Below, piece by piece: positions 1 through 64,000 of a stretch of DNA of 64,000 nt; positions within the stretch are counted from its first letter, which is position 1; each line of letters opens with the position of its first letter. The notes beneath the pieces were generated by a model, which had not been told where the DNA came from, did no database searches, and saw nothing but the letters and a program-made list of their open reading frames with translations. The translations under genes and the position numbers were made by a program. Origin of the DNA: an uncultured bacterium (lineage in GTDB: Bacteria > Krumholzibacteriota > Krumholzibacteriia > LZORAL124-64-63). The stretch is taken from positions 192,001 to 256,000 of the forward strand of contig CAVSGO010000005.1 of the NCBI GenBank assembly GCA_963727525.1, written 5' to 3'.

Positions 1-627
1 CTGCTGGGGAACCTCACATTGTTGATTCCCGACGACGGTAAGGCGTTCAACCACTATGCGCACTTCCTGGAGACGCTGATCCACGGCTGGCTGATCATCG
101 CTTTCGAGGTGGGGCTGGTCCTTGCCTTCCTCGTCCACGCGATCTACGCGGTGACGGTCGCACTGGTGGACAAACAACGCGCGCGCCCGCAGAAGTACGC
201 CTTGCAGCGCGATGCGGGCGGCAAGAGCCGCAAGACGCTGGCCTCGCGGTCGATGATCGTGACGGGTCCGGTCATCCTGCTCTTCGTGATCATCCACGTG
301 AAGATGTTCAAGTTCGCGCACCATCCCGACGTGACGTACGACGGCACCACGATGAAGAATCTGTACGCCGTGGTCGTCGACGCGTTCAAGCAGCCACTCA
401 TCATGATCGCCTACATCGTGGTGATGCTGCTGCTGGGCACCCATCTATGGCACGGCGTGTGGAGTGCGTTCCAGTCGATGGGCTGGAACAGCGATCGCCA
501 CGTGAAGGTGCTCACGCGACTGTCGGTAGTGTTCGGGATCCTACTCGGCTTCGGCTTCCTGATCCTGCCGGCCTATGTGTTCTTCTTCGTCAATCCGGCC
601 GCCGCTGTCGCCGTGGGAGGTCATTGA
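1..627 (+). CDS. sdhC: succinate dehydrogenase/fumarate reductase cytochrome b subunit (5' partial)
   Basis: Hydrophobic helices with heme-type His motifs (LVHAI, IIHV, THLWHG..SAFQS.G); directly upstream of sdhA; frame open from window edge. Confidence 0.9.
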
Positions 628-629
628 TC

Positions 630-2555
<1,926 letters not shown>

Positions 2556-2567
2556 GGAGGTGGCCCG

Positions 2568-3326
2568 ATGGCCGAGACCCGGACCGTTCATCTGAAGATC
2601 TGGCGGCAGAAGCGCGGAGAGTCGCGGGGCCGCTTCGAGACCTATACCGTGGGCGACGTGCTGCCCGAGATGTCGTTCCTCGAGGTGCTGGACATTCTCA
2701 ACGAGGACCTCGCCAGGCAGGGCGCGGAACCCGTGGAATTCGACAGCGACTGCCGCGAGGGCATCTGCGGCACCTGCGGCCTCGTGATCAAGGGTATCGC
2801 TCACGGCCCCGAGGCTGCGTGCACCACCTGCGAGATCCGCATGCGCCAGTTCAAGGACGGCGAGACCATCACGGTGGAGCCGTTCCGCGCCGGCCCGTTC
2901 CCCATCATCAAGGACCTCGTGGTCGACCGTACCGCCTTCGACCGCATCCAGCAGAAAGGCGGGTTCGTCTCCGCCAACGTGGGCTCCGCCCCCGACGGCA
3001 ACGCGATCCCCGTGCCCAAGGTGGATGCCGACAAGGCCATGGACAGCGCGTCATGCATCGGCTGCGGCGCCTGCGTCGCGGCGTGCCCGAACGCCTCGGC
3101 GTCGCTCTTCGTCAGCGCCAAGATCGCGCAGCTCGCGCGCCTGCCCCAGGGCGATCCCGAGCGGAAGCGCCGCGCGCTGGCAATGGTGGCGCGGATGGAC
3201 GAGGAGGGTTTCGGCGATTGCTCCAACCACGGCGAGTGCGAGGCGGTGTGCCCGAAGGAGATCTCCATCGAGAACATCGCTGTCATGCGCCGCGAGTACC
3301 TGAAGGCGATCCTGCGCGGCGTCTGA
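2568..3326 (+). CDS. sdhB: succinate dehydrogenase/fumarate reductase iron-sulfur subunit
   Basis: [10 protein letters not shown] 2Fe-2S motif, [12 protein letters not shown] and [12 protein letters not shown] ferredoxin motifs; AAGGAGG RBS. Confidence 0.97.
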
Positions 3327-3347
3327 TCACAACCTGCATCCCGTCAC

Positions 3348-3382
3348 GCGACCCGCGCCACTGGAGGCGCGGGTCGCTTTTT
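3348..3382 (+). terminator. intrinsic terminator after sdhB
   Basis: GCGACCCGCGCC-actgga-GGCGCGGGTCGC stem followed by TTTTT. Confidence 0.85.
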
Positions 3383-3415
3383 CATCCTTGGCAACACGCA
3401 TCCCATGTGCCAGAT

Positions 3416-3429
3416 TGACCACCTGGTCA
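3416..3429. promoter_or_regulatory. candidate TetR operator
   Basis: Perfect inverted repeat TGACCA-CC-TGGTCA about 30 bp upstream of the TetR gene. Confidence 0.65.
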
Positions 3430-3459
3430 TTTTCCGTTTCCCGCGCGACCGAGGAGCCC

Positions 3460-4131
3460 ATGGTCGAGACCGAGGCCTTCCGCAATCTGCCCGACCACAA
3501 GCGCGAGCGCGTGCTGCGCGCCGCGGCCGCCGAGTTCGCCGACCGCGGCTACGGCGAGGCGTCGATGAACACGTTGGTGCGCGAGGCCGGCATCAGCAAG
3601 GGTAGCTTGTACCAGTACTTCAAGACCAAGCTCGACCTCTACGATCGTATTGTGGCGGCAGCCACCGGTCTCGCCAAGGGCCTCCTGCGCGATGCGCGCG
3701 ACTCGTCACGCGACCAGCCCCTGCCCGCGCGCCTTACCACGGTGCTCCGCACGGGCTTCCGCTTCATCGACGACCACCCTCACCTGGCGCGTATCTACTT
3801 CCGGCTGCTCGGCGGCGATGCGGCACCCTTCAAGGCGGCGCGGCTGCAGAGTCTTCACCGCCAGAGCCGCGAATTCGTACACGATCTGCTCGCCGAGGCG
3901 CGTGAGCGAGGCGAGGTTCGTGCCGACATCGACCTGCCGCGCGCCGCCTACCTCGTGCACGGCCTACTGCAGCAGATGCTCGCCGCCTACGACACTCGCC
4001 ATGTCGACTCTGGCCTGGGTCTCTACCACGGCGACACCGCCGAGGTCGAGCGCTGGGTCGCCACCGCCACCACGCTCGTCACCACCGGCCTGGCGACGCC
4101 CACCCGCCAGCGATCCCGAGGAAAGACATGA
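3460..4131 (+). CDS. TetR/AcrR family transcriptional regulator
   Basis: N-terminal HTH 'AAAAEFADRGY...SMNTLVREAGISKGSLYQYFKTK'; GAGGAG RBS. Confidence 0.92.
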   Translation: MVETEAFRNLPDHKRERVLRAAAAEFADRGYGEASMNTLVREAGISKGSLYQYFKTKLDLYDRIVAAATGLAKGLLRDARDSSRDQPLPARLTTVLRTGFRFIDDHPHLARIYFRLLGGDAAPFKAARLQSLHRQSREFVHDLLAEARERGEVRADIDLPRAAYLVHGLLQQMLAAYDTRHVDSGLGLYHGDTAEVERWVATATTLVTTGLATPTRQRSRGKT

Positions 4132-5087
4132 TCAAGCGCCCCACGCCTCTCGTGCTCTTTCTCGTCCTGCTCGTCCACGTCCTGCTCGTCGGCTGCGGCG
4201 GCAAGACGCCGCCCGACGGCGCCACCACCGTCCGCTTCGGCGTGTTGCCGGTGCTGCAAGCCCTCGAGCTGTTCGCCGCTGCCGATGGCGGCGACTTCGC
4301 GCGCGCCGGCTTGACGGTGGAACTGGTGCCCTTCGACACGGCCGCCGACAAGGACATCGCTCTTGCCGCTGGCCGCATCGACGGCTATTTCGGCGACCTG
4401 TTCACCCCCATCGTGGTGCGCGGCAATGGCGTCGACTGCCGCATCGTCGCCACGAACTACGATACGCGGCAGGACCGGCGCATGTTCGCCGTCGTGGGCA
4501 AGCCCGGAGGCGGCTACGCCACCGCGGCTTCGCTCGCCGACGTGCCGGTGGCCATCTCCAGCAACTCGGTCATCCACTACGTCACGGCGACGCTGCTGGG
4601 CGAGGCCGGTCTGGCACCCGCGCACTTCGCGACCTACGAATCGAAGAACATCGGCATCCGCATGCAGATGCTCATGAGCGGCCAGCTCGAGGCGGCCACG
4701 CTGCCCGAACCGCTGGCCACGGCCGCGCTGCGCGGCGGCGCCACTCTGGTGGCCGATGACCGCGGCCTCGAAGCGAGCCAGACGGTACTCGTCTTCCGCG
4801 AAGCCTTCCTGCGCGAGCACCACGACGCAGCCTCGCGCTTCGTGCAAGCCGTGGCCGCCGCGCGCGAGCGCCTGGGCGCCGACCCGGTGGCCGCGCGGAC
4901 GGTGATGACCGCGAACGTGCGCGTACCCGAGGCGCTCCAGGCCACCTATCCCGTGCCCTCGTTCCCGCCGCTCGCAGCCCCGTCGGCGGCGGCCGTCGCC
5001 GCGGCGAGCGCCTGGCTGCGCGAGCGCGGCGTGCTCGCAGCACCACTCGCGTACGCCGACATCGTCGACACCACGCTGGTGAAGTAG
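4128..5087 (+). CDS. ABC transporter substrate-binding lipoprotein (NitT/TauT/SsuA-like)
   Basis: Lipobox-like LLVGC; 'AATLPEP' motif; followed by ATPase and permease. Confidence 0.85.
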   Translation: MIKRPTPLVLFLVLLVHVLLVGCGGKTPPDGATTVRFGVLPVLQALELFAAADGGDFARAGLTVELVPFDTAADKDIALAAGRIDGYFGDLFTPIVVRGNGVDCRIVATNYDTRQDRRMFAVVGKPGGGYATAASLADVPVAISSNSVIHYVTATLLGEAGLAPAHFATYESKNIGIRMQMLMSGQLEAATLPEPLATAALRGGATLVADDRGLEASQTVLVFREAFLREHHDAASRFVQAVAAARERLGADPVAARTVMTANVRVPEALQATYPVPSFPPLAAPSAAAVAAASAWLRERGVLAAPLAYADIVDTTLVK

Positions 5088-5096
5088 GGTCTGGCG

Positions 5097-5855
5097 ATGC
5101 TCGGCGTCCACGATCTCCGCCTCGACTACGCCGGCGACCGCGGCCGCGTGACCGCGTTCACCGGCGTCGATCTGCAGCTCGAGGCGGGCCGAACCCTGGC
5201 GGTGCTCGGCCCCACGGGGTGTGGCAAATCGTCGCTGCTGCTGGCGCTCGCCGGACTCCACCGCCCCTCGCAAGGCCGCGTCGTGTTCCAGGACCAGCCG
5301 CTCCTGCGCCCCCACCCACGCATCGCCCTCGTGTTGCAGGACTACGGGCTCTTCCCCTGGAAGACGGTACGGGACAACGTGGCGCTGGGCCTGCGCATTC
5401 GCGGTCTCTCCGACCTGCCCGCCGTCTTTCGCCTCGTGGGCGACCTGGGGCTCAGCGACAAGCTCGACGCGTACCCCCGTGAGCTGTCCGGCGGTCAGAA
5501 GCAGCGCACCGCGCTGGCGCGGGCACTCGTGCTCGATCCCGAGCTGCTCCTGCTCGACGAACCGTTTGCCGCCCTCGACACGCTCACTCGCGAGCGCCTG
5601 CAGGATCTGCTGGCCGACGTCTGGCGCCTGCGCCGGTTCGCTTTCGTACTGGTAACCCACGACATCGCGGAGGCCGTGTGTCTGGGGCAACGCATCGCCA
5701 TCATGAGTGCCGCGCCGGGCCGCGTGGTCGCGACGGTCACCAATCCGCTCGCACTGATGGATGCCCCGCGCCGGCATGCCGATTTCGCGTCGATGGTCGG
5801 CGACGTGCGCGCCGTGCTCGAACGCGAGGCAGCCTTCCAGGGAGGCGCCGCGTGA
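5097..5855 (+). CDS. ABC transporter ATP-binding protein (NitT/TauT family)
   Basis: Walker A GPTGCGKS, LSGGQ signature, LLLLDEPF Walker B, VTHD. Confidence 0.95.
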   Translation: MLGVHDLRLDYAGDRGRVTAFTGVDLQLEAGRTLAVLGPTGCGKSSLLLALAGLHRPSQGRVVFQDQPLLRPHPRIALVLQDYGLFPWKTVRDNVALGLRIRGLSDLPAVFRLVGDLGLSDKLDAYPRELSGGQKQRTALARALVLDPELLLLDEPFAALDTLTRERLQDLLADVWRLRRFAFVLVTHDIAEAVCLGQRIAIMSAAPGRVVATVTNPLALMDAPRRHADFASMVGDVRAVLEREAAFQGGAA

Positions 5856-6592
5856 CCCGCACCGGAGCGTATACCGCCGCGCTGGCCAGCGTTGTGATCG
5901 TGTGGCAGATCCTGGCGATGCTGGCCGGACCGGCCGTGGTGGCCCCGCCGGCCGCCGTGGTCGCGCTGCTGGTGCGCGAGCTGGGCACCGCGCTCTACTG
6001 GCAGCACGTGACGGCCTCGACCCTGCGCATCCTCGCCGCGCTGGGTATCGCCTTCGTGACCGCCGTCCCGTTGGGACTGGCGCTGGGTTCGAGCCGGCGT
6101 CTCGACCGCTGGTCGCGGCCGCTGATCTACCTCAGCTATCCGGTGCCCAAGATCGTGCTCTTGCCTCTCGTCTTTCTCGTGTTCGGCATCGGCGACGGCG
6201 GCAAGATCGCCATGCTGGCCTTGATCCTCTTCTTCCAGCTCCTGGTCTCCACCCGCGACGCGGCCGTGGCCGTGAGCCGCGAGCACAAGTACGCGCTGTA
6301 CAGCCTCGGCGGCGGGCGGCGCCACCTCTTCATGCATGTGATCTGGCCGGCGTGCCTGCCGGCGGTGTTCACCTCGCTGCGCATCGCCACCGGCACGGTA
6401 GTGGCGGTGCTGTTCTTCGTGGAATCGCTCGGCACCCGCCGCGGACTCGGCTACTACATCATCGACGCGTGGGGCCGCGCAGCCACCGCGCAGATCTTCG
6501 TCGGCATCCTCACCCTCGCCGCGCTCGGCGTGGTCCTCTACGAGATCTGCGATGGTCTCGAGCGGACGTTCTGCCGCTGGCAGCGCGGTTGA
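5852..6592 (+). CDS. ABC transporter permease (NitT/TauT family)
   Basis: Multi-TM, 'YPVPKIVLLP', EAA-like loop; GTG start overlaps ATPase stop (GTGA). Confidence 0.9.
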   Translation: MTRTGAYTAALASVVIVWQILAMLAGPAVVAPPAAVVALLVRELGTALYWQHVTASTLRILAALGIAFVTAVPLGLALGSSRRLDRWSRPLIYLSYPVPKIVLLPLVFLVFGIGDGGKIAMLALILFFQLLVSTRDAAVAVSREHKYALYSLGGGRRHLFMHVIWPACLPAVFTSLRIATGTVVAVLFFVESLGTRRGLGYYIIDAWGRAATAQIFVGILTLAALGVVLYEICDGLERTFCRWQRG

Positions 6593-6615
6593 ACCGCCAG
6601 CAAGGAGACGTGCGC

Positions 6616-7809
6616 ATGCGCCTGGTCGCGAGTCTGATCCTGTTCCTCATCCTGTCCGCCGCCGCCTCCGCGCAGGTGGAGCGCGCCGAGATGACCACCC
6701 TGTGGCAAGACACCCACGAGATCCTCACCGCCGAGAACGGCAATCTGCCCCCCGACACCGACGTGGGCGCCGGATACTACCTCGGCCGCCTGCGTCTACA
6801 GGACTCGCGCGGCTTCCCGATGTACGAGCTTCGCTACGCCTACACCGACAATGGCGCCGGCGTCGACCTGCGCGACCTGCGGCTCGCCGCCGAACAGCCC
6901 CTCCCCCTGGCCGGCTGGACGGCCAAGGGCCTCTACGTGGAGCAGAATCCCGCGAGCAGCGACCCCTCACACTACACCGCGCTGTACCTCGACGGCGCCG
7001 TGCAGGGGGTCATGTTCTCCGCCGGCATCGATCACGCAAGCTTGCCAGCCACGTCCCTGAGCGTCGGCTCGTTGCGCGCGAAGTACCGCACCGGACCCGT
7101 GACGTTGCTCGCCGGGGGATCCAACGAGACCGACGAGAAGGCGCGCTGGCTGGGGGGCGGCCTCGTGGAGCTGCCGGGCCAGGTCATGGTAGGCGGCATG
7201 TTCGGCCACTGGGCCGAGGACGACGGCTTCGCCGTGAACGTGGGCCGGTACAACCGCTTCGGCGACTTCGCCGGCATGCCCTCATTCTCGCTCAATTACA
7301 TCGAGGTGCCCACGCTCTACAAGTGGACCAACTTCCGCGTGATGTGGGGCGACCGCGGCATCCACTACGTGCCGCCCACCTTCAGCAGCACGACGTTCAC
7401 CGGGCAGTACGACATCAACATGGGACTGCTGCTACACGAACTGGTGCCGGACAACTACCGCCACTTCGACGCACCGCTGCTCTTCAAGCGCTACGACGAG
7501 TACGGTCGCGTGGCACTGCGCGTGAACTTCCTGGAGACCCCGACGAGCTTCCGCAAGCTCGACGTGAGCCTGAGCACGAACCTCGCCGTGCACGCCGGCC
7601 CTCTTACCTCGGTGCGCGGCATCCTGAGCCTCGAGCGCCTGCACAACCCGGCCTTCGGCTGGCAGGACGACCGCTTCCACCTCACCGGCGCCATGACGAT
7701 CCGCCATGGCCTCTACGCGGGCGTGACCTGGAGCACGGACTTCGGCGACTACAGCCGGACCATGGTCGAGCTGCGCACCGAGTTGCCGCTGCCGTTCTCC
7801 GGTTCCTGA
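6616..7809 (+). CDS. secreted hypothetical protein, probable outer-membrane beta-barrel
   Basis: Signal peptide (..SAAASAQ), alternating aromatic/polar strand pattern; AAGGAG RBS; last gene of the ABC operon. Confidence 0.6.
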   Translation: MRLVASLILFLILSAAASAQVERAEMTTLWQDTHEILTAENGNLPPDTDVGAGYYLGRLRLQDSRGFPMYELRYAYTDNGAGVDLRDLRLAAEQPLPLAGWTAKGLYVEQNPASSDPSHYTALYLDGAVQGVMFSAGIDHASLPATSLSVGSLRAKYRTGPVTLLAGGSNETDEKARWLGGGLVELPGQVMVGGMFGHWAEDDGFAVNVGRYNRFGDFAGMPSFSLNYIEVPTLYKWTNFRVMWGDRGIHYVPPTFSSTTFTGQYDINMGLLLHELVPDNYRHFDAPLLFKRYDEYGRVALRVNFLETPTSFRKLDVSLSTNLAVHAGPLTSVRGILSLERLHNPAFGWQDDRFHLTGAMTIRHGLYAGVTWSTDFGDYSRTMVELRTELPLPFSGS

Positions 7810-7820
7810 GCGCCTGGCAT

Positions 7821-7848
7821 GAAGAAGGGGGCGCCGATCGGCGCCCCC
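7821..7848 (-). terminator. hairpin between convergent genes
   Basis: Perfect palindrome GGGGGCGCCGATCGGCGCCCCC (7827-7848) with TTCTTC tail on minus strand. Confidence 0.7.
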
Positions 7849-7880
7849 AGACGGACGTGCAAGACGTCCTGGCGAGTCAA

Positions 7881-8576
7881 TTACCGGTACAGGCTCTTCA
7901 CTCCGCCCCACGGCATCGGATCGGTCGCCACCACCGAGCCGCCAACCTTGACGTTGGCCAGGTACCAGCCCGGATAGGCCACGCTGCTATCCGCGCCGAG
8001 TTGGAAGCGCAGATCGACCGTCTGGCCCATGAAGTCGGCCAGGTCGAAGCAGCTCGTGATCAGGACCCAGTCGTCCAGGTCGTGGCCCGAGAAGCCCGGC
8101 TCCATGTCGACACAGTACGCGTAGAAGGACGTGCTGGTGCTGATCTCCGGCACCGTGTAGCCCTCCATCGGAGTCACCGGCGTCCCGTTGACCACGAGAT
8201 TGCAGCCATCGAAGTTCAGCTCGGTGTCGAAGTAATGAGTGACCTCGACGAGCTGCGTGGTCTGGTCGACGAGGAAGCTCGGCGAGACGAGTGCCTCACC
8301 CGCATTGTTGGGGTAGTTCCCTGCAAGCACGGTACCCCAGCAGTTGCCGAAGTGCGACTCCGCGCCCCACTCCCAGACAGCCTCGCCACCATCCGGATCG
8401 CAGGTGGCGGTGGTGAAGCCCTGATCGCTGGCCGAGAAATCCCAGTCATAGGTCGTGGCCTCGAGCGGGCACGCAATGCGATAGGACGGCAGGTTCACTG
8501 GACCGTCGTACGGCTTGTCGGCGATCGCCGCGGTGGCAAGCGACAAGATACACACCATCAGAATCAAGTTACGCAT
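7881..8576 (-). CDS. secreted beta-sandwich protein with C-terminal WGGVKSLYR tag
   Basis: Signal peptide MRNLILMVCILSLATAAIA; 'DLADFMGQTVDLRFQLGADSSVAYPGWYLANV' resembles jelly-roll domains of secreted peptidases; GGAGG RBS. Confidence 0.75.
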   Translation of the reverse strand: MRNLILMVCILSLATAAIADKPYDGPVNLPSYRIACPLEATTYDWDFSASDQGFTTATCDPDGGEAVWEWGAESHFGNCWGTVLAGNYPNNAGEALVSPSFLVDQTTQLVEVTHYFDTELNFDGCNLVVNGTPVTPMEGYTVPEISTSTSFYAYCVDMEPGFSGHDLDDWVLITSCFDLADFMGQTVDLRFQLGADSSVAYPGWYLANVKVGGSVVATDPMPWGGVKSLYR

Positions 8577-9109
8577 GTTGGCCTCCCAAATCTTGGATTG
8601 GTCGATCATCTCGGTTTGGTCGAGCGGTGGCACGACCCGTCGCGCTAGCCATTGCCTCGCCACGCGAGGCAGCAGACCACACTGCGAACCTGAGAATAGC
8701 ACAAGACTGGAGCCGGGAGTGGAAAATATCTCATCCCTGGGATGAAATTTTCCCACGATGTCCTCGTCCTCGCGGCGGCTCGAATCCGACCTCACACCAG
8801 CATTAAAGAAAAACTTAAATGCGCGAACGCCTGGCGGGCGGCGAGGTTCCCGGCCCTGCCGGCGGCCGTGATTCTTTTGGGACAATCGAAAATTTTCCTG
8901 GCCGACAAGGGCTCGTTCATGCTGTATTCTATGATGCGACCGTGAGGATCGAGGCGGACCGGGCGTCAACCGCCGCGTCGCTCGTTGATTCTAGGTCAGT
9001 GGTCCGACGCGGCGTCGGATCGGTATCGAGCCCGAGGGCATTCCCGGATGAGGCCGGCGGTCCAGGGGGTTCGCGATCGCCGGTGAAACCGGCACTTGGA
9101 GCGTTCGAC

Positions 9110-9460
9110 GTGAAGAAGATCTATGTGGGAAACCTGCCTTTCAGCGCGACCGAGGACGAAATCACCGAACTGTTCGGCGCACATGGCACCGTGCACTCGG
9201 TGGCCCTGATCAATGATCGGGACACTGGCCGTCCGCGTGGCTTCGGCTTCGTGGAGATGGATGACAACGAAGCGATGGCTGCCATCCAGGCTCTCGACGG
9301 CAAGGAGCTGGGTGGCCGTGCCCTGCGTGTGAACGAGGCCCAGGATCGCCCGCGCGGCGGCGGCGGCGGCGGCGGTGGCCGTGGCGGCATGGGCGGCGGC
9401 GGCGGCCGGGGCCGTGGCGGTTATGGTGGCGGCGGTGGCGGTGGCGGCCGCGGCTGGTAA
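9110..9460 (+). CDS. RRM RNA-binding protein with Gly/RGG-rich tail
   Basis: RNP2 KIYVGNL and RNP1 RGFGFVEM; GTG start 8 nt after GGAG. Confidence 0.95.
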   Translation: MKKIYVGNLPFSATEDEITELFGAHGTVHSVALINDRDTGRPRGFGFVEMDDNEAMAAIQALDGKELGGRALRVNEAQDRPRGGGGGGGGRGGMGGGGGRGRGGYGGGGGGGGRGW

Positions 9461-9488
9461 CTCGCCCGACCTGCACGACAGCACAGAT

Positions 9489-9526
9489 GAGACCCCGCGC
9501 CCTTCCGGGCACGGGGTCTCTTTTTT
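9489..9526 (+). terminator. intrinsic terminator
   Basis: GAGACCCCGCGCCC-ttcc-GGGCACGGGGTCTC stem followed by T6. Confidence 0.85.
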
Positions 9527-9549
9527 GCCGTCAGTCTGCCGCGCCGCGG

Positions 9550-11799
9550 CTACTTGCCGGCCTGATAGCAGGACAGCGCCGCCATGTTCACGATCTCGCG
9601 CTGATCGGAATTGAAGCTCACCACGTTGATGGGGTACTTCAGTCCCGCGAGCAACGGGCCGATGACCTCGCGCTGACCGATGCTGCCCACCAGCTTGTAC
9701 GCGATGTTGCCCGAATGCAGGTCCGGGAAGATCAGCACGTTCGCCTTGCCGCCCACACGGCAGTGCGGGAAGTTGCGCGCGCAGTAGTCCGGCTTCACAG
9801 CCACGTCGCCGTGCATTTCGCCATCCACCACGAGCTCAGGATGCTCTTCCTGCAGGATGCGCACCGCCTCCCTCAGCTTGCGCGTCTTGGGGTGGTTGTT
9901 GTCGCCGAAGTTGGAGAACGACAGCAGCGCCACGACGGGTTCCAGGTTGAATTGACGCGCCACGTCGGCGGCGAGCGTCGCGATGTTCACCAGGTCCCGC
10001 GCCGTGGGATCGATGGTCACCGTCGTGTCGGCGAAGATGTACACCTGCCCCTCGGCCAGGAGCACGTGCATCCCCACCGCGCGCTCCACGCCGGGCTTGG
10101 GATCGATGAGTGGCAACACCACGCGGATCGTATCCACGTACGCGTTGTCGGCACCGGCCACCATGCCGTCGGCCTGGTTCTGGCGCAGCATCATGATGGC
10201 ATGGTGCAGCGGCTCGCGCACCAGCAGGGCAGCCTTGCGCGGCGTGTATCCCTTGCGCGAACGCATGCGATACAGCTCGGCGGCGAACGCCTCGTTCTGG
10301 TCGTTCTCCGCCGGATCTCGCAGCACGCAACGATCGAGATCAAGGCCCACGCGCTCCGCGCGGCTACGGATCACGTCGACGTTTCCGAGCAGCACCGGCG
10401 ACGCGAAACCCTCCTCGATGATCACCCGGCAGGATTCGAGGATCCGCGGGTTCTCGCCCTCGGGGAACACGATGCGCTTCGGCGCGCGCCGCGCACCGGA
10501 GCGGACGGTACGCATGACCTGCTGGCTCTTGCTGGTCATGTTCTCCAGGCGCTCGCGGTACGCCTCCCAGTCGGTGATCGGCTGCTGGGCCACACCCGTC
10601 TCGCACGCGGCCTTCGCCACGGCGACGGCTTCCCATGACAGCACGCGCGAATCGAAAGGCTTGGGAATGATGTACTCGGGGCCGAACTCGAAGCCCTGGC
10701 CGGAGTAGGCCGCGAGCACGTACTCGGGCACCGGCTGGCGCGCCAGCTCGGCGAGGGAGTGCGCGGCCGCCATCTTCATCTCCTCGTTGATCGCCGTCGC
10801 CCGCACGTCGAGGGCGCCGCGGAAGATGAAGGGGAAGCCGAGCACGTTGTTGACCTGGTTCGGGAAGTCGGAGCGCCCCGTCGCCACGATCACGTCGGGA
10901 CGCGCGGCCTTGGCCTCCTCGTACGAGATCTCGGGATCGGGATTGGCGAGCGCGAAGACGATGGGCTTGTCGGCCATGGAGCGCACCATGTCTTGCGTCA
11001 CCAGGCCCTTCACGGAACAGCCCAGGAACACGTCGGCACCCTGCATCGCCTCGGCGAGCGTGCGCTTGTCGGTGTCCTGCGCGAAGTGCGCCTTGAACTC
11101 GTTCACGCCTTCCTTGCGCCCCTTGTAGACCACACCCTTGGTATCGACGAGCAGGAAGTTCTTCAGCGGCACGCCGAGCACCTCGTAGAACGTCGCGCAG
11201 GCGATGGCCGACGCCCCGGCGCCCGACACCACGACTTTCACCTCGGAGAGCTTCTTGCCCTGCAGGAGGCAGGCGTTGATGAGCGCCGCGCCGGAGATGA
11301 TGGCGGTGCCATGCTGGTCGTCGTGGAACACGGGGATCGACATCGTGCGACGCAGCGCCGCCTCGATGTGGAAGCACTCGGGCGCCTTGATGTCCTCGAG
11401 GTTGATGCCGCCGAACGTGGGCTCGAGGAGCTGACAGACCTTGATGATCTCCTCCGGGTCGTGCGTGTTCAACTCGATGTCGAAGACATCGACGTGCGCG
11501 AAGCGCTTGAAGAGCACGCCCTTGCCCTCCATGACCGGCTTGCCGCCCAGCGCGCCGATGTCGCCGAGTCCCAGCACGGCGGTGCCGTTGGACACCACGG
11601 CCACCAGGTTGCCCTTGTTCGTGTACTTGTAGGCGTCGGCGGGGTTCTTCTCGATCTCGAGGCAGGGCACCGCCACACCGGGCGTGTACGCCAGAGAGAG
11701 ATCCCGCGCCGTCAGGCACGGCTTCGTCGGCACGACCTCGGTCTTGCCGGGACGTCCCTCGGAATGGTAATTAAGGGCATCCTGATCACTGATCGACAT
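9550..11799 (-). CDS. maeB: NADP-dependent malic enzyme with phosphotransacetylase-like C-terminal domain
   Basis: [48 protein letters not shown] domain 'RIVFPEGE...DGEMHGD'. Confidence 0.96.
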
Positions 11800-12080
11800 G
11801 GTCCACGCATCCTTTCCCGGCCAGCAACGCCACGTCCGTCCACGGGCGCGAGGCCCGGGACGCTCGGAATCGTCGGCACCAAGATCGTGCACGGGCACCG
11901 CCGGAGTCCAGTGGAGATGTGCATGAAAGCGAGCTTAGAATATCGAATGAATCTGGTCGACTATTTCCTGACGGCCTCTGCAGACCCCTGCAGCTGAAAT
12001 CGCCACTCAATAGGTAGCGGCCGCGACCGAAACCAAGGTGCAATCGGTTTCACCCCGCCACGAGCGAGGAAGGTGACGGA

Positions 12081-12491
12081 ATGCTGCAGCGCCCCGGCTT
12101 CACGTTGATCGAGCTGATGGTCGTCGTGGTCGTCATCGGCCTGCTCGCCGCCATCGCGATCCCCAATTACATCACGATGCAGGATCGCGCCAAGGAGGCC
12201 ACGGTCAAGAGCGCGGCGCACACGGTGCAACTCACGGCCGAGGAATACGCCACCCGACACGACGGCGTGTATTCGGACCAGGCCGCTGATCTCGCGCCCG
12301 TGCTTCCCAATGGTGTGCTGCTGGAGAACGCGTTCACGCGCGTGCGCACAGAGCCGCAGTTCGGTGCGTTGGCCGCCAATCCTGGCCAGGTGGGCATCGT
12401 CGCCTTTGCGGCCAACGGCGTGAACGTGGGCTACACGATCAACGGTTGCGGCAAGAACAACGAGATCATCGTCCAGATCGGCGGGCACTAG
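12081..12491 (+). CDS. type IV pilin / pseudopilin
   Basis: Prepilin cleavage/methylation motif G|FTLIELMVVVVVIGLLAAIAIP. Confidence 0.9.
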   Translation: MLQRPGFTLIELMVVVVVIGLLAAIAIPNYITMQDRAKEATVKSAAHTVQLTAEEYATRHDGVYSDQAADLAPVLPNGVLLENAFTRVRTEPQFGALAANPGQVGIVAFAANGVNVGYTINGCGKNNEIIVQIGGH

Positions 12492-12492
12492 T

Positions 12493-12900
12493 TCAGTTCG
12501 CGCGCCGCCGCCCGATCTCCTCACGGATGTATGCCACGATATCCTGCGTGCTCGCACCCGGGCCGAAGAGCCGGCCCACGCCCTCGGTCTGCAACGCGGC
12601 CATGTCCTCGTCGGTGATGGTGCCCCCGCCGGTGAGCAGGATGTCGCCGCCGCCCTTCTGAAGCAACGCCTCGCGCACGAGGGGGAAGATCGTCATGTGG
12701 GCGCCGGAGAGGATGGACAGCCCGACGGCATCCACGTCTTCCTGGATGGCCGCTTCAGCGATCATCTCCGGCGTCTGACGCACGCCCGTGTAGATGACCT
12801 CCATCCCCGCGTCGCGCAGGGCGCGTGCGACGACCTTGGCGCCGCGATCGTGTCCGTCGAGACCGGCTTTCGCCACCAGTACCCTGATCTTCCGTTCCAT
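12493..12900 (-). CDS. icmB: acyl-CoA mutase small subunit, cobalamin-binding domain
   Basis: DGHDRG base-off/His-on B12 motif, SILSGAH, GGG; adjacent to large subunit. Confidence 0.85.
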
Positions 12901-12917
12901 CGTCCCGTCCTTTGGGG

Positions 12918-14537
12918 TCAGATGATGATGGGCTCCGTGTACTCGCCGTAGACGGTCTTGAGATTGCCGATGATCTCGCCTAGCGTGGCGTAGCAGCGCA
13001 CGGCCTCGATGAAGGGCGGCATGAGATTCTCACCGGCGCGGGCGGCCGTGGCGACCCGCGCGAGCGCCGTCTCCACCGCGCCGTTGTCGCGGCGCGACCG
13101 CAAAGCCGTCAGCTTCTTCTCCTGGGAACGGGCCACATTCTGGTCGATGCGCAGCAGCGGGATGTCGATCTTCTCCTGTGGGTCGACATACTCGTTCACG
13201 CCCACCACCACGCGCTGCTTCGTCTCGAGGGCCTTCTGGTACCAGTACGCCGCGTCGGCGATCTCGCGCTGGAAGAAGCCCTCCTCGAGGGCGCGCACTA
13301 CGCCGCCGATCTCATCGATCCGCGCGAAGTACTCCTCGGCGCCCTGTTCCATCCGGTCGGTGAGGCTCTCCACGAAATAGGACCCGGCCAGCGGATCGGA
13401 CGTGAAGGCCACGCCCGTCTCATGGGCGATGATCTGCTGCGTGCGCAGCGCGATCTCCACGGCCTTCTCGCTTGGCAGGGCCAGCGCCTCGTCCATGGAG
13501 TTGGTGTGCAGGCTCTGCGTGCCGCCGAGCACGCCGGCCAGGCCCTCGTAGGCCGTGCGTACGATGTTGTTGTACGGCTGCTGGGCCGTGAGGCTGCAAC
13601 CGGCGGTCTGCGTGTGGAAGCGCAGCAGCCAGGAGCGCGGATTCTTCGCCTTGAAGCGTTCCTTCATGTGGCGCGCCCAGATCCGTCGCGCCGCGCGGAA
13701 CTTGGCCACCTCCTCGAACAGGTCGAGGTGCGAGTTGAAGAAGAATGACAGTCGCGGTGCGAACTCGTCGATATCGAGCCCCGCCTTCACGCCCGCCTCG
13801 ACGTAGGCGAAGCCATCGGCCAGGGTGAAGGCCAGCTCCTGCACGGCGGTGGAACCCGCCTCGCGGATATGGTAGCCCGAGATGCTGATGGTGTTGAACT
13901 CGGGCAGGTGCCGGCTGCCGTATTCCATCGTGTCCACCACCAGCTTCATGGACGGCTCGGGCGGGAAGATGAATTCCTTCTGGGCGATGAATTCCTTGAG
14001 GATGTCGTTCTGCAGCGTGCCGCGCAGCTTGCGCACGTCGCAACCCTGCTTCTCGGCCGCCACGATGTACATGGCCCAGATGATCGCCGCCGGCGAATTG
14101 ATCGTCATCGACGTGCTGACCTTGTCGAGCGGGATGCCGTCGAAGAGCGTCTCCATGTCCTCGAGGCAGGTGACCGCTACGCCGCACTTACCCACCTCGC
14201 CCAGCGACCAGGGATCGTCGGAGTCACGCCCCATGAGCGTGGGCAGATCGAAGGCCACGGACAGGCCGGTCTGACCGCGGCTGAGCAGGAACTTGTAGCG
14301 CTGGTTCGAATCCTCGGCGGTGCCGAAGCCGGAGAACAGGCGCATCGTCCACATCTTGCCGCGGTACATCGTGCGATGCACGCCGCGCGTGTATGGGTAC
14401 TCGCCCGGATCGCCGAGCTGCTTCGCGTAGTCGAGGCCGCCGACGTCGGCCGGGGTCGCCAGGGGCGGCACCTCGAGACCGGACACCGTGACATAGGGAT
14501 TGCGCTCGTTGGAATTGCGCTCGTGGTCGGACATCAT
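12918..14537 (-). CDS. icmA: B12-dependent acyl-CoA mutase large subunit, isobutyryl-CoA-mutase type
   Basis: MM-CoA mutase family motifs ([26 protein letters not shown]); specificity positions F (MRLFSGF) and Q (FIAQKE) instead of Y/R. Confidence 0.8.
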
Positions 14538-15487
14538 GACTCCTTCAGAACGGACGTCAGCAGCTCCTGGGCCGCGGAGTAGGGCGTGGCTTCCCCCGCG
14601 GCGATCCGGGCTGCCGCCACAGAGAACGATTCACCCAGGCGATCGCCGGCCAGGCGCCACAGCCGGTCGCGCAGGACTTCCTCGAGGTCCTTGTGCGCCC
14701 GGCGCAGTCGCTGGCGGTCGAGTCCGCGATGCTCTTCGAGATACGCGCGGTGGCGCCCGACCTCGGCAGCCAGTTCGGGCACGCCCTCGCCGCGCGCCGC
14801 CACCGTCGTCAGCACTGGCGGTACCCAGCCGCCGGCCGGCTTCAGTGCGAGGTCGCCACGCAGGGCCTGCATCATCTCGCGCGCGCCGGGCCGATCGGCC
14901 TTGTTCACGACGAGAATGTCGGCCACCTCGAGTAACCCCGCTTTCATGGTCTGGATCGTGTCGCCCGATTCCGGCGACACGGCCACGATCACGGTATCGG
15001 CCACGGTCGCCACGTCCACCTCGGATTGCCCCACGCCCACGGTCTCCAGGAGAAGCACTTCCTGGCCGAAGGCGTCGAGCACGTCGGCCACCTCCATCGT
15101 GGCGCGGGCCAGACCGCCGAGGCTGCCCCTGGTGGCCATGCTGCGGATGAACACACCAGGATCGGTGGCCACGGCGTTCATGCGCACGCGGTCGCCGAGC
15201 ACCGCGCCGCCCGAGAACGGGCTCGTAGGATCGACGGCCACGACCCCCACCCGCAGCTCGCGGGCGCGGTAATGCCGGATCAGGGTCTCCACCAGCGTGC
15301 TCTTGCCCACCCCCGGTGGTCCGGTGACGCCGATACGCATAGCGCCGTGACGCAGCGGGTACAGCTCGTGCAGAAGGCGGTCGGCCAGCGGGCCGCCATC
15401 CTCCACCGCGGTGATGATGCGGGCCGCCGCTCGGCGGTCGCCCGCGCGGAAGGCAGCGAGCGTGGTCTCGAGGTCCGATTCGCGCAT
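14534..15487 (-). CDS. meaB: mutase-associated G-protein chaperone
   Basis: [39 protein letters not shown]. Confidence 0.93.
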
Positions 15488-15663
15488 GGCTCCCACCGGT
15501 TGCACGACCTGGGCGATAAACTGGGCACAATGTACCCGATCGGCGCCTCTGAGCCAAGCAAAGGGGTCGGGGCACACGGGTTTTGGATGAAAATCTGCAG
15601 GATATTGCCTACAATCGGGAACGCTCCCGCAGCCGCCGACCTGCCCGCGAAAGGACGCCTTCC

Positions 15664-16806
15664 ATGGACTTCAGGTTGACCGAGACCCAGCAGATGATGC
15701 GCGACGCCACCCGGGAATTCGCCGAGAAGCGTCTCGACCCGCTTGCCGAGAAGGCCGACCACGAGGCCAGGATTCCGGAGGAGATACTCAAGGAATGCGC
15801 GGCGATGGGCTACTGCGGCGTCGGCACGCCGGAGGCCTACGGCGGTGCGGGACTGGATGCCGTCACCTATGCGCTCATCATCGAGGAGCTGTCCTGGGCC
15901 GACGCGTCGGTGGGCGTGACGGTGTCGGTGACCAACAGCCTATGCCAGGATCCGATCATGTTCTTCGGCACGGAGGAACAGAAGCGCCGGTACTTGCCTG
16001 ACCTGGCGTCCGGCAAGACCTGGGGCGCTTTTGCCCTCACCGAGACGCAGGCCGGCACGGACGCCGGCGGCACCCAGACCACGGCCGTGCGCGACGGCGA
16101 CCACTACATCGTCACCGGCAACAAGATCTTCGTGACCAACGGGGCCTTCGCCGACGTCTTCATCGTCTTCACCAGCACCGACAAGTCGGTCAAGCACAAG
16201 GGCATCACGGCCTTCATCGTCGAGCGGGGCTGGCCGGGCTTCAGCATCGGCAAGAAGGAAAACAAGCTGGGCATCCGCGCGTCGTCCACCACCGAGCTGA
16301 TCTTCGAGGAATGCCGCGTGCCCGCCGCCAACCGCCTGGGCCAGGAAGGCGAGGGCTTCAAGGTGGCCATGATGACCCTCGACGGCGGCCGCATCGGCAT
16401 CGCCGCCCAGGCCCTGGGCATCGCCCAGCGCGCCCTCGACCTGGCCTTGAAGTACGCCGGCGAGAGACAGCAGTTCGGCAAGACCCTGGCCGCGTACCAG
16501 CACAACCAGTTCGCCCTGGCCGATATGGCCGTGGATGTGGAGGCCTCGCGCCTGCTCATCCACAAGGCCGCCAACCTGAAGGATCGCAAGGATCGCTTCT
16601 CACAGGCTTCCGCCATAGCGAAGCTCTTCTCGTCCGAGGCCGCGCACCGTGTGGTGCACAAGTCGCTACAGATACATGGTGGTTACGGCTACATCAAGGA
16701 ATTCGCCATCGAGCGCCTTTACCGTGACCAGCGCATCACCGAGATCTATGAAGGAACCTCCGAAGCCCAGCGGATGGTCATCTCGTCCGGGCTTCTCAGG
16801 AGGTAA
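15664..16806 (+). CDS. short-chain acyl-CoA dehydrogenase (butyryl-CoA dehydrogenase-like)
   Basis: FALTE..AGTD, G.K.FVTNG, QIHGGYGY, IYEGTSE catalytic Glu motif. Confidence 0.93.
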   Translation: MDFRLTETQQMMRDATREFAEKRLDPLAEKADHEARIPEEILKECAAMGYCGVGTPEAYGGAGLDAVTYALIIEELSWADASVGVTVSVTNSLCQDPIMFFGTEEQKRRYLPDLASGKTWGAFALTETQAGTDAGGTQTTAVRDGDHYIVTGNKIFVTNGAFADVFIVFTSTDKSVKHKGITAFIVERGWPGFSIGKKENKLGIRASSTTELIFEECRVPAANRLGQEGEGFKVAMMTLDGGRIGIAAQALGIAQRALDLALKYAGERQQFGKTLAAYQHNQFALADMAVDVEASRLLIHKAANLKDRKDRFSQASAIAKLFSSEAAHRVVHKSLQIHGGYGYIKEFAIERLYRDQRITEIYEGTSEAQRMVISSGLLRR

Positions 16807-16907
16807 GCGATTATATCTGAATAGCTTACGACGTCACCCCGTGGCACAGGTCGGCGCTCCGGGGCTTACCCGCGGCCGCCCCGACCTGCCGGAACCGCAA
16901 GCATTCA

Positions 16908-16936
16908 TTGAAATAGTCAATCTACTCTGGTATTCT
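16908..16936 (+). promoter_or_regulatory. sigma70-type promoter of the S8 protease gene
   Basis: TTGAAA-17 nt-TATTCT with TG extended -10 in an AT-rich gap. Confidence 0.55.
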
Positions 16937-17019
16937 CGATGGGTTCAAACGAGGGCGTTCCGCGCGCGCTCGTCACGTTGTGCCAGGTCCTTTTTGATTC
17001 TTGCCAAGGAGACGACCCC

Positions 17020-20000
17020 ATGCTCCGTAAGCTCACGCTCGGAACGTTCACGCTGAGCCTGCTGATCATTGCCATCGCCGCACCCGCCGGGGCGACAATC
17101 ATCGATCCCGGCCTGCGCGATTTCATGACCCAGAAGGCCGATACGGAACTGATCCCCGTGCTGATGGTCTTCGACACCCCCTACGACGTGTCGGACCTCC
17201 ACGACGCCGCGATCGAGCAACCCGACATGGGCAAGCGACGCACCAGCGTCATCGTCGCTCTGAAGAAATATGCCAAGAAGCTCATGCAGAACTCGGTCGA
17301 CGTGCTCACCGCCCCCGACACGCCGGGCGTCGCCGAGGACGTGAACGTGCTCTATTTCGCCAACGCACTGGCCTTCCGTGGCGATGCGGCCATGATCGAA
17401 GCCCTGGGCGCGGACAAGGCGACGGCCGCCACCTTGATCTACGATGAGCCGCGCAACCTCCTCGACATGACCGACGCCCGCCAGGCCCCGTCCGCCGCCG
17501 CGGCCGAGACCAGGTCCGACCGCGCCGACACCGTCTGGAACGTGCGCTGGGTGCACGCTGACCGGGTCTGGAACGAGCTCGGCTACACGGGCGACGGCGT
17601 CCTCGTCGGCCACATCGATTCCGGTGTCTGGCTCGCCCATCACGACATCTCCGGTCACATCTACCACAACCCGAACGAGATCGCGGGCAACGGTATCGAC
17701 GATGACGGCAACGGCTACGTCGACGACGTCAATGGCTGGGACTTCGGCGATGGCGACAACAACCCCAACGACGACAACCTCGATGGTGGCCACGGCACCC
17801 ACACCGCGGGTACGGTGTGCGGCGACGGCGCCAATGGCACGCAGACCGGCGTTGCTCCTGGCGCGATGCTCCTGGTGTGCAAGGTCTTCGCCCATGACGG
17901 CACCGGTACGGTGGCCATGATCTGGGAAGGCGAGCAGTACGCCGTGGAGATGGGCGCGCGCGTGTTGACCATGTCGCTGGGCGTGAAGGGCAACGACCTT
18001 CCGGCCAGTCTCCTGCGCAGCGAGCGCGCCAACTGCGCGGCCATCCGCGAGGCTGGCGTGGCCATCTTCAACTCGTCGGGCAACGAGCACTTCGAGTTCG
18101 ATCCACCGTTCGAATGCGGCATGACGGCACGCGTACCCGCACCCTGGAACGTCGATGCGGGCGTGCCCTGGAGCAGCACCGGCGGTGTGGTGTCGGTCGG
18201 CGGCACCGGCTACCAGAACAACAACGTGTACTCGTTTTCGTCGCAGGGGCCGGTCACCTGGGGCGACATCGACCCCTACAACGACTGGCCGTACAATCCC
18301 GGCGCGGGTCTGGTGAAGCCTGACATCGCGGCTCCCGGCACCAACGTCAACTCGCTCGTACCGCCGCAGGGCTACAGCGGCAACACCTGGTCCGGCACCT
18401 CGATGGCCTGTCCGCATCTGGCCGGCGTCGCCGCGCTCATGCTCGAGAAGAACCCGTCGCTCACACCCGAGAGCATCGACGCGATCATCGAGCAGTCGGC
18501 CGTCGATCTGGGCGTCGCGGGCAAGGACAACATCTTCGGTTCGGGCCTCGTGAATGCGTACGAGGCCGTCCAGCACACGCCGACCACGCAAGTGGCCAAC
18601 CTCGTTCAGACCGCCGTGCTGCCTGATCCCGCGGGCGACCAGGTCCTCGATCCGGGGATCGTCTCCCCCATCGCCTTCACCCTCACGAACAACAGCACCG
18701 TGGTGACAGCCACCAACGTGCAGGCCACGCTGTCCGTCGTGAGCAACCCGTACGTGACGGTGGTCGATGGGAGCGCGAGCTTCCCCGACATCCCTGCCCA
18801 TCTGGGTACGGGCGACAACACCGCCGATCCGTTCACGCTCGACGTCGCCGCCGGCACGCCGCAGGGCTACCAGTTCACGATGTTGCTCACCGTGACCTGC
18901 GACGGCGGCTTCTCGCGCACCTTCGACCTGGAGCACTTCGCGGGCCTGCCCGAGCTGCTCACCCACAACGTGGGCGGCGTCTTCGGTTCGGTCACCGACC
19001 AGGGCATCCTCGGCTACCTGAGCGACGACCAGACCGTGGGCGACGGCTTCGGTCTTGCCGGTGCCGGCAGCGCGCTGTTCCTCGGCTCCTTCTGGGGCGG
19101 CAACACGACGCTGTACATCTGTAACCGCGACTACCACGGCCAGGGTGCCGGGATCGAGACGTACGAGTGGGTGACGCGGCAGTCGCCCAACGGACGCGTG
19201 CGCGATCTGGGCGCCACCGGCTCGGACCAGACCTTCAGCGCCGCCTTCACCGACAGCGGCCATGCCAACCCGCGGGGCTTCGTCGTCGAACAGACGAGCT
19301 ACGCGTACGCCTCCAGTCCGAATGACCAGTTCGTGATCCTGGAGTACCACGTCACCAACGCCGGCCCGTACTCGGTGCCGACGTACTGGATGGGCGTGTT
19401 CTGCGACTGGGACGTCGCCGACGCCGCCTCGAACGTCGGCAGTTCGGACGTCGACAGGCATGCGATCTGGATGACAGGGAATACCGGCGGTCCCTACTAC
19501 GGCCTCACACTGCTGGGCGACGCGCCGCCGGAGAACGTCACCTTCATCAACAACCCGACGTACGTGTATCCGAACTCGGCGATCGACGACGGCAACAAGT
19601 TGCGTTTCCTACGCTCGCTGATCACGGTGCACGACACACCGACGCCCGACGACTGGTCGATGTGCTGCTCAGCCGGGCCCTTCGCCTTCGAACCCGGCGC
19701 GGAACACACCGCCGCTTTCGCAATGGTCTACGGCGCCACCCTCGAGGACTTCCTCGCCAACGTCGACGCCGCCAAGGCCGTCTACAACCCGTCGACGCCG
19801 GTGACGGACGAGCTGCCGGTGAAGATGTTCCACCTGGCGCAGAACACGCCGAATCCGTTCAACCCGGTCACGAGCCTCAAGTACGAGGTCGCGACGCCGG
19901 GCCTGGTGGATCTGGCGATCTACGACGTCAGCGGCCAGCGGGTGCGCACCCTCGTCAACGAGGAGCGACCGGTCGGCCAGTACTCGGTGACCTGGGACGG

Positions 20001-20100
20001 CACTGGCGATGCCGGACAGCATGTCGCCTCGGGCGTGTACTTCGCCAAGTACCGCTCGGGCAACCAGCAGCAGACGCGCAAGATGACGCTCGTGAAGTAG
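17020..20100 (+). CDS. secreted S8 (subtilisin-family) serine peptidase with FlgD-Ig/T9SS-like C-terminal domain
   Basis: Triad motifs GHIDSG, GHGTHTAG, SGTSMACPH; signal peptide; C-terminus 'QNTPNPFNP...WDG...SGVYF...KMTLVK'. Confidence 0.93.
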   Translation: MLRKLTLGTFTLSLLIIAIAAPAGATIIDPGLRDFMTQKADTELIPVLMVFDTPYDVSDLHDAAIEQPDMGKRRTSVIVALKKYAKKLMQNSVDVLTAPDTPGVAEDVNVLYFANALAFRGDAAMIEALGADKATAATLIYDEPRNLLDMTDARQAPSAAAAETRSDRADTVWNVRWVHADRVWNELGYTGDGVLVGHIDSGVWLAHHDISGHIYHNPNEIAGNGIDDDGNGYVDDVNGWDFGDGDNNPNDDNLDGGHGTHTAGTVCGDGANGTQTGVAPGAMLLVCKVFAHDGTGTVAMIWEGEQYAVEMGARVLTMSLGVKGNDLPASLLRSERANCAAIREAGVAIFNSSGNEHFEFDPPFECGMTARVPAPWNVDAGVPWSSTGGVVSVGGTGYQNNNVYSFSSQGPVTWGDIDPYNDWPYNPGAGLVKPDIAAPGTNVNSLVPPQGYSGNTWSGTSMACPHLAGVAALMLEKNPSLTPESIDAIIEQSAVDLGVAGKDNIFGSGLVNAYEAVQHTPTTQVANLVQTAVLPDPAGDQVLDPGIVSPIAFTLTNNSTVVTATNVQATLSVVSNPYVTVVDGSASFPDIPAHLGTGDNTADPFTLDVAAGTPQGYQFTMLLTVTCDGGFSRTFDLEHFAGLPELLTHNVGGVFGSVTDQGILGYLSDDQTVGDGFGLAGAGSALFLGSFWGGNTTLYICNRDYHGQGAGIETYEWVTRQSPNGRVRDLGATGSDQTFSAAFTDSGHANPRGFVVEQTSYAYASSPNDQFVILEYHVTNAGPYSVPTYWMGVFCDWDVADAASNVGSSDVDRHAIWMTGNTGGPYYGLTLLGDAPPENVTFINNPTYVYPNSAIDDGNKLRFLRSLITVHDTPTPDDWSMCCSAGPFAFEPGAEHTAAFAMVYGATLEDFLANVDAAKAVYNPSTPVTDELPVKMFHLAQNTPNPFNPVTSLKYEVATPGLVDLAIYDVSGQRVRTLVNEERPVGQYSVTWDGTGDAGQHVASGVYFAKYRSGNQQQTRKMTLVK

Positions 20101-20156
20101 TTGCTGAAGTGATCGCCGAAGCACGATCGATTCATAAAGATATACCGTAGTGCAAC

Positions 20157-20190
20157 AGCCCCGGCCATCACGGCCGGGGCTCTTTTTTTT
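20157..20190 (+). terminator. intrinsic terminator
   Basis: AGCCCCGGCC-atcac-GGCCGGGGCT stem followed by T8. Confidence 0.9.
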
Positions 20191-20270
20191 CATCGGCATG
20201 TGATTTGCCGGCCCGTGCCTCATCCAACTCCACCACAACGCCCCTGAACCCAAACCTCTCGAGGTATGCC

Positions 20271-20771
20271 ATGCGCTCGACCGTCAATGCCTCTCTGGTT
20301 CTCCTGCTCACCCTCGCGTTGCCCGCTCTGGCGGCCGATTCCCGGCCTCAGCCACCGATCGACCCCACAGCGGCCAACACGGTCGTTCCTCTCGCGATCA
20401 ACCAGGCCGAGATCGCCGCCAACGTGGTGACGGATCCGGGCGCCGCCCCTGCTCCGGCACATGATCTCGTGGATCCGATGATCCTGGACATCGAGGGCGT
20501 CATCGCCGCGAGCCGCGCCCAGGTGGCCGAGCTGGCCGGCCGGGTGGCGTCCACCACGAACGCCACGACGATCGACGACCTGCAGCAGCAGATCGCCCAG
20601 GTCAAGCAGCATACCGAACTGGACATCCTCGCCATCCAGGTGCGTTACGCGCGTCAGCGCGGGCACGAGGGCCTCGCCGCGCGCATCGAGGCCGACATCG
20701 CCCTCATCCAGACTCCGCCGCTCCCCACACCGCCCACCACGCCGCGGCCCGCGCCTGGCGACCAGCACTAG
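20271..20771 (+). CDS. small secreted helical/coiled-coil hypothetical protein
   Basis: Signal peptide ..LPALA, heptad-like 'IDDLQQQIAQVKQ', Pro-rich tail; GAGG RBS; 11 nt upstream of next gene. Confidence 0.7.
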   Translation: MRSTVNASLVLLLTLALPALAADSRPQPPIDPTAANTVVPLAINQAEIAANVVTDPGAAPAPAHDLVDPMILDIEGVIAASRAQVAELAGRVASTTNATTIDDLQQQIAQVKQHTELDILAIQVRYARQRGHEGLAARIEADIALIQTPPLPTPPTTPRPAPGDQH

Positions 20772-20782
20772 GGGGCCCCGTC

Positions 20783-23700
20783 ATGACGAGAAGGGTCTTC
20801 CATCACATCAGTTCTGGCTTGCTGGCGATCCTGGCCGCGTTGAGCCTGGCGCAGACGGCCCTCGCCGACGTGGCGCCGAGTGTCGAGATCCGCCTGGCGT
20901 CGCCCTTCGTGGCGGTGAAGGCCGGCGAGGTCTACGACGGCCGTTACGAGATCGTCTGCGCCGAGGACGGCACGCTCGCCGACTTCGCGCTCGCCGGTGC
21001 GAGCTGGTCGGCCAGCCTCACCGACGCGCCGCGTTCGCGCGACGTGCGTGCCGGCGATCGTTTCGTCGTGCCTTTCACGGCCACGCCCATGGACCCCACG
21101 CAGAAACTCGAGTTCACCTGCTCCTTCAACGGTTACACGGTGCACTACGCGATCGACCTGTCCGAGCGCAACGTGCACGACATGACCGAGGGCGCGCCTA
21201 CAGCGCCGGTTCCCGCGTTTCTGGACGGACGCGGCGACCCCTCGTACCGCGACGAGGACCTCGTCCTTGGCGGTCCGGGTCCCGAGCCGCCGCGCGACAG
21301 CCGGCGCACCGTCACCGTCACCGGGCGTTTCGGCTGCACGCTCGACGACGGTACCTACCTGCCGGGTCACTCCGTCCTCGTGCAGGTATACGACGAGGAC
21401 TCACTCGTCGACGACCTCCTGGTCTCCGGCTACACCAACTACGATGGCTACTACACGCTCGCCTTCAACAGCGACGACGCCGGCTGGCTCGACGAGCCCG
21501 ACGTCTATGTGCGCTTCACCACGAGCAACGGACGGATGCGCGTGTACGAACCGTCCAGCGGCGACAACTACGCCTTCGTCACCGGCGTCACGAACGACTA
21601 CACCGGCACCTACCTCGACTACGGTTCGCTTCAGCCCGCGAATCCCGACCTGCATCCTTGCGTCTTCCTGCACACGCAGGGCTCCCGCGGCTGGGTACAC
21701 GACAACAACCTCGGCTACGACGTGCCGGCGGCGCGCGTGGAATGGCCATCGGCCGCCTGGCCGAATACCAGCGGCGACGGGCGCATCCAGATTCGCAGCG
21801 ACTTCAGCTGGAACGATGGCACGCTCTGGCACGAGTACGGCCACTGGTTCGACCACGAGATGGCGAGCTGGGAGCCGTTCAACTACTGCAACGGCGTCTG
21901 CGACAACCCGCCCGACTGCGGCCACTGCTTCTGGTGCCAGGAGAGTCAGGCCATCGCCTGGCTCGAGGGCTGGGCGCAGTTCCACTCCTGGGCCGTCGGC
22001 TCCTGGTACCCCGGCTACTATGGGCGCTCGCCCCTGAGCGCCGTGAATGCCGAGAACCTCGGCACGTGCAGCGGCACCTATGGCGACCCCACCCTCACCG
22101 AGGGCTTCATCGCCGCCCTCACGCAGGACATCGCCGACAACGCGCAGGACAGCCATGGCGTGTACGGCACCTACACCGACCGGCTGGCCGTGGGAGTCGA
22201 CGACGTGTTCAACCTCAACGCCCTCGACAACCCGACCGGCTCGATGGACTTCATCAGCAAGTACATCGCGCGCTACGTGAGCCAGCGCGAGCTGTTCTGG
22301 GAGACGGCCGCGAACTGCGGCTACGACCTCGACGCCACCGCGCCCGGTCTGGTCGCCAACCTGCACTCCACCGACCACACAGCGGGCCTCGAGTCGCCCG
22401 ACCCCACGGTGAGCATGGCCTGGACGCGCGCGTCGGACAATCTGTCCGGCATCGCCGGCTACGGCCTGTTCGTCGCAGTGGGCGGACCGGGCCTGCCCTC
22501 GGCGGTGCAGGACATCGGCGACGTGACCAGCTACACCACCGATCCCCTGCCGCCGGGCACCTACTATTTCTGCATCCGCAGCGTTGACAACGCCGGCAAC
22601 TGGAGCGCCAGCTACGCGAGCTGGGGGCCGATCGTGATCCGCGAGCCGGATCCGGCCGATCTCATTCCGTACCTGCCCACGGGCTGGGATTACCCTCTGG
22701 TGCCGCGCGACGCCAACGACGCCACCATCAGCTCGGCTGAGGTCTCCGCCACGCTACCGGGAGGCGCCGCGAGCACCTACTGGAACATCTTCGGCCAGAA
22801 CCAGGGCGAGGCATCCACGGGCGTGGGCTTCTATGCCTGGCTGAACGTCGATGGCGAGAACGAGGCCAGCGTGTACTGGAACGCGGTGGGGGCGGGCGGC
22901 CTCTACTACGGTCCGAACCGCGGCCCGCTGACCGTACAAGCCGGCCGCCACTCGTTCACCTGTCGTCACGACGCCACGGACGTGGTGGCGGAGATCGACG
23001 AGACCAACAATGTCTTCGGCCGGCAGTTCATCTGGACGACGCCGACCATCTCCCCCGGCGCGCTGGTAACCCGCCCGGCGCCACCGGCCACCAACGGTGG
23101 CTGGAGCGACGTCACCTCGGGGTCCCTGTACTACAACTGCGACGGCGTCAGCGTCTCCACCACGACCGGCTGGTGGCACGCCGTGGCGGTGTGGGCCGAT
23201 TCGGACAGCGACGACTTCGACTGCCGTCTGCACACCACCTCCACCGGCGCCGAGACCGGCTTCGGCGCCAGCCTCGGCTACAGCACCAACGTCTACGGCC
23301 AGCTCGACGGCGTGATCGCCAACCGCAACCAGGTGAGCGACACGAGCTGGGACGTCGGCGTACTGCGCTGGAGCGGCGAGGGCACCTACAAGGCCTATCA
23401 CGCCTACAGCCAGATCCTCACCTTCGGCGATTCGGTCACCGTCGCGATGCCAACGAACGTGCCGATCCTGCTGCGGGAGTTCTTTGTGAGCACGGACGTC
23501 ATCGGCCCCGTGAGCGTGACCGCGCAGTGCGATCCCGCCGACGGTCCGATGCGGCTCGCCCTGCTGAACAGCACGTTCACGACGGGAAGCTTGACGTCCG
23601 GCGACCAGCTCGGTACCCAGTGGACCGACGGCGACGGCTTCGCTCGCGTGTCCAGCGACATCGCCACCACCGGCTGGTACGGCATCGTCGTCTACCGTGA

Positions 23701-25150
23701 CCAGGCAGGCGGTCTGCCGGCGACGAACGTGACCATCGAGGTCTCCACCACGCCGCCGGATCTGGCGCCGTGGACGCCGAGCGGCTGGTACGCGGGCCTC
23801 GTGCCTCGATCGGCACTCGACGGGACATCCACCTCCTGCCCGCTGCCCGACACGCTGTACTCCACGCCGCAGTACTCGTATCTCAACGTGGCAGCCACGA
23901 ACCTCGGGCCCGTGCCGTCGACCCTGCCGACGCACCTCTACCGCGACGATGCCTACCTCGGCTACGTCAGCTGGGGCGAGTTACCCGCAGGAGGCCAGGT
24001 GTCCTACAACTGGAACCATCAGTTCGCCTTCTCGCCGGGACGGCACATCCTCGCCCTGCGCGTGGACGGCGGCAACGAGATCGAGGAGACGAACGAGACC
24101 AACAATATCCGCGGCGAGCACTGGATCTGGAGTCCCTACGCCATGACGCCGCCCGCGACGGCGGCGCGTCCGGCTCCGCCGGAGCGCACGGCGGGCTGGG
24201 ACGACGTGACGATACCTGAAAGCCTCTACTACAACTGCGACGGTCTACGCCTCGCGGGGACCGGGGTGGGTTACTGGAAGAGCGTCGCCATCCTGCCGGC
24301 CGCAGGGTCAGACTTCGACCTGCGCCTGCATACGAAGGGAACCGGCACGAAGGATGGCTTTAGCGGTGCACTCGCGGGATCGTTCTTGGCCGGCACGGTC
24401 ACCGAGTACATGCTCGTGGACTACAACTCCACCGCGTTTGCCGACTACGATGTCGGCGTGCTGCGCTGGAGTGGTTCCGGCACCTACAAGGCGCAAACAT
24501 CCGCGTCGCAGTACCTCGGCGACGCACCCGTGGGCACCTGGGGTCCCTACACCATCGCGAGTGGCGGACTGACGCAGCTCATCGAGTTCCGGTTCCCGGT
24601 CGACGCCTACCAGATCACGGTCGACAACCTGTCGGGCGCCGACCTGGCGATCGCGATGCACAAGTCCGGCGTCGTGTACCAGAACCGGCTGGACGCGTTC
24701 GCCGAAGCCACGGATGCGGTGGCCGGAGCCGACCAGTCCATGACCGTCTCCGTCTCGGAGCAGGCCTACTACTGCCTCGTGATCTACCGACAGGATCAGG
24801 GCGGCGGTGCGGCCTCGTTCAACCTCACGATCTCGTCGGGCCTCACACCCGTCGAGGACGGCCTGCCCGCGCTGGCGAACCGCCTGGCCGGCGCCTCGCC
24901 CAATCCGTTCAACCCCCGCACGACCCTTGCGTACGAGGTCGCCAGGAGCACGCACGTGTCGCTGGCGATCTACGACCTGAACGGACGGCGGGTGCGCACG
25001 CTCGTCGACCGGCCACTGGCGGCCGGTCGCTATGAGGCGACCTGGGACGGCACGGACGACCGGGGCGGCCGCCTGGCTTCCGGCATGTACGTGGCGCAGT
25101 ACCGCGCGAGCGGCCAGGTGCAGACACGCAAGCTGACCCTGGTCAAGTGA
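20783..25150 (+). CDS. large secreted zinc metallopeptidase-like protein with duplicated CARDB-like modules and FlgD-Ig C-terminal domain
   Basis: HEYGH plus downstream 'WLEGWA' Glu; FN3-like segment; two 'E.DETNN' CARDB-like motifs; 'PNPFNP...KLTLVK'. Confidence 0.8.
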   Translation: MTRRVFHHISSGLLAILAALSLAQTALADVAPSVEIRLASPFVAVKAGEVYDGRYEIVCAEDGTLADFALAGASWSASLTDAPRSRDVRAGDRFVVPFTATPMDPTQKLEFTCSFNGYTVHYAIDLSERNVHDMTEGAPTAPVPAFLDGRGDPSYRDEDLVLGGPGPEPPRDSRRTVTVTGRFGCTLDDGTYLPGHSVLVQVYDEDSLVDDLLVSGYTNYDGYYTLAFNSDDAGWLDEPDVYVRFTTSNGRMRVYEPSSGDNYAFVTGVTNDYTGTYLDYGSLQPANPDLHPCVFLHTQGSRGWVHDNNLGYDVPAARVEWPSAAWPNTSGDGRIQIRSDFSWNDGTLWHEYGHWFDHEMASWEPFNYCNGVCDNPPDCGHCFWCQESQAIAWLEGWAQFHSWAVGSWYPGYYGRSPLSAVNAENLGTCSGTYGDPTLTEGFIAALTQDIADNAQDSHGVYGTYTDRLAVGVDDVFNLNALDNPTGSMDFISKYIARYVSQRELFWETAANCGYDLDATAPGLVANLHSTDHTAGLESPDPTVSMAWTRASDNLSGIAGYGLFVAVGGPGLPSAVQDIGDVTSYTTDPLPPGTYYFCIRSVDNAGNWSASYASWGPIVIREPDPADLIPYLPTGWDYPLVPRDANDATISSAEVSATLPGGAASTYWNIFGQNQGEASTGVGFYAWLNVDGENEASVYWNAVGAGGLYYGPNRGPLTVQAGRHSFTCRHDATDVVAEIDETNNVFGRQFIWTTPTISPGALVTRPAPPATNGGWSDVTSGSLYYNCDGVSVSTTTGWWHAVAVWADSDSDDFDCRLHTTSTGAETGFGASLGYSTNVYGQLDGVIANRNQVSDTSWDVGVLRWSGEGTYKAYHAYSQILTFGDSVTVAMPTNVPILLREFFVSTDVIGPVSVTAQCDPADGPMRLALLNSTFTTGSLTSGDQLGTQWTDGDGFARVSSDIATTGWYGIVVYRDQAGGLPATNVTIEVSTTPPDLAPWTPSGWYAGLVPRSALDGTSTSCPLPDTLYSTPQYSYLNVAATNLGPVPSTLPTHLYRDDAYLGYVSWGELPAGGQVSYNWNHQFAFSPGRHILALRVDGGNEIEETNETNNIRGEHWIWSPYAMTPPATAARPAPPERTAGWDDVTIPESLYYNCDGLRLAGTGVGYWKSVAILPAAGSDFDLRLHTKGTGTKDGFSGALAGSFLAGTVTEYMLVDYNSTAFADYDVGVLRWSGSGTYKAQTSASQYLGDAPVGTWGPYTIASGGLTQLIEFRFPVDAYQITVDNLSGADLAIAMHKSGVVYQNRLDAFAEATDAVAGADQSMTVSVSEQAYYCLVIYRQDQGGGAASFNLTISSGLTPVEDGLPALANRLAGASPNPFNPRTTLAYEVARSTHVSLAIYDLNGRRVRTLVDRPLAAGRYEATWDGTDDRGGRLASGMYVAQYRASGQVQTRKLTLVK

Positions 25151-25237
25151 CCGACGTGCGCCGTATTCGCCCGACGGCGCACTCGCGGCTCCGCAACCCT
25201 CGTGGTTGCGGGGCCGCCCTACTTCGTGTGGGCACAC

Positions 25238-25270
25238 GAAGAACCCCGCCACCTCTCGGTGGCGGGGTTC
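25238..25270 (-). terminator. terminator hairpin between convergent genes
   Basis: GAACCCCGCCACC-tctc-GGTGGCGGGGTTC 13-bp perfect stem. Confidence 0.7.
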
Positions 25271-25300
25271 TCGAATTCAACCCGTGGGCTGACTCTGGAC

Positions 25301-25615
25301 TTACCAGCGACCGCCGCGGCTGCCGCCACCGCCGCCACCGCCGCCATAACCGCCGCCGCCGCCGCCGCTACGCGGACGGCTCTCGGCCTCGTTCACACGA
25401 AGCGCGCGGCCACCCAGTTCCTTGCCGTCGAGGGCCTGGATCATGGCCTGTGCCGCGTTGTCGTCCACTTCCACGAAGCCGAAGCCGCGCGGACGACCGG
25501 TCTCGCGGTCGTTGATCAAAGCGACCGAATGAACGGTGCCGTGCTGACCGAAGAGCTGAGTAATCTCGTCATCGGTCGCGCTGAAAGGCAGGTTACCCAC
25601 GTACAACTTCTTCAA
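25301..25615 (-). CDS. RRM RNA-binding protein (paralogue of 9110..9460)
   Basis: KLYVGNL / RGFGFVEV; TTG start chosen because it lies 8 nt after GGAG, exactly as in the paralogue. Confidence 0.93.
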   Translation of the reverse strand: MKKLYVGNLPFSATDDEITQLFGQHGTVHSVALINDRETGRPRGFGFVEVDDNAAQAMIQALDGKELGGRALRVNEAESRPRSGGGGGGYGGGGGGGGSRGGRW

Positions 25616-26055
25616 AGCATTCACTCCAACCGCCGGTTCTCCGGCTTGACCAAGCGCTCAGGATCGCCAGTGTCTTCTGGCGCATCCGGCTGCGCTTCCA
25701 CCTCCCCGACGACCTAGTCGATCGCGGGGTGCCAATCCCCAACAGATCGGCTACGTTAAACGGACCGGCAACTCAACGCCACCGCTCGTTTGGCCATCCC
25801 CAGCAAACGCCAGGGATGGCCCCTAATAGCCGATTTCAAGAGCGTGAGCGGGATTTCCAGAGCTTTGGCACGCCGCGCGAACCCGCCGGCCGCGCCTGTC
25901 GACCGGTATCGACGTTCCGGGGCGCAATGGGGAACGGCCCATGTGCCACCACCTTGATACCCGCCGCGTACGACGTCAGGTGTTGGAAGTCTCCGTCAAT
26001 ATCTACGCGAACACCGCGACCCGCCAGAGGCGGTGATGAAGCCGATGAATCGCCG

Positions 26056-27216
26056 TTACCGATACATCGATTTCAGGTCGCCGAAGGTCCGCGACTCAGT
26101 CGCCACGTTCGGCTGCACGGAGATCGTGAGGGCGACCTCCGTCGTGCAGGGCGGGTCATAGTCGTCGGTCGCCGCGAAATGGATCACATGGTCGCCGACC
26201 TCGTTGATGTCCGGCGTGAATGTCATGCCCACGGTCGACGGATTACCATCGGTGCTCACGAAGTCGAAGTTCGCGAGCCCGCCGGTATCAACCTCGGTAT
26301 GGACCGTCTGCCCGGCTTCGGGCCCGATGAATCCCACCGTGAGATTCAGCGATGGATGTGTCTCGTCCAGCACCACGGTGTTATTTGCGGGGAAGTTGAT
26401 GGCTACCGGGCACTGATTGACGTCGCCGCTGACGTTGAAACAGATCTCCTGGTCGTCGAGCCAATCGACACCGCTGATGCCATCGGGCCCCGCGTAGTCG
26501 GCGCCGGAATGATCGAAGCGGCCGACGTTGAAATAGTTCACGCCGTCGCCCTTGTTCACCCCGGTGGTCGCGGCGGAGCCACCGAAACCGCCACTGCCAC
26601 CGGAGGCGTCGCCCGTTGTCCACTGCATGTCGCCGTAGCAGAAGCAGACGTTGTTGCCGGCGCCGATGCCGTCGAACGTACCGTCGCTGATGATGAGCTG
26701 GAACGTCGACTGCAGGTCCGTGTGCTGGGAGTAGTAGCCGACGTGATCCCAGGTGACCGCCAGGTAGTGCGGATCCATCTTCATCCACACGACGCCAGCG
26801 CCGTTATCGAGCGCGCGTGTATCGACGTCGCCCCAGAAGGCCGCAACCATCGGGTAGTCCGCGACGGGGAATCCCTCTGGCGTATAGGTCGAGTAGGGTC
26901 CGCCGAACGAGACGTTGCCATTGTTGTTGATCCATAGCTGAGTCTGCGGCGTGCCGAAGAGATCGAAGGTGAACGGGAGCGTCACCATATCACTCGAACC
27001 ATCGTCGTTCTCGTAACAATCGGCCTGAGCGTTCGTGAAAGGAACGACCTGCCAGGTCGAGTCCAGCGGCAAGCAGAGCCCGGGACTGCCCTGCTGATTG
27101 CAGGGATACTGCGAGGGAACGGACACCGTGGGGCGATCTCCGGGTTTCCCGGCCAGCGCCGGTACCGACACCGCGAGGATCAACCCGACCAGCAACACGA
27201 CATAGCGGGGTCGCAT
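26056..27216 (-). CDS. secreted nidogen(NIDO)-like domain protein with C-terminal FGDLKSMYR tag
   Basis: 'NDDGSS..LPF.F..FG...WINNNGNVSF', 'AAFWGDVDTR', 'TFQLII', 'CYGDMQWTTG' match NIDO pattern; signal peptide. Confidence 0.82.
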   Translation of the reverse strand: MRPRYVVLLVGLILAVSVPALAGKPGDRPTVSVPSQYPCNQQGSPGLCLPLDSTWQVVPFTNAQADCYENDDGSSDMVTLPFTFDLFGTPQTQLWINNNGNVSFGGPYSTYTPEGFPVADYPMVAAFWGDVDTRALDNGAGVVWMKMDPHYLAVTWDHVGYYSQHTDLQSTFQLIISDGTFDGIGAGNNVCFCYGDMQWTTGDASGGSGGFGGSAATTGVNKGDGVNYFNVGRFDHSGADYAGPDGISGVDWLDDQEICFNVSGDVNQCPVAINFPANNTVVLDETHPSLNLTVGFIGPEAGQTVHTEVDTGGLANFDFVSTDGNPSTVGMTFTPDINEVGDHVIHFAATDDYDPPCTTEVALTISVQPNVATESRTFGDLKSMYR

Positions 27217-27462
27217 GGAGAACCTCCTGAATTGATGGGGATACGGATGCTGAAGCGGTCGGACGAGGCTGGCCGGATCAGCGACGGATGCACCGTCGAT
27301 CGTCGGCACACTGCCCAGCGGTCGGCGCGGCGACCGGGATCGGTGGCGATTCACCACATATACCCCGGAAGACCGACGACAGTATCAACGGGTTCATAGC
27401 AGACGGCAACGATCCGATATCTTTAGTGATGCTCAGGAGTTGTGGTACGTGTCTCGAGCCGT

Positions 27463-27951
27463 TTACCCCAGCGACTTCACGAACACGTACTTCGCATCGC
27501 CCGGCGCGTAGAAGTCGGCGAACACGGCCGCGGTGTCGTAGCCGCAGCGCGTGTAGAAGCCTCGCGTAGGCGCGTACTGCGGTCGGCCGCTCGTCTCGGC
27601 GTAGACGGCGGTGCCGCCTGCCGCGCGGATCTTCAACTCCGTGGCCACGAGCAAACTCCGTCCGAGGCCGCTACCCTGCCGATCGGGATGGACGGCGATC
27701 CAGTAGAGGTCGAAGCTGCCCTCGGTGAGGGGGATGCGGCCGTAACACGAGTAGCCGACGAGACGCGCGCCGTCGTCGGCGAGGAGGAACTCGTAGCCGC
27801 TGGCCGCGCCCTTCTCCAGGCGCTCGTCCACCAGTTCCTGGGCGATAGCGACTTCCTCGGCGTGGAAGAACCCCGTCGCCTCGACGAGCGCACGCACGGC
27901 CCCGGCATCGGCCGGCCGCACGGAATCGCGATAGCCCGCGACCTCGGTCAT
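27463..27951 (-). CDS. GNAT family N-acetyltransferase
   Basis: 'LYWIAVHPDRQGSGLGRSL' acetyl-CoA motif A, 'RGFYTRCGY'; ATGA overlap with upstream gene. Confidence 0.9.
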   Translation of the reverse strand: MTEVAGYRDSVRPADAGAVRALVEATGFFHAEEVAIAQELVDERLEKGAASGYEFLLADDGARLVGYSCYGRIPLTEGSFDLYWIAVHPDRQGSGLGRSLLVATELKIRAAGGTAVYAETSGRPQYAPTRGFYTRCGYDTAAVFADFYAPGDAKYVFVKSLG

Positions 27952-29690
27952 GTCTCGCGACTCCCTTTGCTCAGACCTTCCAGGAAGAACCGGGCGTTGC
28001 GGCCCAGGGTACGGGTACGGTAGCCACCCTCCTGCACCACGAGGGTCGGCAGCCGCAGAGCGCCGATCAGGCGGCCGTTGGCGTGGAAATCGTCGGCCTT
28101 CAGGGTCCACGTGCCCGTGGGATCGCCGCGGCCGGTATCCAGGCCCAGGGCGACCACGAGTACGGCGGGGGCGAAGCGGCGGATCCGGCGCAGCGCCGCC
28201 TCCAGGGCTTCGCGATATCCCGCGCCATCGAGTTGCTCGGGCAGCGGCACGTTGACATTGAACCCGCGGCCGGCGCCCTCCCCCTGCTCGTCGGCAAATC
28301 CCGTGAAGTACGGGTAGGCGAAGCGCGGATGGCCGTGCAGCGAGATCGTGAGCACGTCGTCCCGCGCGTAGAAGATGTCCTGCTGACCGTTGCCGTGGTG
28401 ATAATCCACGTCGAGGATCGCCACCTTGCCCAGATTCGACAGTGCGTGGGCGGCGATCGCCGTGTTGTTGAAGTAGCAGAAGCCGCCGAAGGCGCGGCGC
28501 TCGGCGTGGTGACCGGGCGGCCGCACGAGCGCATAGGCCAGCCGGCGGCCACCGCGGATCTCCTCGACACAGGCCATGGCGCAATCGACCGCCCCACGCG
28601 CGGCCAGGAACGCGTTGCGATTCAGCGGCGTGAACGTGTCGATACAGTAGTACCCCGCACGGATCGCCAGGTCCTGCGGGGGCCGCTGAACGTTGCGGAT
28701 GGGGAACACGTACGGATAGACCGATTTGTCGATCGGCAAGCTGGCGCATACCCGGCGCAGGTATTCCACGAAGTTCGAATCGTGGACCTGCTTGATCCGA
28801 TCGAGCGAGCGCTCGCGGGCCTTGATCATGTCGCACAGCCCCGAGCCGTCCAGCTCGGCGAGGATACGGCGCACACGCACCGGCGCCTCCACGTAGCCGC
28901 GGTCGTGGACGTGATGGATGTCGTGCCGGCTGTTCACAGCCAGGGCGATGCGCTCGTGCCCGATCACGGCCGGCATCCGCGGCGGCGGCGCCGGCTCGCG
29001 CGCGTTGCGTGGCGGCCGCAGCGGGACCGGGTCCTCCTTGAAGGAACGCACCACGGCATCGACGTAGGCCGGCGGGCACAGGTCGCCGTACTTGCGCTCG
29101 AGGATGGCGCGCACCACATCGCGCACGTACGCGCGCCGCAGTGGCTGATCACGATCTAGCAGGTCGGCCACGAGCAGCGGCATGTCCTTGTCGCCGGGTT
29201 CGATGGGTCGGGTGTAGTCGTTGTTGATCAGCGGCCGCGCGCCGAAGCGTTCGTAGAACCGCAGCCGCGCGCGATTGGCCGCGAGATCGGCGCGATCGCT
29301 GCAAGAGGCGGGATCATCGGGCAGGCACTCGAAGAAGATGGCACGGGCACCGAACTCGCGGGCCTCCTCGCGCACGCGTTGATAGAGTGCGGCCCCGATG
29401 CCCCGGCTGGTCAGGCGCGAGCTGCTGGCGATATAATCGAGGTACACCATGTGCAGCTGCGGTTCATGCAGCACGAGCGCGAAGCCCTGCACCCTGCCGT
29501 CGCGAGCCTCGGCCACATGCAGCACGCCGTGAAAACGCTGGATGAACGGGTCGCGCAGCTTGGCCGCAATGCCGGTGATGTCGCGCTCCGACGCGCCGGA
29601 AAACTGGTCGCGCATGATCGCCTGCACCTGCGCGATGGCCTCGCGGTTGATCGGCAGGGAGTCGTCATGGATGCGGCGAATGCGGAACAT
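27948..29690 (-). CDS. GNAT domain fused to histone-deacetylase/acetylpolyamine amidohydrolase domain
   Basis: N-terminal 'LDYIAS....SRGIGAAL...RFYERFGA'; C-terminal RPPGHHA, GGFCYFNN, DVDYHHGNG, LGLD, QEGGY all intact. Confidence 0.9.
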   Translation of the reverse strand: MFRIRRIHDDSLPINREAIAQVQAIMRDQFSGASERDITGIAAKLRDPFIQRFHGVLHVAEARDGRVQGFALVLHEPQLHMVYLDYIASSSRLTSRGIGAALYQRVREEAREFGARAIFFECLPDDPASCSDRADLAANRARLRFYERFGARPLINNDYTRPIEPGDKDMPLLVADLLDRDQPLRRAYVRDVVRAILERKYGDLCPPAYVDAVVRSFKEDPVPLRPPRNAREPAPPPRMPAVIGHERIALAVNSRHDIHHVHDRGYVEAPVRVRRILAELDGSGLCDMIKARERSLDRIKQVHDSNFVEYLRRVCASLPIDKSVYPYVFPIRNVQRPPQDLAIRAGYYCIDTFTPLNRNAFLAARGAVDCAMACVEEIRGGRRLAYALVRPPGHHAERRAFGGFCYFNNTAIAAHALSNLGKVAILDVDYHHGNGQQDIFYARDDVLTISLHGHPRFAYPYFTGFADEQGEGAGRGFNVNVPLPEQLDGAGYREALEAALRRIRRFAPAVLVVALGLDTGRGDPTGTWTLKADDFHANGRLIGALRLPTLVVQEGGYRTRTLGRNARFFLEGLSKGSRET

Positions 29691-29702
29691 CGTCTCGTCC
29701 CT

Positions 29703-30695
29703 CTAGGTGAGTCCGTGCCCGCTCGCCGCGTGGGCGACGATACGGGCGATGATCTCGCGGTATGCGAGCCCCGCACGGGCCGCCGCGGCGGCGTATCCCG
29801 CGTCCGGGGAGAGGCACGCGTTCGCGTTGGCCTCCAGGATCCACGGGTTTCCGTCGGCATCGACACGGAGGTCTACCCGCGCCCATCCTCGCAGGCCCCA
29901 CAGGCGCCAGCACGCGCGGGCCAGATCGCTCAACCGCGCCATCAGCGGCATCTCGGCAGGATCCTCGGGAAACCGGCGCACCGTGTGCGTGTACTCGAAG
30001 GAGCCCTCGTCCCACTTGGCGGCGTAGCCAACGATGCGAGGCTTCTGTGCCGGAAAATCCGCGAAGACGATCTCCGCGATGGGCAGGACCTCGACACCGT
30101 GCGGCCCGGCGAGCAGCGACAGATTGAACTCCCTGCCTTCAATGTAGCGCTCGGCGAACCACGGCGCTCCTGGTCGGTCGGCACGCGCTGCGAGGAGTGC
30201 CCGCGCCGCGCCGGTACCGGCGACGACGGCGGTGTCGTCCATGCCAAGCGACGCGTCCTCCCACAGCGACTTGACGATCCAGCGCGTGTCGGCGTCGTCC
30301 ACGCCGGGATCGACGTCGGACGCGGTGAACCATTGCGGCGTCGGTAGACCGGCGTCGCGCAGCCGCTGCTTGGCCAGCAGCTTGTGCGAGGTCAGGTAGA
30401 TGGCCGCGGCAGGGCAGCCTGCGTAGCGCTGCCTGCGAGCCTCCAGCAAATCCGGCACGAGATGGATCAACCGGCCGTGGCCGCCGAGGGACTCCACGAG
30501 ATTGAAGACGACGTCCGGCCGCTCGCGATCCAGGTAGCTCGCCACGGAGCCCAGGTCGAGATCGCAGCCGAACGCGCCGGCCTCGTGGCCCAGGTCGCGC
30601 AGCGCCTGCGCGACGGCCGCGACCTGGACCAGAACGTCCTGCTCGTCAGGCGCCGCGTGCGGCGCGACCGCGTTGTGCAGTATCGCCACGCGCAT
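29703..30695 (-). CDS. D-Ala-D-Ala-ligase-like ATP-grasp enzyme (second copy)
   Basis: VFNLVES, VKS..EDASLG, ERYIEGREF, ARVDLR, LEANAN. Confidence 0.88.
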   Translation of the reverse strand: MRVAILHNAVAPHAAPDEQDVLVQVAAVAQALRDLGHEAGAFGCDLDLGSVASYLDRERPDVVFNLVESLGGHGRLIHLVPDLLEARRQRYAGCPAAAIYLTSHKLLAKQRLRDAGLPTPQWFTASDVDPGVDDADTRWIVKSLWEDASLGMDDTAVVAGTGAARALLAARADRPGAPWFAERYIEGREFNLSLLAGPHGVEVLPIAEIVFADFPAQKPRIVGYAAKWDEGSFEYTHTVRRFPEDPAEMPLMARLSDLARACWRLWGLRGWARVDLRVDADGNPWILEANANACLSPDAGYAAAAARAGLAYREIIARIVAHAASGHGLT

Positions 30696-31707
30696 GGCCG
30701 TTCACCTCCGGGGGCAGGGCCAGGACGCCGATGCGCTCGCTCGCAGACAGGACGATGCGGCCGACGAGCGTCCGGTACGGGATGCCCATCGCCGTGCAGA
30801 TCATCGGCAGATCCGAGTGCTCCGGGTGCATGCCCGCCAGCGGATTGAGCTCCATGATCTGGGGTTCGCCACGCTCGTCGCAGCGCAGGTCGACGCGGCC
30901 GGCGTCGCGGCAGCCGAGCACGCGCCATACGGCGAGCGCCGCGGCCTCGGCCCGCGCGATCACGGGATCGTCGCCGCCGCGCACGGGCACGTAGTCGACC
31001 AGATCCTCGCAGTTCTCCTTGTTGGCGTAGCTGTAGACCCCAGCCTCCGCCTGCGCCCGCAGCACCACCTCGAGCCCGCCGATCGACTCGGCCCGCTCTC
31101 CCGTGCCGATCACGCCGATCGTGAACTCGCGACCCGGGAGGTAGGTCTCCACGAGCACCGGCTGGCGGAACACGGCTAGCAAGTACGCGCAGCGCTCGCG
31201 CAACTCGTCCGGCGTGCGGATGATCGAGGCCCCGTCGATGCCCTTGCTCGTGCCCTCGGCCATCGGCTTGGCGAAGAGCGGATAGGGCAACGCCAGATCG
31301 TCGAGATCGGTCAGGGCGCGCACCTCGGCGAAGGGCGGCGTCGGCAGCCCGGCGTCGCGCATGACGCGCTTGGTCATGCCCTTGTGCAGACACAGCGCCA
31401 GGAGTAGCGGGTCGCTGAAGGTGTACGGGATGGCGTAGGCGTCGAGCAGCGCCGGCACCTGCGCCTCGCGCGCGATGCCGTGCAGCCCCTCGGCGATGTT
31501 GAACACGAGGTCCCAGCGTTCCCCCGCAGCCAGACACTGCGCGAGCGCATGGATACGCCCGATGCGGTCGACCCGGTGGCCGAAGCTACGTAGGGCCCCG
31601 TCGATGGCGTCGATGGTAGAGGCGCGGTCGAACTCCGCCGTTTCCTCCTCGCCGTAGCCGGCGCGCAGGTAGTCCTCGCGCAGGTCGTAGGTCAGACCGA
31701 TGTTCAT
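30646..31707 (-). CDS. D-Ala-D-Ala-ligase-like ATP-grasp enzyme (first copy)
   Basis: VFNIAEG, KP.AEGTSKG, ETYLPGREF, GRVDLR, MELNPLAG. Confidence 0.9.
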   Translation of the reverse strand: MNIGLTYDLREDYLRAGYGEEETAEFDRASTIDAIDGALRSFGHRVDRIGRIHALAQCLAAGERWDLVFNIAEGLHGIAREAQVPALLDAYAIPYTFSDPLLLALCLHKGMTKRVMRDAGLPTPPFAEVRALTDLDDLALPYPLFAKPMAEGTSKGIDGASIIRTPDELRERCAYLLAVFRQPVLVETYLPGREFTIGVIGTGERAESIGGLEVVLRAQAEAGVYSYANKENCEDLVDYVPVRGGDDPVIARAEAAALAVWRVLGCRDAGRVDLRCDERGEPQIMELNPLAGMHPEHSDLPMICTAMGIPYRTLVGRIVLSASERIGVLALPPEVNGHARGDTAQRGRAARGA

Positions 31708-33014
31708 GTTTGCACCTCCGGCGCCAGATCCGGGTATCTATGGACATTACCGGTGAAGCTACGGAGCAGCACCTCGTCACCCTCGCGCCCGAGGAGATAA
31801 TCGGGTTGCAGCGGCACCTTGCCGCCGCCGCCCGGGGCATCGATGACATAGGTGGGCACCGCGTAGCCGGTGGTGTGACCGCGCAGGCCGCGGATGATCT
31901 CCAGGCCACTCGCGACGCTCGTGCGGAGGTGCGCCGATCCCGAGATCGGGTCGCACTGGTAGAGATAGTATGGACGCACGCGCATCAGCAGCAGACGGTG
32001 GACAAGCGACTTCATCACGGCCACGCTGTCGTTCACACCCTTCAGTAGCACCGTCTGCGAACCGAGCGGAATGCCGGCATCGGCCAGGCGGCGGCAGGCT
32101 CGCGCCGTCTCGGGCGTGGCCTCGTCCGGGTGCGTGAAGTGCAGGCTGAGGAACAGCGGGTGGTGGCGGCGCAGCATGCGCACGAGTTGCGGCGTGACGC
32201 GCTGCGGCAAGACCGCCGGCACCTTGGTGCCGATGCGCACGAACTGCACGTGCGGGATGCGACGCAGCTCCGTGAGCAACCAGTCGAGCTTCTCGTCGGA
32301 CACGAGCAGCGGATCGCCACCCGAGAGCAGCACGTCACGGATCGCCGGCGTTCGGCGAATGTACTCGAGGCCATCGAGCAGGCGATCGCGGTCGGGCAGG
32401 ATCTCGTCCTGCCCCACCACGCGCGAGCGCGTGCAGTAGCGGCAGAACATGGCGCATTGGTCGTTCACCAGGAAGAGCACGCGGTCGGGATAGCGATGCA
32501 CGATGCCGGGCACCGGGCTCGACGCGTCCTCGTTGAGCGGATCGTCCGACTCTCCGGGGGAACACATCAGCTCGGCCGGCACCGGGACGACCGTCTTGCG
32601 CAGGGGCTGCTCCGGATCGCGACGATCGAGCAGGCTCGCGTAGTACGGCGTCACCGCCACGGGGAGCAGCGAGCCGTGGAACTGCATGGCCTGCGTCTCG
32701 GCCTCGCTGAGGTCGAGCACGCGCGCTAGCTCGTCGGCCGTGCGGATGCGATTGCGCAGCTGCCAGTGCCAGTCGTGCCAGTCGCGATCGCCGGCCGCCG
32801 GAAAGTACTGGCTGCGGAACGCACGCGTACGGGGGCCGGATCTGGGCAAAGAGGACTTGAGGAGATAGCTCGGAGGGAGGTCGGCTGGTGCGTGATCAGC
32901 TTCGGGAACGCTCCCAACGGACGGAGGCTCGTCGGCGGTGTCCGACGGGACCTCCCGCTGGTACGTGGGCTGCGGCCCACTGAGCGCGCCACCAGGCACG
33001 CGATGATGCTGCAT
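31704..33014 (-). CDS. kamA: KamA-family radical SAM enzyme, lysine 2,3-aminomutase-like
   Basis: HRYPDRVL, CAMFCRYC, LSGGDPL, YQCD and VIDAPGGGGK (PLP lysine); AAAGGAG RBS. Confidence 0.9.
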   Translation of the reverse strand: MQHHRVPGGALSGPQPTYQREVPSDTADEPPSVGSVPEADHAPADLPPSYLLKSSLPRSGPRTRAFRSQYFPAAGDRDWHDWHWQLRNRIRTADELARVLDLSEAETQAMQFHGSLLPVAVTPYYASLLDRRDPEQPLRKTVVPVPAELMCSPGESDDPLNEDASSPVPGIVHRYPDRVLFLVNDQCAMFCRYCTRSRVVGQDEILPDRDRLLDGLEYIRRTPAIRDVLLSGGDPLLVSDEKLDWLLTELRRIPHVQFVRIGTKVPAVLPQRVTPQLVRMLRRHHPLFLSLHFTHPDEATPETARACRRLADAGIPLGSQTVLLKGVNDSVAVMKSLVHRLLLMRVRPYYLYQCDPISGSAHLRTSVASGLEIIRGLRGHTTGYAVPTYVIDAPGGGGKVPLQPDYLLGREGDEVLLRSFTGNVHRYPDLAPEVQT

Positions 33015-33118
33015 TCGTCTCCTTTGCCTGCGGCACGGTACCCGTACCGGCGGTCCTGGCGCGTCGCTGGGGCCATGTCTGGCGCTCTTTGCGACGCAAC
33101 CGGTGCTGATGGCGCGAG

Positions 33119-33146
33119 AAGATAACGAGCGGCGCCCGCTTGTCAA
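33119..33146 (-). promoter_or_regulatory. sigma70-type promoter of the kamA operon
   Basis: TTGACA-16 nt-TATCTT on minus strand about 105 nt upstream of kamA. Confidence 0.55.
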
Positions 33147-33233
33147 TCCCCTCCCGCCTGCCAGGGCGAAAAATCTTTCGGAAGGTCCGGGGCGGAACTT
33201 GAGGTCCCATTGCCGCGAACGTCTCCCGGCCGC

Positions 33234-33893
33234 TCATGACGGCACCACCATCCGGAAGATGCCGATCCAGTGGCACGCGCTGCCTGCCAGCACGAAGACA
33301 TGCCAGATCGTATGGTGAAAGGGCAAGCGGCGCCACACATAGAAGACCACGCCGCCCGTATAGAACAGGCCGCCGGCGAGCAGCCAGATCAGGACGACGC
33401 CATCGATGGTCTGCAGCATGGGCTTGATAGCGCTCACGATGAGCCAGCTCATGCCGAGGTAGATCGTCAGCGACGCCCAGCGGAAACGCCGGTTGGTGGC
33501 CACGTCGAGCGTGGCACCAGCCAGGGCCAGGCCCCAGGCCACACCGAAGAGCGTCCAGCCCCACGGCCCGCGCAGGGGCCCCAGACAGAACGGGGTGTAC
33601 GTACCCGCGATGAGCAGGTAGATGGCGGCATGGTCGATCTGCTTGAGTACGTGTTTGGCGCGCGGCCGGGTCACGGCATGGTACACGGTCGAGGCCAGGT
33701 AGAGCAGCACCAGCGTGCCACCGTAAATCGCCACGCTGGTCACGGCCCAGGCGTCGCCATGCCGGTAGGTCTGGACTACCAGCACCACGAGACCGGCCGT
33801 GGCCAGCAGCACGCCCAGGCCATGGGTCCCAGCATGCAGCCACTCCTCGAGCGGCGAGTAGTAGCCACCGGTATGGGCGCGCTGCTCCACCAA
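33234..33893 (-). CDS. hemolysin III / PAQR family membrane protein
   Basis: EE..H..TH, S..YH, DH.AIY..IAGTYTP, HTIWHVFV motifs; start uncertain. Confidence 0.92.
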   Translation of the reverse strand: MVEQRAHTGGYYSPLEEWLHAGTHGLGVLLATAGLVVLVVQTYRHGDAWAVTSVAIYGGTLVLLYLASTVYHAVTRPRAKHVLKQIDHAAIYLLIAGTYTPFCLGPLRGPWGWTLFGVAWGLALAGATLDVATNRRFRWASLTIYLGMSWLIVSAIKPMLQTIDGVVLIWLLAGGLFYTGGVVFYVWRRLPFHHTIWHVFVLAGSACHWIGIFRMVVPS

Positions 33894-34014
33894 GCTTATC
33901 ACCTCGAATGGCCACCTTGCGGCGGCGGGGGAACCATATTTCATGGGTCGATCGGAAGCGTAAACCCGGCGACCCGTCGCCGCCAGATGTCAGTACCGGG
34001 AGTTGCGTCAAGCC

Positions 34015-34650
34015 ATGGAGACACCCCCCAACTGGTTCGAGGACATCTACGCCGCAAGCACCGCCGAGGGCGACGGCGTGCCCTGGGCGCGCATGGCCCC
34101 CAGCGCCGAGATGATGACCTGGCTCGACCACGCGCAGCTCCGCGGCGACGGACTGAGCGCCCTCGTCGTGGGCTGTGGCCTGGGCGACGACGCCGAGGAA
34201 CTGGCACGTCGCGGCTTCGCCGTCACTGCGTTCGACGTGAGCGCCACGGCCATCGCGCTCTGCGGCGAGCGTTTTCCAGCCTCCCGGGTCGCGTACCAGG
34301 TGGCCGAGCTGTTCTCCGCACCGCCCGCCTGGCAGGGAGCGTTCGACCTGATCTGCGAGCACCGCACCGTCCAGAGCTTGCCCCCCGACTGGCAGGACCG
34401 CGGCATGGCCGCCATCGCGGCCTTCGCCCGGCCCGGCGGCGGCCGGATCCTGGCGATCGCCGACATGCGCCCGGAGGGTGCCGAGAAAACCGGTCCCCCG
34501 TGGCGGCTGCGCCCCGAGGAGCTGTCTGGCTTCCGCACCGCCGGCCTGCATGAGGAGAGCTTCATGCACGAGCCGCTACGGACGCGCGGCGGCCGCTCGC
34601 GCGTCACAGCCGTCTACACTCGTCCGGACCCGCGACTCCAGACGCAATGA
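34015..34650 (+). CDS. class I SAM-dependent methyltransferase (TPMT-like)
   Basis: VVGCGLGDDA motif I, FDVS.TAI, GPPW. Confidence 0.88.
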   Translation: METPPNWFEDIYAASTAEGDGVPWARMAPSAEMMTWLDHAQLRGDGLSALVVGCGLGDDAEELARRGFAVTAFDVSATAIALCGERFPASRVAYQVAELFSAPPAWQGAFDLICEHRTVQSLPPDWQDRGMAAIAAFARPGGGRILAIADMRPEGAEKTGPPWRLRPEELSGFRTAGLHEESFMHEPLRTRGGRSRVTAVYTRPDPRLQTQ

Positions 34651-34760
34651 CTCTGGACCCGACTTGACGCTCGTCGGCACGACCTCGATACTCTGACGGG
34701 CCGGCCCGGCCGGCCCCTGTCGCCGTCGCCCGATCGCATCTCTTCCCACGAGGTCTGCCG

Positions 34761-35735
34761 ATGCCCAAGCTCATCGACACCCTGCTCCTGCTCGCGCTGC
34801 CGGCCAGCGGCAAGTCCGAGGTGCGCCGGTATCTGGCCACCCTCGACCCCGCCGAGTGCCGTGACCTCCTCGGCATCGGCCCGACCGTGCAGCTCGATGA
34901 TTTCCCTTACGTGCACATCATGCGCCGCATCAGTGACGAGCTGAACCAGCGCGACCTGCCCGGCCCGTATTTTCTGTCCCCGGCGCTGCCCTTCCGCGAG
35001 CCGCGCGACTGGGGCACGTTGATCGAGCTGCTCAACGAGGACTATGACGATCTGCGCGCCCAGCGGCTGGCGAGGGCCGATTCCGCCGCGGCCTGGCTCT
35101 TCGACCGCTTCGACCGGGCCCGCGCCCTGGTGGGCGCCGACCCGGCGCTACGCAAACTTCCGGAGGGCGTGCGGCGCGAGTTGGAATCCACGCTCGAAAC
35201 CGAATGCCGCGAGCTCCTCGAGCAGAAGAACGCCGCCCACCCCGACACGCTCGACGGCAAGACGCTGCTGCTCGAGTTCGCCCGCGGCGGCGCCGACGGC
35301 TCGCCCATGCCGCTGCCGGCGCCGTACGGCTACCGCTACAGCCTGGACCGTCTCAGCGACCGCATCCTCTCGCGCGCGGCCGTCCTCTACATCTGGGTCA
35401 CGCCCGAGGAGTCGCGCCGCAAGAACACCGAACGCACCGACCCGGACGACCCGGGCAGCATCCTGCACCACGGCGTGCCTAACGCGGTGATGTATGGCGA
35501 TTACGGTTGTGACGACATGGCCTGGCTACTCAACCAGAGCGACCGCCTACGCACCATCCGCGTGGAAAAAAACGGCAAGGTGTACCATCTGCCGGTGGGA
35601 CGCCTCGACAACCGGGAGGATCGGACGACGTTCGTGCGCGAGGAGCCGTCGCAATGGGCACCGGCCGACGTGAAGAAGCTACGCGACGGCCTGAGCCAGG
35701 CCTTCGCTGACCTCCACCGCGCCCGCTCCGGCTAG
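34761..35735 (+). CDS. hypothetical protein with N-terminal P-loop-like motif
   Basis: LLLLALPASGKSE Walker-A-like; long ORF with genome-typical GC3 bias; GAGG RBS. Confidence 0.7.
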   Translation: MPKLIDTLLLLALPASGKSEVRRYLATLDPAECRDLLGIGPTVQLDDFPYVHIMRRISDELNQRDLPGPYFLSPALPFREPRDWGTLIELLNEDYDDLRAQRLARADSAAAWLFDRFDRARALVGADPALRKLPEGVRRELESTLETECRELLEQKNAAHPDTLDGKTLLLEFARGGADGSPMPLPAPYGYRYSLDRLSDRILSRAAVLYIWVTPEESRRKNTERTDPDDPGSILHHGVPNAVMYGDYGCDDMAWLLNQSDRLRTIRVEKNGKVYHLPVGRLDNREDRTTFVREEPSQWAPADVKKLRDGLSQAFADLHRARSG

Positions 35736-35762
35736 CGCCTGGTCTTCCGGTGTTGTCCAATC

Positions 35763-35789
35763 GCGAGCCCGCCGCCCTGGCGGGCTCGC
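35763..35789. terminator. hairpin between convergent genes
   Basis: GCGAGCCCGCC-gccct-GGCGGGCTCGC perfect stem, no clear U-tract. Confidence 0.5.
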
Positions 35790-35796
35790 ATCGCGC

Positions 35797-36033
35797 TCAG
35801 ACCAGCCGGGTCGCCAGCAGGCCGACGAACCCGACCAGGAAGACGAACCAGCCCCCGGCCATCACGGCACGGCCGCGACCGAGTGGGCTTTCGGCAAGAT
35901 CGTGCACCGGCAGCGCGCGCGTGGCGGAGCGCCGGGCCTTGCCCGTCATCTGGGTTCCGATGAGTGCGATGAGTGATCCGACGATGATCAGGAGCGATGA
36001 AGGTAATATGAGGTCTTCGCCCATCAGTGCCAT
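35797..36033 (-). CDS. small two-TM membrane protein
   Basis: Two hydrophobic segments (LLIIVGSLIALIG; WFVFLVGFVGLLA); start uncertain. Confidence 0.4.
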   Translation of the reverse strand: MALMGEDLILPSSLLIIVGSLIALIGTQMTGKARRSATRALPVHDLAESPLGRGRAVMAGGWFVFLVGFVGLLATRLV

Positions 36034-36499
36034 CCAGTTCGGCCGTGACGCATGCCCGCGCCCCCGGCACGTCCAGCGGCGCCCCGCCCCTCTCTGGCCG
36101 GCGCGCCTCCCCCGAGACTTGGAGTCTCGCAGGGGGAATGTTGCCGCCACGCGAATTCGCCGATCCGCGGCAACGCGGGCCTCAAGATAGCGCGCCGGAT
36201 CCCAGGAGCAAGCCTGTTGGTACGGAATCTCACAAGGCCACGAGATCATTATAGCGAATTGCGTGCCACGACGTCCAGATCCTCGACGGTCCGAGCCATG
36301 CCAGACTCACCGACCCATGTGTCGAGGGACGCCACCGGCGCCGGCACAAACGCGTAAGTCATTATACAATAATTGCTTAAAGATCCATTACCGTACGAGT
36401 TCGGCCCTCGCCACGGCGCCGCCGCCCCGCGGCCCAGCGGCCCCACCACCCGCACCCGATACACGCCAGACCCGGCCGGGGCCCCGGCCGCATCGCGAC

Positions 36500-36775
36500 C
36501 ATCCCCGCGTGCCTCGTGAGCGATGGCGCCCGCGCATCCTCCACCCCGATGGCAACCGGCGTTTGCAACGCCAGTCCCTGGTGTCCCCCCGCGGCGACGG
36601 CAGTGAACCCGCTGTTGGGTCGCGGCAACGTGCACTGGTACACCACGTTGCTCCCCACCGCCACGACCTGGCCATCGGACTTGAGACCGAGACTGCGAAA
36701 GGCACCCGCGGCGATCGCGACGTAGCCCGCGTTCGGCTGCGGCGCACGACCGCTCGCTCCGCGATGATACCACAT
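36500..36775 (-). pseudogene. fragment of an RCC1-like repeat secreted protein
   Basis: About 1.5 repeats 'PQPNAGYVAIAAGAFRSLGLKSDGQVVAVGSN...QCTLPRPNSGFTAVAAGGHQGLAL' then 'AIGVED' linker; no signal peptide or C-terminal domain. Confidence 0.6.
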
Positions 36776-36813
36776 CAGAGATGATCTCACGACCAGCACC
36801 GTCGTCGTACGCC

Positions 36814-38259
36814 CTAGCTCCGCCCCCCTACCCGCGCCCCCACCACCGCCGCCACGCACGCCAGTGCCCAGGCCGCGAAGCGCAGCGAGATCGCCGCGTT
36901 CAGGCCTGGCACCAGCACCCACACGACCGTGGCCAAGGCCCCGGTAACCATACCGGCCACCACGCCGGCGCCGTTCATGCCGCGCCAGTGCAACGAGAGC
37001 AGCAGCACCGGGCCGAAGCTGGCGCCAAGGCCGCCCCAGGCGAGGGACACAACGTCGTAGATCAGATCGTGGCTGACCGCGGCGAGCACGAACGCGGCCA
37101 CGCCCACCGCGAGGGTCACCACGCGGCTCATCGCCACGAGCTGGGATTGCGTCATCGTGCGCTTCAGCGCGCGGCTCCAGAAGTCCTCGACGATGGTCGA
37201 CGTGGCCACGAGGAGCTGGCTGTCGGCCGTGGACATCATGGCCGCCACGGCGCCGGAGATGAGGATGCCCGCGATCCACGCGGGGAAGAGCAGGTTGGCC
37301 AGCACCGGCAGGATGCGCTCGGGATCGCCGCCCACGTCGGCGAGGTCGGCGCCCGTGACCACGTGGTTGTGCACGAGCGTGATACCCACGGCGCCCACGA
37401 GGGCGGCGCCGCCGTAGGCGAGCACGGTCCACACGAGGGCCACGCGCCGGCCGGTGCGCAACGAGTCGGGCCGGTCGATCGCCATGAACTTGGTCACCAG
37501 GTGCGGCTGGCCCATGTAGCCCAGGCCCCACGAGAGGCCGCCGATCACCGCCGCCGCGGCCGCCCAGCCGGTGGCGCCGCCGGTGAGCGACGCCGTCTGC
37601 CCCGTGACCTGCATCGCCGCGACGATGTCCAGGTGCTGGTGCGCGATGACGACAAGGCCGATGACGGGCATCAGCACCAGGGTGACGATCATGAGCACGG
37701 CCTGCACCACGTCGGTGTAGCACACGGCGAGGAAGCCGCCCATGAGGGTGTACAGCACCACCACCAGCGCGCCCAGCGGCATTCCCAGCGCGGGATCGAG
37801 CCCGAAGGTGACGGCCAGCACCTTGCCCGCGCCCAGGAACTGCGCGGCCACGTAGAAGCTGAAGAAGAAGACGATGATGAGCATGGAGAGCACACGCACT
37901 GGCGCGCCATAGGGGCCGCTCACCTGCGCGAAGAACTCCGGCAGCGTGATCGCGCCTCGCGCCTCGCTCACCACGCGCAGCTTGCGCGCGATCACCGTCC
38001 AGTAGAAGACGATACCGCTCACACAACCCAGCACCGTCCATACCTGCACCAGACCCTCGGCATAGAGCGCGCCACTGAGCCCCAGAATGAGCCAGCTCGA
38101 CTCGGCCGCCGTCCGCTCGCTGAGGGCGATGACCCAGGCGCCGAGGCGGCGGCCACCCAGGATGAAGTCCTCCTTCGTGCGGTTCTTGCCGAAGGTCCAC
38201 ACGGCGACGCCGGCGATGAGCAAGAGGTAGACGACCAGTCCCACGAGCGGAGAATTCAT
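36814..38259 (-). CDS. putP: sodium:proline/solute symporter
   Basis: 'DFILGGRRLG.WV.ALS', YT..GGF.AV..TD..Q, GLGYMGQPH, AAMMSTADSQLL. Confidence 0.88.
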   Translation of the reverse strand: MNSPLVGLVVYLLLIAGVAVWTFGKNRTKEDFILGGRRLGAWVIALSERTAAESSWLILGLSGALYAEGLVQVWTVLGCVSGIVFYWTVIARKLRVVSEARGAITLPEFFAQVSGPYGAPVRVLSMLIIVFFFSFYVAAQFLGAGKVLAVTFGLDPALGMPLGALVVVLYTLMGGFLAVCYTDVVQAVLMIVTLVLMPVIGLVVIAHQHLDIVAAMQVTGQTASLTGGATGWAAAAAVIGGLSWGLGYMGQPHLVTKFMAIDRPDSLRTGRRVALVWTVLAYGGAALVGAVGITLVHNHVVTGADLADVGGDPERILPVLANLLFPAWIAGILISGAVAAMMSTADSQLLVATSTIVEDFWSRALKRTMTQSQLVAMSRVVTLAVGVAAFVLAAVSHDLIYDVVSLAWGGLGASFGPVLLLSLHWRGMNGAGVVAGMVTGALATVVWVLVPGLNAAISLRFAAWALACVAAVVGARVGGRS

Positions 38260-39524
38260 CAAGCCACCCAGCGCGTGAGGAGATAGATGAAACCGAAACC
38301 GACGAGATAGACCAGCCCCGCCCAGCTCAGCGCACGCATACCCGGCCCGGGGCGCTCGGCCACCGGCACGGTGTCCAGCCGCACCACCTTGAAGTTGAGC
38401 CAGCCCACCACCGGGGCCGTGAGAAACGCCGTGATCGTGGCCACGTCGACCAGCGCCGTCAGGCCGCGGAGCCACGCGGCGATGATCCCCCAGCTCACGG
38501 CCATGATCGCCACCAGCAAGCCCACGTACCCGGTGCGCCCACCGGCGGCGTCGGCCCCCGCCCAGCCATCGCCCGCGCGCAGCAGGCGCCAGCAACCGAC
38601 GAGGGTGCGCGTGTAGCCGTCGCACACCGTGAGGGTGGTGGAGAACATGGTGATGAAAGCGACGACGCCGATCATGCGTCCGCTCCAGGCGCCGAGCGTC
38701 TGCGTGTACATGGTGATGAGCTGGCGCGAGAAGACGAGGCCGCTGGGCGAGAAATCGGTCCCCGTGCCGAACATGACCAGGGCGCCAAAGCAGACGAAGG
38801 CCACGGCGAGCACACCCGTGACGGTGTAACCGACCACGAAATCGAAGCGGCAATCGCTCACCGACACGCGGCGGTGCTCCTCGCGGTTCTTCGCCAGCGT
38901 CCATAGCGACGACCACGCCGAGATATCGATGGGTGCGGGCATGAAGCCCATGAGCGCGAGCAGGAAGGCGATGCCGCTTGCCGTCCACAGGTCGGGCCGC
39001 GGCACGTGAATGTCGCCGATCGGCCCATGCACCGCCGCCACGGCCACCGCGATCAGCGTGAGGACACCCAGCAGCGAGATCATCACCTTCATCGTGCGGT
39101 CGAGAGTCTGGTAGCGCCCCACCGCGAGGATGGCGGCCACCAGCACGAGCACCAGCAGCGCGAGCTGCGGGAGCGTCCAGTCCACGCCCAGCAGCGTGCC
39201 GCAGAGGCCGGCCGTCACCGCCGTGACGGCGGCCGCGTTCACCACCGACGACACGATCGCGATGGCGAAGAACACCAGCAGCGCACCCCGTCCCACGCGG
39301 CGGAAACCATGCAACAAGCTCTCGTTCGTGGCCGCGGTGTAGCGGTGCGCGTACTCGAAGAACGGGTACTTCAGGACGAGGATCAGGATCACCGGCCACA
39401 GCAGCGTGAAGCCCCAACCGGCCCCCGCGCGCGTCGACTGCACGAGGTGCGAGGCGCCGATGGCCGCGCCGGCGAAGAGCAAGCCGGGCCCGAGAGCGCG
39501 CAGACGTGACGACGCGGGCCTCAT
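38259..39524 (-). CDS. NRAMP-like (APC superfamily) membrane transporter
   Basis: 'LGPGLLFAGAAIGASHLVQSTRAGA', 'LMGFMPAP', 'MFSTTLTVCDG'; lacks canonical DPGN motif. Confidence 0.8.
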   Translation of the reverse strand: MRPASSRLRALGPGLLFAGAAIGASHLVQSTRAGAGWGFTLLWPVILILVLKYPFFEYAHRYTAATNESLLHGFRRVGRGALLVFFAIAIVSSVVNAAAVTAVTAGLCGTLLGVDWTLPQLALLVLVLVAAILAVGRYQTLDRTMKVMISLLGVLTLIAVAVAAVHGPIGDIHVPRPDLWTASGIAFLLALMGFMPAPIDISAWSSLWTLAKNREEHRRVSVSDCRFDFVVGYTVTGVLAVAFVCFGALVMFGTGTDFSPSGLVFSRQLITMYTQTLGAWSGRMIGVVAFITMFSTTLTVCDGYTRTLVGCWRLLRAGDGWAGADAAGGRTGYVGLLVAIMAVSWGIIAAWLRGLTALVDVATITAFLTAPVVGWLNFKVVRLDTVPVAERPGPGMRALSWAGLVYLVGFGFIYLLTRWVA

Positions 39525-39940
39525 GGGCGATTCCGCGGTTCGAGATAGCGACCGAGCTGCTCGCGAGCCACGTCGTCGAAGGCACGGGAGCGGCCGCTGG
39601 CCAGGTCGAAGAGCACGAAGGTCACGTCGGCGTCCACGAGCGGGTGGCCGCTGTCACGATTCACCGCTTCCTGGCGACATACGCCGGTCTTGCCGCCCAG
39701 GTGGGTCATCCAGGCACCGATGCGCACCACGTCGTGCCGGCCGGCCGGCGCACGGTAGTTCACGTCGATGTTCACGACGGCGATGCCCAGGCCTGCGTCA
39801 TCCCAGCGGCGCACGTCGATGGCCTCATCGAGCCAGCGCCAGCGCGTCTCCTCGAACAACTCGAGCCAACGGGCGTTATTCACATGTCCGTAGCCGTCGA
39901 GGTGGTAGCCGCGTACGGCGATCTCGGTGAAGAAGCGCAA
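39521..39940 (-). CDS. acyl-CoA thioesterase (YbgC/YbaW hot-dog family)
   Basis: 'VRGYHLDGYGHVNNARWLELFEETR'; TTG start after AGGAG. Confidence 0.88.
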   Translation of the reverse strand: MRFFTEIAVRGYHLDGYGHVNNARWLELFEETRWRWLDEAIDVRRWDDAGLGIAVVNIDVNYRAPAGRHDVVRIGAWMTHLGGKTGVCRQEAVNRDSGHPLVDADVTFVLFDLASGRSRAFDDVAREQLGRYLEPRNRP

Positions 39941-39956
39941 AGGTGCTCCTGCCTCG

Positions 39957-40607
39957 TCATTCCAGCGGGGTGAGTCCCTCGCGGATGGCGTACTTCGTGA
40001 GCTCGGCGATCGAGCGGATGCCGAGCTTGTCCATGATCTGCTTGCGGTGGCTCTCCACTGTCTTCACGGAGAGATGCAGTTCGCCGGCGATCTCCTTCGT
40101 GGCACGCCCGGCCGCCAGGAGTTGCAGCACCTCTCGCTCGCGGGCGCTGAGCACGGCGAAGGCGCTGCCGTCGTCGGCCTCGGCGAGGCGGATGTAGTCC
40201 TTGATCACCTGCTCACTCACGGCCGGGCTGAGGTAGAGCCGCCCGGCGAGGACCTCGGCAATCACGCCCGTCAGCTCGCTGAAACCCGCCTCCTTGAGTA
40301 CGTACGCCGCGGCGCCGGCGCGGAGCGCCTCCACCACGTAACGGCGGTCGCTGTGCATCGAGAGCACGACGATGCGGGTCTGCGGGTGGTCCCGCGCGAG
40401 CCGCCGCGCCACTTCGATGCCATGCAATCCGGGCATGGCGAGGTCGAGGATGATCACGTCGGGCTGCAGCTCGCCCACCAGCGCAATGGCCTCGAGGCCA
40501 TCCTGAGCCTCGCCAACCACCTCGAGTCCGGCGTGGCTCGCCAGCAGGGCGCGCAGGCCGTCGCGAAACATCTTGTGATCGTCGGCCAGCAGGATACGCG
40601 TGGTCAC
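39957..40607 (-). CDS. NarL/FixJ family response regulator
   Basis: LADDH, ILDLAMP receiver domain; LuxR HTH 'LSAREREVL...KEIA..L.LSVKTVE.HR'. Confidence 0.95.
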   Translation of the reverse strand: MTTRILLADDHKMFRDGLRALLASHAGLEVVGEAQDGLEAIALVGELQPDVIILDLAMPGLHGIEVARRLARDHPQTRIVVLSMHSDRRYVVEALRAGAAAYVLKEAGFSELTGVIAEVLAGRLYLSPAVSEQVIKDYIRLAEADDGSAFAVLSAREREVLQLLAAGRATKEIAGELHLSVKTVESHRKQIMDKLGIRSIAELTKYAIREGLTPLE

Positions 40608-41716
40608 GGTCGCTCCTTTCGCGGCAGCGGCGCCAGCAAACGCACGCGCGTGCCGCCGGCGGGCCGGCACGACAGCTCGAGGGAGCCGCCGAGCTGGCGC
40701 ACGCGCTCCTCCAGACTGAAGAGGCCGAATCGATGGTCACGACGCGCGGCAAGAGCTACCGCCGGATCGAGGCCGCGGCCATCGTCCTCGACCACGAGGG
40801 CGAGCGTGGCGTCGTCGCACACCAGTTCCACGGTGGCGCGCCGTGCATCGGCATGCTTGACCACGTTCACCAGCAGCTCGCGCGCGGACTTGAAGTAGAG
40901 CACGCGCAGGTCGTCCGGCAGGTCGCGGCGGCACCGGTCGCGCACCACCACCGCGAGCCCGTGCTTTTCCCCGACCTGCTCGCCCAGCCACTCCAACGCC
41001 GGCCCCAGTCCCAGTTCGTAGAGCACCGGCGGACTCAGCTCGAACGTGAGGCTCCGCGTGTAGCGGATGGCCTGGTCGATGAGGCGCAGCAGCTCCTCGA
41101 GAGCGGGATCGTGGCCGCCGAAGGCCGCTTCGCCCTGGAGCTGGCGCAAGCGGCCGCGCACGAAGGCCAGCGCCTGGCCCAGGTGGTCGTGAAGATCGCT
41201 GGCGATCTCGCGGCGCTCGCGGGCCTCGGCCAGACACAGTTCGCTGGTCAGGCGGCGCAGATCAGCGGTGCGGTCGGCCACCTGGCGTTCGAGCTGCTCG
41301 TTGACGGCGACGAGTGCAGCGTCGTCCAGGCAGTGCTGCCAGTAGCCCCGCAGCATATCGGCGAGGGAACGGATCAGCTCGCGCTCCTCGCGTAGGAACG
41401 GCCCCTCATCCGCGGAGGGGCGCTCCTCCCGGTAGGCGACCTCGAGCACGCCGGGAGACCGGTCGCGCAGCCGGAACTCCTCGCGCTGCATCCAGGGCGT
41501 CTCGACGTGGCCGGGCGTGGCCCAGGTCCGGTCGTCTAGCCGGATCCGGGCCGTCGCGGTCTCCGGGAACTGCCAGGCCCCAGGCACCTGCGCCAGGACG
41601 TCGGACACCACCGCGTCCAGGGGCCTCTCGGTATCCTGGAGCAGACGGGCCGTACGGTGCAGGGCGGTGAGTTCCTTCACGCGCTCCTGGAGGCTGTGGT
41701 GTAGGGCGTCATGCAT
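40604..41716 (-). CDS. cytoplasmic sensor histidine kinase (HisKA_3) with N-terminal GAF-like domain
   Basis: ERREIASDLHDHLGQ H-box, ELLVNVVKHA N-box, DDGRG, FGL; no TM helix seen. Confidence 0.9.
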   Translation of the reverse strand: MHDALHHSLQERVKELTALHRTARLLQDTERPLDAVVSDVLAQVPGAWQFPETATARIRLDDRTWATPGHVETPWMQREEFRLRDRSPGVLEVAYREERPSADEGPFLREERELIRSLADMLRGYWQHCLDDAALVAVNEQLERQVADRTADLRRLTSELCLAEARERREIASDLHDHLGQALAFVRGRLRQLQGEAAFGGHDPALEELLRLIDQAIRYTRSLTFELSPPVLYELGLGPALEWLGEQVGEKHGLAVVVRDRCRRDLPDDLRVLYFKSARELLVNVVKHADARRATVELVCDDATLALVVEDDGRGLDPAVALAARRDHRFGLFSLEERVRQLGGSLELSCRPAGGTRVRLLAPLPRKERP

Positions 41717-41788
41717 GCCGGGCATCGTAGCCTGCGCGCAGGCGCGGGACAAGGCCCGCTCCTGTCCCCGCCCGAACGCCCGGCATGA

Positions 41789-41846
41789 CAGGGATTCCCT
41801 GAGGCCGGGCCAGGGAATTGGCCACACGTTTTCAGGATTACCCTCG
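41789..41846 (+). promoter_or_regulatory. three phased candidate response-regulator sites upstream of amtB
   Basis: CAGGGATTCCCTG (perfect palindrome, 41789), CAGGGAATTGGCC (41811), CAGGATTACCCTC (41833): 22-bp period. Confidence 0.55.
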
Positions 41847-41940
41847 TTGCCCGCGCGCCTCATGACTGTGACCATTGAACTTACGCTACCGCGCGTGCGC
41901 GGCAGCATCTCGCCCGTCACCCCACCGGGAGGTCGCAGTC

Positions 41941-43143
41941 GTGCTCGACACTGGCAACACCGGATTCATGCTCCTGGCCACCAGCCTCGTCATGCTCATG
42001 ACGCCGGGTCTGGCCTTCTTCTACGGCGGGCTCGTGGGCCGCCGCAACGTGCTCTCGATCATGATCCAGAGCTTCGTGTCCATGGGCATCACCACGATCC
42101 TCTGGTACGTGGTAGGATACTCCCTGTGCTTCAGCGGCGACGGCCCGATCATCGGCAACCTCGACCTGGCCTTCCTGCGCGGCGTCGACCCGTCGACGAT
42201 GTTCGCAGCCAGCGGCATCCCGCTCATCGTGTTCATCGCTTACCAGATGATGTTCGCCATCATCACGCCGGCCCTCATCACGGGCGCCTTCAGCAACCGC
42301 GTGCGGTTCCCGGCCTACCTCGTGTTCCTCGTGCTGTGGCTGCTGCTCGTCTACTTCCCGTTCGTCCACATGGTTTGGGGTGGCGGCATCCTGCAGAAGT
42401 GGGGTGTGCTCGACTTCGCCGGCGGCATCGTGGTGCACAACATCGCCGGCATGGCAGCCCTGGCCTCGGTACTCTACGTGGGCAAGCGCAAGGTGGCCGA
42501 TTCGGGCCCGCATAGCATCCCGCTGGTGGCGCTGGGCACCGGTCTGCTGTGGTTCGGCTGGTATGGCTTCAACGCCGGCAGCGAGCTGGCCGTGGACGGC
42601 ATCACCTCGCTGGCCTTCCTCAACACCGACATCGCCGCCAGCTTCGCAGCCATCACCTGGCTGGTCATCGAGTGGAACCGTGCGCACAAGCCGCGCTTCG
42701 TGGGCCTGTTGACGGGCGCCGTCGCCGGCCTGGCCACCATCACACCCGCGGCCGCCTTCGTACCGATCTGGGCGGCCGCCGTCATCGGCATCGTGGCGGG
42801 CACCGTGTGCTACTGGGCCGTGGAGATGAAGAACAAGCTGGGCTGGGACGATGCCCTCGACGTCTGGGGCGTACACGGTGTAGGCGGCGCCCTTGGCATC
42901 ATCATGCTGGGCGTGCTGGGCACGACGGCCGTGAACCCGAACGGCGCCAATGGCCTGATCAACGGTGGCACCGCGTTCTTCGGCAAGCAGGTCGCGGCCG
43001 TCGCCATTTCTTCGGTGTATGCCTTCGTCTTCACCTATGTCATGTTGTGGCTCATCGATCGCGTCATGACGGTACGCACCAGCCAGGAGCAGGAATCGAC
43101 ACTGGACGAGTCGCTCCACGGTGAATCCGCGTACCTCACCTGA
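41941..43143 (+). CDS. amtB: ammonium transporter
   Basis: MTPGLAFFYGG, DFAGGIVVH, LWFGWYGFN, DDALDVWGVHG (twin His intact); GTG start after GGAGG. Confidence 0.96.
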   Translation: MLDTGNTGFMLLATSLVMLMTPGLAFFYGGLVGRRNVLSIMIQSFVSMGITTILWYVVGYSLCFSGDGPIIGNLDLAFLRGVDPSTMFAASGIPLIVFIAYQMMFAIITPALITGAFSNRVRFPAYLVFLVLWLLLVYFPFVHMVWGGGILQKWGVLDFAGGIVVHNIAGMAALASVLYVGKRKVADSGPHSIPLVALGTGLLWFGWYGFNAGSELAVDGITSLAFLNTDIAASFAAITWLVIEWNRAHKPRFVGLLTGAVAGLATITPAAAFVPIWAAAVIGIVAGTVCYWAVEMKNKLGWDDALDVWGVHGVGGALGIIMLGVLGTTAVNPNGANGLINGGTAFFGKQVAAVAISSVYAFVFTYVMLWLIDRVMTVRTSQEQESTLDESLHGESAYLT

Positions 43144-43160
43144 TCACGGAGGAGACGGAC

Positions 43161-44144
43161 GTGAAGACAGCAATCATCGTGACCCTCGCCATGCTACTCA
43201 TGGCGGCGTCTGCCCCGGCCCAGGACACGGCCATGACCGGCTTCGTGGATGCCAGCTACTTCGAGAACTTGGCCAACCGCGCTGGCGAGTTCGGCCTCGA
43301 CCAGGCCGAGCTGGACGTCGACCACCAGGCCAGCGAGAAAACACTGCTGCGCGCCGATCTGGAATGGGTGAAGGTCGGCGATGACTTCGTCGCTCAGGTC
43401 GAGCAGGCATTCCTGCAATACACCTGCAGCGCCGACTGGACATTCACCTTCGGCCGCTTCAACGCCCCGATCGGCTTCGAGAAGCTCGACCCCGACGAGA
43501 TGTACCAGTACAGCCACTCGCTCGTCTTCGACTACGGACTGCCCGTGAATCTCACGGGCGCAATGATCGGCAAGACGCTCGGCGAGCGGTTCGACGTGGT
43601 GGGCTACGGCGTGAACGGCTGGGACATCAACGCCGAGTCGAACAAGATCAAGACCTGGGGCGGCCGCCTTGGCTACACCGGCGACATCTCCGGCGCCGGC
43701 GTATCGGTGATCGGCGGCAAGGAAGGCGGCGGCGGGGCGCAGGAGTTCAACCGCACCGTGTTCGACGCGGATCTCGGCTGCACCCCGGACGGATGGGTCT
43801 TCGGCGCCGACATCAACCACGGCAAGGTCACCCGCGGCGGCGCCGATGCCACCTGGTCCGGTTTCCTGGTGATGGCCCACCACGACTTCACCGACCGCAT
43901 GGGCCTCACAGTACGCGCCGACTACTTCGACGACCAGGATGGCTATGTGTTCGGCAAGGTCGGCGGCGAGGCGCAGACGCGCTCCGCACTGACGATTGCC
44001 CCCACCTTCGTCCTCGACGATGGCTTCGGCGCGCTCATCGAGCTACGCGTCGACAAGAGCGACCAGAACGCCTTCGCCGACAGCGACGGCAAACCGACAG
44101 ACATGAGCACGTCGGTGGCCTTCGAGATGACGTACGGGTTCTGA
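43161..44144 (+). CDS. outer-membrane beta-barrel porin
   Basis: Signal peptide, 'VEQAFL', 'FGRFNAPIGFE', 'NGWD', C-terminal 'EMTYGF' beta-signal; 17 nt downstream of amtB. Confidence 0.8.
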   Translation: MKTAIIVTLAMLLMAASAPAQDTAMTGFVDASYFENLANRAGEFGLDQAELDVDHQASEKTLLRADLEWVKVGDDFVAQVEQAFLQYTCSADWTFTFGRFNAPIGFEKLDPDEMYQYSHSLVFDYGLPVNLTGAMIGKTLGERFDVVGYGVNGWDINAESNKIKTWGGRLGYTGDISGAGVSVIGGKEGGGGAQEFNRTVFDADLGCTPDGWVFGADINHGKVTRGGADATWSGFLVMAHHDFTDRMGLTVRADYFDDQDGYVFGKVGGEAQTRSALTIAPTFVLDDGFGALIELRVDKSDQNAFADSDGKPTDMSTSVAFEMTYGF

Positions 44145-44158
44145 ATCGACGCTGATCA

Positions 44159-44199
44159 GGGAAGAAGGACCGCCGCCTTCCTCGGGGAGGGCGGCGGTT
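44159..44199. terminator. terminator hairpin between convergent genes
   Basis: ACCGCCGCCTTCC...GGGAGGGCGGCGGT stem with CTTCTT tail on minus strand. Confidence 0.6.
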
Positions 44200-44295
44200 C
44201 GCGTCGGCGCGTGCGCGGTCGATCCGCTTCGACGCCGATCGGCACCGGCAGTCCGCTACCGAACGCGGCAATCCGGTGGGCATCGTCCGTCGCGA

Positions 44296-44859
44296 TCACG
44301 TGACGATATCGACCGCCAAGCCCAGAACGAAGATCACCAGCAGCACCTGATGCAGCCAGGCCCGGCGGCTGATCGAAAGCAGGGCACACAGCGCCAGGTA
44401 CACCGCACTTCCGACGAGCGCCGGCACGGGAACGCCCAGCGCCCCGGTCATGCCGTATCGCTTGATCGCGTTGATCACCAGCGCCAGCAACGTCGCGACA
44501 CCGAGCAGGGCCCAGGAGTAACGATGGTGCGTGAAGTAATACTCGCGTAGATCCACCGTATCGGTCCCGATCCGGTCTGGCAACGCCACGGACACCAGCA
44601 GGTAGATCACCAGCGCCAGATGGCCGTATGCCACGAAGTAATAGATGTTCACCCAGTCGCCGCTACCCTCGAACGACGCGAGATCCCACCAGTTTCGGAG
44701 AATGGTCAGGAACAGGTACCAGGCGGCCAGCAGCGGCAGCCAGTGCCAGCGCACCTGACGCCGCGCTCGGATCAGCCGATGCAGGCTGAGAAACAGGTCC
44801 GTCAGCATCAGACCGTAGACGATGGTGAACAGCGTGATCGTGATTTCGTACTGACTTAT
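44296..44859 (-). CDS. hypothetical multi-pass membrane protein (start uncertain, possibly ATA)
   Basis: About 5-6 TM segments, 'HWLPLL..W...WW', 'LP..... .DLREYY'. Confidence 0.65.
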   Translation of the reverse strand: MSQYEITITLFTIVYGLMLTDLFLSLHRLIRARRQVRWHWLPLLAAWYLFLTILRNWWDLASFEGSGDWVNIYYFVAYGHLALVIYLLVSVALPDRIGTDTVDLREYYFTHHRYSWALLGVATLLALVINAIKRYGMTGALGVPVPALVGSAVYLALCALLSISRRAWLHQVLLVIFVLGLAVDIVT

Positions 44860-44968
44860 CGCACGCCGCCAACGTCGGCCCGGTGGTTCCCGCCGTGTTC
44901 GCCGCAAATCCTAGTATGCGGCGGCGACAGGTACCATACGCGATCCAGTGCCGGTACCGGCACCAGAG

Positions 44969-45373
44969 CTACGCATCCGTGTACGTGAGATCGGAGAAAT
45001 CGAAACCGGGAAGGCACGTGCATGACGTGAGGGCCCACCCGCCGGGCACCGGAACAGCGTCCATCCACACCTGCGGCGGCACGACGACGCCGGTGGTACG
45101 TGTCGCATCCAGTCGATGGACGACCGCGTCGCCGGTTTCGCCGATCAGCCGCAGATCGAGCCCCGGGCCATCGATCAGCGCCCAGGTTTCCGCAGCACGC
45201 AGACGATGCCTGCGTGACACCTGCCCGGGCCCGAGCAGATAGATGATCGCCGTCGCAGCCGCACGCACGCCGCGGGGAGTGGCGACAGTGCGGCGCGCAC
45301 GCCAGGTCTCGCGGAACCAGCCGCCCTCGGGGTGAGGCTCGAGCCCGAGTATACGCACGAGACGATCGATCAC
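44969..45373 (-). CDS. cupin superfamily protein (DUF985/Cupin_5-like)
   Basis: 'LGLEPHPEGGWFRETWR', 'TAIIYLL', 'SCTCLPGFDFSD'; GTGA overlap with SDR stop. Confidence 0.85.
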   Translation of the reverse strand: MIDRLVRILGLEPHPEGGWFRETWRARRTVATPRGVRAAATAIIYLLGPGQVSRRHRLRAAETWALIDGPGLDLRLIGETGDAVVHRLDATRTTGVVVPPQVWMDAVPVPGGWALTSCTCLPGFDFSDLTYTDA

Positions 45374-46128
45374 AGGTTCTGCCCCCCCGACACCTCGATG
45401 CGGATACCGTTGGCCCAGCCGAGGTCGTCCGACAGGATGGCCGCGACCGCGGCTCCGATATCGTCGGCTTCGCCCACGCGACCCAGCGGGATGGTCGACG
45501 CGATGTGGGCGTTGACCTGGGCGTTGTCGCGCACCATGCCGCCACCGAAATCGGTGGCGATGGCACCCGGAGCGATGACGTTCACGCGAATCCCGCGCGC
45601 GCCGAGTTCCCTGGCCATGTACCGCGTGAGCACCTCCACGCCGCCCTTCAATGATCCGTAGGCGGCGAACCCCGGCAGGCTGAACCGTGCCAGGCCCGAC
45701 GAGACGTTGAGAATGCGGCCCCCGTCGGCGATCATCGGCAGCAGCGTCTGCGTCAGGAAGAACGGTCCCTTCAGGTGGATACGCATGAGGTCGTCGAACT
45801 GCGCCTCCGTGGTCTCGGCGAAGGGTGCGTACACGCCGATGCCGGCGTTGTTGACGAGGTGGTCGAAGCGATCGCGACCGAACGTCGCGGACAGTGTCTC
45901 GCGCAGACGGTCTGCGAATGCAGAGAAGGTGTCGCTCTTGCCGACGTCCAGCGGCAGCATCGCGGTCCGCCCGCCGGCGTCCGTGATCTCCCGAACAACG
46001 GCGTCCGCCTCGTCCTCGCGCGAGCGAAACGTACCCACCACGCCGACACCCCGCCTCGCGAGATGCAGCGCCATGCTGCGGCCGAGACCGCGGCTGGCAC
46101 CGGTGATGACGGCGATCTTCTGGTTCAT
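45370..46128 (-). CDS. short-chain dehydrogenase/reductase
   Basis: TGASRGLG, NNAG, YGSLK catalytic YxxxK, PG. Confidence 0.95.
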   Translation of the reverse strand: MNQKIAVITGASRGLGRSMALHLARRGVGVVGTFRSREDEADAVVREITDAGGRTAMLPLDVGKSDTFSAFADRLRETLSATFGRDRFDHLVNNAGIGVYAPFAETTEAQFDDLMRIHLKGPFFLTQTLLPMIADGGRILNVSSGLARFSLPGFAAYGSLKGGVEVLTRYMARELGARGIRVNVIAPGAIATDFGGGMVRDNAQVNAHIASTIPLGRVGEADDIGAAVAAILSDDLGWANGIRIEVSGGQNL

Positions 46129-46246
46129 GATGACAACCCTCTCCGAGTGTGATGGTCGATACGGCGTGATACAGCTGGCGGCGATAGACGCCCGCGAGCA
46201 CAGGATAGCCCCATCCCCCGCATTGGCACGACCATCCGGTGTCGCG

Positions 46247-48037
46247 TCAGCGCTGGCGGATCTCGAAGTATCCTGCCTCGGCCTGCGCGATGGCTTGCAA
46301 TGTCGCCTGCAGCGAGTCGACCGCCGCCGCCGAGAGACTCGTACCCACGGGGTGTACGGCCTTCTCGAGATGCAGGAAGCGGCCGTCCTGCCAGCACCGG
46401 CGCGACCAGCGCAGTCCGGGCGCCTCCAGGACCAGCGAATCCGCGGCGACAAGGGCGAAATCCGCGGGCAACTCGAGCTGCCAGGAGACCGACAGCTCCG
46501 GCTGGCCACGCCAGTCCAGGCGGCCCTCGCACGGCGCGACGAGCCGGGCGGGCAGCAGGTCGGACAGCATGGCGCGCGGCAGGAAGATCCGGTGAGTATC
46601 GCGCGGCAGGACGGCGTCACTCGTGGGGATGAACGACATCTGCAGCGGGGCGTGGCAATCCTCCAGACCGTTCGCGGACCAGGACCCGGTCCCGGCGGAA
46701 ACCGCGGTCGGGGCGAGGAGGGGCATCACGATCCGGCGCGCTGCGGCCTCGTCGCGATCGGCCAGAAGAATGCGCCACCGGAGAGCCTGCCCGCCCGTGA
46801 GCTCACCCATCACGGAGAAGGCCAGCCTCCCGGACGCCGAGAGACTCCCTTCGAGGCGACGCCGCACGGCCCCGGGCGCCCACGCTGTCTCGGGGATCTC
46901 CGCGAGGCCCATCGCGTCCGGCTTCAGGAGCAGGACCATGGAAGCGGCGTCGCTGCGCGGTACGGCACCGGCGGGGTAGCGATCGACGGTGGCGTCGAGG
47001 AGATCCCGTTGCCATCGGCTTCCGTCCGCACGAGTACGGGATACGCTGCGACGCCGACGGAGGTAGTGGCACCGCCGCTGCACCCACGCGTAGAGGCGCT
47101 CGATCTTCGCGTGTGTATCGGCAGCGTCGCCCGTGATCGCGGCCGCCTCCGACGCCATGGCCTCGCTGGTGACGAACCTGTCTTCGATGGCCGCCAGGTA
47201 GGCCGTGCCGACGTCCGCCCACGTGAGGCCGTAGACCATCGACCCGGATGCTGCGCCGCCCAGGGAGGCGAGGTGCGGCACCACGCGCACGTGCGGGTAC
47301 ACGTCGCCGCATGACATGAGCGTGTCACCGACGTCCCCGCGAATCGACCAGGCATAGCTTCGCCAGCGGCCATCAACCGTGACGTTGAAGGTGAGCACCT
47401 CGTCCGCGCGGGCCGTATCCGCCGTCGCCCACAAGACCTCGTGGTCGTCCGGCAAGCGCAACGCGCACGCCGCGGTGAGGCAAGGGGCGTCGGTGTCGCC
47501 CAGCGCGAACGGGGGCAGTCCCTGCCAACCGTCGATGCGGTAGGTCGCCGTGACTCGCACGCGGTCGCCGACCGTGATCCCCGGCACGTAAGCCGTGGCC
47601 AGCTCACCATCCAGGATCACGACACCGTCGTCCTGCACGGTGGTCACGTTCCAATTGAGGTCCTTCTGACGCCAGCGGCGTTCCTCGTCGGGTCCCGTGA
47701 CGATCACCTCGAACCGTTCCAGGCGCTGCGAAGGCCCCTCGCGATAGGTGACGACCGACGTGGGCAGGATGGCCGTGCGCGTCCTGACGGCGGTCTCGTA
47801 ACGATAGCTGAATCGTCCCCGCATTCCCCGGCTACGGGCGTCGTACTGCAGTTCCATCCCCTGCCACGACTGGACCACGGCGTGGTCGGACTCTCCACAA
47901 CGCGCGAGGAAGTCGGCGACCTGCGGGGCCGCGGGCGGTGCGGAACAGACGAGGTCAAAGGCGTGGGCGGCGCCAATCAGGACGCTGCTCGCAACGGCCA
48001 CAACGAGCAGGCCCGGCCATTGCCCATCACGGCGCAC
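46247..48037 (-). CDS. DUF3857/transglutaminase-like secreted protein, catalytic core apparently deleted
   Basis: 'IERLYAWVQRRCHY' then only about 20 aa to 'LLDAT'; the G-D-C-K-D and F-N-H motifs expected between them are missing. Confidence 0.55.
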   Translation of the reverse strand: MRRDGQWPGLLVVAVASSVLIGAAHAFDLVCSAPPAAPQVADFLARCGESDHAVVQSWQGMELQYDARSRGMRGRFSYRYETAVRTRTAILPTSVVTYREGPSQRLERFEVIVTGPDEERRWRQKDLNWNVTTVQDDGVVILDGELATAYVPGITVGDRVRVTATYRIDGWQGLPPFALGDTDAPCLTAACALRLPDDHEVLWATADTARADEVLTFNVTVDGRWRSYAWSIRGDVGDTLMSCGDVYPHVRVVPHLASLGGAASGSMVYGLTWADVGTAYLAAIEDRFVTSEAMASEAAAITGDAADTHAKIERLYAWVQRRCHYLRRRRSVSRTRADGSRWQRDLLDATVDRYPAGAVPRSDAASMVLLLKPDAMGLAEIPETAWAPGAVRRRLEGSLSASGRLAFSVMGELTGGQALRWRILLADRDEAAARRIVMPLLAPTAVSAGTGSWSANGLEDCHAPLQMSFIPTSDAVLPRDTHRIFLPRAMLSDLLPARLVAPCEGRLDWRGQPELSVSWQLELPADFALVAADSLVLEAPGLRWSRRCWQDGRFLHLEKAVHPVGTSLSAAAVDSLQATLQAIAQAEAGYFEIRQR

Positions 48038-49871
48038 GGGTGAGCACCACCGGATTGAGCTCGAACTCGTGCATCGCCTGCGCCTGCAGACCCAGCCTTT
48101 CGAGGGACTGACTGTCGCTCTCGGTGCAGGCGCGCTCCTTCAGCGACCGCGTCACGACCAGGAACCCCGCGTCGATCCGGAACGAGGCGTGGTACTCGAA
48201 TTGCTTGAAGCCCAGGGTGCGATCGGCGGGAAGCGCCGCGCCAGCCAGGATTCCGCCAGCGCAGTCGCGTTCGCCTCGTCCTGGAAATCGTCGGCCAGCG
48301 GCGTCAATCCGGATGACGTCACGTGAATCGTCGCGACGTAGGACTGATCGCCAGCTCGCGCGAGATCGCATACCTCCATCAGCAGACTCGCCGCGTCCCC
48401 CTGACCGGTCGGGACCTTGACGAGCTGGCACCACTGGGCTTTCTCCACCATGTCGAGATAGCGACGCACGGGGTTCTTGCTCAGGACGCCAGCGTGCAAC
48501 GCCGCTTGCTCCAGGAGTTCGGTATTGGCGGCGTCGGCCTCGCAATCATAGGCCATGGCCTGGGCACCAGCGAGACGCGGGCGCGGGCGCCCAGCCGGAC
48601 ACGCCTCGCAGCCGAGGTCGAACCAGAGGTCATGATCCTGCCACATCGCCTTGACGAGGGGGCTCGTGACCTGCCCCCAATTTCGGGTAGTCCGGGAAGA
48701 AGCCCCCTTCCTCGGGGTCGTGCACCCACACGACTTCCGCCGGCACCTCCAGGCTCCGCAGCCTGGCGAGCAGCACGTAGCTCTTCTCGTAGACACTGCC
48801 CGCACGCGCCTTCAGAACGTCGTCGACAGTCTGCGTTTCGTCCCGTCGGTCGTAGACCTCGCTCAGGACCAGCTGCAGCTCGTCCCGCACGTACGCGAAG
48901 AGGCGCTCGGGCACGGCGACGGAGTCGGCCGGCGCGGCCAGATCGTGCGCCAGGGCCGCAACATCCTTCTGCCCCTGCAGGTAGTGCCGTTCCACCGCAG
49001 CTATCTGCGCGGCGATCATGTTCCAGTCGCGATGCTCGATCCAGACAAAACCGGTCCGGCCCCAGGGTATGCGCTCGGCGCGCCACACGACGCTGATGCT
49101 CGGCGACTGCAGGGCCGCCCCGGGAGCGTACAGTTCATCGTACACCGGATCGATGTCGTCGACCCGGAGTCGCATATCGAGCACCTGGCCATTCTTCTCC
49201 TTCAGGGTCTCCTTCTTCAGCGCGTCCGCGCGCATGCGGCTCCCGAAGACGACGAAGACGAGGCGTCAGTCGTTGCGGACGCGGAGTTCGCAGCGAGCCA
49301 CCGGATCATCACCGGCCAGCAGCCAGTCTTCCCGGGAAAGTTGCGTGTCGTTTTTCGTCGTGATCGAGATGCCGATCAGATCACCGGGGTGCGCGGTATC
49401 GAACGCCACCACCAGCGTGCTCGCGCGGCGGTCGCGATCACCCTTCTGCAGCTTGATGCGGTTGCGGGCAAGGATGCGCATCTGTGCCACGGCCGTCGTT
49501 GCGGCCGTGGAATCGGCCGCCTGCAGGGTGAACGCGGCGACGTCTCTCACCTCGACACCCGGCGGGAAATCGCGGACGTAGCTGGTCAGTCGCTCGGCCT
49601 CCCCGCGCCGCACCCACCAGACGATGTTCTCCGTCTCCTGGAACGAGCGCGTGTCGGCGTCGAAGATGCGCTGGTGATAGGCCACGACCGCATCGCGTCC
49701 CAGACGCCGCGCCTGGCGTTCCCCGATGGGTAGGGTCTCGGCAAGGATACCGGCCAGCCGCCCCGGATCTGCGGCCAGCATGTCCTCGGCCACCGCAAGC
49801 GACGCCCACGAGAGCCCGACGAGGACGACACCAGCCCATAACAGCGCTGGCTGGGGCCTGAGTGTGAGCAT
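48027..49871 (-). pseudogene. disrupted DUF3857/transglutaminase-like protein
   Basis: In-frame TGA at 49266-49268, frameshift near 48680 (..DYP|NWGQVT..WFDLGC), further frame change near 48240. Confidence 0.65.
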
Positions 49872-49975
49872 GGCATCCGTTTTCGTCAGGGAACGGATCG
49901 ACAACACCCCGGAAGATCGTAGCATCACGCAGCGCGCGCAGGCAACGGCCGCGCGCGCGAGCCTCACCCCATGTC

Positions 49976-51388
49976 TCAGCGATAAGCCGCCGACTGCCCG
50001 CTCGCCTGGATGGCCTCGAGCGCGGCGTGGCGGTAGAGGTCGGACAACGTGGGATAGTTATAGAGCGTCTCGGCGATGCGCCAGGCGTCGGCGTTGCCGT
50101 GCAGGAATGCCTGACCGATGTGGATCAGCTCGCTGGCGCTGAAACCGACGATGTGGGCGCCCACCAGGCGCAAGGAGGGGGTCTCGAAGAGCAGCTTGAG
50201 GATGCCGCCGGTGGCGCCGAGGATCTGGCCGCGAGGGTTGTAGTCGTAGCGGCCGCGGCCGACGACGTACGGGGTTCCGCGTTCCTGAAGGGCCGCCTCC
50301 GTGGCACCGATGTAGCTGACCTCTGGGATCGAGTAGATGGCGAACGGAAGCATCTCGGTCTGGGCGCGCGGGCCGCGCAGGCCGTAGGCGTTGCGAATGG
50401 CCTGGCGGCCCTGCTCCATCGCGGTGGAAGCGAGGGCGGGGTAGCCGATCACGTCGCCGATCGCGAACACGTGCGGCACGGCCGTGCGGTATTGCGCGTC
50501 GACTTCCAGCAATCCGCGGGTGTTGGCCTCCAGCCCGACGTTCTCGAGGCCGATGTCGGCCGTGTTGCCATCGCGGCCGACGCTGTAGAGCATCGCGTCG
50601 GCCTCCAGCACGCGACCGTTCCGCAGGCGACAGAGCACACATGGCGGCGTGCCCGGCAGACGGTCGATGGTCTCGTACGTCGTGCCCGGCACGAAGTCGA
50701 TGCCGAGCTGGATCAGCTCGGACCTGAGCACGTCGGCGATCTCGCGGTCGAGATACGGCAGGAGCTCGTCGCGAGTATCCACCAGCGTCACCGAGAGTCC
50801 CAGCGCCGCGAAGATCGACGCGTACTCCACACCGATCACGCCGGCGCCGAGCACGATCACCGAACGCGGCATGCGCGGCGTGTTGAGGATGGTGGCGCTG
50901 TCGAAGATGGTCTCGTCGTCGAAGGGCACGTCGGCCGGCCGGTTGGGGCAGGTGCCGGTGGCGATCACCATGATGTCACCACTCAACCGTTGCTCGCCGC
51001 CGTCGGGCCGCTCCACGCGCAGGGCGTGCGGGTCGACGAACCGCCCGTGCCCCTGCACCAGCTCCACGCCGTACCTGCCCAGCGCCTTGTTGATCAGCTC
51101 CAGCTCGCGCTGCACGACCATGCGCTTGCGGTGCATGAAGTCGCCGATGGTGATCTCGCCGTCGAGGCTGGCGCGGATGGCATCGAGCTTGGCCAGGGTG
51201 AGGCCGTGCACGAAGAGGGCGCTCTCGCGCAGGGTCTTGCTCGGGATCGCGCCCCAGTTCACGCCGGTGCCGCCCACGGCGTGATAGCTCTCGATCAACG
51301 CGGTGCGCTTGCCGTTGCGGGCGGCCTGGATCGCGGCGCGGTCGCCGGCCGGCCCGCCACCGACCACCACGACGTCGTAATGCTGCAT
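49976..51388 (-). CDS. sthA: soluble pyridine nucleotide transhydrogenase-like flavoprotein
   Basis: GGGPAG, IPSKTLRE, GAGVIGVEYASIF, GDVIGYPALAS, IYSIPE, ELIHIGQ, NYPTL. Confidence 0.88.
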   Translation of the reverse strand: MQHYDVVVVGGGPAGDRAAIQAARNGKRTALIESYHAVGGTGVNWGAIPSKTLRESALFVHGLTLAKLDAIRASLDGEITIGDFMHRKRMVVQRELELINKALGRYGVELVQGHGRFVDPHALRVERPDGGEQRLSGDIMVIATGTCPNRPADVPFDDETIFDSATILNTPRMPRSVIVLGAGVIGVEYASIFAALGLSVTLVDTRDELLPYLDREIADVLRSELIQLGIDFVPGTTYETIDRLPGTPPCVLCRLRNGRVLEADAMLYSVGRDGNTADIGLENVGLEANTRGLLEVDAQYRTAVPHVFAIGDVIGYPALASTAMEQGRQAIRNAYGLRGPRAQTEMLPFAIYSIPEVSYIGATEAALQERGTPYVVGRGRYDYNPRGQILGATGGILKLLFETPSLRLVGAHIVGFSASELIHIGQAFLHGNADAWRIAETLYNYPTLSDLYRHAALEAIQASGQSAAYR

Positions 51389-51546
51389 CGTGCCTCCTCT
51401 GGGCCCCCGGTTCTGGGCCTCCAGTGTCGCCCGATTCGCCAGGGAACGCCAGCCGTAACCCGTTGTCCTGCGCGGCGAGAGCCGTTGCCGACCGCCCGGC
51501 CCCGCGGCGCGGCTAGGAATTCCTCAAGAATCGTCTCGCTCTCGCC

Positions 51547-51562
51547 ATGTAAGCGGTTACAT
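51547..51562. promoter_or_regulatory. candidate LacI-family operator
   Basis: ATGTAAGCGGTTACAT near-perfect palindrome with central CG, about 110 bp upstream of the NHL/SGNH gene. Confidence 0.6.
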
Positions 51563-51673
51563 CACCACCGTTGGTCTGCTAGACTCCGCTTGTTGCATCC
51601 TGGATATCATTTCCTCGAAGCAACACCCCATCGTCTCCTTGGTCCGACAACCTCAAGCGAAAGGCGCGAGCCG

Positions 51674-54600
51674 ATGAGAAACCTAGCTCACGTCCGGGCT
51701 GTCGCAGCCACCGTGCTGCTCCTCGTGCTGGGCACACCGGCCCTGGCGCAGTTCGTCGACGGCATGCCCGCCGAGGGCGTCCTCGGCCCCACCGATTTCA
51801 CCACTCGCCCCTCTGCCGCCACCACCGACAGCCAGTTCAACGGCCCCAATGGCGTGGCGGTGGATCCGCTGACGGGCAAGCTCTTCGTGGTCGACCGCGG
51901 CAACCATCGCGTGCTGCGCTGGTCGTCGGTCGATGCCATGGTCGATGGCGCGGCCGCCGAGGCGGTCCTCGGTCAAACGGACTTCGTCACCGGCACATCC
52001 GGCCTCAGCGCCACCCGGTTCAACAACCCCATCGGCGCCTGCGTGGACGCCGTCGGTCGCCTCTGGATCGGCGACTTCAGCAACAATCGCGTGCTGCGCT
52101 TCGACGACGCGTCGAACAAAGCCACCGGCGCCGCCGCCGACGCGGTGCTCGGACAGCCTGATTTCGTCACCGGGTCGTCGGGCACCACCGCCGACAAGAT
52201 GGGCGGCCCCGTGGGCGTGTTCCTCGACGCCGACGGCATCCTCTGGGTGAGCAACTTCAACAATCATCGCGTGCTGCGCTTCGACGACGCCGCGAACAAG
52301 CCCGACGGCGCCGCCGCCGATGGCGTGCTCGGTCAGCCCGACTTCACCAGCGGTTCCAGCTCGCTTTCGCAGACCGGCATGGCCAACCCGAATGACGTCG
52401 TCGTCGACGCCAGCGGCAACCTCTACGTGAGCGACTACGCCAACCGCCGCGTGCTACGCTTCGACGCCGCGGCCATCAAGGCCAACGGCGCCGCGGCCGA
52501 CGGCGTGCTCGGCAAACCCGACTTCGTCACCGGCGGCTCCATGCTCAGCCAGACCACCATGGGCACGACGCGCTACGTCGAGGTGGACGCCGCGGGCCAC
52601 CTGTACGTGGTAGGCGAGGGCAACAACCGCATGCTCGTCTTCAACGATGCGGCGACGCTGCCCAACGGCGCGCCGGCCGATTTCGTGATCGGCCAGCCCG
52701 ACTTCGACACCAGCACCATCCTCGATCCCCCGACGGCCTCCAGCCTGCGCACGCCGCGCGCCGTCGAGGTTGACGAGACCAACCACGTGCTCTGGCTCGC
52801 CGACTGGGCGAACCAGCGCGTGCTGCGCTACCCCATCGGCTCCACCACCGAGCCGAACATCATCCTCGTGTCGCCCAGTGGCGGCGAGGAGTGGCTCTCG
52901 GGCAGCACCCACGCCATCACCTGGGGCGTCAACATGGTGGCGACCCTGACCATCGAATACTCCACCGACGACGGCGCCTCCTGGCAAACCATCGCCTCGG
53001 GCGTGGACGCGTCCCTCGGCACCTACGCCTGGATCGTCCCGGCCGCGCCGACGACCACGGCCCGCGTGCGTCTGAGCGACGAAGCCGACAGCGCCGTGAA
53101 CGACATCGACGCGCAGTCGTTCACGATCGCCATGCCCGTGTACACGATCATGGTGGAATCTCCCAATGGCTCGCAGCAGTGGGAGGTCGGCTCGAGCCAG
53201 CACATCCTCTTCACGGCAGTGAACCTGACATCGGTGGATGTCGAGGTCAGCGACGACGGCGGCAGCACGTGGACCACCGTGGCCGCGGCGGCTCCCGCCA
53301 GCGACGGCTCCGTGGCGTGGACCGTGCCCGATGGTCCCGGTGATCAGTACCTCATGCGCGTCACCGACGCCGACGGTTCCGGTGCCACGGATACCAGCGA
53401 CGAGATGTTCGCCGTGGTCCTCGAGGTCACCGGCGACGAGTTCGACGAGATCTTCTTTCGCGACAGCCCCACGCCCGACTACTACGATCCCAGCTACGTC
53501 TTCGCCAATACGCCGAGCACGTTCGTGAGCTGGGGCTCGTCCAAGATCCCCGTGGCCACGGAACGCTCGCTCCGCGGCAACTACAGCTTGTCGTTCGAGT
53601 GGAACTCGCAGGTCGGCGGCGACTGGGGCGCGGCCGTGGCCTCGCTCGGCTGGCTCGGCCACGACGTCGCCCAGCGCGACAGCCTGGTCTTCTGGGTCTA
53701 CACCGACGAGCCCATCGATCCAGCGGATCTGCCCTGCATCTACCTGGAAGACCTCTCCAACGCGAAGACCGAGCACCTCCCGCTGTCCGACTACCTGGGC
53801 GCCATCACGTCAGCCGAATGGCAACGCGTCGCCCTCGACCTGCAGGTCTTCCGCGACCATCCGGGATCGGCCGACCTCACGCGCATCAAGACCATCTTCT
53901 TCGGCCAGCAGGCAGCCGACGGCGTGGCGCACCACTGGTTCATGGACGACGTGCGCATGACCGGCGGCGAGATCCTCACCGGCCTGGACGTGCCCACCAT
54001 CGTCGTGCTCGGCTCGTCCACCGCAGCGGGTACCGGCGCCAGTTCTCCCGACAGCTCGTGGGTCGGCCGGTACCGGCACTACGTGGTGGAACAGGACAGC
54101 ACCGCGCAGGTGGTCAACCTGGCGATCGGCGGCTTCACCACCTACAACATCATGCCCGACGGATATGAACCGCCGGCCGGTCGTCCGGGCCCGAGCCCGG
54201 GCCACAATATCACCCGAGCCCTGGCCTACGACCCCTGGGCCATCATCATCAACCTGCCCAGCAACGACATCACCTCGGGCTTCACCATCGAGGAGCAGCT
54301 CGCGAACTACGACGTGGTACTGGGCCTGGCCGCGGATGCGGACATTCCCGTGTGGATCTCCACCACGCAGCCGCGCAACCTGCCGACGCAGGAGCAGCGC
54401 GACCTGCAGCACACCATGGCCGACACCACGCTCACCCTCTTCGGCGACCACGCCGTCGACTTCTGGTACGGCCTTGCGGCCGCCGATGGCACCATCCTGC
54501 CGGAGTACGACTCGGGTGACGGCATCCACCTGAACGACTCGGGACACGCCGTGCTGTACGGACGCGTCGTCGCCAGGGACATCTGGAATCAGATCACGGC

Positions 54601-54919
54601 GGTGGAGAATCCGTACGAGGACGACACGCCCACCGTGCCAGGAGCCACCCGGCTATTTCAGAACGCACCGAACCCCTTCAACCCCAGCACGAAGATCAAC
54701 TTCTCGCTGAATCAGGCCGGCGACGTGACGCTGGCCGTCTACGATCTGCGCGGCCACCAGGTGCGGCGCCTCGTGGCGGGCGCGATGGTGGCCGGCGACC
54801 ACACCATCGTCTGGGACGGCAAGAACGATCGCGGCCAGCCCACGGCCAGCGGCGTGTACTTCTACCGCCTGCAAACGCCCGCGCGCGTGCTTACACGGTC
54901 GATGCTGATGGTGAAATAG
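51674..54919 (+). CDS. secreted NHL-repeat / Ig-like / CBM-like / SGNH hydrolase protein with FlgD-Ig C-terminal domain
   Basis: Six NHL-like repeats (..NHRVLRF..A.GVLGQPDF), two 'SP.G.E.W..GS.H.I' modules, VLGSSTAAG...NLPSND...DGIH SGNH motifs, PNPFNP...SMLMVK. Confidence 0.88.
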   Translation: MRNLAHVRAVAATVLLLVLGTPALAQFVDGMPAEGVLGPTDFTTRPSAATTDSQFNGPNGVAVDPLTGKLFVVDRGNHRVLRWSSVDAMVDGAAAEAVLGQTDFVTGTSGLSATRFNNPIGACVDAVGRLWIGDFSNNRVLRFDDASNKATGAAADAVLGQPDFVTGSSGTTADKMGGPVGVFLDADGILWVSNFNNHRVLRFDDAANKPDGAAADGVLGQPDFTSGSSSLSQTGMANPNDVVVDASGNLYVSDYANRRVLRFDAAAIKANGAAADGVLGKPDFVTGGSMLSQTTMGTTRYVEVDAAGHLYVVGEGNNRMLVFNDAATLPNGAPADFVIGQPDFDTSTILDPPTASSLRTPRAVEVDETNHVLWLADWANQRVLRYPIGSTTEPNIILVSPSGGEEWLSGSTHAITWGVNMVATLTIEYSTDDGASWQTIASGVDASLGTYAWIVPAAPTTTARVRLSDEADSAVNDIDAQSFTIAMPVYTIMVESPNGSQQWEVGSSQHILFTAVNLTSVDVEVSDDGGSTWTTVAAAAPASDGSVAWTVPDGPGDQYLMRVTDADGSGATDTSDEMFAVVLEVTGDEFDEIFFRDSPTPDYYDPSYVFANTPSTFVSWGSSKIPVATERSLRGNYSLSFEWNSQVGGDWGAAVASLGWLGHDVAQRDSLVFWVYTDEPIDPADLPCIYLEDLSNAKTEHLPLSDYLGAITSAEWQRVALDLQVFRDHPGSADLTRIKTIFFGQQAADGVAHHWFMDDVRMTGGEILTGLDVPTIVVLGSSTAAGTGASSPDSSWVGRYRHYVVEQDSTAQVVNLAIGGFTTYNIMPDGYEPPAGRPGPSPGHNITRALAYDPWAIIINLPSNDITSGFTIEEQLANYDVVLGLAADADIPVWISTTQPRNLPTQEQRDLQHTMADTTLTLFGDHAVDFWYGLAAADGTILPEYDSGDGIHLNDSGHAVLYGRVVARDIWNQITAVENPYEDDTPTVPGATRLFQNAPNPFNPSTKINFSLNQAGDVTLAVYDLRGHQVRRLVAGAMVAGDHTIVWDGKNDRGQPTASGVYFYRLQTPARVLTRSMLMVK
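51900..52830 (+). repeat. 180-bp coding tandem repeats (NHL blades)
   Basis: 'cgcgtgct.cgcttcgacg' recurs at about 52088, 52268 and 52448. Confidence 0.85.
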
Positions 54920-54936
54920 ACGCCATGACGATGGAG

Positions 54937-54963
54937 GCCCCGGTCATCGCGGCCGGGGCTTCC
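54937..54963 (+). terminator. terminator-like hairpin
   Basis: GCCCCGGTC-atcgc-GGCCGGGGC stem, weak U-tract. Confidence 0.55.
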
Positions 54964-54989
54964 TGGATCTGGCGGCGCGAGTCCCGACG

Positions 54990-55240
54990 GCTGCCGCGCC
55001 ACAAGTACCGGGTTGGTCACGCGGTGGCGGAGCGGATCCACGGTTTGGCCCAGCAACAGGTCGCCCAGCATGCGATGGCCGTGCGGTCCCATGACCAGCA
55101 GGTCGAGGTGGTGACTCACCACGAAGGCGGCAAGCTCCTTCACCGGATCGCCATGCAAGAGGGCGATCTCCATGGCCACGCCGAGGGCGCGGACCTCCTC
55201 GGCGATCTCCGTGAGGTAGCGCTCGTCGCCGCCATGCGTC
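54990..55240 (-). pseudogene. universal-stress-protein (USP) domain remnant
   Basis: 'LLHGDPVKEL....HLDLLVMGPHGHRMLGDLLLGQTVDPLRHRVTNPVLVAR'; no proper start or stop. Confidence 0.7.
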
Positions 55241-55349
55241 CGGCAGATCGGCAAGGCGCGCCAACCCAGGGGTCACGTCCGAACCCTGCGGGATCGGCGT
55301 TCCACCGGGGTCGTGCGACGGACGTCCCAGCCGGAGGTCCAGGCGCTAC

Positions 55350-55610
55350 ACCATCGTCCGACAGCACGTGCTCCCGGCGATGGGCCTCCGCATGCACCCG
55401 CGCCGGCGGCACACCCAGAACACGCACGAGAAACGTCCCCACCAGCCCCTCGCGATCGAGGGTCTTGAGCATGCCCGTCACCGATGCCGCCGCCACCCCT
55501 AGCCGGTCGACAAGTCGATTGATAGTCACCGCGGCGGTGTTGGCCTCGAGACGCATGATGGCGGTGAGATAATCGCCGTGGGTCACGCTCATCTTGGGAA
55601 TGGTCAGCAT
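55350..55610 (-). pseudogene. DtxR/MntR family metal-dependent repressor remnant
   Basis: 'GDYLTAI...RLGVAAASVTGMLKTL..EGLV' joined directly to 'TFLVRVLGV....VHAEAHRREH'; RRHRL segment missing; GGAGG RBS. Confidence 0.75.
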
Positions 55611-55642
55611 CGTGTCCTCCCCAGATTTCATGTCAGCAGGGA

Positions 55643-55663
55643 TATTTCAGTCTGCCTGAAATA
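55643..55663. promoter_or_regulatory. candidate DtxR/MntR box
   Basis: TATTTCAG-tctgc-CTGAAATA perfect 8-5-8 inverted repeat about 30 bp upstream of the repressor remnant. Confidence 0.65.
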
Positions 55664-55753
55664 CATCTCAAGCGATTTTTTATCAACGTGTTACGGAAAA
55701 CGACGAAGCCCACGCCGTAGCATGGGCCCGTCCAATCCGGCGGCGACCACAAG

Positions 55754-56569
55754 CTATTTTACCAGGACCATCCGCCGGGTCGCCACCACCCCCGCGCCCT
55801 CGAGCCGGTACACGTACGTGCCCGAGGCCACGGCCTGGCCGCGGGAGTCCCGCCCATCCCAGGTGGTGCGATGCTCGCCGGCCGGCAGATCGCCGTCGAC
55901 GAGGGTGGCCACGCGCCGGCCGTCCAACCCGTACACCGCGACGGTGGTATGGCCGGGCGCCGGGAGCGCGAAGCGGATCGTCGTGCGCGGGTTGAAGGGA
56001 TTCGGCTGGTTGTCCAGCGACACGGCGGCCGGTCTGGCTCCGGCCGCGGGGCCGCTCTCGTTGATCGTGAACGCCGGGCTCTGGGACGTACGCAGCGACG
56101 TGACCGCGCCCACGTGTTCGCGGTCGCCGCCCACGAAGGCGGGCGCGGGCGGCGTCACCGAGGACGGATCGTTGGCCGCCAGGCGGAGCCAGCCGGGCTG
56201 ATCGTCGGTGACCACACAGGTGGCGCGCGCCAGCACGATGTGGTCTGCCGCAGGCAAAGGCCGGGCTAGACCCACCGCGAAACGCGGCGCCTCGGCGATG
56301 TTGAGAGCCTGCCCCTCGTATACCCAGTCGGCGATCCGCAGGTTCGGCGACGCCGCGACGACGCATTCCCAGCCACGCACATCCACGCCAGCATGGGACA
56401 GCACGAGGTAGACCGGGAACGGGGTGTCCGGCGTGACCGTGGCCTCGGCACCAGTAGCTGCCTCATCGGCATAGATCCCGATATCGGACGCCTGCAACGG
56501 TGTCGCGAGGAAGACGCTGCCCACGAGCGCGAACAGCGGCAGGAACGAAAGGGCTTGTCTGGTCTTCAT
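55754..56569 (-). CDS. secreted beta-sandwich protein with FlgD-Ig C-terminal domain
   Basis: Signal peptide; 'IGIYAD...VYLVL...GWE...PSS' domain; NQPNPFNP...WDG...RRMVLVK; AGGAG RBS. Confidence 0.82.
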   Translation of the reverse strand: MKTRQALSFLPLFALVGSVFLATPLQASDIGIYADEAATGAEATVTPDTPFPVYLVLSHAGVDVRGWECVVAASPNLRIADWVYEGQALNIAEAPRFAVGLARPLPAADHIVLARATCVVTDDQPGWLRLAANDPSSVTPPAPAFVGGDREHVGAVTSLRTSQSPAFTINESGPAAGARPAAVSLDNQPNPFNPRTTIRFALPAPGHTTVAVYGLDGRRVATLVDGDLPAGEHRTTWDGRDSRGQAVASGTYVYRLEGAGVVATRRMVLVK

Positions 56570-56619
56570 GCTCGTCTCCTCGATCATGGCGCAGCCCAGC
56601 GACCGCGCGCGTCTGGGAC

Positions 56620-58095
56620 TTACGGACAGCCGGCGCAGGCTGTCCCGTTGGCGAGCGCGAGCGCGGCGAAGTCCGAGAGGTTGAGCACCCCGTCGAAATG
56701 GAAATCTGCGCATACGGTGTAGGCGACGAAATACGCCTGGGCGAATAGAGGGATGTCGGCCAGGTTCATGATGCCGTCCCCGTTCATGTCAGGGCTATGG
56801 AACTGGATGTCCATGGGTTGCCCCAGCGGTCCCCAGGATGTCATGACCTGCGTCATCTCGCCGCCGGCCGCGTCGGTACATCCGCCGGCACACACGGGGT
56901 TGGAAAAAGTTGTCCGCCCGGCCGGTCCGGTCGGCGCGTCGGCAATGGGTACCCGATCCGACGTCGAGCAGCAATCGCGGCACGTGGCGAGATTCCCCAG
57001 CGTGGTCTCCAGCCACATATGGTCCGCGGGCACCCCCGCGATCGCCACGCCGGTACAGCTGATCATCTGCACGTCGACCGTGGCATCCACGACCACACCG
57101 CCCGGTGCGAACGCATGCGTCAAAGGGTCGCCCGTGCAGATCGGGATGTTGGTCACCCAGACCTGTCCCGCAGCGCGAGTGCCGGCTGTGCTGGCGTTGA
57201 GGTCGGGACAATCGGGATTCGTGTTTACCGTCACCGGATTTCCGGCGAACTGGCCAGCGGTGAACGTGCTGCAACCCAGGTCCACGTTGCTCACCGGCCC
57301 CACGAAACCATCGGGGCCGCTGGGCGCCGCGTTGTTCGTGACGGTGGTGTTGCAGCAGAACACCAGCGACTGGTTCACGGCGTACAGACCGCCGCCCTCG
57401 GTGATCGCATCGTTGGTGTCGACCAGGCAACCATTGGCGCGGCCGGTCTATTGCGCGGTGAACGCCAGGGCGCCGCCCTGCTCGGCATGGTTGTTCGCCA
57501 TGGTGCAGAGGCTGAATTCCGCGTCGCTCATGTCGTCCAGCAAACAGCCGCCGCCCCGGTGCTGGGCGTCGTTGACATCGAAGCTGCAGTGACGGATGTC
57601 GAGATCGGCATGGGAGCCGAAGAGACCGCCGCCCGCCACGGCCCGATTGTCGCGAATTCCGGATTCCTGGAGGTACACGGTGGCATCGATGGCAGCCACG
57701 CCGCCACCATGATCGCCATTGACGAGGGGGCCGTTCGCCTGGCAATGAGAGAACACGAAACCGCGCACGTGGACCGTGGCGTTATTGACGTAGAGACCGC
57801 GCCCGGCGAAGCCGGGGTCGACGACCACCGGGCCGGTCCCTGCGAACCGAACCAGGCAGATGTCCTTGTTCTCGACGACGATGCAGTTGGTACTGCCGGT
57901 GAGGGCGTCCGTCGTGATGCAGGACGTATATGTCCCGCCATCGACGAGGATGATGTCTCCCGAGGAGGCGACATTGACGGCCGCCTGGATGGTCGAAAAG
58001 GATCCGGGGACGTAATAGGTGGTGGCGAGCGCCGCCTGCGCTACGGTGAACACCGCGATGGCGACGACCGCCGACACGCGATTGGTTCGGCCCAT
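56620..58095 (-). pseudogene. secreted beta-helix (GGA/GGG repeat) protein with dockerin/EF-hand-like C-terminus, interrupted by one in-frame TAG
   Basis: ORFs 57448..58095 and 56620..57447 share a frame; TAG at 57448-57450 lies within continuing 'N.A..GG' repeats; 'PDMNGDGIMNLAD..DFHFDGVLNLSD' tail. Confidence 0.72.
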
Positions 58096-58166
58096 GGCTC
58101 TTCCCTTCGGTTCGGCGGTGATATGATTTTTGGACAGATGCGAGGCGTGGCGCTGATTCTGGAGAA

Positions 58167-58196
58167 ATTTTATCTGATCTTGACATGCGAATGCAA
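58167..58196 (-). promoter_or_regulatory. sigma70-type promoter
   Basis: TTGCAT-18 nt-TAAAAT on minus strand upstream of 58095. Confidence 0.45.
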
Positions 58197-58368
58197 GTCC
58201 GGGTCTTGGTTCAGGGGATCTCGCCAGGATTAGCGGCGTCCAAAAATTACGAGAAAAGCCCTCCACAACTTTCGCTTGTCGTCGAATCGGCAGCATACGA
58301 GATTGGAGCTCGGCTCGCGCCCGCGAGGGCCCGACGAATCCGAGGACCCCTGATACCGAAGAGAATCG

Positions 58369-58740
58369 ATGCGTCACCTGTTGCACCTGATCGTCTCCAT
58401 CCTCATGTGGGTCCTCTTCGGATACTACTGGTACATCGTCATGGGACGTGAAGTCGGCCCCGGCACCACGCGGGCCATCGTGATCCTGGGCATGCTGGTT
58501 CTCGTGGGCCTGGTGACGACGGCGCTCTGGATCGAGCACAATCTGCTCCTCGCGCGCAGGCTCGAGGGACGCCGGCAGGGAGTGCGCGGAGCGCCTGAGC
58601 CGAACATCGAATGGGATGCCATCGGGCGGCCGATTACGCATCCCGGATTGCCGTTGCTGCGTGCGGCGACGATCGTCGACATCACGGCGGACCCCGAGAG
58701 CAAGACCTTCACGGTCGGAGCTGCGAAGGAACCGTCGTGA
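58369..58740 (+). CDS. small two-TM membrane protein, putative PgaD/IcaD analogue
   Basis: Two TM helices then 'WIEHNL....RR' resembling PgaD W..YN..R; GTGA overlap with pgaC. Confidence 0.6.
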   Translation: MRHLLHLIVSILMWVLFGYYWYIVMGREVGPGTTRAIVILGMLVLVGLVTTALWIEHNLLLARRLEGRRQGVRGAPEPNIEWDAIGRPITHPGLPLLRAATIVDITADPESKTFTVGAAKEPS

Positions 58741-60005
58741 ACCTGTACGACCTGGTCGTCTCGTTCGAGCAGACGTGGGTGTACGGCGCGCTACTCGTGT
58801 ACTTCGCCTGGTATCCCATGGCCACCAGCGCCATGTGGATCTACACGGCGATCATCTACTTCCGCCGGCGCGAGCACCGGGACGAGGACTCCGCGGCTTC
58901 ATTCTACCGTCTCGATCGCACACCGCGCGTGAGCTTCCTCATTCCCGCCTTCAACGAGGAAGACAACATCGCTGAGACCGTGGCGGGTGTGCTCGCCGTC
59001 GACTACCCCGATTTCGAGGTCGTCGTCATCGACGATTGCTCCACCGACGGCACCCTGGCTCGCCTGCAACCCCTCGCCGACGCCGGCCGCATCCGCCTGA
59101 TCCGCAAGCGCGTGAACGAGGGCAAGGCCATGGCGCTGAACGACGCCTTGCCGCTGTGCACCGGCGAATTGCTCATGGTGATGGATGCCGACGCGATTCC
59201 CGATCCGGGCATCCTCAAGGCCATGGTCCCCCACTTCCGCTCGCCCCGCGTGGGTGCGGTGACGGGCAATCCGCGGGTGGTGAATCGCGACAGTTTCCTC
59301 GCCAAGCTGCAGGCCATCGAGTTCGCCAGCATCATCTCACTGATGCGGCGCGCGCAGCGCGTATGGGGCCGCATCATGACCATGTCCGGCGTGGTGGGGA
59401 TCTTCCGCCGCGAGGCATTGCAGGATGTCGGCTATTACAGCCCGGAGATGGCCACGGAGGACATCGACATCACCTGGCGCCTGCAGATCCGCCACTGGGA
59501 CGTGCGCTACGAATCGCAGGCGGTGATGTGGATGCGCGTGCCGCAGTCGTTGAAGGGGCTGTGGCGGCAGCGGCGCCGCTGGGCGCTCGGGCTGAGCCAG
59601 GTGATGCATCGTCACTGGCGCACCGTGCTACACTGGGAGCACCGCCGGTTCTGGCCCGTGATCGTGGAAGCCAGCCTCTCGGTGGCCTGGGCCTACACTT
59701 ACGTCTTCCTGAGCCTCGTCTGGATCATCAGTTACGCGCTTGGGTATCCGCCGGTGGGCGCGAGCCCCATCCCCAATTTCTGGGGCATGCTCATCGCCAC
59801 GGTGTGCGTGTTGCAGCTCATCACAGGGGTGATGCTCGACCGCAACTACGACCGCACCCTGCCGCGATACTTCGTGCACGCGGTGTTCTACCCGCTCATC
59901 TACTGGATCCTGATGGCCGTGATCACGGTCGTGACACATCCACGCGGCGCCAACGTGAACCGACAGAAGCGGCGCTACACGCTCTGGAAGCCGGTGAGGG
60001 AATGA
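58737..60005 (+). CDS. pgaC: poly-beta-1,6-N-acetylglucosamine synthase (GT2)
   Basis: IPAFNEE, DDCSTD, GKA.ALN, MDAD, VGAVTGNPR..NR, TEDID, QRRRW, YP.IYW. Confidence 0.9.
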   Translation: MNLYDLVVSFEQTWVYGALLVYFAWYPMATSAMWIYTAIIYFRRREHRDEDSAASFYRLDRTPRVSFLIPAFNEEDNIAETVAGVLAVDYPDFEVVVIDDCSTDGTLARLQPLADAGRIRLIRKRVNEGKAMALNDALPLCTGELLMVMDADAIPDPGILKAMVPHFRSPRVGAVTGNPRVVNRDSFLAKLQAIEFASIISLMRRAQRVWGRIMTMSGVVGIFRREALQDVGYYSPEMATEDIDITWRLQIRHWDVRYESQAVMWMRVPQSLKGLWRQRRRWALGLSQVMHRHWRTVLHWEHRRFWPVIVEASLSVAWAYTYVFLSLVWIISYALGYPPVGASPIPNFWGMLIATVCVLQLITGVMLDRNYDRTLPRYFVHAVFYPLIYWILMAVITVVTHPRGANVNRQKRRYTLWKPVRE

Positions 60006-61480
60006 CCGTGCGCCTCCGCCTCGTCATGGCCTGGCTTGCCCTGGCCGCGCCCAGTCTGGCCGAGATGGCCGCGGCGCAGACCGCGTCGGTCCCGGACACC
60101 GCGATGTTCGGGGTGCACGTCATCAATACGCCCGCCGCCTGGCGCGAGATCGACGCCGCCCGCGAGGCGGCGGGACACGACGCACACGCAGCATCCGCGG
60201 CTGCCTTCATCCGGGGCCTGAATCACGATGCACGCCTCGTCGGCGAGGTCTGCGACGAGCTGGCCTTCCAGAAGCTGTGGCTCGAGCAGCACGACCGCGC
60301 CATCTTCTACTTCCGTCGCTACCTGGCACGGCATCCGGGCGAGGTGAATCGGGACGCGCGCAAAGGGCTCGCGCTCGCCTATAGCTGGAGCGGCCGCCAG
60401 GGCCTGGCCATCGACATGTATCGCCGTCTCGTCGAGGAGGATCCCGGCGATCTCGACGCGCGCCTCGGGTTCGGACGCTCGCTCATCTGGGGCAATCACC
60501 TGCACGAGGGGTTCCACGTGCTGCGAGGCCTCGAGATCGAGCATCCCGACGACGACCATGGCGCCGGCGATTTCTTGCTGACGACCCTCGACTCCTACGA
60601 ACCGCACGTCGACATCCGCTGGGATGGCATCCGGGACAGCGACGACCTCACGATCCACCGTTACACGGTCCGGGGGCGCGCCAACGTCGGCGAGGCCCTG
60701 CCCGAAGTGGGCGCGGGGGTGGCCTTCATCGCACAGTCGGAAGAACCCGACGTCACCGCGCCCCGATTCCAGGCTGGTCTCGTCGCTCCGCTCGCGCACA
60801 CGGTCACGCTGCACGCCTACGGCTGGGTCGATCACCTGACGAGCGACGGCGCCCTGCCGACGACCGGTGAGTCGCTCGACTGGACGCGCCTCGGCGGCGA
60901 CGGCTGGCTCACGTGGCAGCCGCTTGCCCGCCTGCGCCTCGATCTGGGCGCGAGCAGCCAGGTCGTGGAGACCTACGTCGCCTTCGGCGAGCACCTCCAC
61001 TACGAGCCGCTGAGCCTGTCGGCCGACTGGCGTTTCGCGCGCCAATGGACGCTGTCCGGCGCCGGCCAGTATGCGAGCTACAGCGACGACAACACCCGTC
61101 GTCGCGGCTCGCTGCAGCTCTGGTGGAAGCATACCGGCGCCTGGGACCTCGCCGTGGGGCCAGGCATCTATGTCATGGACTACACTCACCCCTATCCGGG
61201 CGGTTACTGGGCGCCCGAAGGGGTGCGCAACGCCACGATGGCGGCGAAGATCGCCCACCACTGGGCACGTCTCGCCATTGCCGTGGACGGAAGCTACGGC
61301 GTGGAGAAGGAAACAGATGCCGACGCCATCGCGGTGGGCGGCATCCACGGCCACGTGGGCTGGCGCTTCGTCCCCGGCTGGTTGCTCGGTCTCGACGCCG
61401 CGCACTCCCGCAGCCGCTTCACCAGCGACAGCGGCTATCACCGCACCACGGGCACGGTCGCCATCCGGGCGCTCTTCTGA
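60002..61480 (+). CDS. TPR + beta-barrel outer-membrane export protein (PgaA-like)
   Basis: Signal peptide, TPR-like 'ARKGLALAYSWSG...A...YRRL', barrel-like C-half with 'GYWAP', C-terminal Phe. Confidence 0.7.
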   Translation: MTVRLRLVMAWLALAAPSLAEMAAAQTASVPDTAMFGVHVINTPAAWREIDAAREAAGHDAHAASAAAFIRGLNHDARLVGEVCDELAFQKLWLEQHDRAIFYFRRYLARHPGEVNRDARKGLALAYSWSGRQGLAIDMYRRLVEEDPGDLDARLGFGRSLIWGNHLHEGFHVLRGLEIEHPDDDHGAGDFLLTTLDSYEPHVDIRWDGIRDSDDLTIHRYTVRGRANVGEALPEVGAGVAFIAQSEEPDVTAPRFQAGLVAPLAHTVTLHAYGWVDHLTSDGALPTTGESLDWTRLGGDGWLTWQPLARLRLDLGASSQVVETYVAFGEHLHYEPLSLSADWRFARQWTLSGAGQYASYSDDNTRRRGSLQLWWKHTGAWDLAVGPGIYVMDYTHPYPGGYWAPEGVRNATMAAKIAHHWARLAIAVDGSYGVEKETDADAIAVGGIHGHVGWRFVPGWLLGLDAAHSRSRFTSDSGYHRTTGTVAIRALF

Positions 61481-61481
61481 C

Positions 61482-62525
61482 ATGGGCACTTCGCGTCGAC
61501 GCCGCTTCGCGATCGCGATCACCATGGTGGTCGCCATCGCTTCGCTCGGCCTCGTACTGCGCAGCCGTACCCTCCACCAGCCCGCCGAGCACAGCGCGAG
61601 CTACCACCTCGACCCCACCGACCTGGCCACCTCGGCGAGCGCCGACATCGGGCCGGGCGTGCGTATCCTCTGCTACCACTACTTCCGCCGCGATTTCGAT
61701 CCGATCTACCTCGTGCGCGTGTTCGCGGCCGTGGTGCTCGGCATGCCGGCGCTCGGCCCCCAGGAGTTCTGGACAATGCCGATCAGCCAGTTCGAGCGGC
61801 ACCTGCGCTATTTCCGCGACGAGCACATCCCTGTACTCACGCTGGGCGATATCGCCGCGTACCAGGCGCGCGGCGAAGCGCTGCCCGACCCGGCAGTGGT
61901 CATCACGATCGACGATGCCGACCGCAGCGTGTACCGACTCGCCTGGCCCCTCCTGAAGCGCTACGGCATGCGGGCGCATCTCTTCGTGCCCACCAGCGAG
62001 GTGGGCCTGCACTGGAGCGGCATCGATGTCTGCACGTGGGCGGAGCTGCGCGAGATGGGCGACTCCGGCGTCCTCATCGTCGGCTCGCACACGCACGATC
62101 TGCACTACAAGGTCGCGACGGACGCCGGGCGCCAGCCGGTATTCTGGAATCCGCAGACGATCAGCACGGCGCAGCGCACGGAGGAGCTGGCCGAACTGCG
62201 TGCGATCGGCACCGCGCCGGACCATTCCGATGCCAACGCCGCAGCCCCGCCGTCCGATCCCATCGCGGCCGATCTGCTTCTGAGCCGGCGTCTCGTGGAA
62301 CGCCACATCGGCAAGAGCTGCCTCTGGCTCGCCTGGCCCTACGGCTTCGGGAGCGGACGCCTCGACAGCCTCGCCGCACGCGTCGGCTTCCACGGCACCC
62401 TGAGTCTGCGTCCGCGCTCGGTCGAGGACGATTCCCCGCCCTGGCATCTGGGCCGGTTCACGCTGACGGCCAAGACCACCCCCCAGGAAGTAGCCGCGTT
62501 CTTCGTCGATTCTGCGCCGTTCTAG
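61482..62525 (+). CDS. polysaccharide deacetylase (CE4, PgaB/IcaB-like)
   Basis: ILCYH, ITIDDA, TWAELREM, GSHTHDLH, AWPYG; N-terminal TM anchor. Confidence 0.88.
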   Translation: MGTSRRRRFAIAITMVVAIASLGLVLRSRTLHQPAEHSASYHLDPTDLATSASADIGPGVRILCYHYFRRDFDPIYLVRVFAAVVLGMPALGPQEFWTMPISQFERHLRYFRDEHIPVLTLGDIAAYQARGEALPDPAVVITIDDADRSVYRLAWPLLKRYGMRAHLFVPTSEVGLHWSGIDVCTWAELREMGDSGVLIVGSHTHDLHYKVATDAGRQPVFWNPQTISTAQRTEELAELRAIGTAPDHSDANAAAPPSDPIAADLLLSRRLVERHIGKSCLWLAWPYGFGSGRLDSLAARVGFHGTLSLRPRSVEDDSPPWHLGRFTLTAKTTPQEVAAFFVDSAPF

Positions 62526-62528
62526 TGA

Positions 62529-62558
62529 GAGGCTCCCGGACGATCGACCGGGAGCCTC
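62529..62558. terminator. hairpin between convergent genes
   Basis: GAGGCTCCCGG-acgatcga-CCGGGAGCCTC perfect stem. Confidence 0.6.
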
Positions 62559-62581
62559 ACGCCCCGATGACACACGGTCGT

Positions 62582-63148
62582 CTACTGGAAGAGCGCCTTC
62601 ACGTCGCTCCAGCTCTGGCTGGTCGCTCCCACCGACTGGTCGTTCAGACGCGCCACGACGGGCGTTCCGAACGAGTAGCTGCAAGGTTGCAGATCGCCAC
62701 CGCCGAAGTCCACCACCGGGAACCCATCCGGGAGACTCGAGGGATCCGAGGGGCCAAAGGTGATCTCCTCGTAGCTCGTGCTCTCGGTGTAGAAGATCGC
62801 GTTCGAGAGGACAGTCCCGGTGGGACTCACTGGAACCGGCGTGAGGAAGTGTACGATCTGGTTGGTGTTCGTGCCGGTATTCTCGCCCCAGCCCATCGAC
62901 GTGACATACACCTGGAAATCCGCCGCCGTGCAGGCGATGGAGACCTCGTAACCGGCCACCTCACTTCCCATCGCGTTCGTCAGGACGACGTACCCGATCC
63001 GGGCGTAGCCGGGAACAATGGTAGTCGCCGCGGTCTCGTAGTTGAACTCGGTGTCGCTGAAGTAGAATCCCATGACGTTGTCGTCGGCCAGCGCCGCACC
63101 CGCCACGAACGTGAACACCACCGCAAGGCTCATGAACGTGTTGCGCAT
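62582..63148 (-). CDS. secreted beta-sandwich protein with C-terminal SWSDVKALFQ tag
   Basis: Signal peptide ..AGAALA; GAGGAGG RBS; domain similar to 55754..56569. Confidence 0.8.
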   Translation of the reverse strand: MRNTFMSLAVVFTFVAGAALADDNVMGFYFSDTEFNYETAATTIVPGYARIGYVVLTNAMGSEVAGYEVSIACTAADFQVYVTSMGWGENTGTNTNQIVHFLTPVPVSPTGTVLSNAIFYTESTSYEEITFGPSDPSSLPDGFPVVDFGGGDLQPCSYSFGTPVVARLNDQSVGATSQSWSDVKALFQ

Positions 63149-63245
63149 GATCATCCTCCTCGTTGTGGACTCATCTGCCCATCGTGAATCCAGCGTGATC
63201 TCCATGTGTGATAGGCGGAACGTATTGTCGGAGGAGACACGGCGA

Positions 63246-64000
63246 TTACGAGCGAGAACCGACGAGCGTGCGGTATTGCCTCGCCACGCGCAGCAGCAAG
63301 GTGCCGACCACGGAGCGGCGCTGGAACTGGCGCCGCATCTCCGGCACGGCGCCGAACCGGCGCTTGAAATCCCAGAGGCTCCGCCGCCCCACGCTGCCCC
63401 CGAAGTCGACGGCCGTGAGCCCGCGCGCGCAGGCTGCCATGATGTCGAGCCAGTAGAGGAGCACCGCCGGAAACACGCCGGACTCCGTCCCTCCGCGCAC
63501 GCCGCCTTGCCAGGAGATCAGGCGTCCGCGCGACACGAAGCCGAAGTGACCGCCCAGCAGCTCGCCATCGCGGCTCACGGTGCCGAAGACCACGTCATCG
63601 GGGGCTTCTCGCATGAGATCCTGCATGAATGCCAGCGGCACGGGCGCCTGCGCGAAGCGTGCCGCGCGCTGGCGGTAAAGCTGGTACCACGGGGCCAGGC
63701 GGGCCGGATCGCGCTCTTCCCGGATAGTGCAGCCCAGCCGGAGCGAGCGATCGCGCTCGCGCCGCCGGATCCCGGCGAGATTACGCTCGGTCGCGTCCAA
63801 TCCGCCCGCGCAGGGGACGATCGCCGTACGCGTCTCGATCGCCAGCCAGGGCGGCCCCGGCGTGACCAGGGCATGACGCGCGGCGGCGTCGGCCGAGAGC
63901 GTGAACGCGGCCAGCATGCGGCAGCCGCCAACGTGATCTCCTAGCCCGCTCACGAGCGACCGGAACACGGCCGCCTGAACCTCCGGCGGAAGATCCGCCG
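63246..64000 (-). CDS. GNAT/FemAB-like acyltransferase (5' partial)
   Basis: 'LLYW.DI..AC.RGL..VDFGGS....LWDFKRRFGA' pattern; runs off window end. Confidence 0.75.
   Translation of the reverse strand, partial: ADLPPEVQAAVFRSLVSGLGDHVGGCRMLAAFTLSADAAARHALVTPGPPWLAIETRTAIVPCAGGLDATERNLAGIRRRERDRSLRLGCTIREERDPARLAPWYQLYRQRAARFAQAPVPLAFMQDLMREAPDDVVFGTVSRDGELLGGHFGFVSRGRLISWQGGVRGGTESGVFPAVLLYWLDIMAACARGLTAVDFGGSVGRRSLWDFKRRFGAVPEMRRQFQRRSVVGTLLLRVARQYRTLVGSRS

What the first reader, a model, noticed from the sequence alone, without database searches (positions are those of the whole stretch)
7881..7925. Short C-terminal motif [W/F]-[G/S]-x-[V/L]-K-[S/A]-[L/M]-[Y/F]-[R/Q]-stop on three unrelated secreted proteins: candidate sorting signal
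Seen: 7881 ends V-V-A-T-DPMP-WGGVKSLYR, 26056 ends N-V-A-T-ESRT-FGDLKSMYR, 62582 ends V-G-A-T-SQS-WSDVKALFQ. All three have Sec signal peptides and different bodies (jelly-roll-like, NIDO, other beta-sandwich), yet share a 'V..AT-x3/4' linker plus an amphipathic 9-residue terminal segment. It has no TM helix, so it differs from PEP-CTERM/LPXTG, and it is much shorter than a T9SS CTD. Inference: a lineage-specific secretion or surface-anchoring tag whose machinery is not in this window.
Basis: partly seen in the sequence, partly recalled or inferred. Interest (0 to 1): 0.75.

Follow-up and report, generated by a model that had tools for sequence, protein, structure and literature searches.

The report
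Short C-terminal sorting tag, candidate sortase
About ninety unrelated exported proteins of this uncultured bacterium end in the same 17-residue tail, apparently an undescribed address tag, and a spare copy of a known surface "sortase" enzyme sits next to tagged genes and may be what reads it.

Summary
In the window's genome (4.66 Mb) a strict form of the motif occurs 50 times, 44 of them exactly at a C-terminus (0.017 expected anywhere). A profile finds 88 ORFs ending V-A-T-E-P-x-[ST]-W-[GS]-x-[VI]-K-[SA]-L-[FY]-[RQ]. Most carry signal peptides, and their bodies fall into 56 unrelated groups.

The tail sits where paralogues carry a T9SS C-terminal domain. Some bodies belong to NCBI "choice-of-anchor" type families. 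No Pfam or NCBIfam model matches the tail, and four literature searches found no description. AlphaFold models it as a short terminal helix after a linker.

The tag is used throughout Krumholzibacteriota, in Eisenbacteria-labelled genomes, in a small sister phylum and in part of Latescibacterota. This scan met the same tag before on other DNA, with its machinery unknown.

New here is a catalytically intact PorU-like C25 peptidase paralogue that forms its own clade. It lies directly downstream of tagged, cohesin-like genes in 39 of 44 assessable Krumholzibacteriota loci. The link is imperfect: synteny is mostly lost in Eisenbacteria, and some tag-bearing Latescibacterota show only PorU proper. 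Function remains unproven.

The parts
7881..8576 (-). Tagged gene 1: 231-aa exported protein with an InhA-like MAM-type body. The tag (last 17 codons) is at 7884-7934 and the stop at 7881-7883.
   Evidence: Searches give the translation. One search gives PF20773 at 27.0 bits (scanned as a translation lacking the first 8 residues). Searches give a tag profile score of 29.7.
26056..27216 (-). Tagged gene 2: 386-aa exported NIDO-domain protein. The tag is at 26059-26109.
   Evidence: Searches give the translation. One search gives NIDO at 85.5 bits. In one search (AlphaFold, mean pLDDT 87.3) the tail residues 379-386 of the 387-residue translation form a helix after a 10-residue linker. 57 of its 120 best homologues end in the relaxed motif.
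62582..63148 (-). Tagged gene 3: 188-aa exported protein with no Pfam or NCBIfam family. The tag is at 62585-62635.
   Evidence: Searches give a tag profile score of 26.3.
20783..25150 (+). Context: 1455-aa exported protein with a canonical T9SS type A C-terminal domain. It shows that the alternative, known sorting signal is used in the same neighbourhood.
   Evidence: One search gives TIGR04183 at 28.9 bits (cut-off 23). One search gives FlgD_ig at 38.7 bits and CARDB at 48 bits.

Best explanation
The tail is a genuine, proteome-wide C-terminal protein-sorting or anchoring tag of about 17 residues. It consists of a V-A-T-E-P-x-[ST] linker followed by the helix W-[GS]-x-[VI]-K-[SA]-L-[FY]-[RQ].

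Shown: the tag is appended to Sec-exported, mostly small (median 258 aa), single-domain binding or adhesion-type proteins. It occupies the position that the roughly 85-residue T9SS C-terminal domain occupies in paralogues.

Inferred: after Sec export, the tag is read at the cell envelope by T9SS-linked machinery. The best candidate reader is a dedicated PorU-like C25 cysteine peptidase paralogue (G000 contig C7:1681884-1686260). This protein is itself a T9SS-type cargo. It would cleave in or near the linker and release the protein or fasten it to the cell surface, as PorU does for the C-terminal domains of T9SS cargo.
For: Terminal restriction and numbers: 44 of 50 regex matches lie at the exact C-terminus, and 88 ORFs match the profile.

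Signal peptides: 73 of 88 tagged proteins, 177 of 201 proteins with the T9SS C-terminal domain, and 1001 of 3302 other genes.

Diverse bodies: 56 groups. Pfam hits in 18 of 40 representatives are surface-type modules such as LTD, cohesin, CHRD, PPC, Calx-beta, CBM and beta-helix.

Interchange with a known signal:
- 0 of 88 tagged proteins also carry the T9SS domain.
- 23 of 88 have a body homologue in the same genome that ends in the T9SS domain.
- The tag replaces that domain at the same junction.
- Three bodies hit anchor-variable NCBIfam families: NF038123 at 95.4 bits (cut-off 40), NF038127 at 29.4 (cut-off 29), and choice_anch_C at 116.8 (cut-off 120).

Gene clustering with T9SS cargo: a gene carrying the T9SS domain is the immediate neighbour of 23 of 88 tagged genes, 43 of 201 genes with that domain, and 309 of 3302 others.

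Candidate enzyme:
- The genome holds PorU proper (436 bits, cut-off 420, next to PorV) and a second PorU-like protein (157.9 bits to PorU; Peptidase_C25 157 bits).
- Tagged ORFs lie on the same strand within 1.5 kb upstream of this paralogue in 39 of 44 assessable Krumholzibacteriota loci, or 41 of all 49.
- The same arrangement holds in G205 and in G207, which belongs to another phylum.
- The catalytic His and Cys columns are kept in 56 of 57 aligned sequences.
- The paralogues form one clade: 16 rows, SH-aLRT 100, apart from PorU proper (10 rows) and PorU2-like proteins (5 rows).
- The paralogue was found in 112 of 121 Krumholzibacteriota genomes, and in 5 of 5 re-examined misses. It was found in 57 of 61 genomes of the Eisenbacteria-labelled phylum (one of these genomes, G236, is unpublished).
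- No match at paralogue level was found in 5 T9SS-bearing genomes that carry no tags or only a few weak variant ones, nor in 51 Latescibacterota genomes. The best score there was 425 bits, against at least 626 bits for full-length orthologues outside the profile.

The tagged neighbours of the paralogue have a cohesin-like fold. This resembles the cohesin-bearing anchoring scaffoldins that sortase attaches to the wall in Gram-positive bacteria (recalled, not tested here).
Against: No experiment exists: cleavage, export and location are all inferred.

The paralogue link is imperfect:
- In the Eisenbacteria-labelled phylum only 4 of 20 loci have any tagged ORF in the 3-5 kb fetched on the paralogue's upstream side (one of them on the opposite strand), and none is directly adjacent.
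- The tagged genes next to the paralogue may all belong to one divergent cohesin-like family. The synteny could then reflect one specific module and not a general enzyme-substrate relation.
- 16 of 51 Latescibacterota genomes carry the tag (20 of 20 inspected matches are true C-termini). Of 5 tag-carrying genomes re-examined, G284 and G286 show only PorU proper, G282 and G310 have an extra ambiguous fragment, and G297 has one paralogue-leaning homologue.
- Both tag and paralogue are near-universal within Krumholzibacteriota, so co-occurrence there carries no information. Related genomes are also not independent observations.

The helix is only moderately amphipathic and is modelled with low to medium confidence (pLDDT about 55-84).
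Confidence: 0.55

Rival explanations
1. The tail is a self-sufficient in-plane anchor. It is a short cationic amphipathic helix that holds exported proteins on a membrane leaflet or on LPS without any dedicated enzyme. By recollection it resembles the MinD or PBP5 type of membrane-targeting helix.
For: AlphaFold models the last 8-11 residues as a helix after a flexible linker in two unrelated tagged proteins. On a helical wheel W, V/I, L and F/Y fall on one face, with K and R beside it (my own reading of the consensus). The mean helical hydrophobic moment is 1.25, against a background median of 0.81. No enzyme is needed, which fits the tag-bearing genomes that lack the paralogue.
Against: W, G/S and K are conserved far more tightly than amphipathicity alone requires, and so are the upstream V..E..[ST] positions and the fixed distance to the stop. 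The moment lies below the background 90th percentile of 1.48. Nine residues give weak binding. The bodies are extracellular-type modules whose paralogues are T9SS cargo.
Confidence: 0.22
2. The tail is a minimal T9SS export signal. It is read by the SprA translocon or by one of the PorV-like shuttle barrels and removed by PorU proper. The paralogue then serves only its neighbouring cohesin-like proteins.
For: The last residues resemble the end of the genome's T9SS C-terminal domains. L is at position -3 in 52 of 88 tags and 151 of 201 domains, a hydrophobic residue is at -2, and a basic residue is at -1 in 45 of 88 tags (R44, K1, by my count) and 187 of 201 domains. The genome has six PorV-like barrels. 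Every tag-bearing genome tested has PorU proper. Tag-bearing Latescibacterota with only PorU proper fit this view.
Against: Known T9SS signals are folded beta-sandwich domains (abstract of PMC4804311 in the search listing). No T9SS model matches the tail. T9SS-bearing Zixibacteria and KSB1 genomes have no tags. None of the PorV-like genes showed a clear link to tagged genes.
Confidence: 0.15
3. The tail is a periplasmic recognition handle of another kind. It could be a C-terminal degradation or quality-control tag read by a tail-specific or PDZ protease, or a peptidoglycan tether through the invariant lysine, as with Braun's lipoprotein.
For: The distance to the free C-terminus is fixed and the Lys is invariant. 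Some homologues end in ...KTKYRK(R), which by recollection resembles the Lpp C-terminus. The paralogue operon lies among cell-wall turnover genes (MltG/YceG, SpoIID, GH3).
Against: The last residue is hydrophilic and variable (R, Q, E, D, N), unlike known PDZ or Tsp ligands (recalled). A degradation tag on about 2% of the proteome, conserved across phyla and interchangeable with a secretion domain, is hard to rationalise. No L,D-transpeptidase link was examined.
Confidence: 0.06
4. The tail is chance, an annotation artefact or a repeated DNA element.
For: None found.
Against: 0.017 matches are expected and 50 are seen. The reversed-pattern control gives 0-1 hits per genome, against up to 45 real hits. 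Codons differ between copies. All 126 public matches lie at the end of an open frame.
Confidence: 0.01

Closest known systems
T9SS type A C-terminal domain (TIGR04183 / PF18962, FlgD_ig-like form) with PorU sortase and PorV shuttle
   Same: Both sit at the extreme C-terminus of Sec-exported proteins in FCB-group bacteria. In this genome the two are interchangeable at the same junction on homologous bodies. Their genes cluster together. Both end in L-hydrophobic-basic. The candidate reader of the tag is a PorU paralogue.
   Different: The tag is 17 residues modelled as linker plus helix, not an 80-90-residue beta-sandwich. No T9SS model matches it. It is absent from some T9SS-bearing lineages.
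Tripartite sorting signals and their sortases (LPXTG/sortase, PEP-CTERM/exosortase, GlyGly-CTERM/rhombosortase, MYXO-CTERM/myxosortase; bioRxiv 10.1101/2023.06.07.544157, abstract seen in the listing)
   Same: Both are short C-terminal tags on many unrelated exported proteins of one lineage. Both appear on 'choice-of-anchor' type bodies. In both cases a putative processing enzyme is encoded beside a subset of substrates.
   Different: The tag has no transmembrane helix and no basic tail after the motif. It ends 9 residues after the Trp. The candidate enzyme is a clan CD C25 peptidase, not a sortase, exosortase or rhomboid.
PorU (NF033707) and NCBI's 'putative PorU2' (NF052324)
   Same: The paralogue has the same overall architecture: an N-terminal region, a C25 domain with a His/Cys dyad, and its own T9SS-type C-terminal domain.
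   Different: It scores 157.9 bits (cut-off 420) and 63.2 bits (cut-off 450) against the two models. It forms a separate clade from PorU proper and from the PorU2-like proteins of KSB1, Latescibacterota and Gemmatimonadaceae. Public records call it only 'C25 family cysteine peptidase' or hypothetical.
Secretin S-domain / pilotin, and C-terminal membrane-targeting helices such as MinD or PBP5 (recalled, not tested)
   Same: Each is a short C-terminal peptide that becomes an amphipathic helix and directs localisation.
   Different: Those occur on single protein families. Here one tag is shared by 56 unrelated body groups in one genome. No pilotin-like partner was identified.

Membership tests
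T9SS type A C-terminal domain (TIGR04183 / PF18962 / PF13860) | A C-terminal domain of roughly 70-100 residues that matches the family HMM | tested here: not met
   No hit on the tail in 43 of 43 tagged proteins scanned. The neighbouring 1455-aa protein does hit (28.9 bits). An in-genome profile of the domain finds 201 proteins, none of which is tagged.
T9SS type A C-terminal domain | Ig-like beta-sandwich fold | tested here: not met
   AlphaFold models the tail as a linker plus a helix of 8-11 residues.
Tripartite sorting signals (LPXTG, PEP-CTERM, GlyGly-CTERM, MYXO-CTERM and others) | A signature motif followed by a hydrophobic transmembrane helix and a basic cluster | tested here: not met
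   Only 9 residues follow the Trp and no hydrophobic span is present. No NCBIfam CTERM model hits the tail.
Outer-membrane beta-barrel C-terminal signal | A terminal aromatic residue on a beta-barrel protein | tested here: not met
   The terminal residue is R44, Q12, E11, D7 or N6 among 88 tags. The modelled bodies are soluble sandwiches.
C-terminal sorting signal in Haft's operational sense | Restricted to C-termini of signal-peptide proteins with unrelated bodies, and interchangeable with known anchors on homologous bodies | tested here: met
C-terminal sorting signal in Haft's operational sense | A dedicated processing enzyme that co-occurs with and lies adjacent to substrates | tested here: inconclusive
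   Adjacency holds in 39 of 44 Krumholzibacteriota loci and in G205 and G207. None of 20 Eisenbacteria loci is directly adjacent. Some tag-bearing Latescibacterota have no clear paralogue.
PorU, the T9SS sortase (NF033707) | Score over the curated cut-off of 420 bits | tested here: not met
   The paralogue scores 157.9 bits, while the genome's true PorU scores 436.
Peptidase family C25 (PF01364) | HMM match over the cut-off and a conserved His/Cys dyad | tested here: met
   157 bits against a cut-off of 23. His981 and Cys1023 are conserved in 56 of 57 sequences.
Amphipathic membrane-targeting helix | A helical, strongly amphipathic segment that binds lipid | tested here: inconclusive
   A helix is predicted. 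The moment is 1.25, against a background median of 0.81 and a 90th percentile of 1.48. Lipid binding cannot be tested here.

The most novel reading that the evidence does not exclude
The 17-residue tail is the signal of a second, parallel branch of type IX secretion. A dedicated sortase clade (the PorU-like paralogue) recognises a short helical tag instead of a folded 85-residue domain. It cleaves at the V-A-T-E-P linker and fastens small binding modules, including cohesin-like anchors for a dockerin-type surface assembly, to the outer surface. This would be the first short, transmembrane-helix-free linear sorting signal for outer-membrane surface display.
Probability: 0.3. Interest if true: 0.85.

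Novelty: new variant of a known kind. Interest (0 to 1): 0.72.

Why it matters
C-terminal sorting signals have repeatedly led to new envelope machinery: sortase, exosortase, rhombosortase and the T9SS. This tag marks about 2% of the proteome (88 of roughly 3,600 genes) in whole uncultured phyla and has no database model. Dozens of surface proteins per genome are therefore annotated with no hint of their destination. A short, portable tag with a candidate enzyme makes the question testable in vitro even though no member of these phyla is in culture (that last point is recalled). It would also improve the prediction of surface proteomes from metagenomes and could serve as a compact display tag.

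Tried and rejected
1. Differential genomics within the phylum. Genera that looked tag-poor with the narrow DNA pattern still have 16-53 profile matches (loose E-value cut-off of 10, at which G000 gives 97). No tag-free relatives exist to compare against.

2. Unbiased neighbour enrichment in G000 gave only T9SS cargo, kinases, transposases and regulators.

3. Cross-genome neighbour comparison with G203 gave 30 of 139 shared neighbours, equal to the chance rate of 763 of 3591. It did reveal the C25 synteny. G203 then proved to be the same genome as G029 (identical coordinates), so it is not an independent lineage.

4. The search for related loci with the single paralogue protein found no relatives. 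Profiles and the genome search were used instead.

5. The six PorV-like barrels are mostly paired with large cargo carrying the T9SS-type C-terminal domain. One lies about 2 kb from a tagged gene. No consistent link was seen.

Nothing was folded, so binding is untested.

7. Literature searches returned nothing on this motif or on a PorU paralogue tied to a short tag. Only listings and abstracts were read, and subscription journals are not covered.

8. The encapsulin cargo peptide, the BAM beta-signal and the PDZ ligand were considered from memory. They were set aside because of the signal peptides, the non-matching spacing of the hydrophobic positions, and the hydrophilic last residue.

9. The 'dockerin-like' end of the 209-aa gene upstream of the tagged pair is my reading only. 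Pfam found nothing there.

Full report
**Observation**

- 7881-8576, 231 aa, ending VVATDPMPWGGVKSLYR
- 26056-27216, 386 aa, ending NVATESRTFGDLKSMYR
- 62582-63148, 188 aa, ending SVGATSQSWSDVKALFQ

Each begins with a Sec-type signal peptide. Their bodies are unrelated: an InhA-like MAM domain at 27.0 bits, NIDO at 85.5 bits, and no family. In some searches and 5 gene 1 was scanned as a translation lacking its first 8 residues.

The window is G000:C5:192001-256000, in a genome of 4,664,706 bases in 8 contigs at about 67% G+C.

**Scale within the genome**

The genome has 40,231 stop-to-stop ORFs of at least 60 aa.
- A strict regex for the last nine residues matches 50 times. 44 matches are at the exact C-terminus, 4 end 1-4 residues before the stop, and 2 are internal. 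Composition predicts 0.017 matches anywhere.
- A profile of the last 20 residues finds 88 ORFs whose match ends within 5 residues of the stop. The consensus is V-[AP]-[TV]-E-[PAS]-x-[ST]-W-[GS]-x-[VI]-K-[SA]-L-[FY]-[RQ].
- With one heuristic applied to all genes, 73 of 88 tagged proteins look signal-peptide-bearing. The figure is 177 of 201 for T9SS-domain proteins and 1001 of 3302 for the rest. A laxer version gave 82 of 88.
- The 88 bodies fall into 56 BLAST groups, 50 of them singletons.
- Tagged proteins are small: median 258 aa, against 760 aa for T9SS-domain proteins.
- Of 40 representatives, 18 have a Pfam hit. All are binding or adhesion-type modules (Beta_helix, CHRD, Cohesin, DUF642, PPC, Calx-beta, DUF4397, CBM_4_9, cupredoxin, LTD twice, Temptin_C, Spondin_N). 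The other 22 have none.
- No Pfam or NCBIfam model touches the tail in any of the 43 tagged proteins scanned.

**Evidence that it behaves as a sorting signal**

- An in-genome profile finds 201 proteins with a terminal T9SS-type domain. None of them carries the tag.
- 23 of 88 tagged proteins have a body homologue in the same genome that ends in such a domain.
- Pairwise alignments show the tag and the domain starting at the same junction. Examples are C7:1621314-1622549 against C3:154010-155521, and three proteins of about 200 aa against C5:455477-456454.
- Three bodies hit NCBIfam families. One is choice_anch_C. By recollection the other two also vary in their C-terminal anchors. The scores are NF038123 at 95.4 bits (cut-off 40), NF038127 at 29.4 (cut-off 29) and choice_anch_C at 116.8 (just under 120).
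- Tagged genes neighbour T9SS-cargo genes as often as cargo genes neighbour each other: 23 of 88, 43 of 201 and 309 of 3302 for other genes.

**Structure**

- AlphaFold on the NIDO protein with 48 aligned sequences gives mean pLDDT 87.3. The body ends in a beta-strand, followed by a 10-residue linker and a helix over the last 8 residues. The pLDDT blocks there are about 75-84.
- A second tagged protein, G000 C7:1686414-1687055, gives a beta-sandwich with a terminal helix at pLDDT about 55-58.
- The helix has W, V/I, L and F/Y on one face with K and R beside it. Its mean hydrophobic moment is 1.25, against a background median of 0.81 and a 90th percentile of 1.48.

**Distribution**

- A 24-base degenerate pattern for W-G-x-[VIM]-K-[SAT]-x-[FY] hits 20 of 21 relatives and 194 of 201 genomes of the phylum. 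The reversed-pattern control gives 0-1 hits per genome. Pattern-poor genera still give 16-53 profile matches.
The record titles name Krumholzibacteria, Eisenbacteria, Latescibacteria, Gemmatimonadota, 'Fibrobacteraceae' and others. All 126 matches close an open frame.
- Five such genomes hold 41-68 profile matches each. One of them (G203) is the same genome as G029 of the window's own phylum, so record labels are not reliable guides to phylum.
- All 12 genomes of the small phylum around G202 have the tag.
- A Zixibacteria-labelled genome and a KSB1-labelled genome have none. Two Latescibacterota genomes and one Gemmatimonadaceae genome have 5-12 weak matches. The 8 of these that I inspected (of 23 listed) are a C-terminal variant, TAVE-x-x-[ST]-W-G-R-I-K-[AS]....
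- In a sample of 51 genomes of the Latescibacterota phylum, 16 carry the pattern (1-12 hits each). All 20 inspected matches are true C-terminal tags.
- 57 of the 120 best homologues of the NIDO protein end in the relaxed motif. Planctomycetota-labelled homologues carry other C-terminal domains.
- Earlier notes of this scan describe the same tag in Eisenbacteria and neighbouring phyla, with its machinery unknown. The scan has therefore met this tag before on other DNA.

**A candidate reader**

While comparing neighbourhoods I found that the genome encodes two PorU-type C25 peptidases.
- PorU proper is C7:789330-793451. It scores 436 bits against NF033707 (cut-off 420) and sits directly upstream of a PorV gene.
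- The paralogue is C7:1681884-1686260 (1458 aa). It scores 157 bits to Peptidase_C25, only 157.9 bits to PorU and 63.2 bits to NCBI's 'PorU2' model. It has a weak T9SS-type domain at its own C-terminus.
- The paralogue lies directly downstream, on the same strand, of two tagged genes.

Conservation of this arrangement:
- Among 49 Krumholzibacteriota loci holding the paralogue, 44 had at least 600 bases upstream. 39 of those 44 (41 of all 49) have one to five same-strand tagged ORFs ending within 1.5 kb upstream. These genomes are kin, so the loci are not independent.
- The arrangement also occurs in G205 (three tagged genes) and in G207 of the G202 phylum, where the tagged ORF ends 4 bases before the paralogue's ORF.

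Properties of the paralogue:
- Its catalytic His and Cys columns are conserved in 56 of 57 aligned PorU-type sequences.
- In a quick maximum-likelihood tree the 16 paralogues form one group (SH-aLRT 100). They are apart from 10 PorU proper (99) and 5 PorU2-like proteins from KSB1, Latescibacterota and Gemmatimonadaceae (95). Only the quick search finished, and several branches are long.
- It was detected in 112 of 121 Krumholzibacteriota genomes with a single query, and in 5 of 5 re-examined misses with a profile at 462-802 bits.
- It was detected in 57 of 61 genomes of the Eisenbacteria-labelled phylum. One of these, G236, is unpublished and contributes only to that tally.
- In five T9SS-bearing genomes with no or few tags, and in 51 Latescibacterota genomes, the best profile scores were at most 425 bits. 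These matches are, where checked, PorU proper or PorU2-like genes. Full-length orthologues outside the profile score at least 626 bits.
- Public sources call the paralogue only 'C25 family cysteine peptidase' or hypothetical.

Its tagged neighbours have a cohesin-like fold. The top Foldseek hits are cohesin modules, with E about 1e-4 and target-normalised TM about 0.6-0.66.

**Evidence against the enzyme link**

- In the Eisenbacteria-labelled phylum only 4 of 20 loci have any tagged ORF in the 3-5 kb fetched on the paralogue's upstream side (one of them on the opposite strand), and none is adjacent. One genome (G239) keeps the order tag, SurA-like gene, paralogue. In G201 two tagged genes instead precede a different, more divergent C25-like gene.
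- The neighbours of the paralogue may all belong to one divergent cohesin-like family. The synteny may then describe one module and not a general enzyme-substrate pair.
- Among five tag-bearing Latescibacterota genomes, G284 and G286 show only PorU proper, G282 and G310 add an ambiguous fragment, and G297 has one paralogue-leaning homologue (438 against 369 bits).
- The tag can therefore exist without a clear paralogue.

**Conclusion**

The tail is a real, undescribed C-terminal sorting-type tag. That part I hold at about 0.8. The specific mechanism is processing or attachment by the PorU-like paralogue within the T9SS sphere. It is the best-supported lead but remains an inference, at about 0.3-0.4 on its own. 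The rivals are a self-sufficient amphipathic anchor, a minimal T9SS export signal handled by PorU proper, and a periplasmic recognition handle.

Four literature searches found no description of the motif or of such a PorU paralogue (listings and abstracts only).

Noticed in passing
window 8819-9460 (+) and 25301-25624 (-): There are two paralogous small RRM-type RNA-binding proteins with Gly/Arg-rich tails (RRM_1 at 74.6 and 73.5 bits). Each lies directly beside one of the tagged genes (gene 1 and gene 2). Whether the pairing means anything is unknown.
   Followed up: partly
window 58611-62525 (+): Immediately upstream of tagged gene 3 lie a family-2 glycosyltransferase (135 bits), a TPR-containing exported protein and a polysaccharide deacetylase (53 bits). 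By recollection this resembles a pga-type exopolysaccharide locus. An Acetyltransf_6 (GNAT-type) gene follows at 63246-63968 (-).
   Followed up: partly
window 6783-7809 (+), inside ORF 5761-7809: This exported protein of about 340 aa starts MRLVASLILFLILSAAASAQ and is convergent with tagged gene 1. It has no Pfam family. Its sequence style suggests an outer-membrane protein, which is my reading only.
   Followed up: partly
G000 C7:1688707-1689336 (-) and its counterparts in L174 and L362: A 197-248-aa exported protein always precedes the tagged cohesin-like genes. It ends in a D-x-N/D-x-D-G-x-[VI]-N-x-x-D stretch that looks dockerin-like to me. With cohesin-like neighbours this would suggest a cohesin-dockerin surface assembly, but Pfam finds nothing there.
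   Followed up: partly
G000 C7:1676000-1692300 and L174: The tag-paralogue operon is embedded in a conserved block of cell-wall turnover and housekeeping genes: M49 peptidase, GH3, SpoIID and YceG by Pfam, and RuvX-like and STAS/anti-sigma genes by my own reading of the sequences.
   Followed up: no
G000, six loci (L167-L172): There are six PorV-like barrels, all below the NCBIfam cut-off. Most sit directly after a large protein ending in a T9SS-type tail (...KFVVVR...KTVAVVR...KFAIIK). This suggests cargo-specific shuttle pairs.
   Followed up: partly
G000 C7:5925-7094 and C8:263359-264528: Two identical copies of a tagged beta-helix protein gene, with their large neighbours, lie at the ends of contigs C7 and C8. 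This looks like a repeat that broke the assembly.
   Followed up: no
L338, L339, L341 (G218) and L336, L337 (G221): Latescibacterota- and Gemmatimonadaceae-labelled genomes carry a variant tail, TAVE-x-x-[ST]-W-G-R-I-K-[AS]-x-[LH]..., on ORFs of about 300-350 aa. It may be the ancestral, family-bound form of the tag.
   Followed up: partly

Follow-up and report, generated by a model that had tools for sequence, protein, structure and literature searches.

The window, meaning the whole stretch of 64,000 nucleotides that was analyzed (contig CAVSGO010000005.1 of an uncultured bacterium), harbors an operon of five co-oriented minus-strand genes at positions 27463–33146. Together with a promoter-like site, these are:

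33119..33146, minus strand: putative sigma-70-type promoter-like site (consensus match only, 10/12 positions)
31704..33014, minus strand: kamA, predicted short-form lysine 2,3-aminomutase (436 aa from ATG 33014; the open frame reaches 33146)
30646..31707, minus strand: AG1, Ddl-like ATP-grasp ligase (353 aa)
29703..30695, minus strand: AG2, second Ddl-like ATP-grasp ligase (330 aa, 31% identity to AG1)
27948..29690, minus strand: GNAT::HDAC fusion (580 aa) with an acetyltransferase domain at the N-terminus, followed by a deacetylase resembling acetylpolyamine amidohydrolases
27463..27951, minus strand: GNAT2, small acetyltransferase (162 aa)

The overlapping or near-abutting junctions described in an initial, sequence-only reading of this DNA are all seen in the list of open reading frames. 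kamA and AG1 share a 4-nt ATGA overlap (31704–31707), AG1 and AG2 overlap by 50 nt (30646–30695), AG2 is separated from GNAT::HDAC by a 12-nt gap (29691–29702), and the latter overlaps with GNAT2 by 4 nt (27948–27951); there is no room for a precursor-peptide gene in this overlapping arrangement. Upstream of kamA, a 220-bp gap follows an HlyIII-family gene (ending at 33234). It contains the promoter-like site, in which 16 nt separate TTGACA (33146–33141) from TATCTT (last base at 33119); the TTGACA promoter proposed for the five genes could thus be located as a consensus match. Three such sites occurred in a 7.2 kb scan, compared with 0.8 ± 1.1 in shuffles. The longest kamA frame (31704–33146, 480 aa) begins with a TTG at 33146 that coincides with the first three bases of the putative −35 hexamer TTGACA. 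More likely, the true start is the ATG at 33014–33012, which lies 4 nt downstream of an AAGGAG, yields the 436 aa product and encodes a Met that aligns with the Met of close relatives.

KamA combines the Pfam domains Radical_SAM and LAM_C and passes the subfamily model TIGR00238 (338 versus a cut-off of 199). Its best NCBIfam match is the AblA model TIGR03820, of which only positions 4–360 of 417 are covered, with 505.1 bits and a cut-off of 525.4; a score falling just under this equivalog cut-off is a point against the explanation favored below. The translation contains CAMFCRYC (CxxxCxxC), YQCD, VIDAP and PGGGGK, and alignment with the structure of lysine 2,3-aminomutase (LAM) from C. subterminale (2A5H, E 1.5e-140) places residues equivalent to chain positions D293, D330 and K337, which we take to be the Asp pair holding the lysine ε-ammonium and the PLP lysine, respectively. 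In an alignment of five sequences, C231, C235, C238, D399, D436 and K443 are invariant (5/5). All lysine-specific residues are thus present, which supports the original assignment of KamA as a lysine 2,3-aminomutase-type enzyme. The protein ends before the C-terminal Cys-rich tail of LAM and has a Ser at the position of Cys268, whereas an AblA paralogue from the same genome retains both Cys268 and the C-terminal Cys cluster, presumably a structural zinc site. Because this C-terminal domain is absent, activity and stereochemistry of KamA are only inferred.

Both ligases carry the Pfam domain Dala_Dala_lig_C. Their AF2 models (pLDDT 92.5 for AG1 and 95.3 for AG2) have Ddl enzymes as nearest structures, at 22–27% identity. 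With DdlB (PDB 2DLN/1IOW), they share the fold and, as we take it, the complete catalytic equipment for ATP, Mg and the acyl-phosphate. The counterparts of K97, K144, E180, E187, K215, R255, D257 and N272 are present in 50/50 AG1 and 56/56 AG2 sequences, and that of E270 in 50/50 and 55/56, respectively. For E15 of DdlB, the alignment leaves the equivalent residue ambiguous. In contrast, the presumed substrate-site residues Y216, S150 and S281-L282 are replaced by E, T and S-D in AG1 and by W, A and A-G in AG2. Within each family, these replacements are conserved, with E (48/50 AG1) or W (56/56 AG2) at Y216 and D (50/50 AG1) or G (56/56 AG2) at L282; AG2 additionally has a Cys at the G276 equivalent. 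The best NCBIfam Ddl scores, 148.1 bits for AG1 and 100.3 for AG2, remain below the cut-offs of at least 243 (NF002378, 243), and, unlike Ddl, the pair does not lie in a mur/fts context. Judged by these features, AG1 and AG2 look like catalytically complete, active paralogues that are not Ddl-like in specificity, which favors the earlier view that they are not D-Ala-D-Ala ligases.

GNAT::HDAC comprises the Pfam domains Acetyltransf_1 and Hist_deacetyl (254 bits). The best solved relatives of its deacetylase domain are acetylpolyamine amidohydrolases (APAH; PDB 9GKZ, 6PHR, 3Q9B; E 1.3e-71 to 1.6e-64), which align over the full length of the domain and rank (E 1e-71) ahead of HDAC6 (1e-59). Catalytic and zinc residues are kept: in 77 sequences, conservation reaches 97% or more at H394, H395, D427, D429, H431, D518 and Y557, which presumably represent the catalytic His pair, the zinc-binding Asp-His-Asp set and the Tyr of the transition state. 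Unlike in APAH, a GNAT domain is fused N-terminally (in other organisms also C-terminally), and the genomic tie is to a β-lysine ligase cassette, not to genes of polyamine metabolism. The acetyl-CoA motif Q/R-x-x-G-x-G/A appears as RGIGAA in GNAT::HDAC (G97 and G99 conserved) and as QGSGLG in GNAT2 (G97 conserved). GNAT2 belongs to the Pfam GNAT family and matches structure 2R7H (E 7.9e-47), annotated as 'putative D-alanine N-acetyltransferase of GNAT family'. Among NCBIfam models, the AblB model TIGR03827 matched neither GNAT2 nor GNAT::HDAC at E ≤ 0.001, and streptothricin acetyltransferase models were likewise absent from the GNAT2 matches at that threshold.

Of the 66 related loci with sufficient flanking sequence, which come from many phyla, 48 show the identical five-gene order, with the proviso that counts across relatives are not independent of one another. 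The cassette is thus common to many unrelated bacteria, mostly from sediments, and its recurrence is far beyond chance; the genes form a co-conserved operon, as the sequence-only reading had anticipated. A phylum sample of 121 genomes (34 AG1-positive, 87 AG1-negative) revealed GNAT::HDAC (E 1e-100 or better) in 17/34 AG1-positive and 0/87 AG1-negative genomes. Where GNAT::HDAC stood alone, AG1 was located elsewhere in the genome (5/5 genomes), and in all six examined AG1-positive close relatives devoid of GNAT::HDAC, the genes for KamA, AG1, AG2 and GNAT2 were contiguous. Hence, GNAT::HDAC is an optional module, while the other four proteins constitute the obligatory core. Since the fusion is dispensable and the four-gene core stays intact without it, deacetylation cannot be a required biosynthetic step, and the acetylate-ligate-deacetylate sequence initially proposed is not supported as the core route. 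Natural fusions in other organisms link AG1 to AG2, AG2 to GNAT2, and GNAT-HDAC to GNAT2. AG1 and AG2 probably work as one unit; for a heterodimer, the AG1-AG2 fusions provide indirect support only. The cassette appears self-contained, as no flanking gene family occurs in more than 5/49 loci.

Elsewhere, the same genome encodes a canonical ablA-symporter-ablB locus (ablA 761.3 bits, ablB 312 bits). No EpmA reached the family cut-off in this genome, and no canonical enzyme for β-lysylation of EF-P was therefore identified. As had been suspected, the known β-lysine contexts do not account for the operon. Across the phylum sample, AblB-like matches (E ≤ 1e-40) occur in 12/121 genomes, AG1 in 34/121 and both in 7; the two are distributed independently. 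According to the part of PMC3543383 that draws on Pflueger et al. 2003, AblA/AblB provide N-ε-acetyl-β-lysine, which serves methanogens and some bacteria as a compatible solute. The cassette likewise combines a lysine 2,3-aminomutase, with AblA as the top model for its KamA, and a GNAT enzyme, and β-lysine would be the committed intermediate in both cases. It differs in the two extra ATP-grasp ligases and, here, the GNAT::deacetylase, in a GNAT2 without TIGR03827 match, and in a KamA with a sub-threshold AblA score and no Cys-rich domain at its C-terminus. A literature search found no assigned product for such a cassette, in agreement with the earlier statement, which knew of none.

Other systems offer partial parallels. 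PylB, a radical-SAM lysine mutase, generates a rearranged diamino acid that the Ddl-like ATP-grasp enzyme PylC joins to an amine, namely the ε-amine of lysine. The pairing of a radical-SAM lysine mutase with a Ddl-like amide ligase resembles the present cassette by analogy only. Here, KamA is a predicted PLP-dependent 2,3-aminomutase and not a PylB, there are two ligases and acetyl-handling enzymes, and PylD is missing; no PylC model was among the NCBIfam matches listed for AG1 (25 of 32) and AG2 (all 18). N-Acetylglutaminylglutamine amide (NAGGN), made by Ngg/AsnO, and NAAG, made by NAT8L and RIMKLA/B, are N-acetylated dipeptides that serve as cytoplasmic solutes or metabolites and also arise from a GNAT enzyme and ATP-grasp ligation. 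In contrast to the cassette, these pathways use α-amino acids and RimK-type ATP-grasp enzymes, with neither an aminomutase nor a deacetylase, and the cassette itself includes no amidotransferase.

On balance, we consider it fairly probable that the cassette directs the self-contained cytoplasmic biosynthesis of an N-acetylated, β-lysine-containing amide, i. e. a small peptide-like metabolite. KamA would convert L-lysine into β-lysine, as suggested by its enzyme assignment. Then, AG1 and AG2 could each form one ATP-dependent amide bond via an acyl-phosphate, as expected for the ATP-grasp family, with at least one bond probably placed on a cationic amine such as an ε-amino group rather than at an α-amino acid carboxylate site. 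GNAT2 may acetylate a free amine on the substrate or product. Conceivably, the optional GNAT::HDAC acts on the same metabolite, its HDAC domain deacetylating an aliphatic amine and its GNAT domain attaching an acetyl group, which would result in acetyl re-positioning, charge tuning or turnover instead of an essential deprotection. The second and third building blocks of the product are guesswork, which counts against this proposal.

Several other explanations draw on the same evidence. A polycationic, ε-linked β-lysine oligomer resembling the streptothricin side chain could act as polyamine surrogate or antimicrobial, with acetylation and deacetylation controlling its charge or protecting the producer. 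The acidic residues at two substrate-site positions of AG1 (E at Y216, D at L282) would fit a positively charged amine as acceptor, acetylpolyamine amidohydrolases are the nearest relatives of the deacetylase, and streptothricin self-resistance relies on GNAT acetylation of a β-lysine amine. Such a product is nonetheless unlikely: conserved exporter or immunity genes are lacking beside the cassette, a pair of non-processive Ddl-type ligases points to a product of defined length (two or three units) and not to a polymer, and GNAT2 is without match to the streptothricin acetyltransferase models searched. We regard as similarly unlikely a strict protection scheme, in which β-lysine is acetylated, ligated by the two enzymes and deacetylated by the HDAC domain to release a free β-lysine di- or oligopeptide. 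Every activity required for it sits in one operon, the HDAC domain appears catalytically intact and resembles deacetylases of N-acetylated aliphatic amines, and masking would be logical in that an activated β-lysine carboxylate could cyclize onto its own ε-amine. Yet, 17 of the 34 AG1-positive genomes do without GNAT::HDAC, and since the core is intact in such relatives (6/6 examined), the pathway runs without the deacetylase; moreover, a second GNAT domain fused to it would be superfluous for simple deprotection.

The ligases might instead modify a protein or ribosomal peptide, as in EF-P β-lysylation, RimK glutamylation or microviridin biosynthesis, whose gene sets include two ATP-grasp ligases and a GNAT enzyme. 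HDAC and GNAT enzymes frequently target protein lysines, and the genome has no EpmA above cut-off. This option seems quite improbable in view of the lack of space for a precursor-peptide gene and of a conserved neighboring target gene, the Ddl-type rather than RimK- or graspetide-type sequence and fold of AG1 and AG2, and the proximity of the deacetylase to small-molecule acetylpolyamine enzymes. The patchy distribution across the phylum (34/121) likewise argues against a housekeeping translation-factor role. Very little speaks for AG1 and AG2 as spare or variant D-Ala-D-Ala or D-Ala-D-X peptidoglycan ligases with unrelated neighbors, beyond their Ddl structural relatives and the sole family name found in databases, 'D-alanine--D-alanine ligase family'. 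Their low model scores, the replaced substrate-site residues, and the tight co-conservation and gene fusions with KamA and GNAT partners render it highly improbable; in addition, a separate Ddl-like gene (C5:584161-585075) of the same genome encodes all 19 DdlB functional-site residues checked.

For the favored N-acetylated β-lysine amide, the likeliest role, proposed with weak confidence, would be that of a solute, either compatible or protective under stress, or of a cytoplasmic metabolite resembling polyamines. No conserved transporter or regulator that would point to its function was seen beside the cassette among the 49 loci, and a second β-lysine solute is not obviously needed because the genome already has the AblAB osmolyte route. 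A more far-reaching proposal, possible but as a whole rated at clearly less than an even chance, is that the heteromeric Ddl-derived ligase pair creates an undescribed class of acetyl-switchable, N-acetylated β-lysyl isopeptides. As stress solute or polyamine substitute, these would serve hundreds of sediment and anaerobic bacterial species, most of them uncultured, from more than 10 phyla, with the optional GNAT::deacetylase as charge switch for the metabolite. As part of this joint proposal, the short-form KamA may yield the (R)-enantiomer like EpmB, rather than the (S)-β-lysine of AblA.

Read from its sequence, the five-gene cassette appears to be a real operon and to encode a widespread orphan pathway in which known enzyme families occur in a new combination. 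It lies between two further genes of the same strand (coordinates of kamA, AG1, AG2 and GNAT::HDAC are from the ORF listing, those of GNAT2 from its translation):

33234-33944, minus strand: gene for a HlyIII (Haemolysin-III)-family membrane protein, adjoining the operon upstream
31704-33146, minus strand: kamA, longest ORF
30646-31707, minus strand: AG1, Ddl-like ATP-grasp ligase
29703-30695, minus strand: AG2, Ddl-like ATP-grasp ligase
27948-29690, minus strand: GNAT::HDAC fusion (protein P0004)
27463-27951, minus strand: GNAT2 (protein P0005)
26056-27357, minus strand: gene for a NIDO (nidogen-like) domain protein, adjoining the operon downstream

The junctions described in the sequence-only reading are borne out: kamA and AG1 overlap by 4 nt (ATGA), AG1 and AG2 by 50 nt, and GNAT::HDAC and GNAT2 again by 4 nt (ATGA), with a 12-nt gap separating AG2 from GNAT::HDAC. 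The TTGACA promoter that it had claimed also corresponds to a putative sigma-70-type site (TTGACA at 33146-33141, a 16-nt spacer and TATCTT); by consensus, three sites of this type occur in 7.2 kb, compared with 0.8 +/- 1.1 in shuffles. Since the TTG that opens the longest kamA ORF is part of the -35 hexamer, the start of kamA is likely ATG 33014, which sits 4 nt after AAGGAG and matches the Met of close relatives.

The conservation of this gene order, for which a gene-neighbourhood search had been suggested, was assessed via the deacetylase fusion. Relatives of P0004 with 60% identity or above number in the thousands, and species-representative genomes contain at least 555 loci related to its gene. 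Among the best 80 of these 555 loci, 66 offered adequate flanks (3.6 kb or more on the upstream side, 0.65 kb or more on the downstream side), and 48 of the 66 carry KamA-AG1-AG2-GNAT::HDAC-GNAT2, all on one strand and in that order. One further locus (L068) harbors all five genes in another arrangement, and the remaining 17 are without at least one cassette gene at the thresholds used, including 11 with none of the other four. Two of the 17, both from Calditrichaceae (L045, L079), exhibit a divergent AG1-AG2-GNAT-KamA set directly upstream of GNAT::HDAC with 29-50% identity to the window proteins, which argues that the deacetylase module goes with two different cassette layouts. Where GNAT::HDAC stands alone, an AG1 match was found elsewhere in all five genomes tested (276-523 bits), and in the three genomes with the strongest of these matches (G001, G004 and G005) a second, weaker ligase match directly adjoins AG1. 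By record title, carriers belong to Krumholzibacteria, Planctomycetota, several Desulfobacterota orders, Kiloniellaceae (Alphaproteobacteria), Acidobacteria, Calditrichota, KSB1, Fibrobacteraceae (Fibrobacterota), Polyangiaceae (Myxococcota) and others. The NIDO and HlyIII-family neighbours are not conserved beside the cassette in other genomes. Of the gene families found in the flanks, none is shared by more than five of 49 full loci, and the cassette seems to be a self-contained module.

At least 11 related loci contain an insert between kamA and AG1 that encodes a Cys-rich protein (about 165-210 aa), with the following examples:

L033, 4392-4916: Cys-rich insert between kamA and AG1
L044, 4409-4933: Cys-rich insert between kamA and AG1
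L031, 4538-5056: Cys-rich insert between kamA and AG1
L009, L049, L051, L058, L062, L064, L081 and L084: similar gaps between kamA and AG1

Three of the insert proteins were scanned, giving 25.5, 20.6 and 20.0 for Pfam CxxCxxCC/PF03692 (cut-off 23, passed by one). A search with one such protein as query did not find it in the genome of the window.

The distribution of the deacetylase is nested within that of the ligases. Of 121 genomes in the phylum sample, 34 have AG1 (E 1e-60 or better) and 17 have GNAT::HDAC (E 1e-100 or better), the latter all belonging to the 34 AG1-positive genomes and none to the 87 AG1-negative ones; as the genomes of the sample are related, these counts are descriptive and carry no statistical test. 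Six of the 17 AG1-positive genomes without GNAT::HDAC were examined, and KamA-AG1-AG2-GNAT2 was contiguous in all six (48-71% identity). Given this contiguous four-gene core, GNAT::HDAC can be regarded as an optional insertion between AG2 and GNAT2. The sequence-only reading had proposed that beta-lysine is acetylated, ligated by AG1 and AG2 and then deacetylated. Deacetylation as a necessary step does not agree with the absence of GNAT::HDAC from half of the AG1-positive genomes and an intact core in every one examined, and the strict protect-ligate-deprotect scheme thus appears weakened. A functional link among the proteins downstream of KamA is suggested by gene fusions, which were recovered in a search for longer AG2 relatives (25 proteins). 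P0127 (706 aa) combines AG1 (59% identity, residues 1-332) with AG2 (50%, residues 364-661), P0138 (597 aa) combines AG2 with GNAT2 (55% identity), and P0088 (750 aa) joins GNAT::HDAC to GNAT2 (54% identity). These Rosetta-stone fusions would place the four proteins downstream of KamA in a single process and indirectly favour the view of AG1 and AG2 as a functional unit.

KamA aligns with the structure of lysine 2,3-aminomutase (LAM) from C. subterminale (2A5H; E 1.5e-140 over 361 residues). This alignment shows the motifs noted earlier from the sequence, namely CxxxCxxC, the lysine for PLP and the two Asp residues (at chain positions 293 and 330); for these Lys and Asp residues we assume the roles given in the LAM structure literature. 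The best NCBIfam match is the AblA equivalog at 505.1 bits, below its cut-off of 525.4, with model positions 4-360 of 417 matched and no more. This shortfall would arise because the C-terminal portion is missing: as seen in an alignment with the second paralogue of the genome, the cassette KamA and its orthologues stop about 50 residues early, are without the Cys-rich tail and carry Ser, Asn or Thr at the position of LAM Cys268. KamA is thus best described as a short-form aminomutase. EpmB of E. coli, likewise a short form, produces (R)-beta-lysine, and the stereochemistry of the KamA product is therefore not to be assumed. At its other end, KamA is extended by about 65 residues that precede the aminomutase core (32820-33014, minus strand) and include an acidic/proline motif (roughly EVxSDxSDEPPS) conserved in relatives from Krumholzibacteria. 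For cassettes further removed, tblastn alignments to KamA start around residue 90-110 and leave this N-terminal extension unmatched.

The two ligases share 31% identity, and Dala_Dala_lig_C is the sole Pfam match of either. AlphaFold2 models built on alignments of 50 (AG1) and 53 (AG2) sequences reached pLDDT values of 92.5 and 95.3, respectively; among solved structures, Ddl enzymes come closest to them in fold, with 22-27% identity. For a residue map, AG1 with 49 orthologues and AG2 with 55 were compared with E. coli DdlB and with the genome's own Ddl-like gene (contig C5, 584161-585075), the roles of the DdlB residues being presumed to carry over; the alignment is ambiguous around DdlB E15, from which nothing is drawn. 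The ATP, Mg and acyl-phosphate positions are kept in both ligases (K97, K144, E180, E187, K215, R255, D257, E270 and N272). Substrate-site positions are replaced, and the replacements are conserved within each family: in place of Y216, AG1 carries Glu (48 of 50 sequences) and AG2 carries Trp (56 of 56); S150 corresponds to Thr and Ala, and S281-L282 to Ser-Asp and Ala-Gly, in AG1 and AG2, respectively; G276 is kept in AG1, whereas AG2 has Cys. Since catalytic residues are kept and substrate-site residues replaced, AG1 and AG2 look active, and unlike each other and Ddl. With its two acidic replacements, AG1 would be suited to a cationic amine as acceptor. The simpler possibility of plain D-Ala-D-Ala ligases, considered from the outset, draws on the folds and on the protein-atlas clusters of AG2, which bear only 'Ddl family' names. 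The replaced residues speak against it, as do best NCBIfam Ddl scores of 148 bits (AG1) and 100 bits (AG2), compared with a cut-off of 243. Prediction of an AG1-AG2 complex from family alignments gave a score of 0.00 in both runs, which speaks neither for nor against binding. In other genomes, some AG1 orthologues contain one in-frame stop (TGA or TAG), which could reflect sequencing error, decay or recoding:

G005, contig C10, 23394-24368
G004, contig C39, 1222-2199
G052, contig C1, 723495-724487
G063, contig C6, 194763-195752

In P0004, a GNAT domain with an RGIGAA motif is joined to a deacetylase whose closest solved relatives are acetylpolyamine amidohydrolases (E 1.3e-71 to 1.6e-64). Across 77 sequences, the His pair, the zinc ligands and the Tyr of the deacetylase's catalytic site show at least 97% conservation. 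For P0005, a small GNAT, there is a solved structure of a homologue without assigned function (2R7H, E 7.9e-47), which comes from a Desulfovibrio G20 strain.

The same genome carries a canonical ablAB locus separate from the cassette:

Contig C7, 1145982-1149530 (L087, L092): ablA-symporter-ablB locus

It encodes a full-length AblA (TIGR03820, 761.3 bits), a sodium:solute symporter and AblB (TIGR03827, 312.2 bits, cut-off 205.1). This is the canonical N-epsilon-acetyl-beta-lysine route, so that the organism probably makes this compound too. The genes ablA and ablB are described in sections of PMC3543383. Of the 121 phylum-sample genomes, 12 have an AblB-like match (E 1e-40 or better), seven of them with and five without AG1, which argues for AblAB and the cassette as independent systems. 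In line with the earlier remark that epmA is missing from the window, no EpmA reached the cut-off anywhere in the genome; the best match (246.9 vs 286.9 bits) lies in a 599-aa frame that is probably lysyl-tRNA synthetase. A search for D-lysine 5,6-aminomutase (PF09043) gave no match in this genome, but none in the control genomes either, so that this negative carries no weight.

Taken together, the proteins comprise a predicted lysine-specific 2,3-aminomutase, two apparently catalytically complete non-Ddl ATP-grasp ligases, two GNAT domains and a seemingly intact APAH-type deacetylase, and the cassette is evidently neither Ddl nor AblAB. Probably, two ATP-dependent amide bonds build beta-lysine into a small acetyl-bearing conjugate, from which the optional fifth gene may remove acetyl groups or on which it may re-position them. 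The product could, tentatively, be a cytoplasmic solute or a polyamine-like metabolite. Such a role is favoured because neither an exporter nor a precursor peptide or envelope enzyme accompanies the cassette, because carriers are, by record titles only, largely sediment and marine lineages, and because AblAB, NAGGN and PylBC provide precedents. A microviridin-like RiPP was set aside, as the overlapping genes leave no room for a precursor ORF, and a catabolic function, i.e. breakdown of imported N-acetyl-beta-lysine, was rejected since it needs no ligases.

A full-text literature search, with subscription papers outside its reach, returned no paper on this gene set, nor the published product assignment that had been raised as a possible objection. 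New here are the co-resident ablAB locus, the nested deacetylase distribution, the short-form KamA and the residue map of both ligases. Current database names ('D-alanine--D-alanine ligase family' and 'histone deacetylase/acetylpolyamine amidohydrolase') mask a coherent pathway. The identity of its product would open a new branch of beta-lysine metabolism, give new Ddl-type ligase specificities useful as amide-bond biocatalysts for beta-amino acids, and account for an accessory trait found in uncultured bacteria that abound in sediments; small and self-contained, the cassette is directly testable by heterologous expression.

The source genome measures 4.66 Mb (96.7% complete), the window covers 192001-256000 of its contig C5, and the closest relatives of the window genes are labelled Candidatus Krumholzibacteria in public records. 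GC content is high, at about 0.65-0.71 across the region. An Rfam scan of 26500-35000 (E 1 or better) revealed no riboswitch or leader, the sole match being a sub-threshold sRNA at 33955-34027. Elsewhere in the window, at 16912-25150 on the plus strand, two very large predicted secreted proteins are encoded, an S8 subtilase (1062 aa, weak Por_Secre_tail match) and a CARDB-domain protein (1455 aa), whose FlgD_ig-type C-terminal domains suggest a sorting-domain secretion system.
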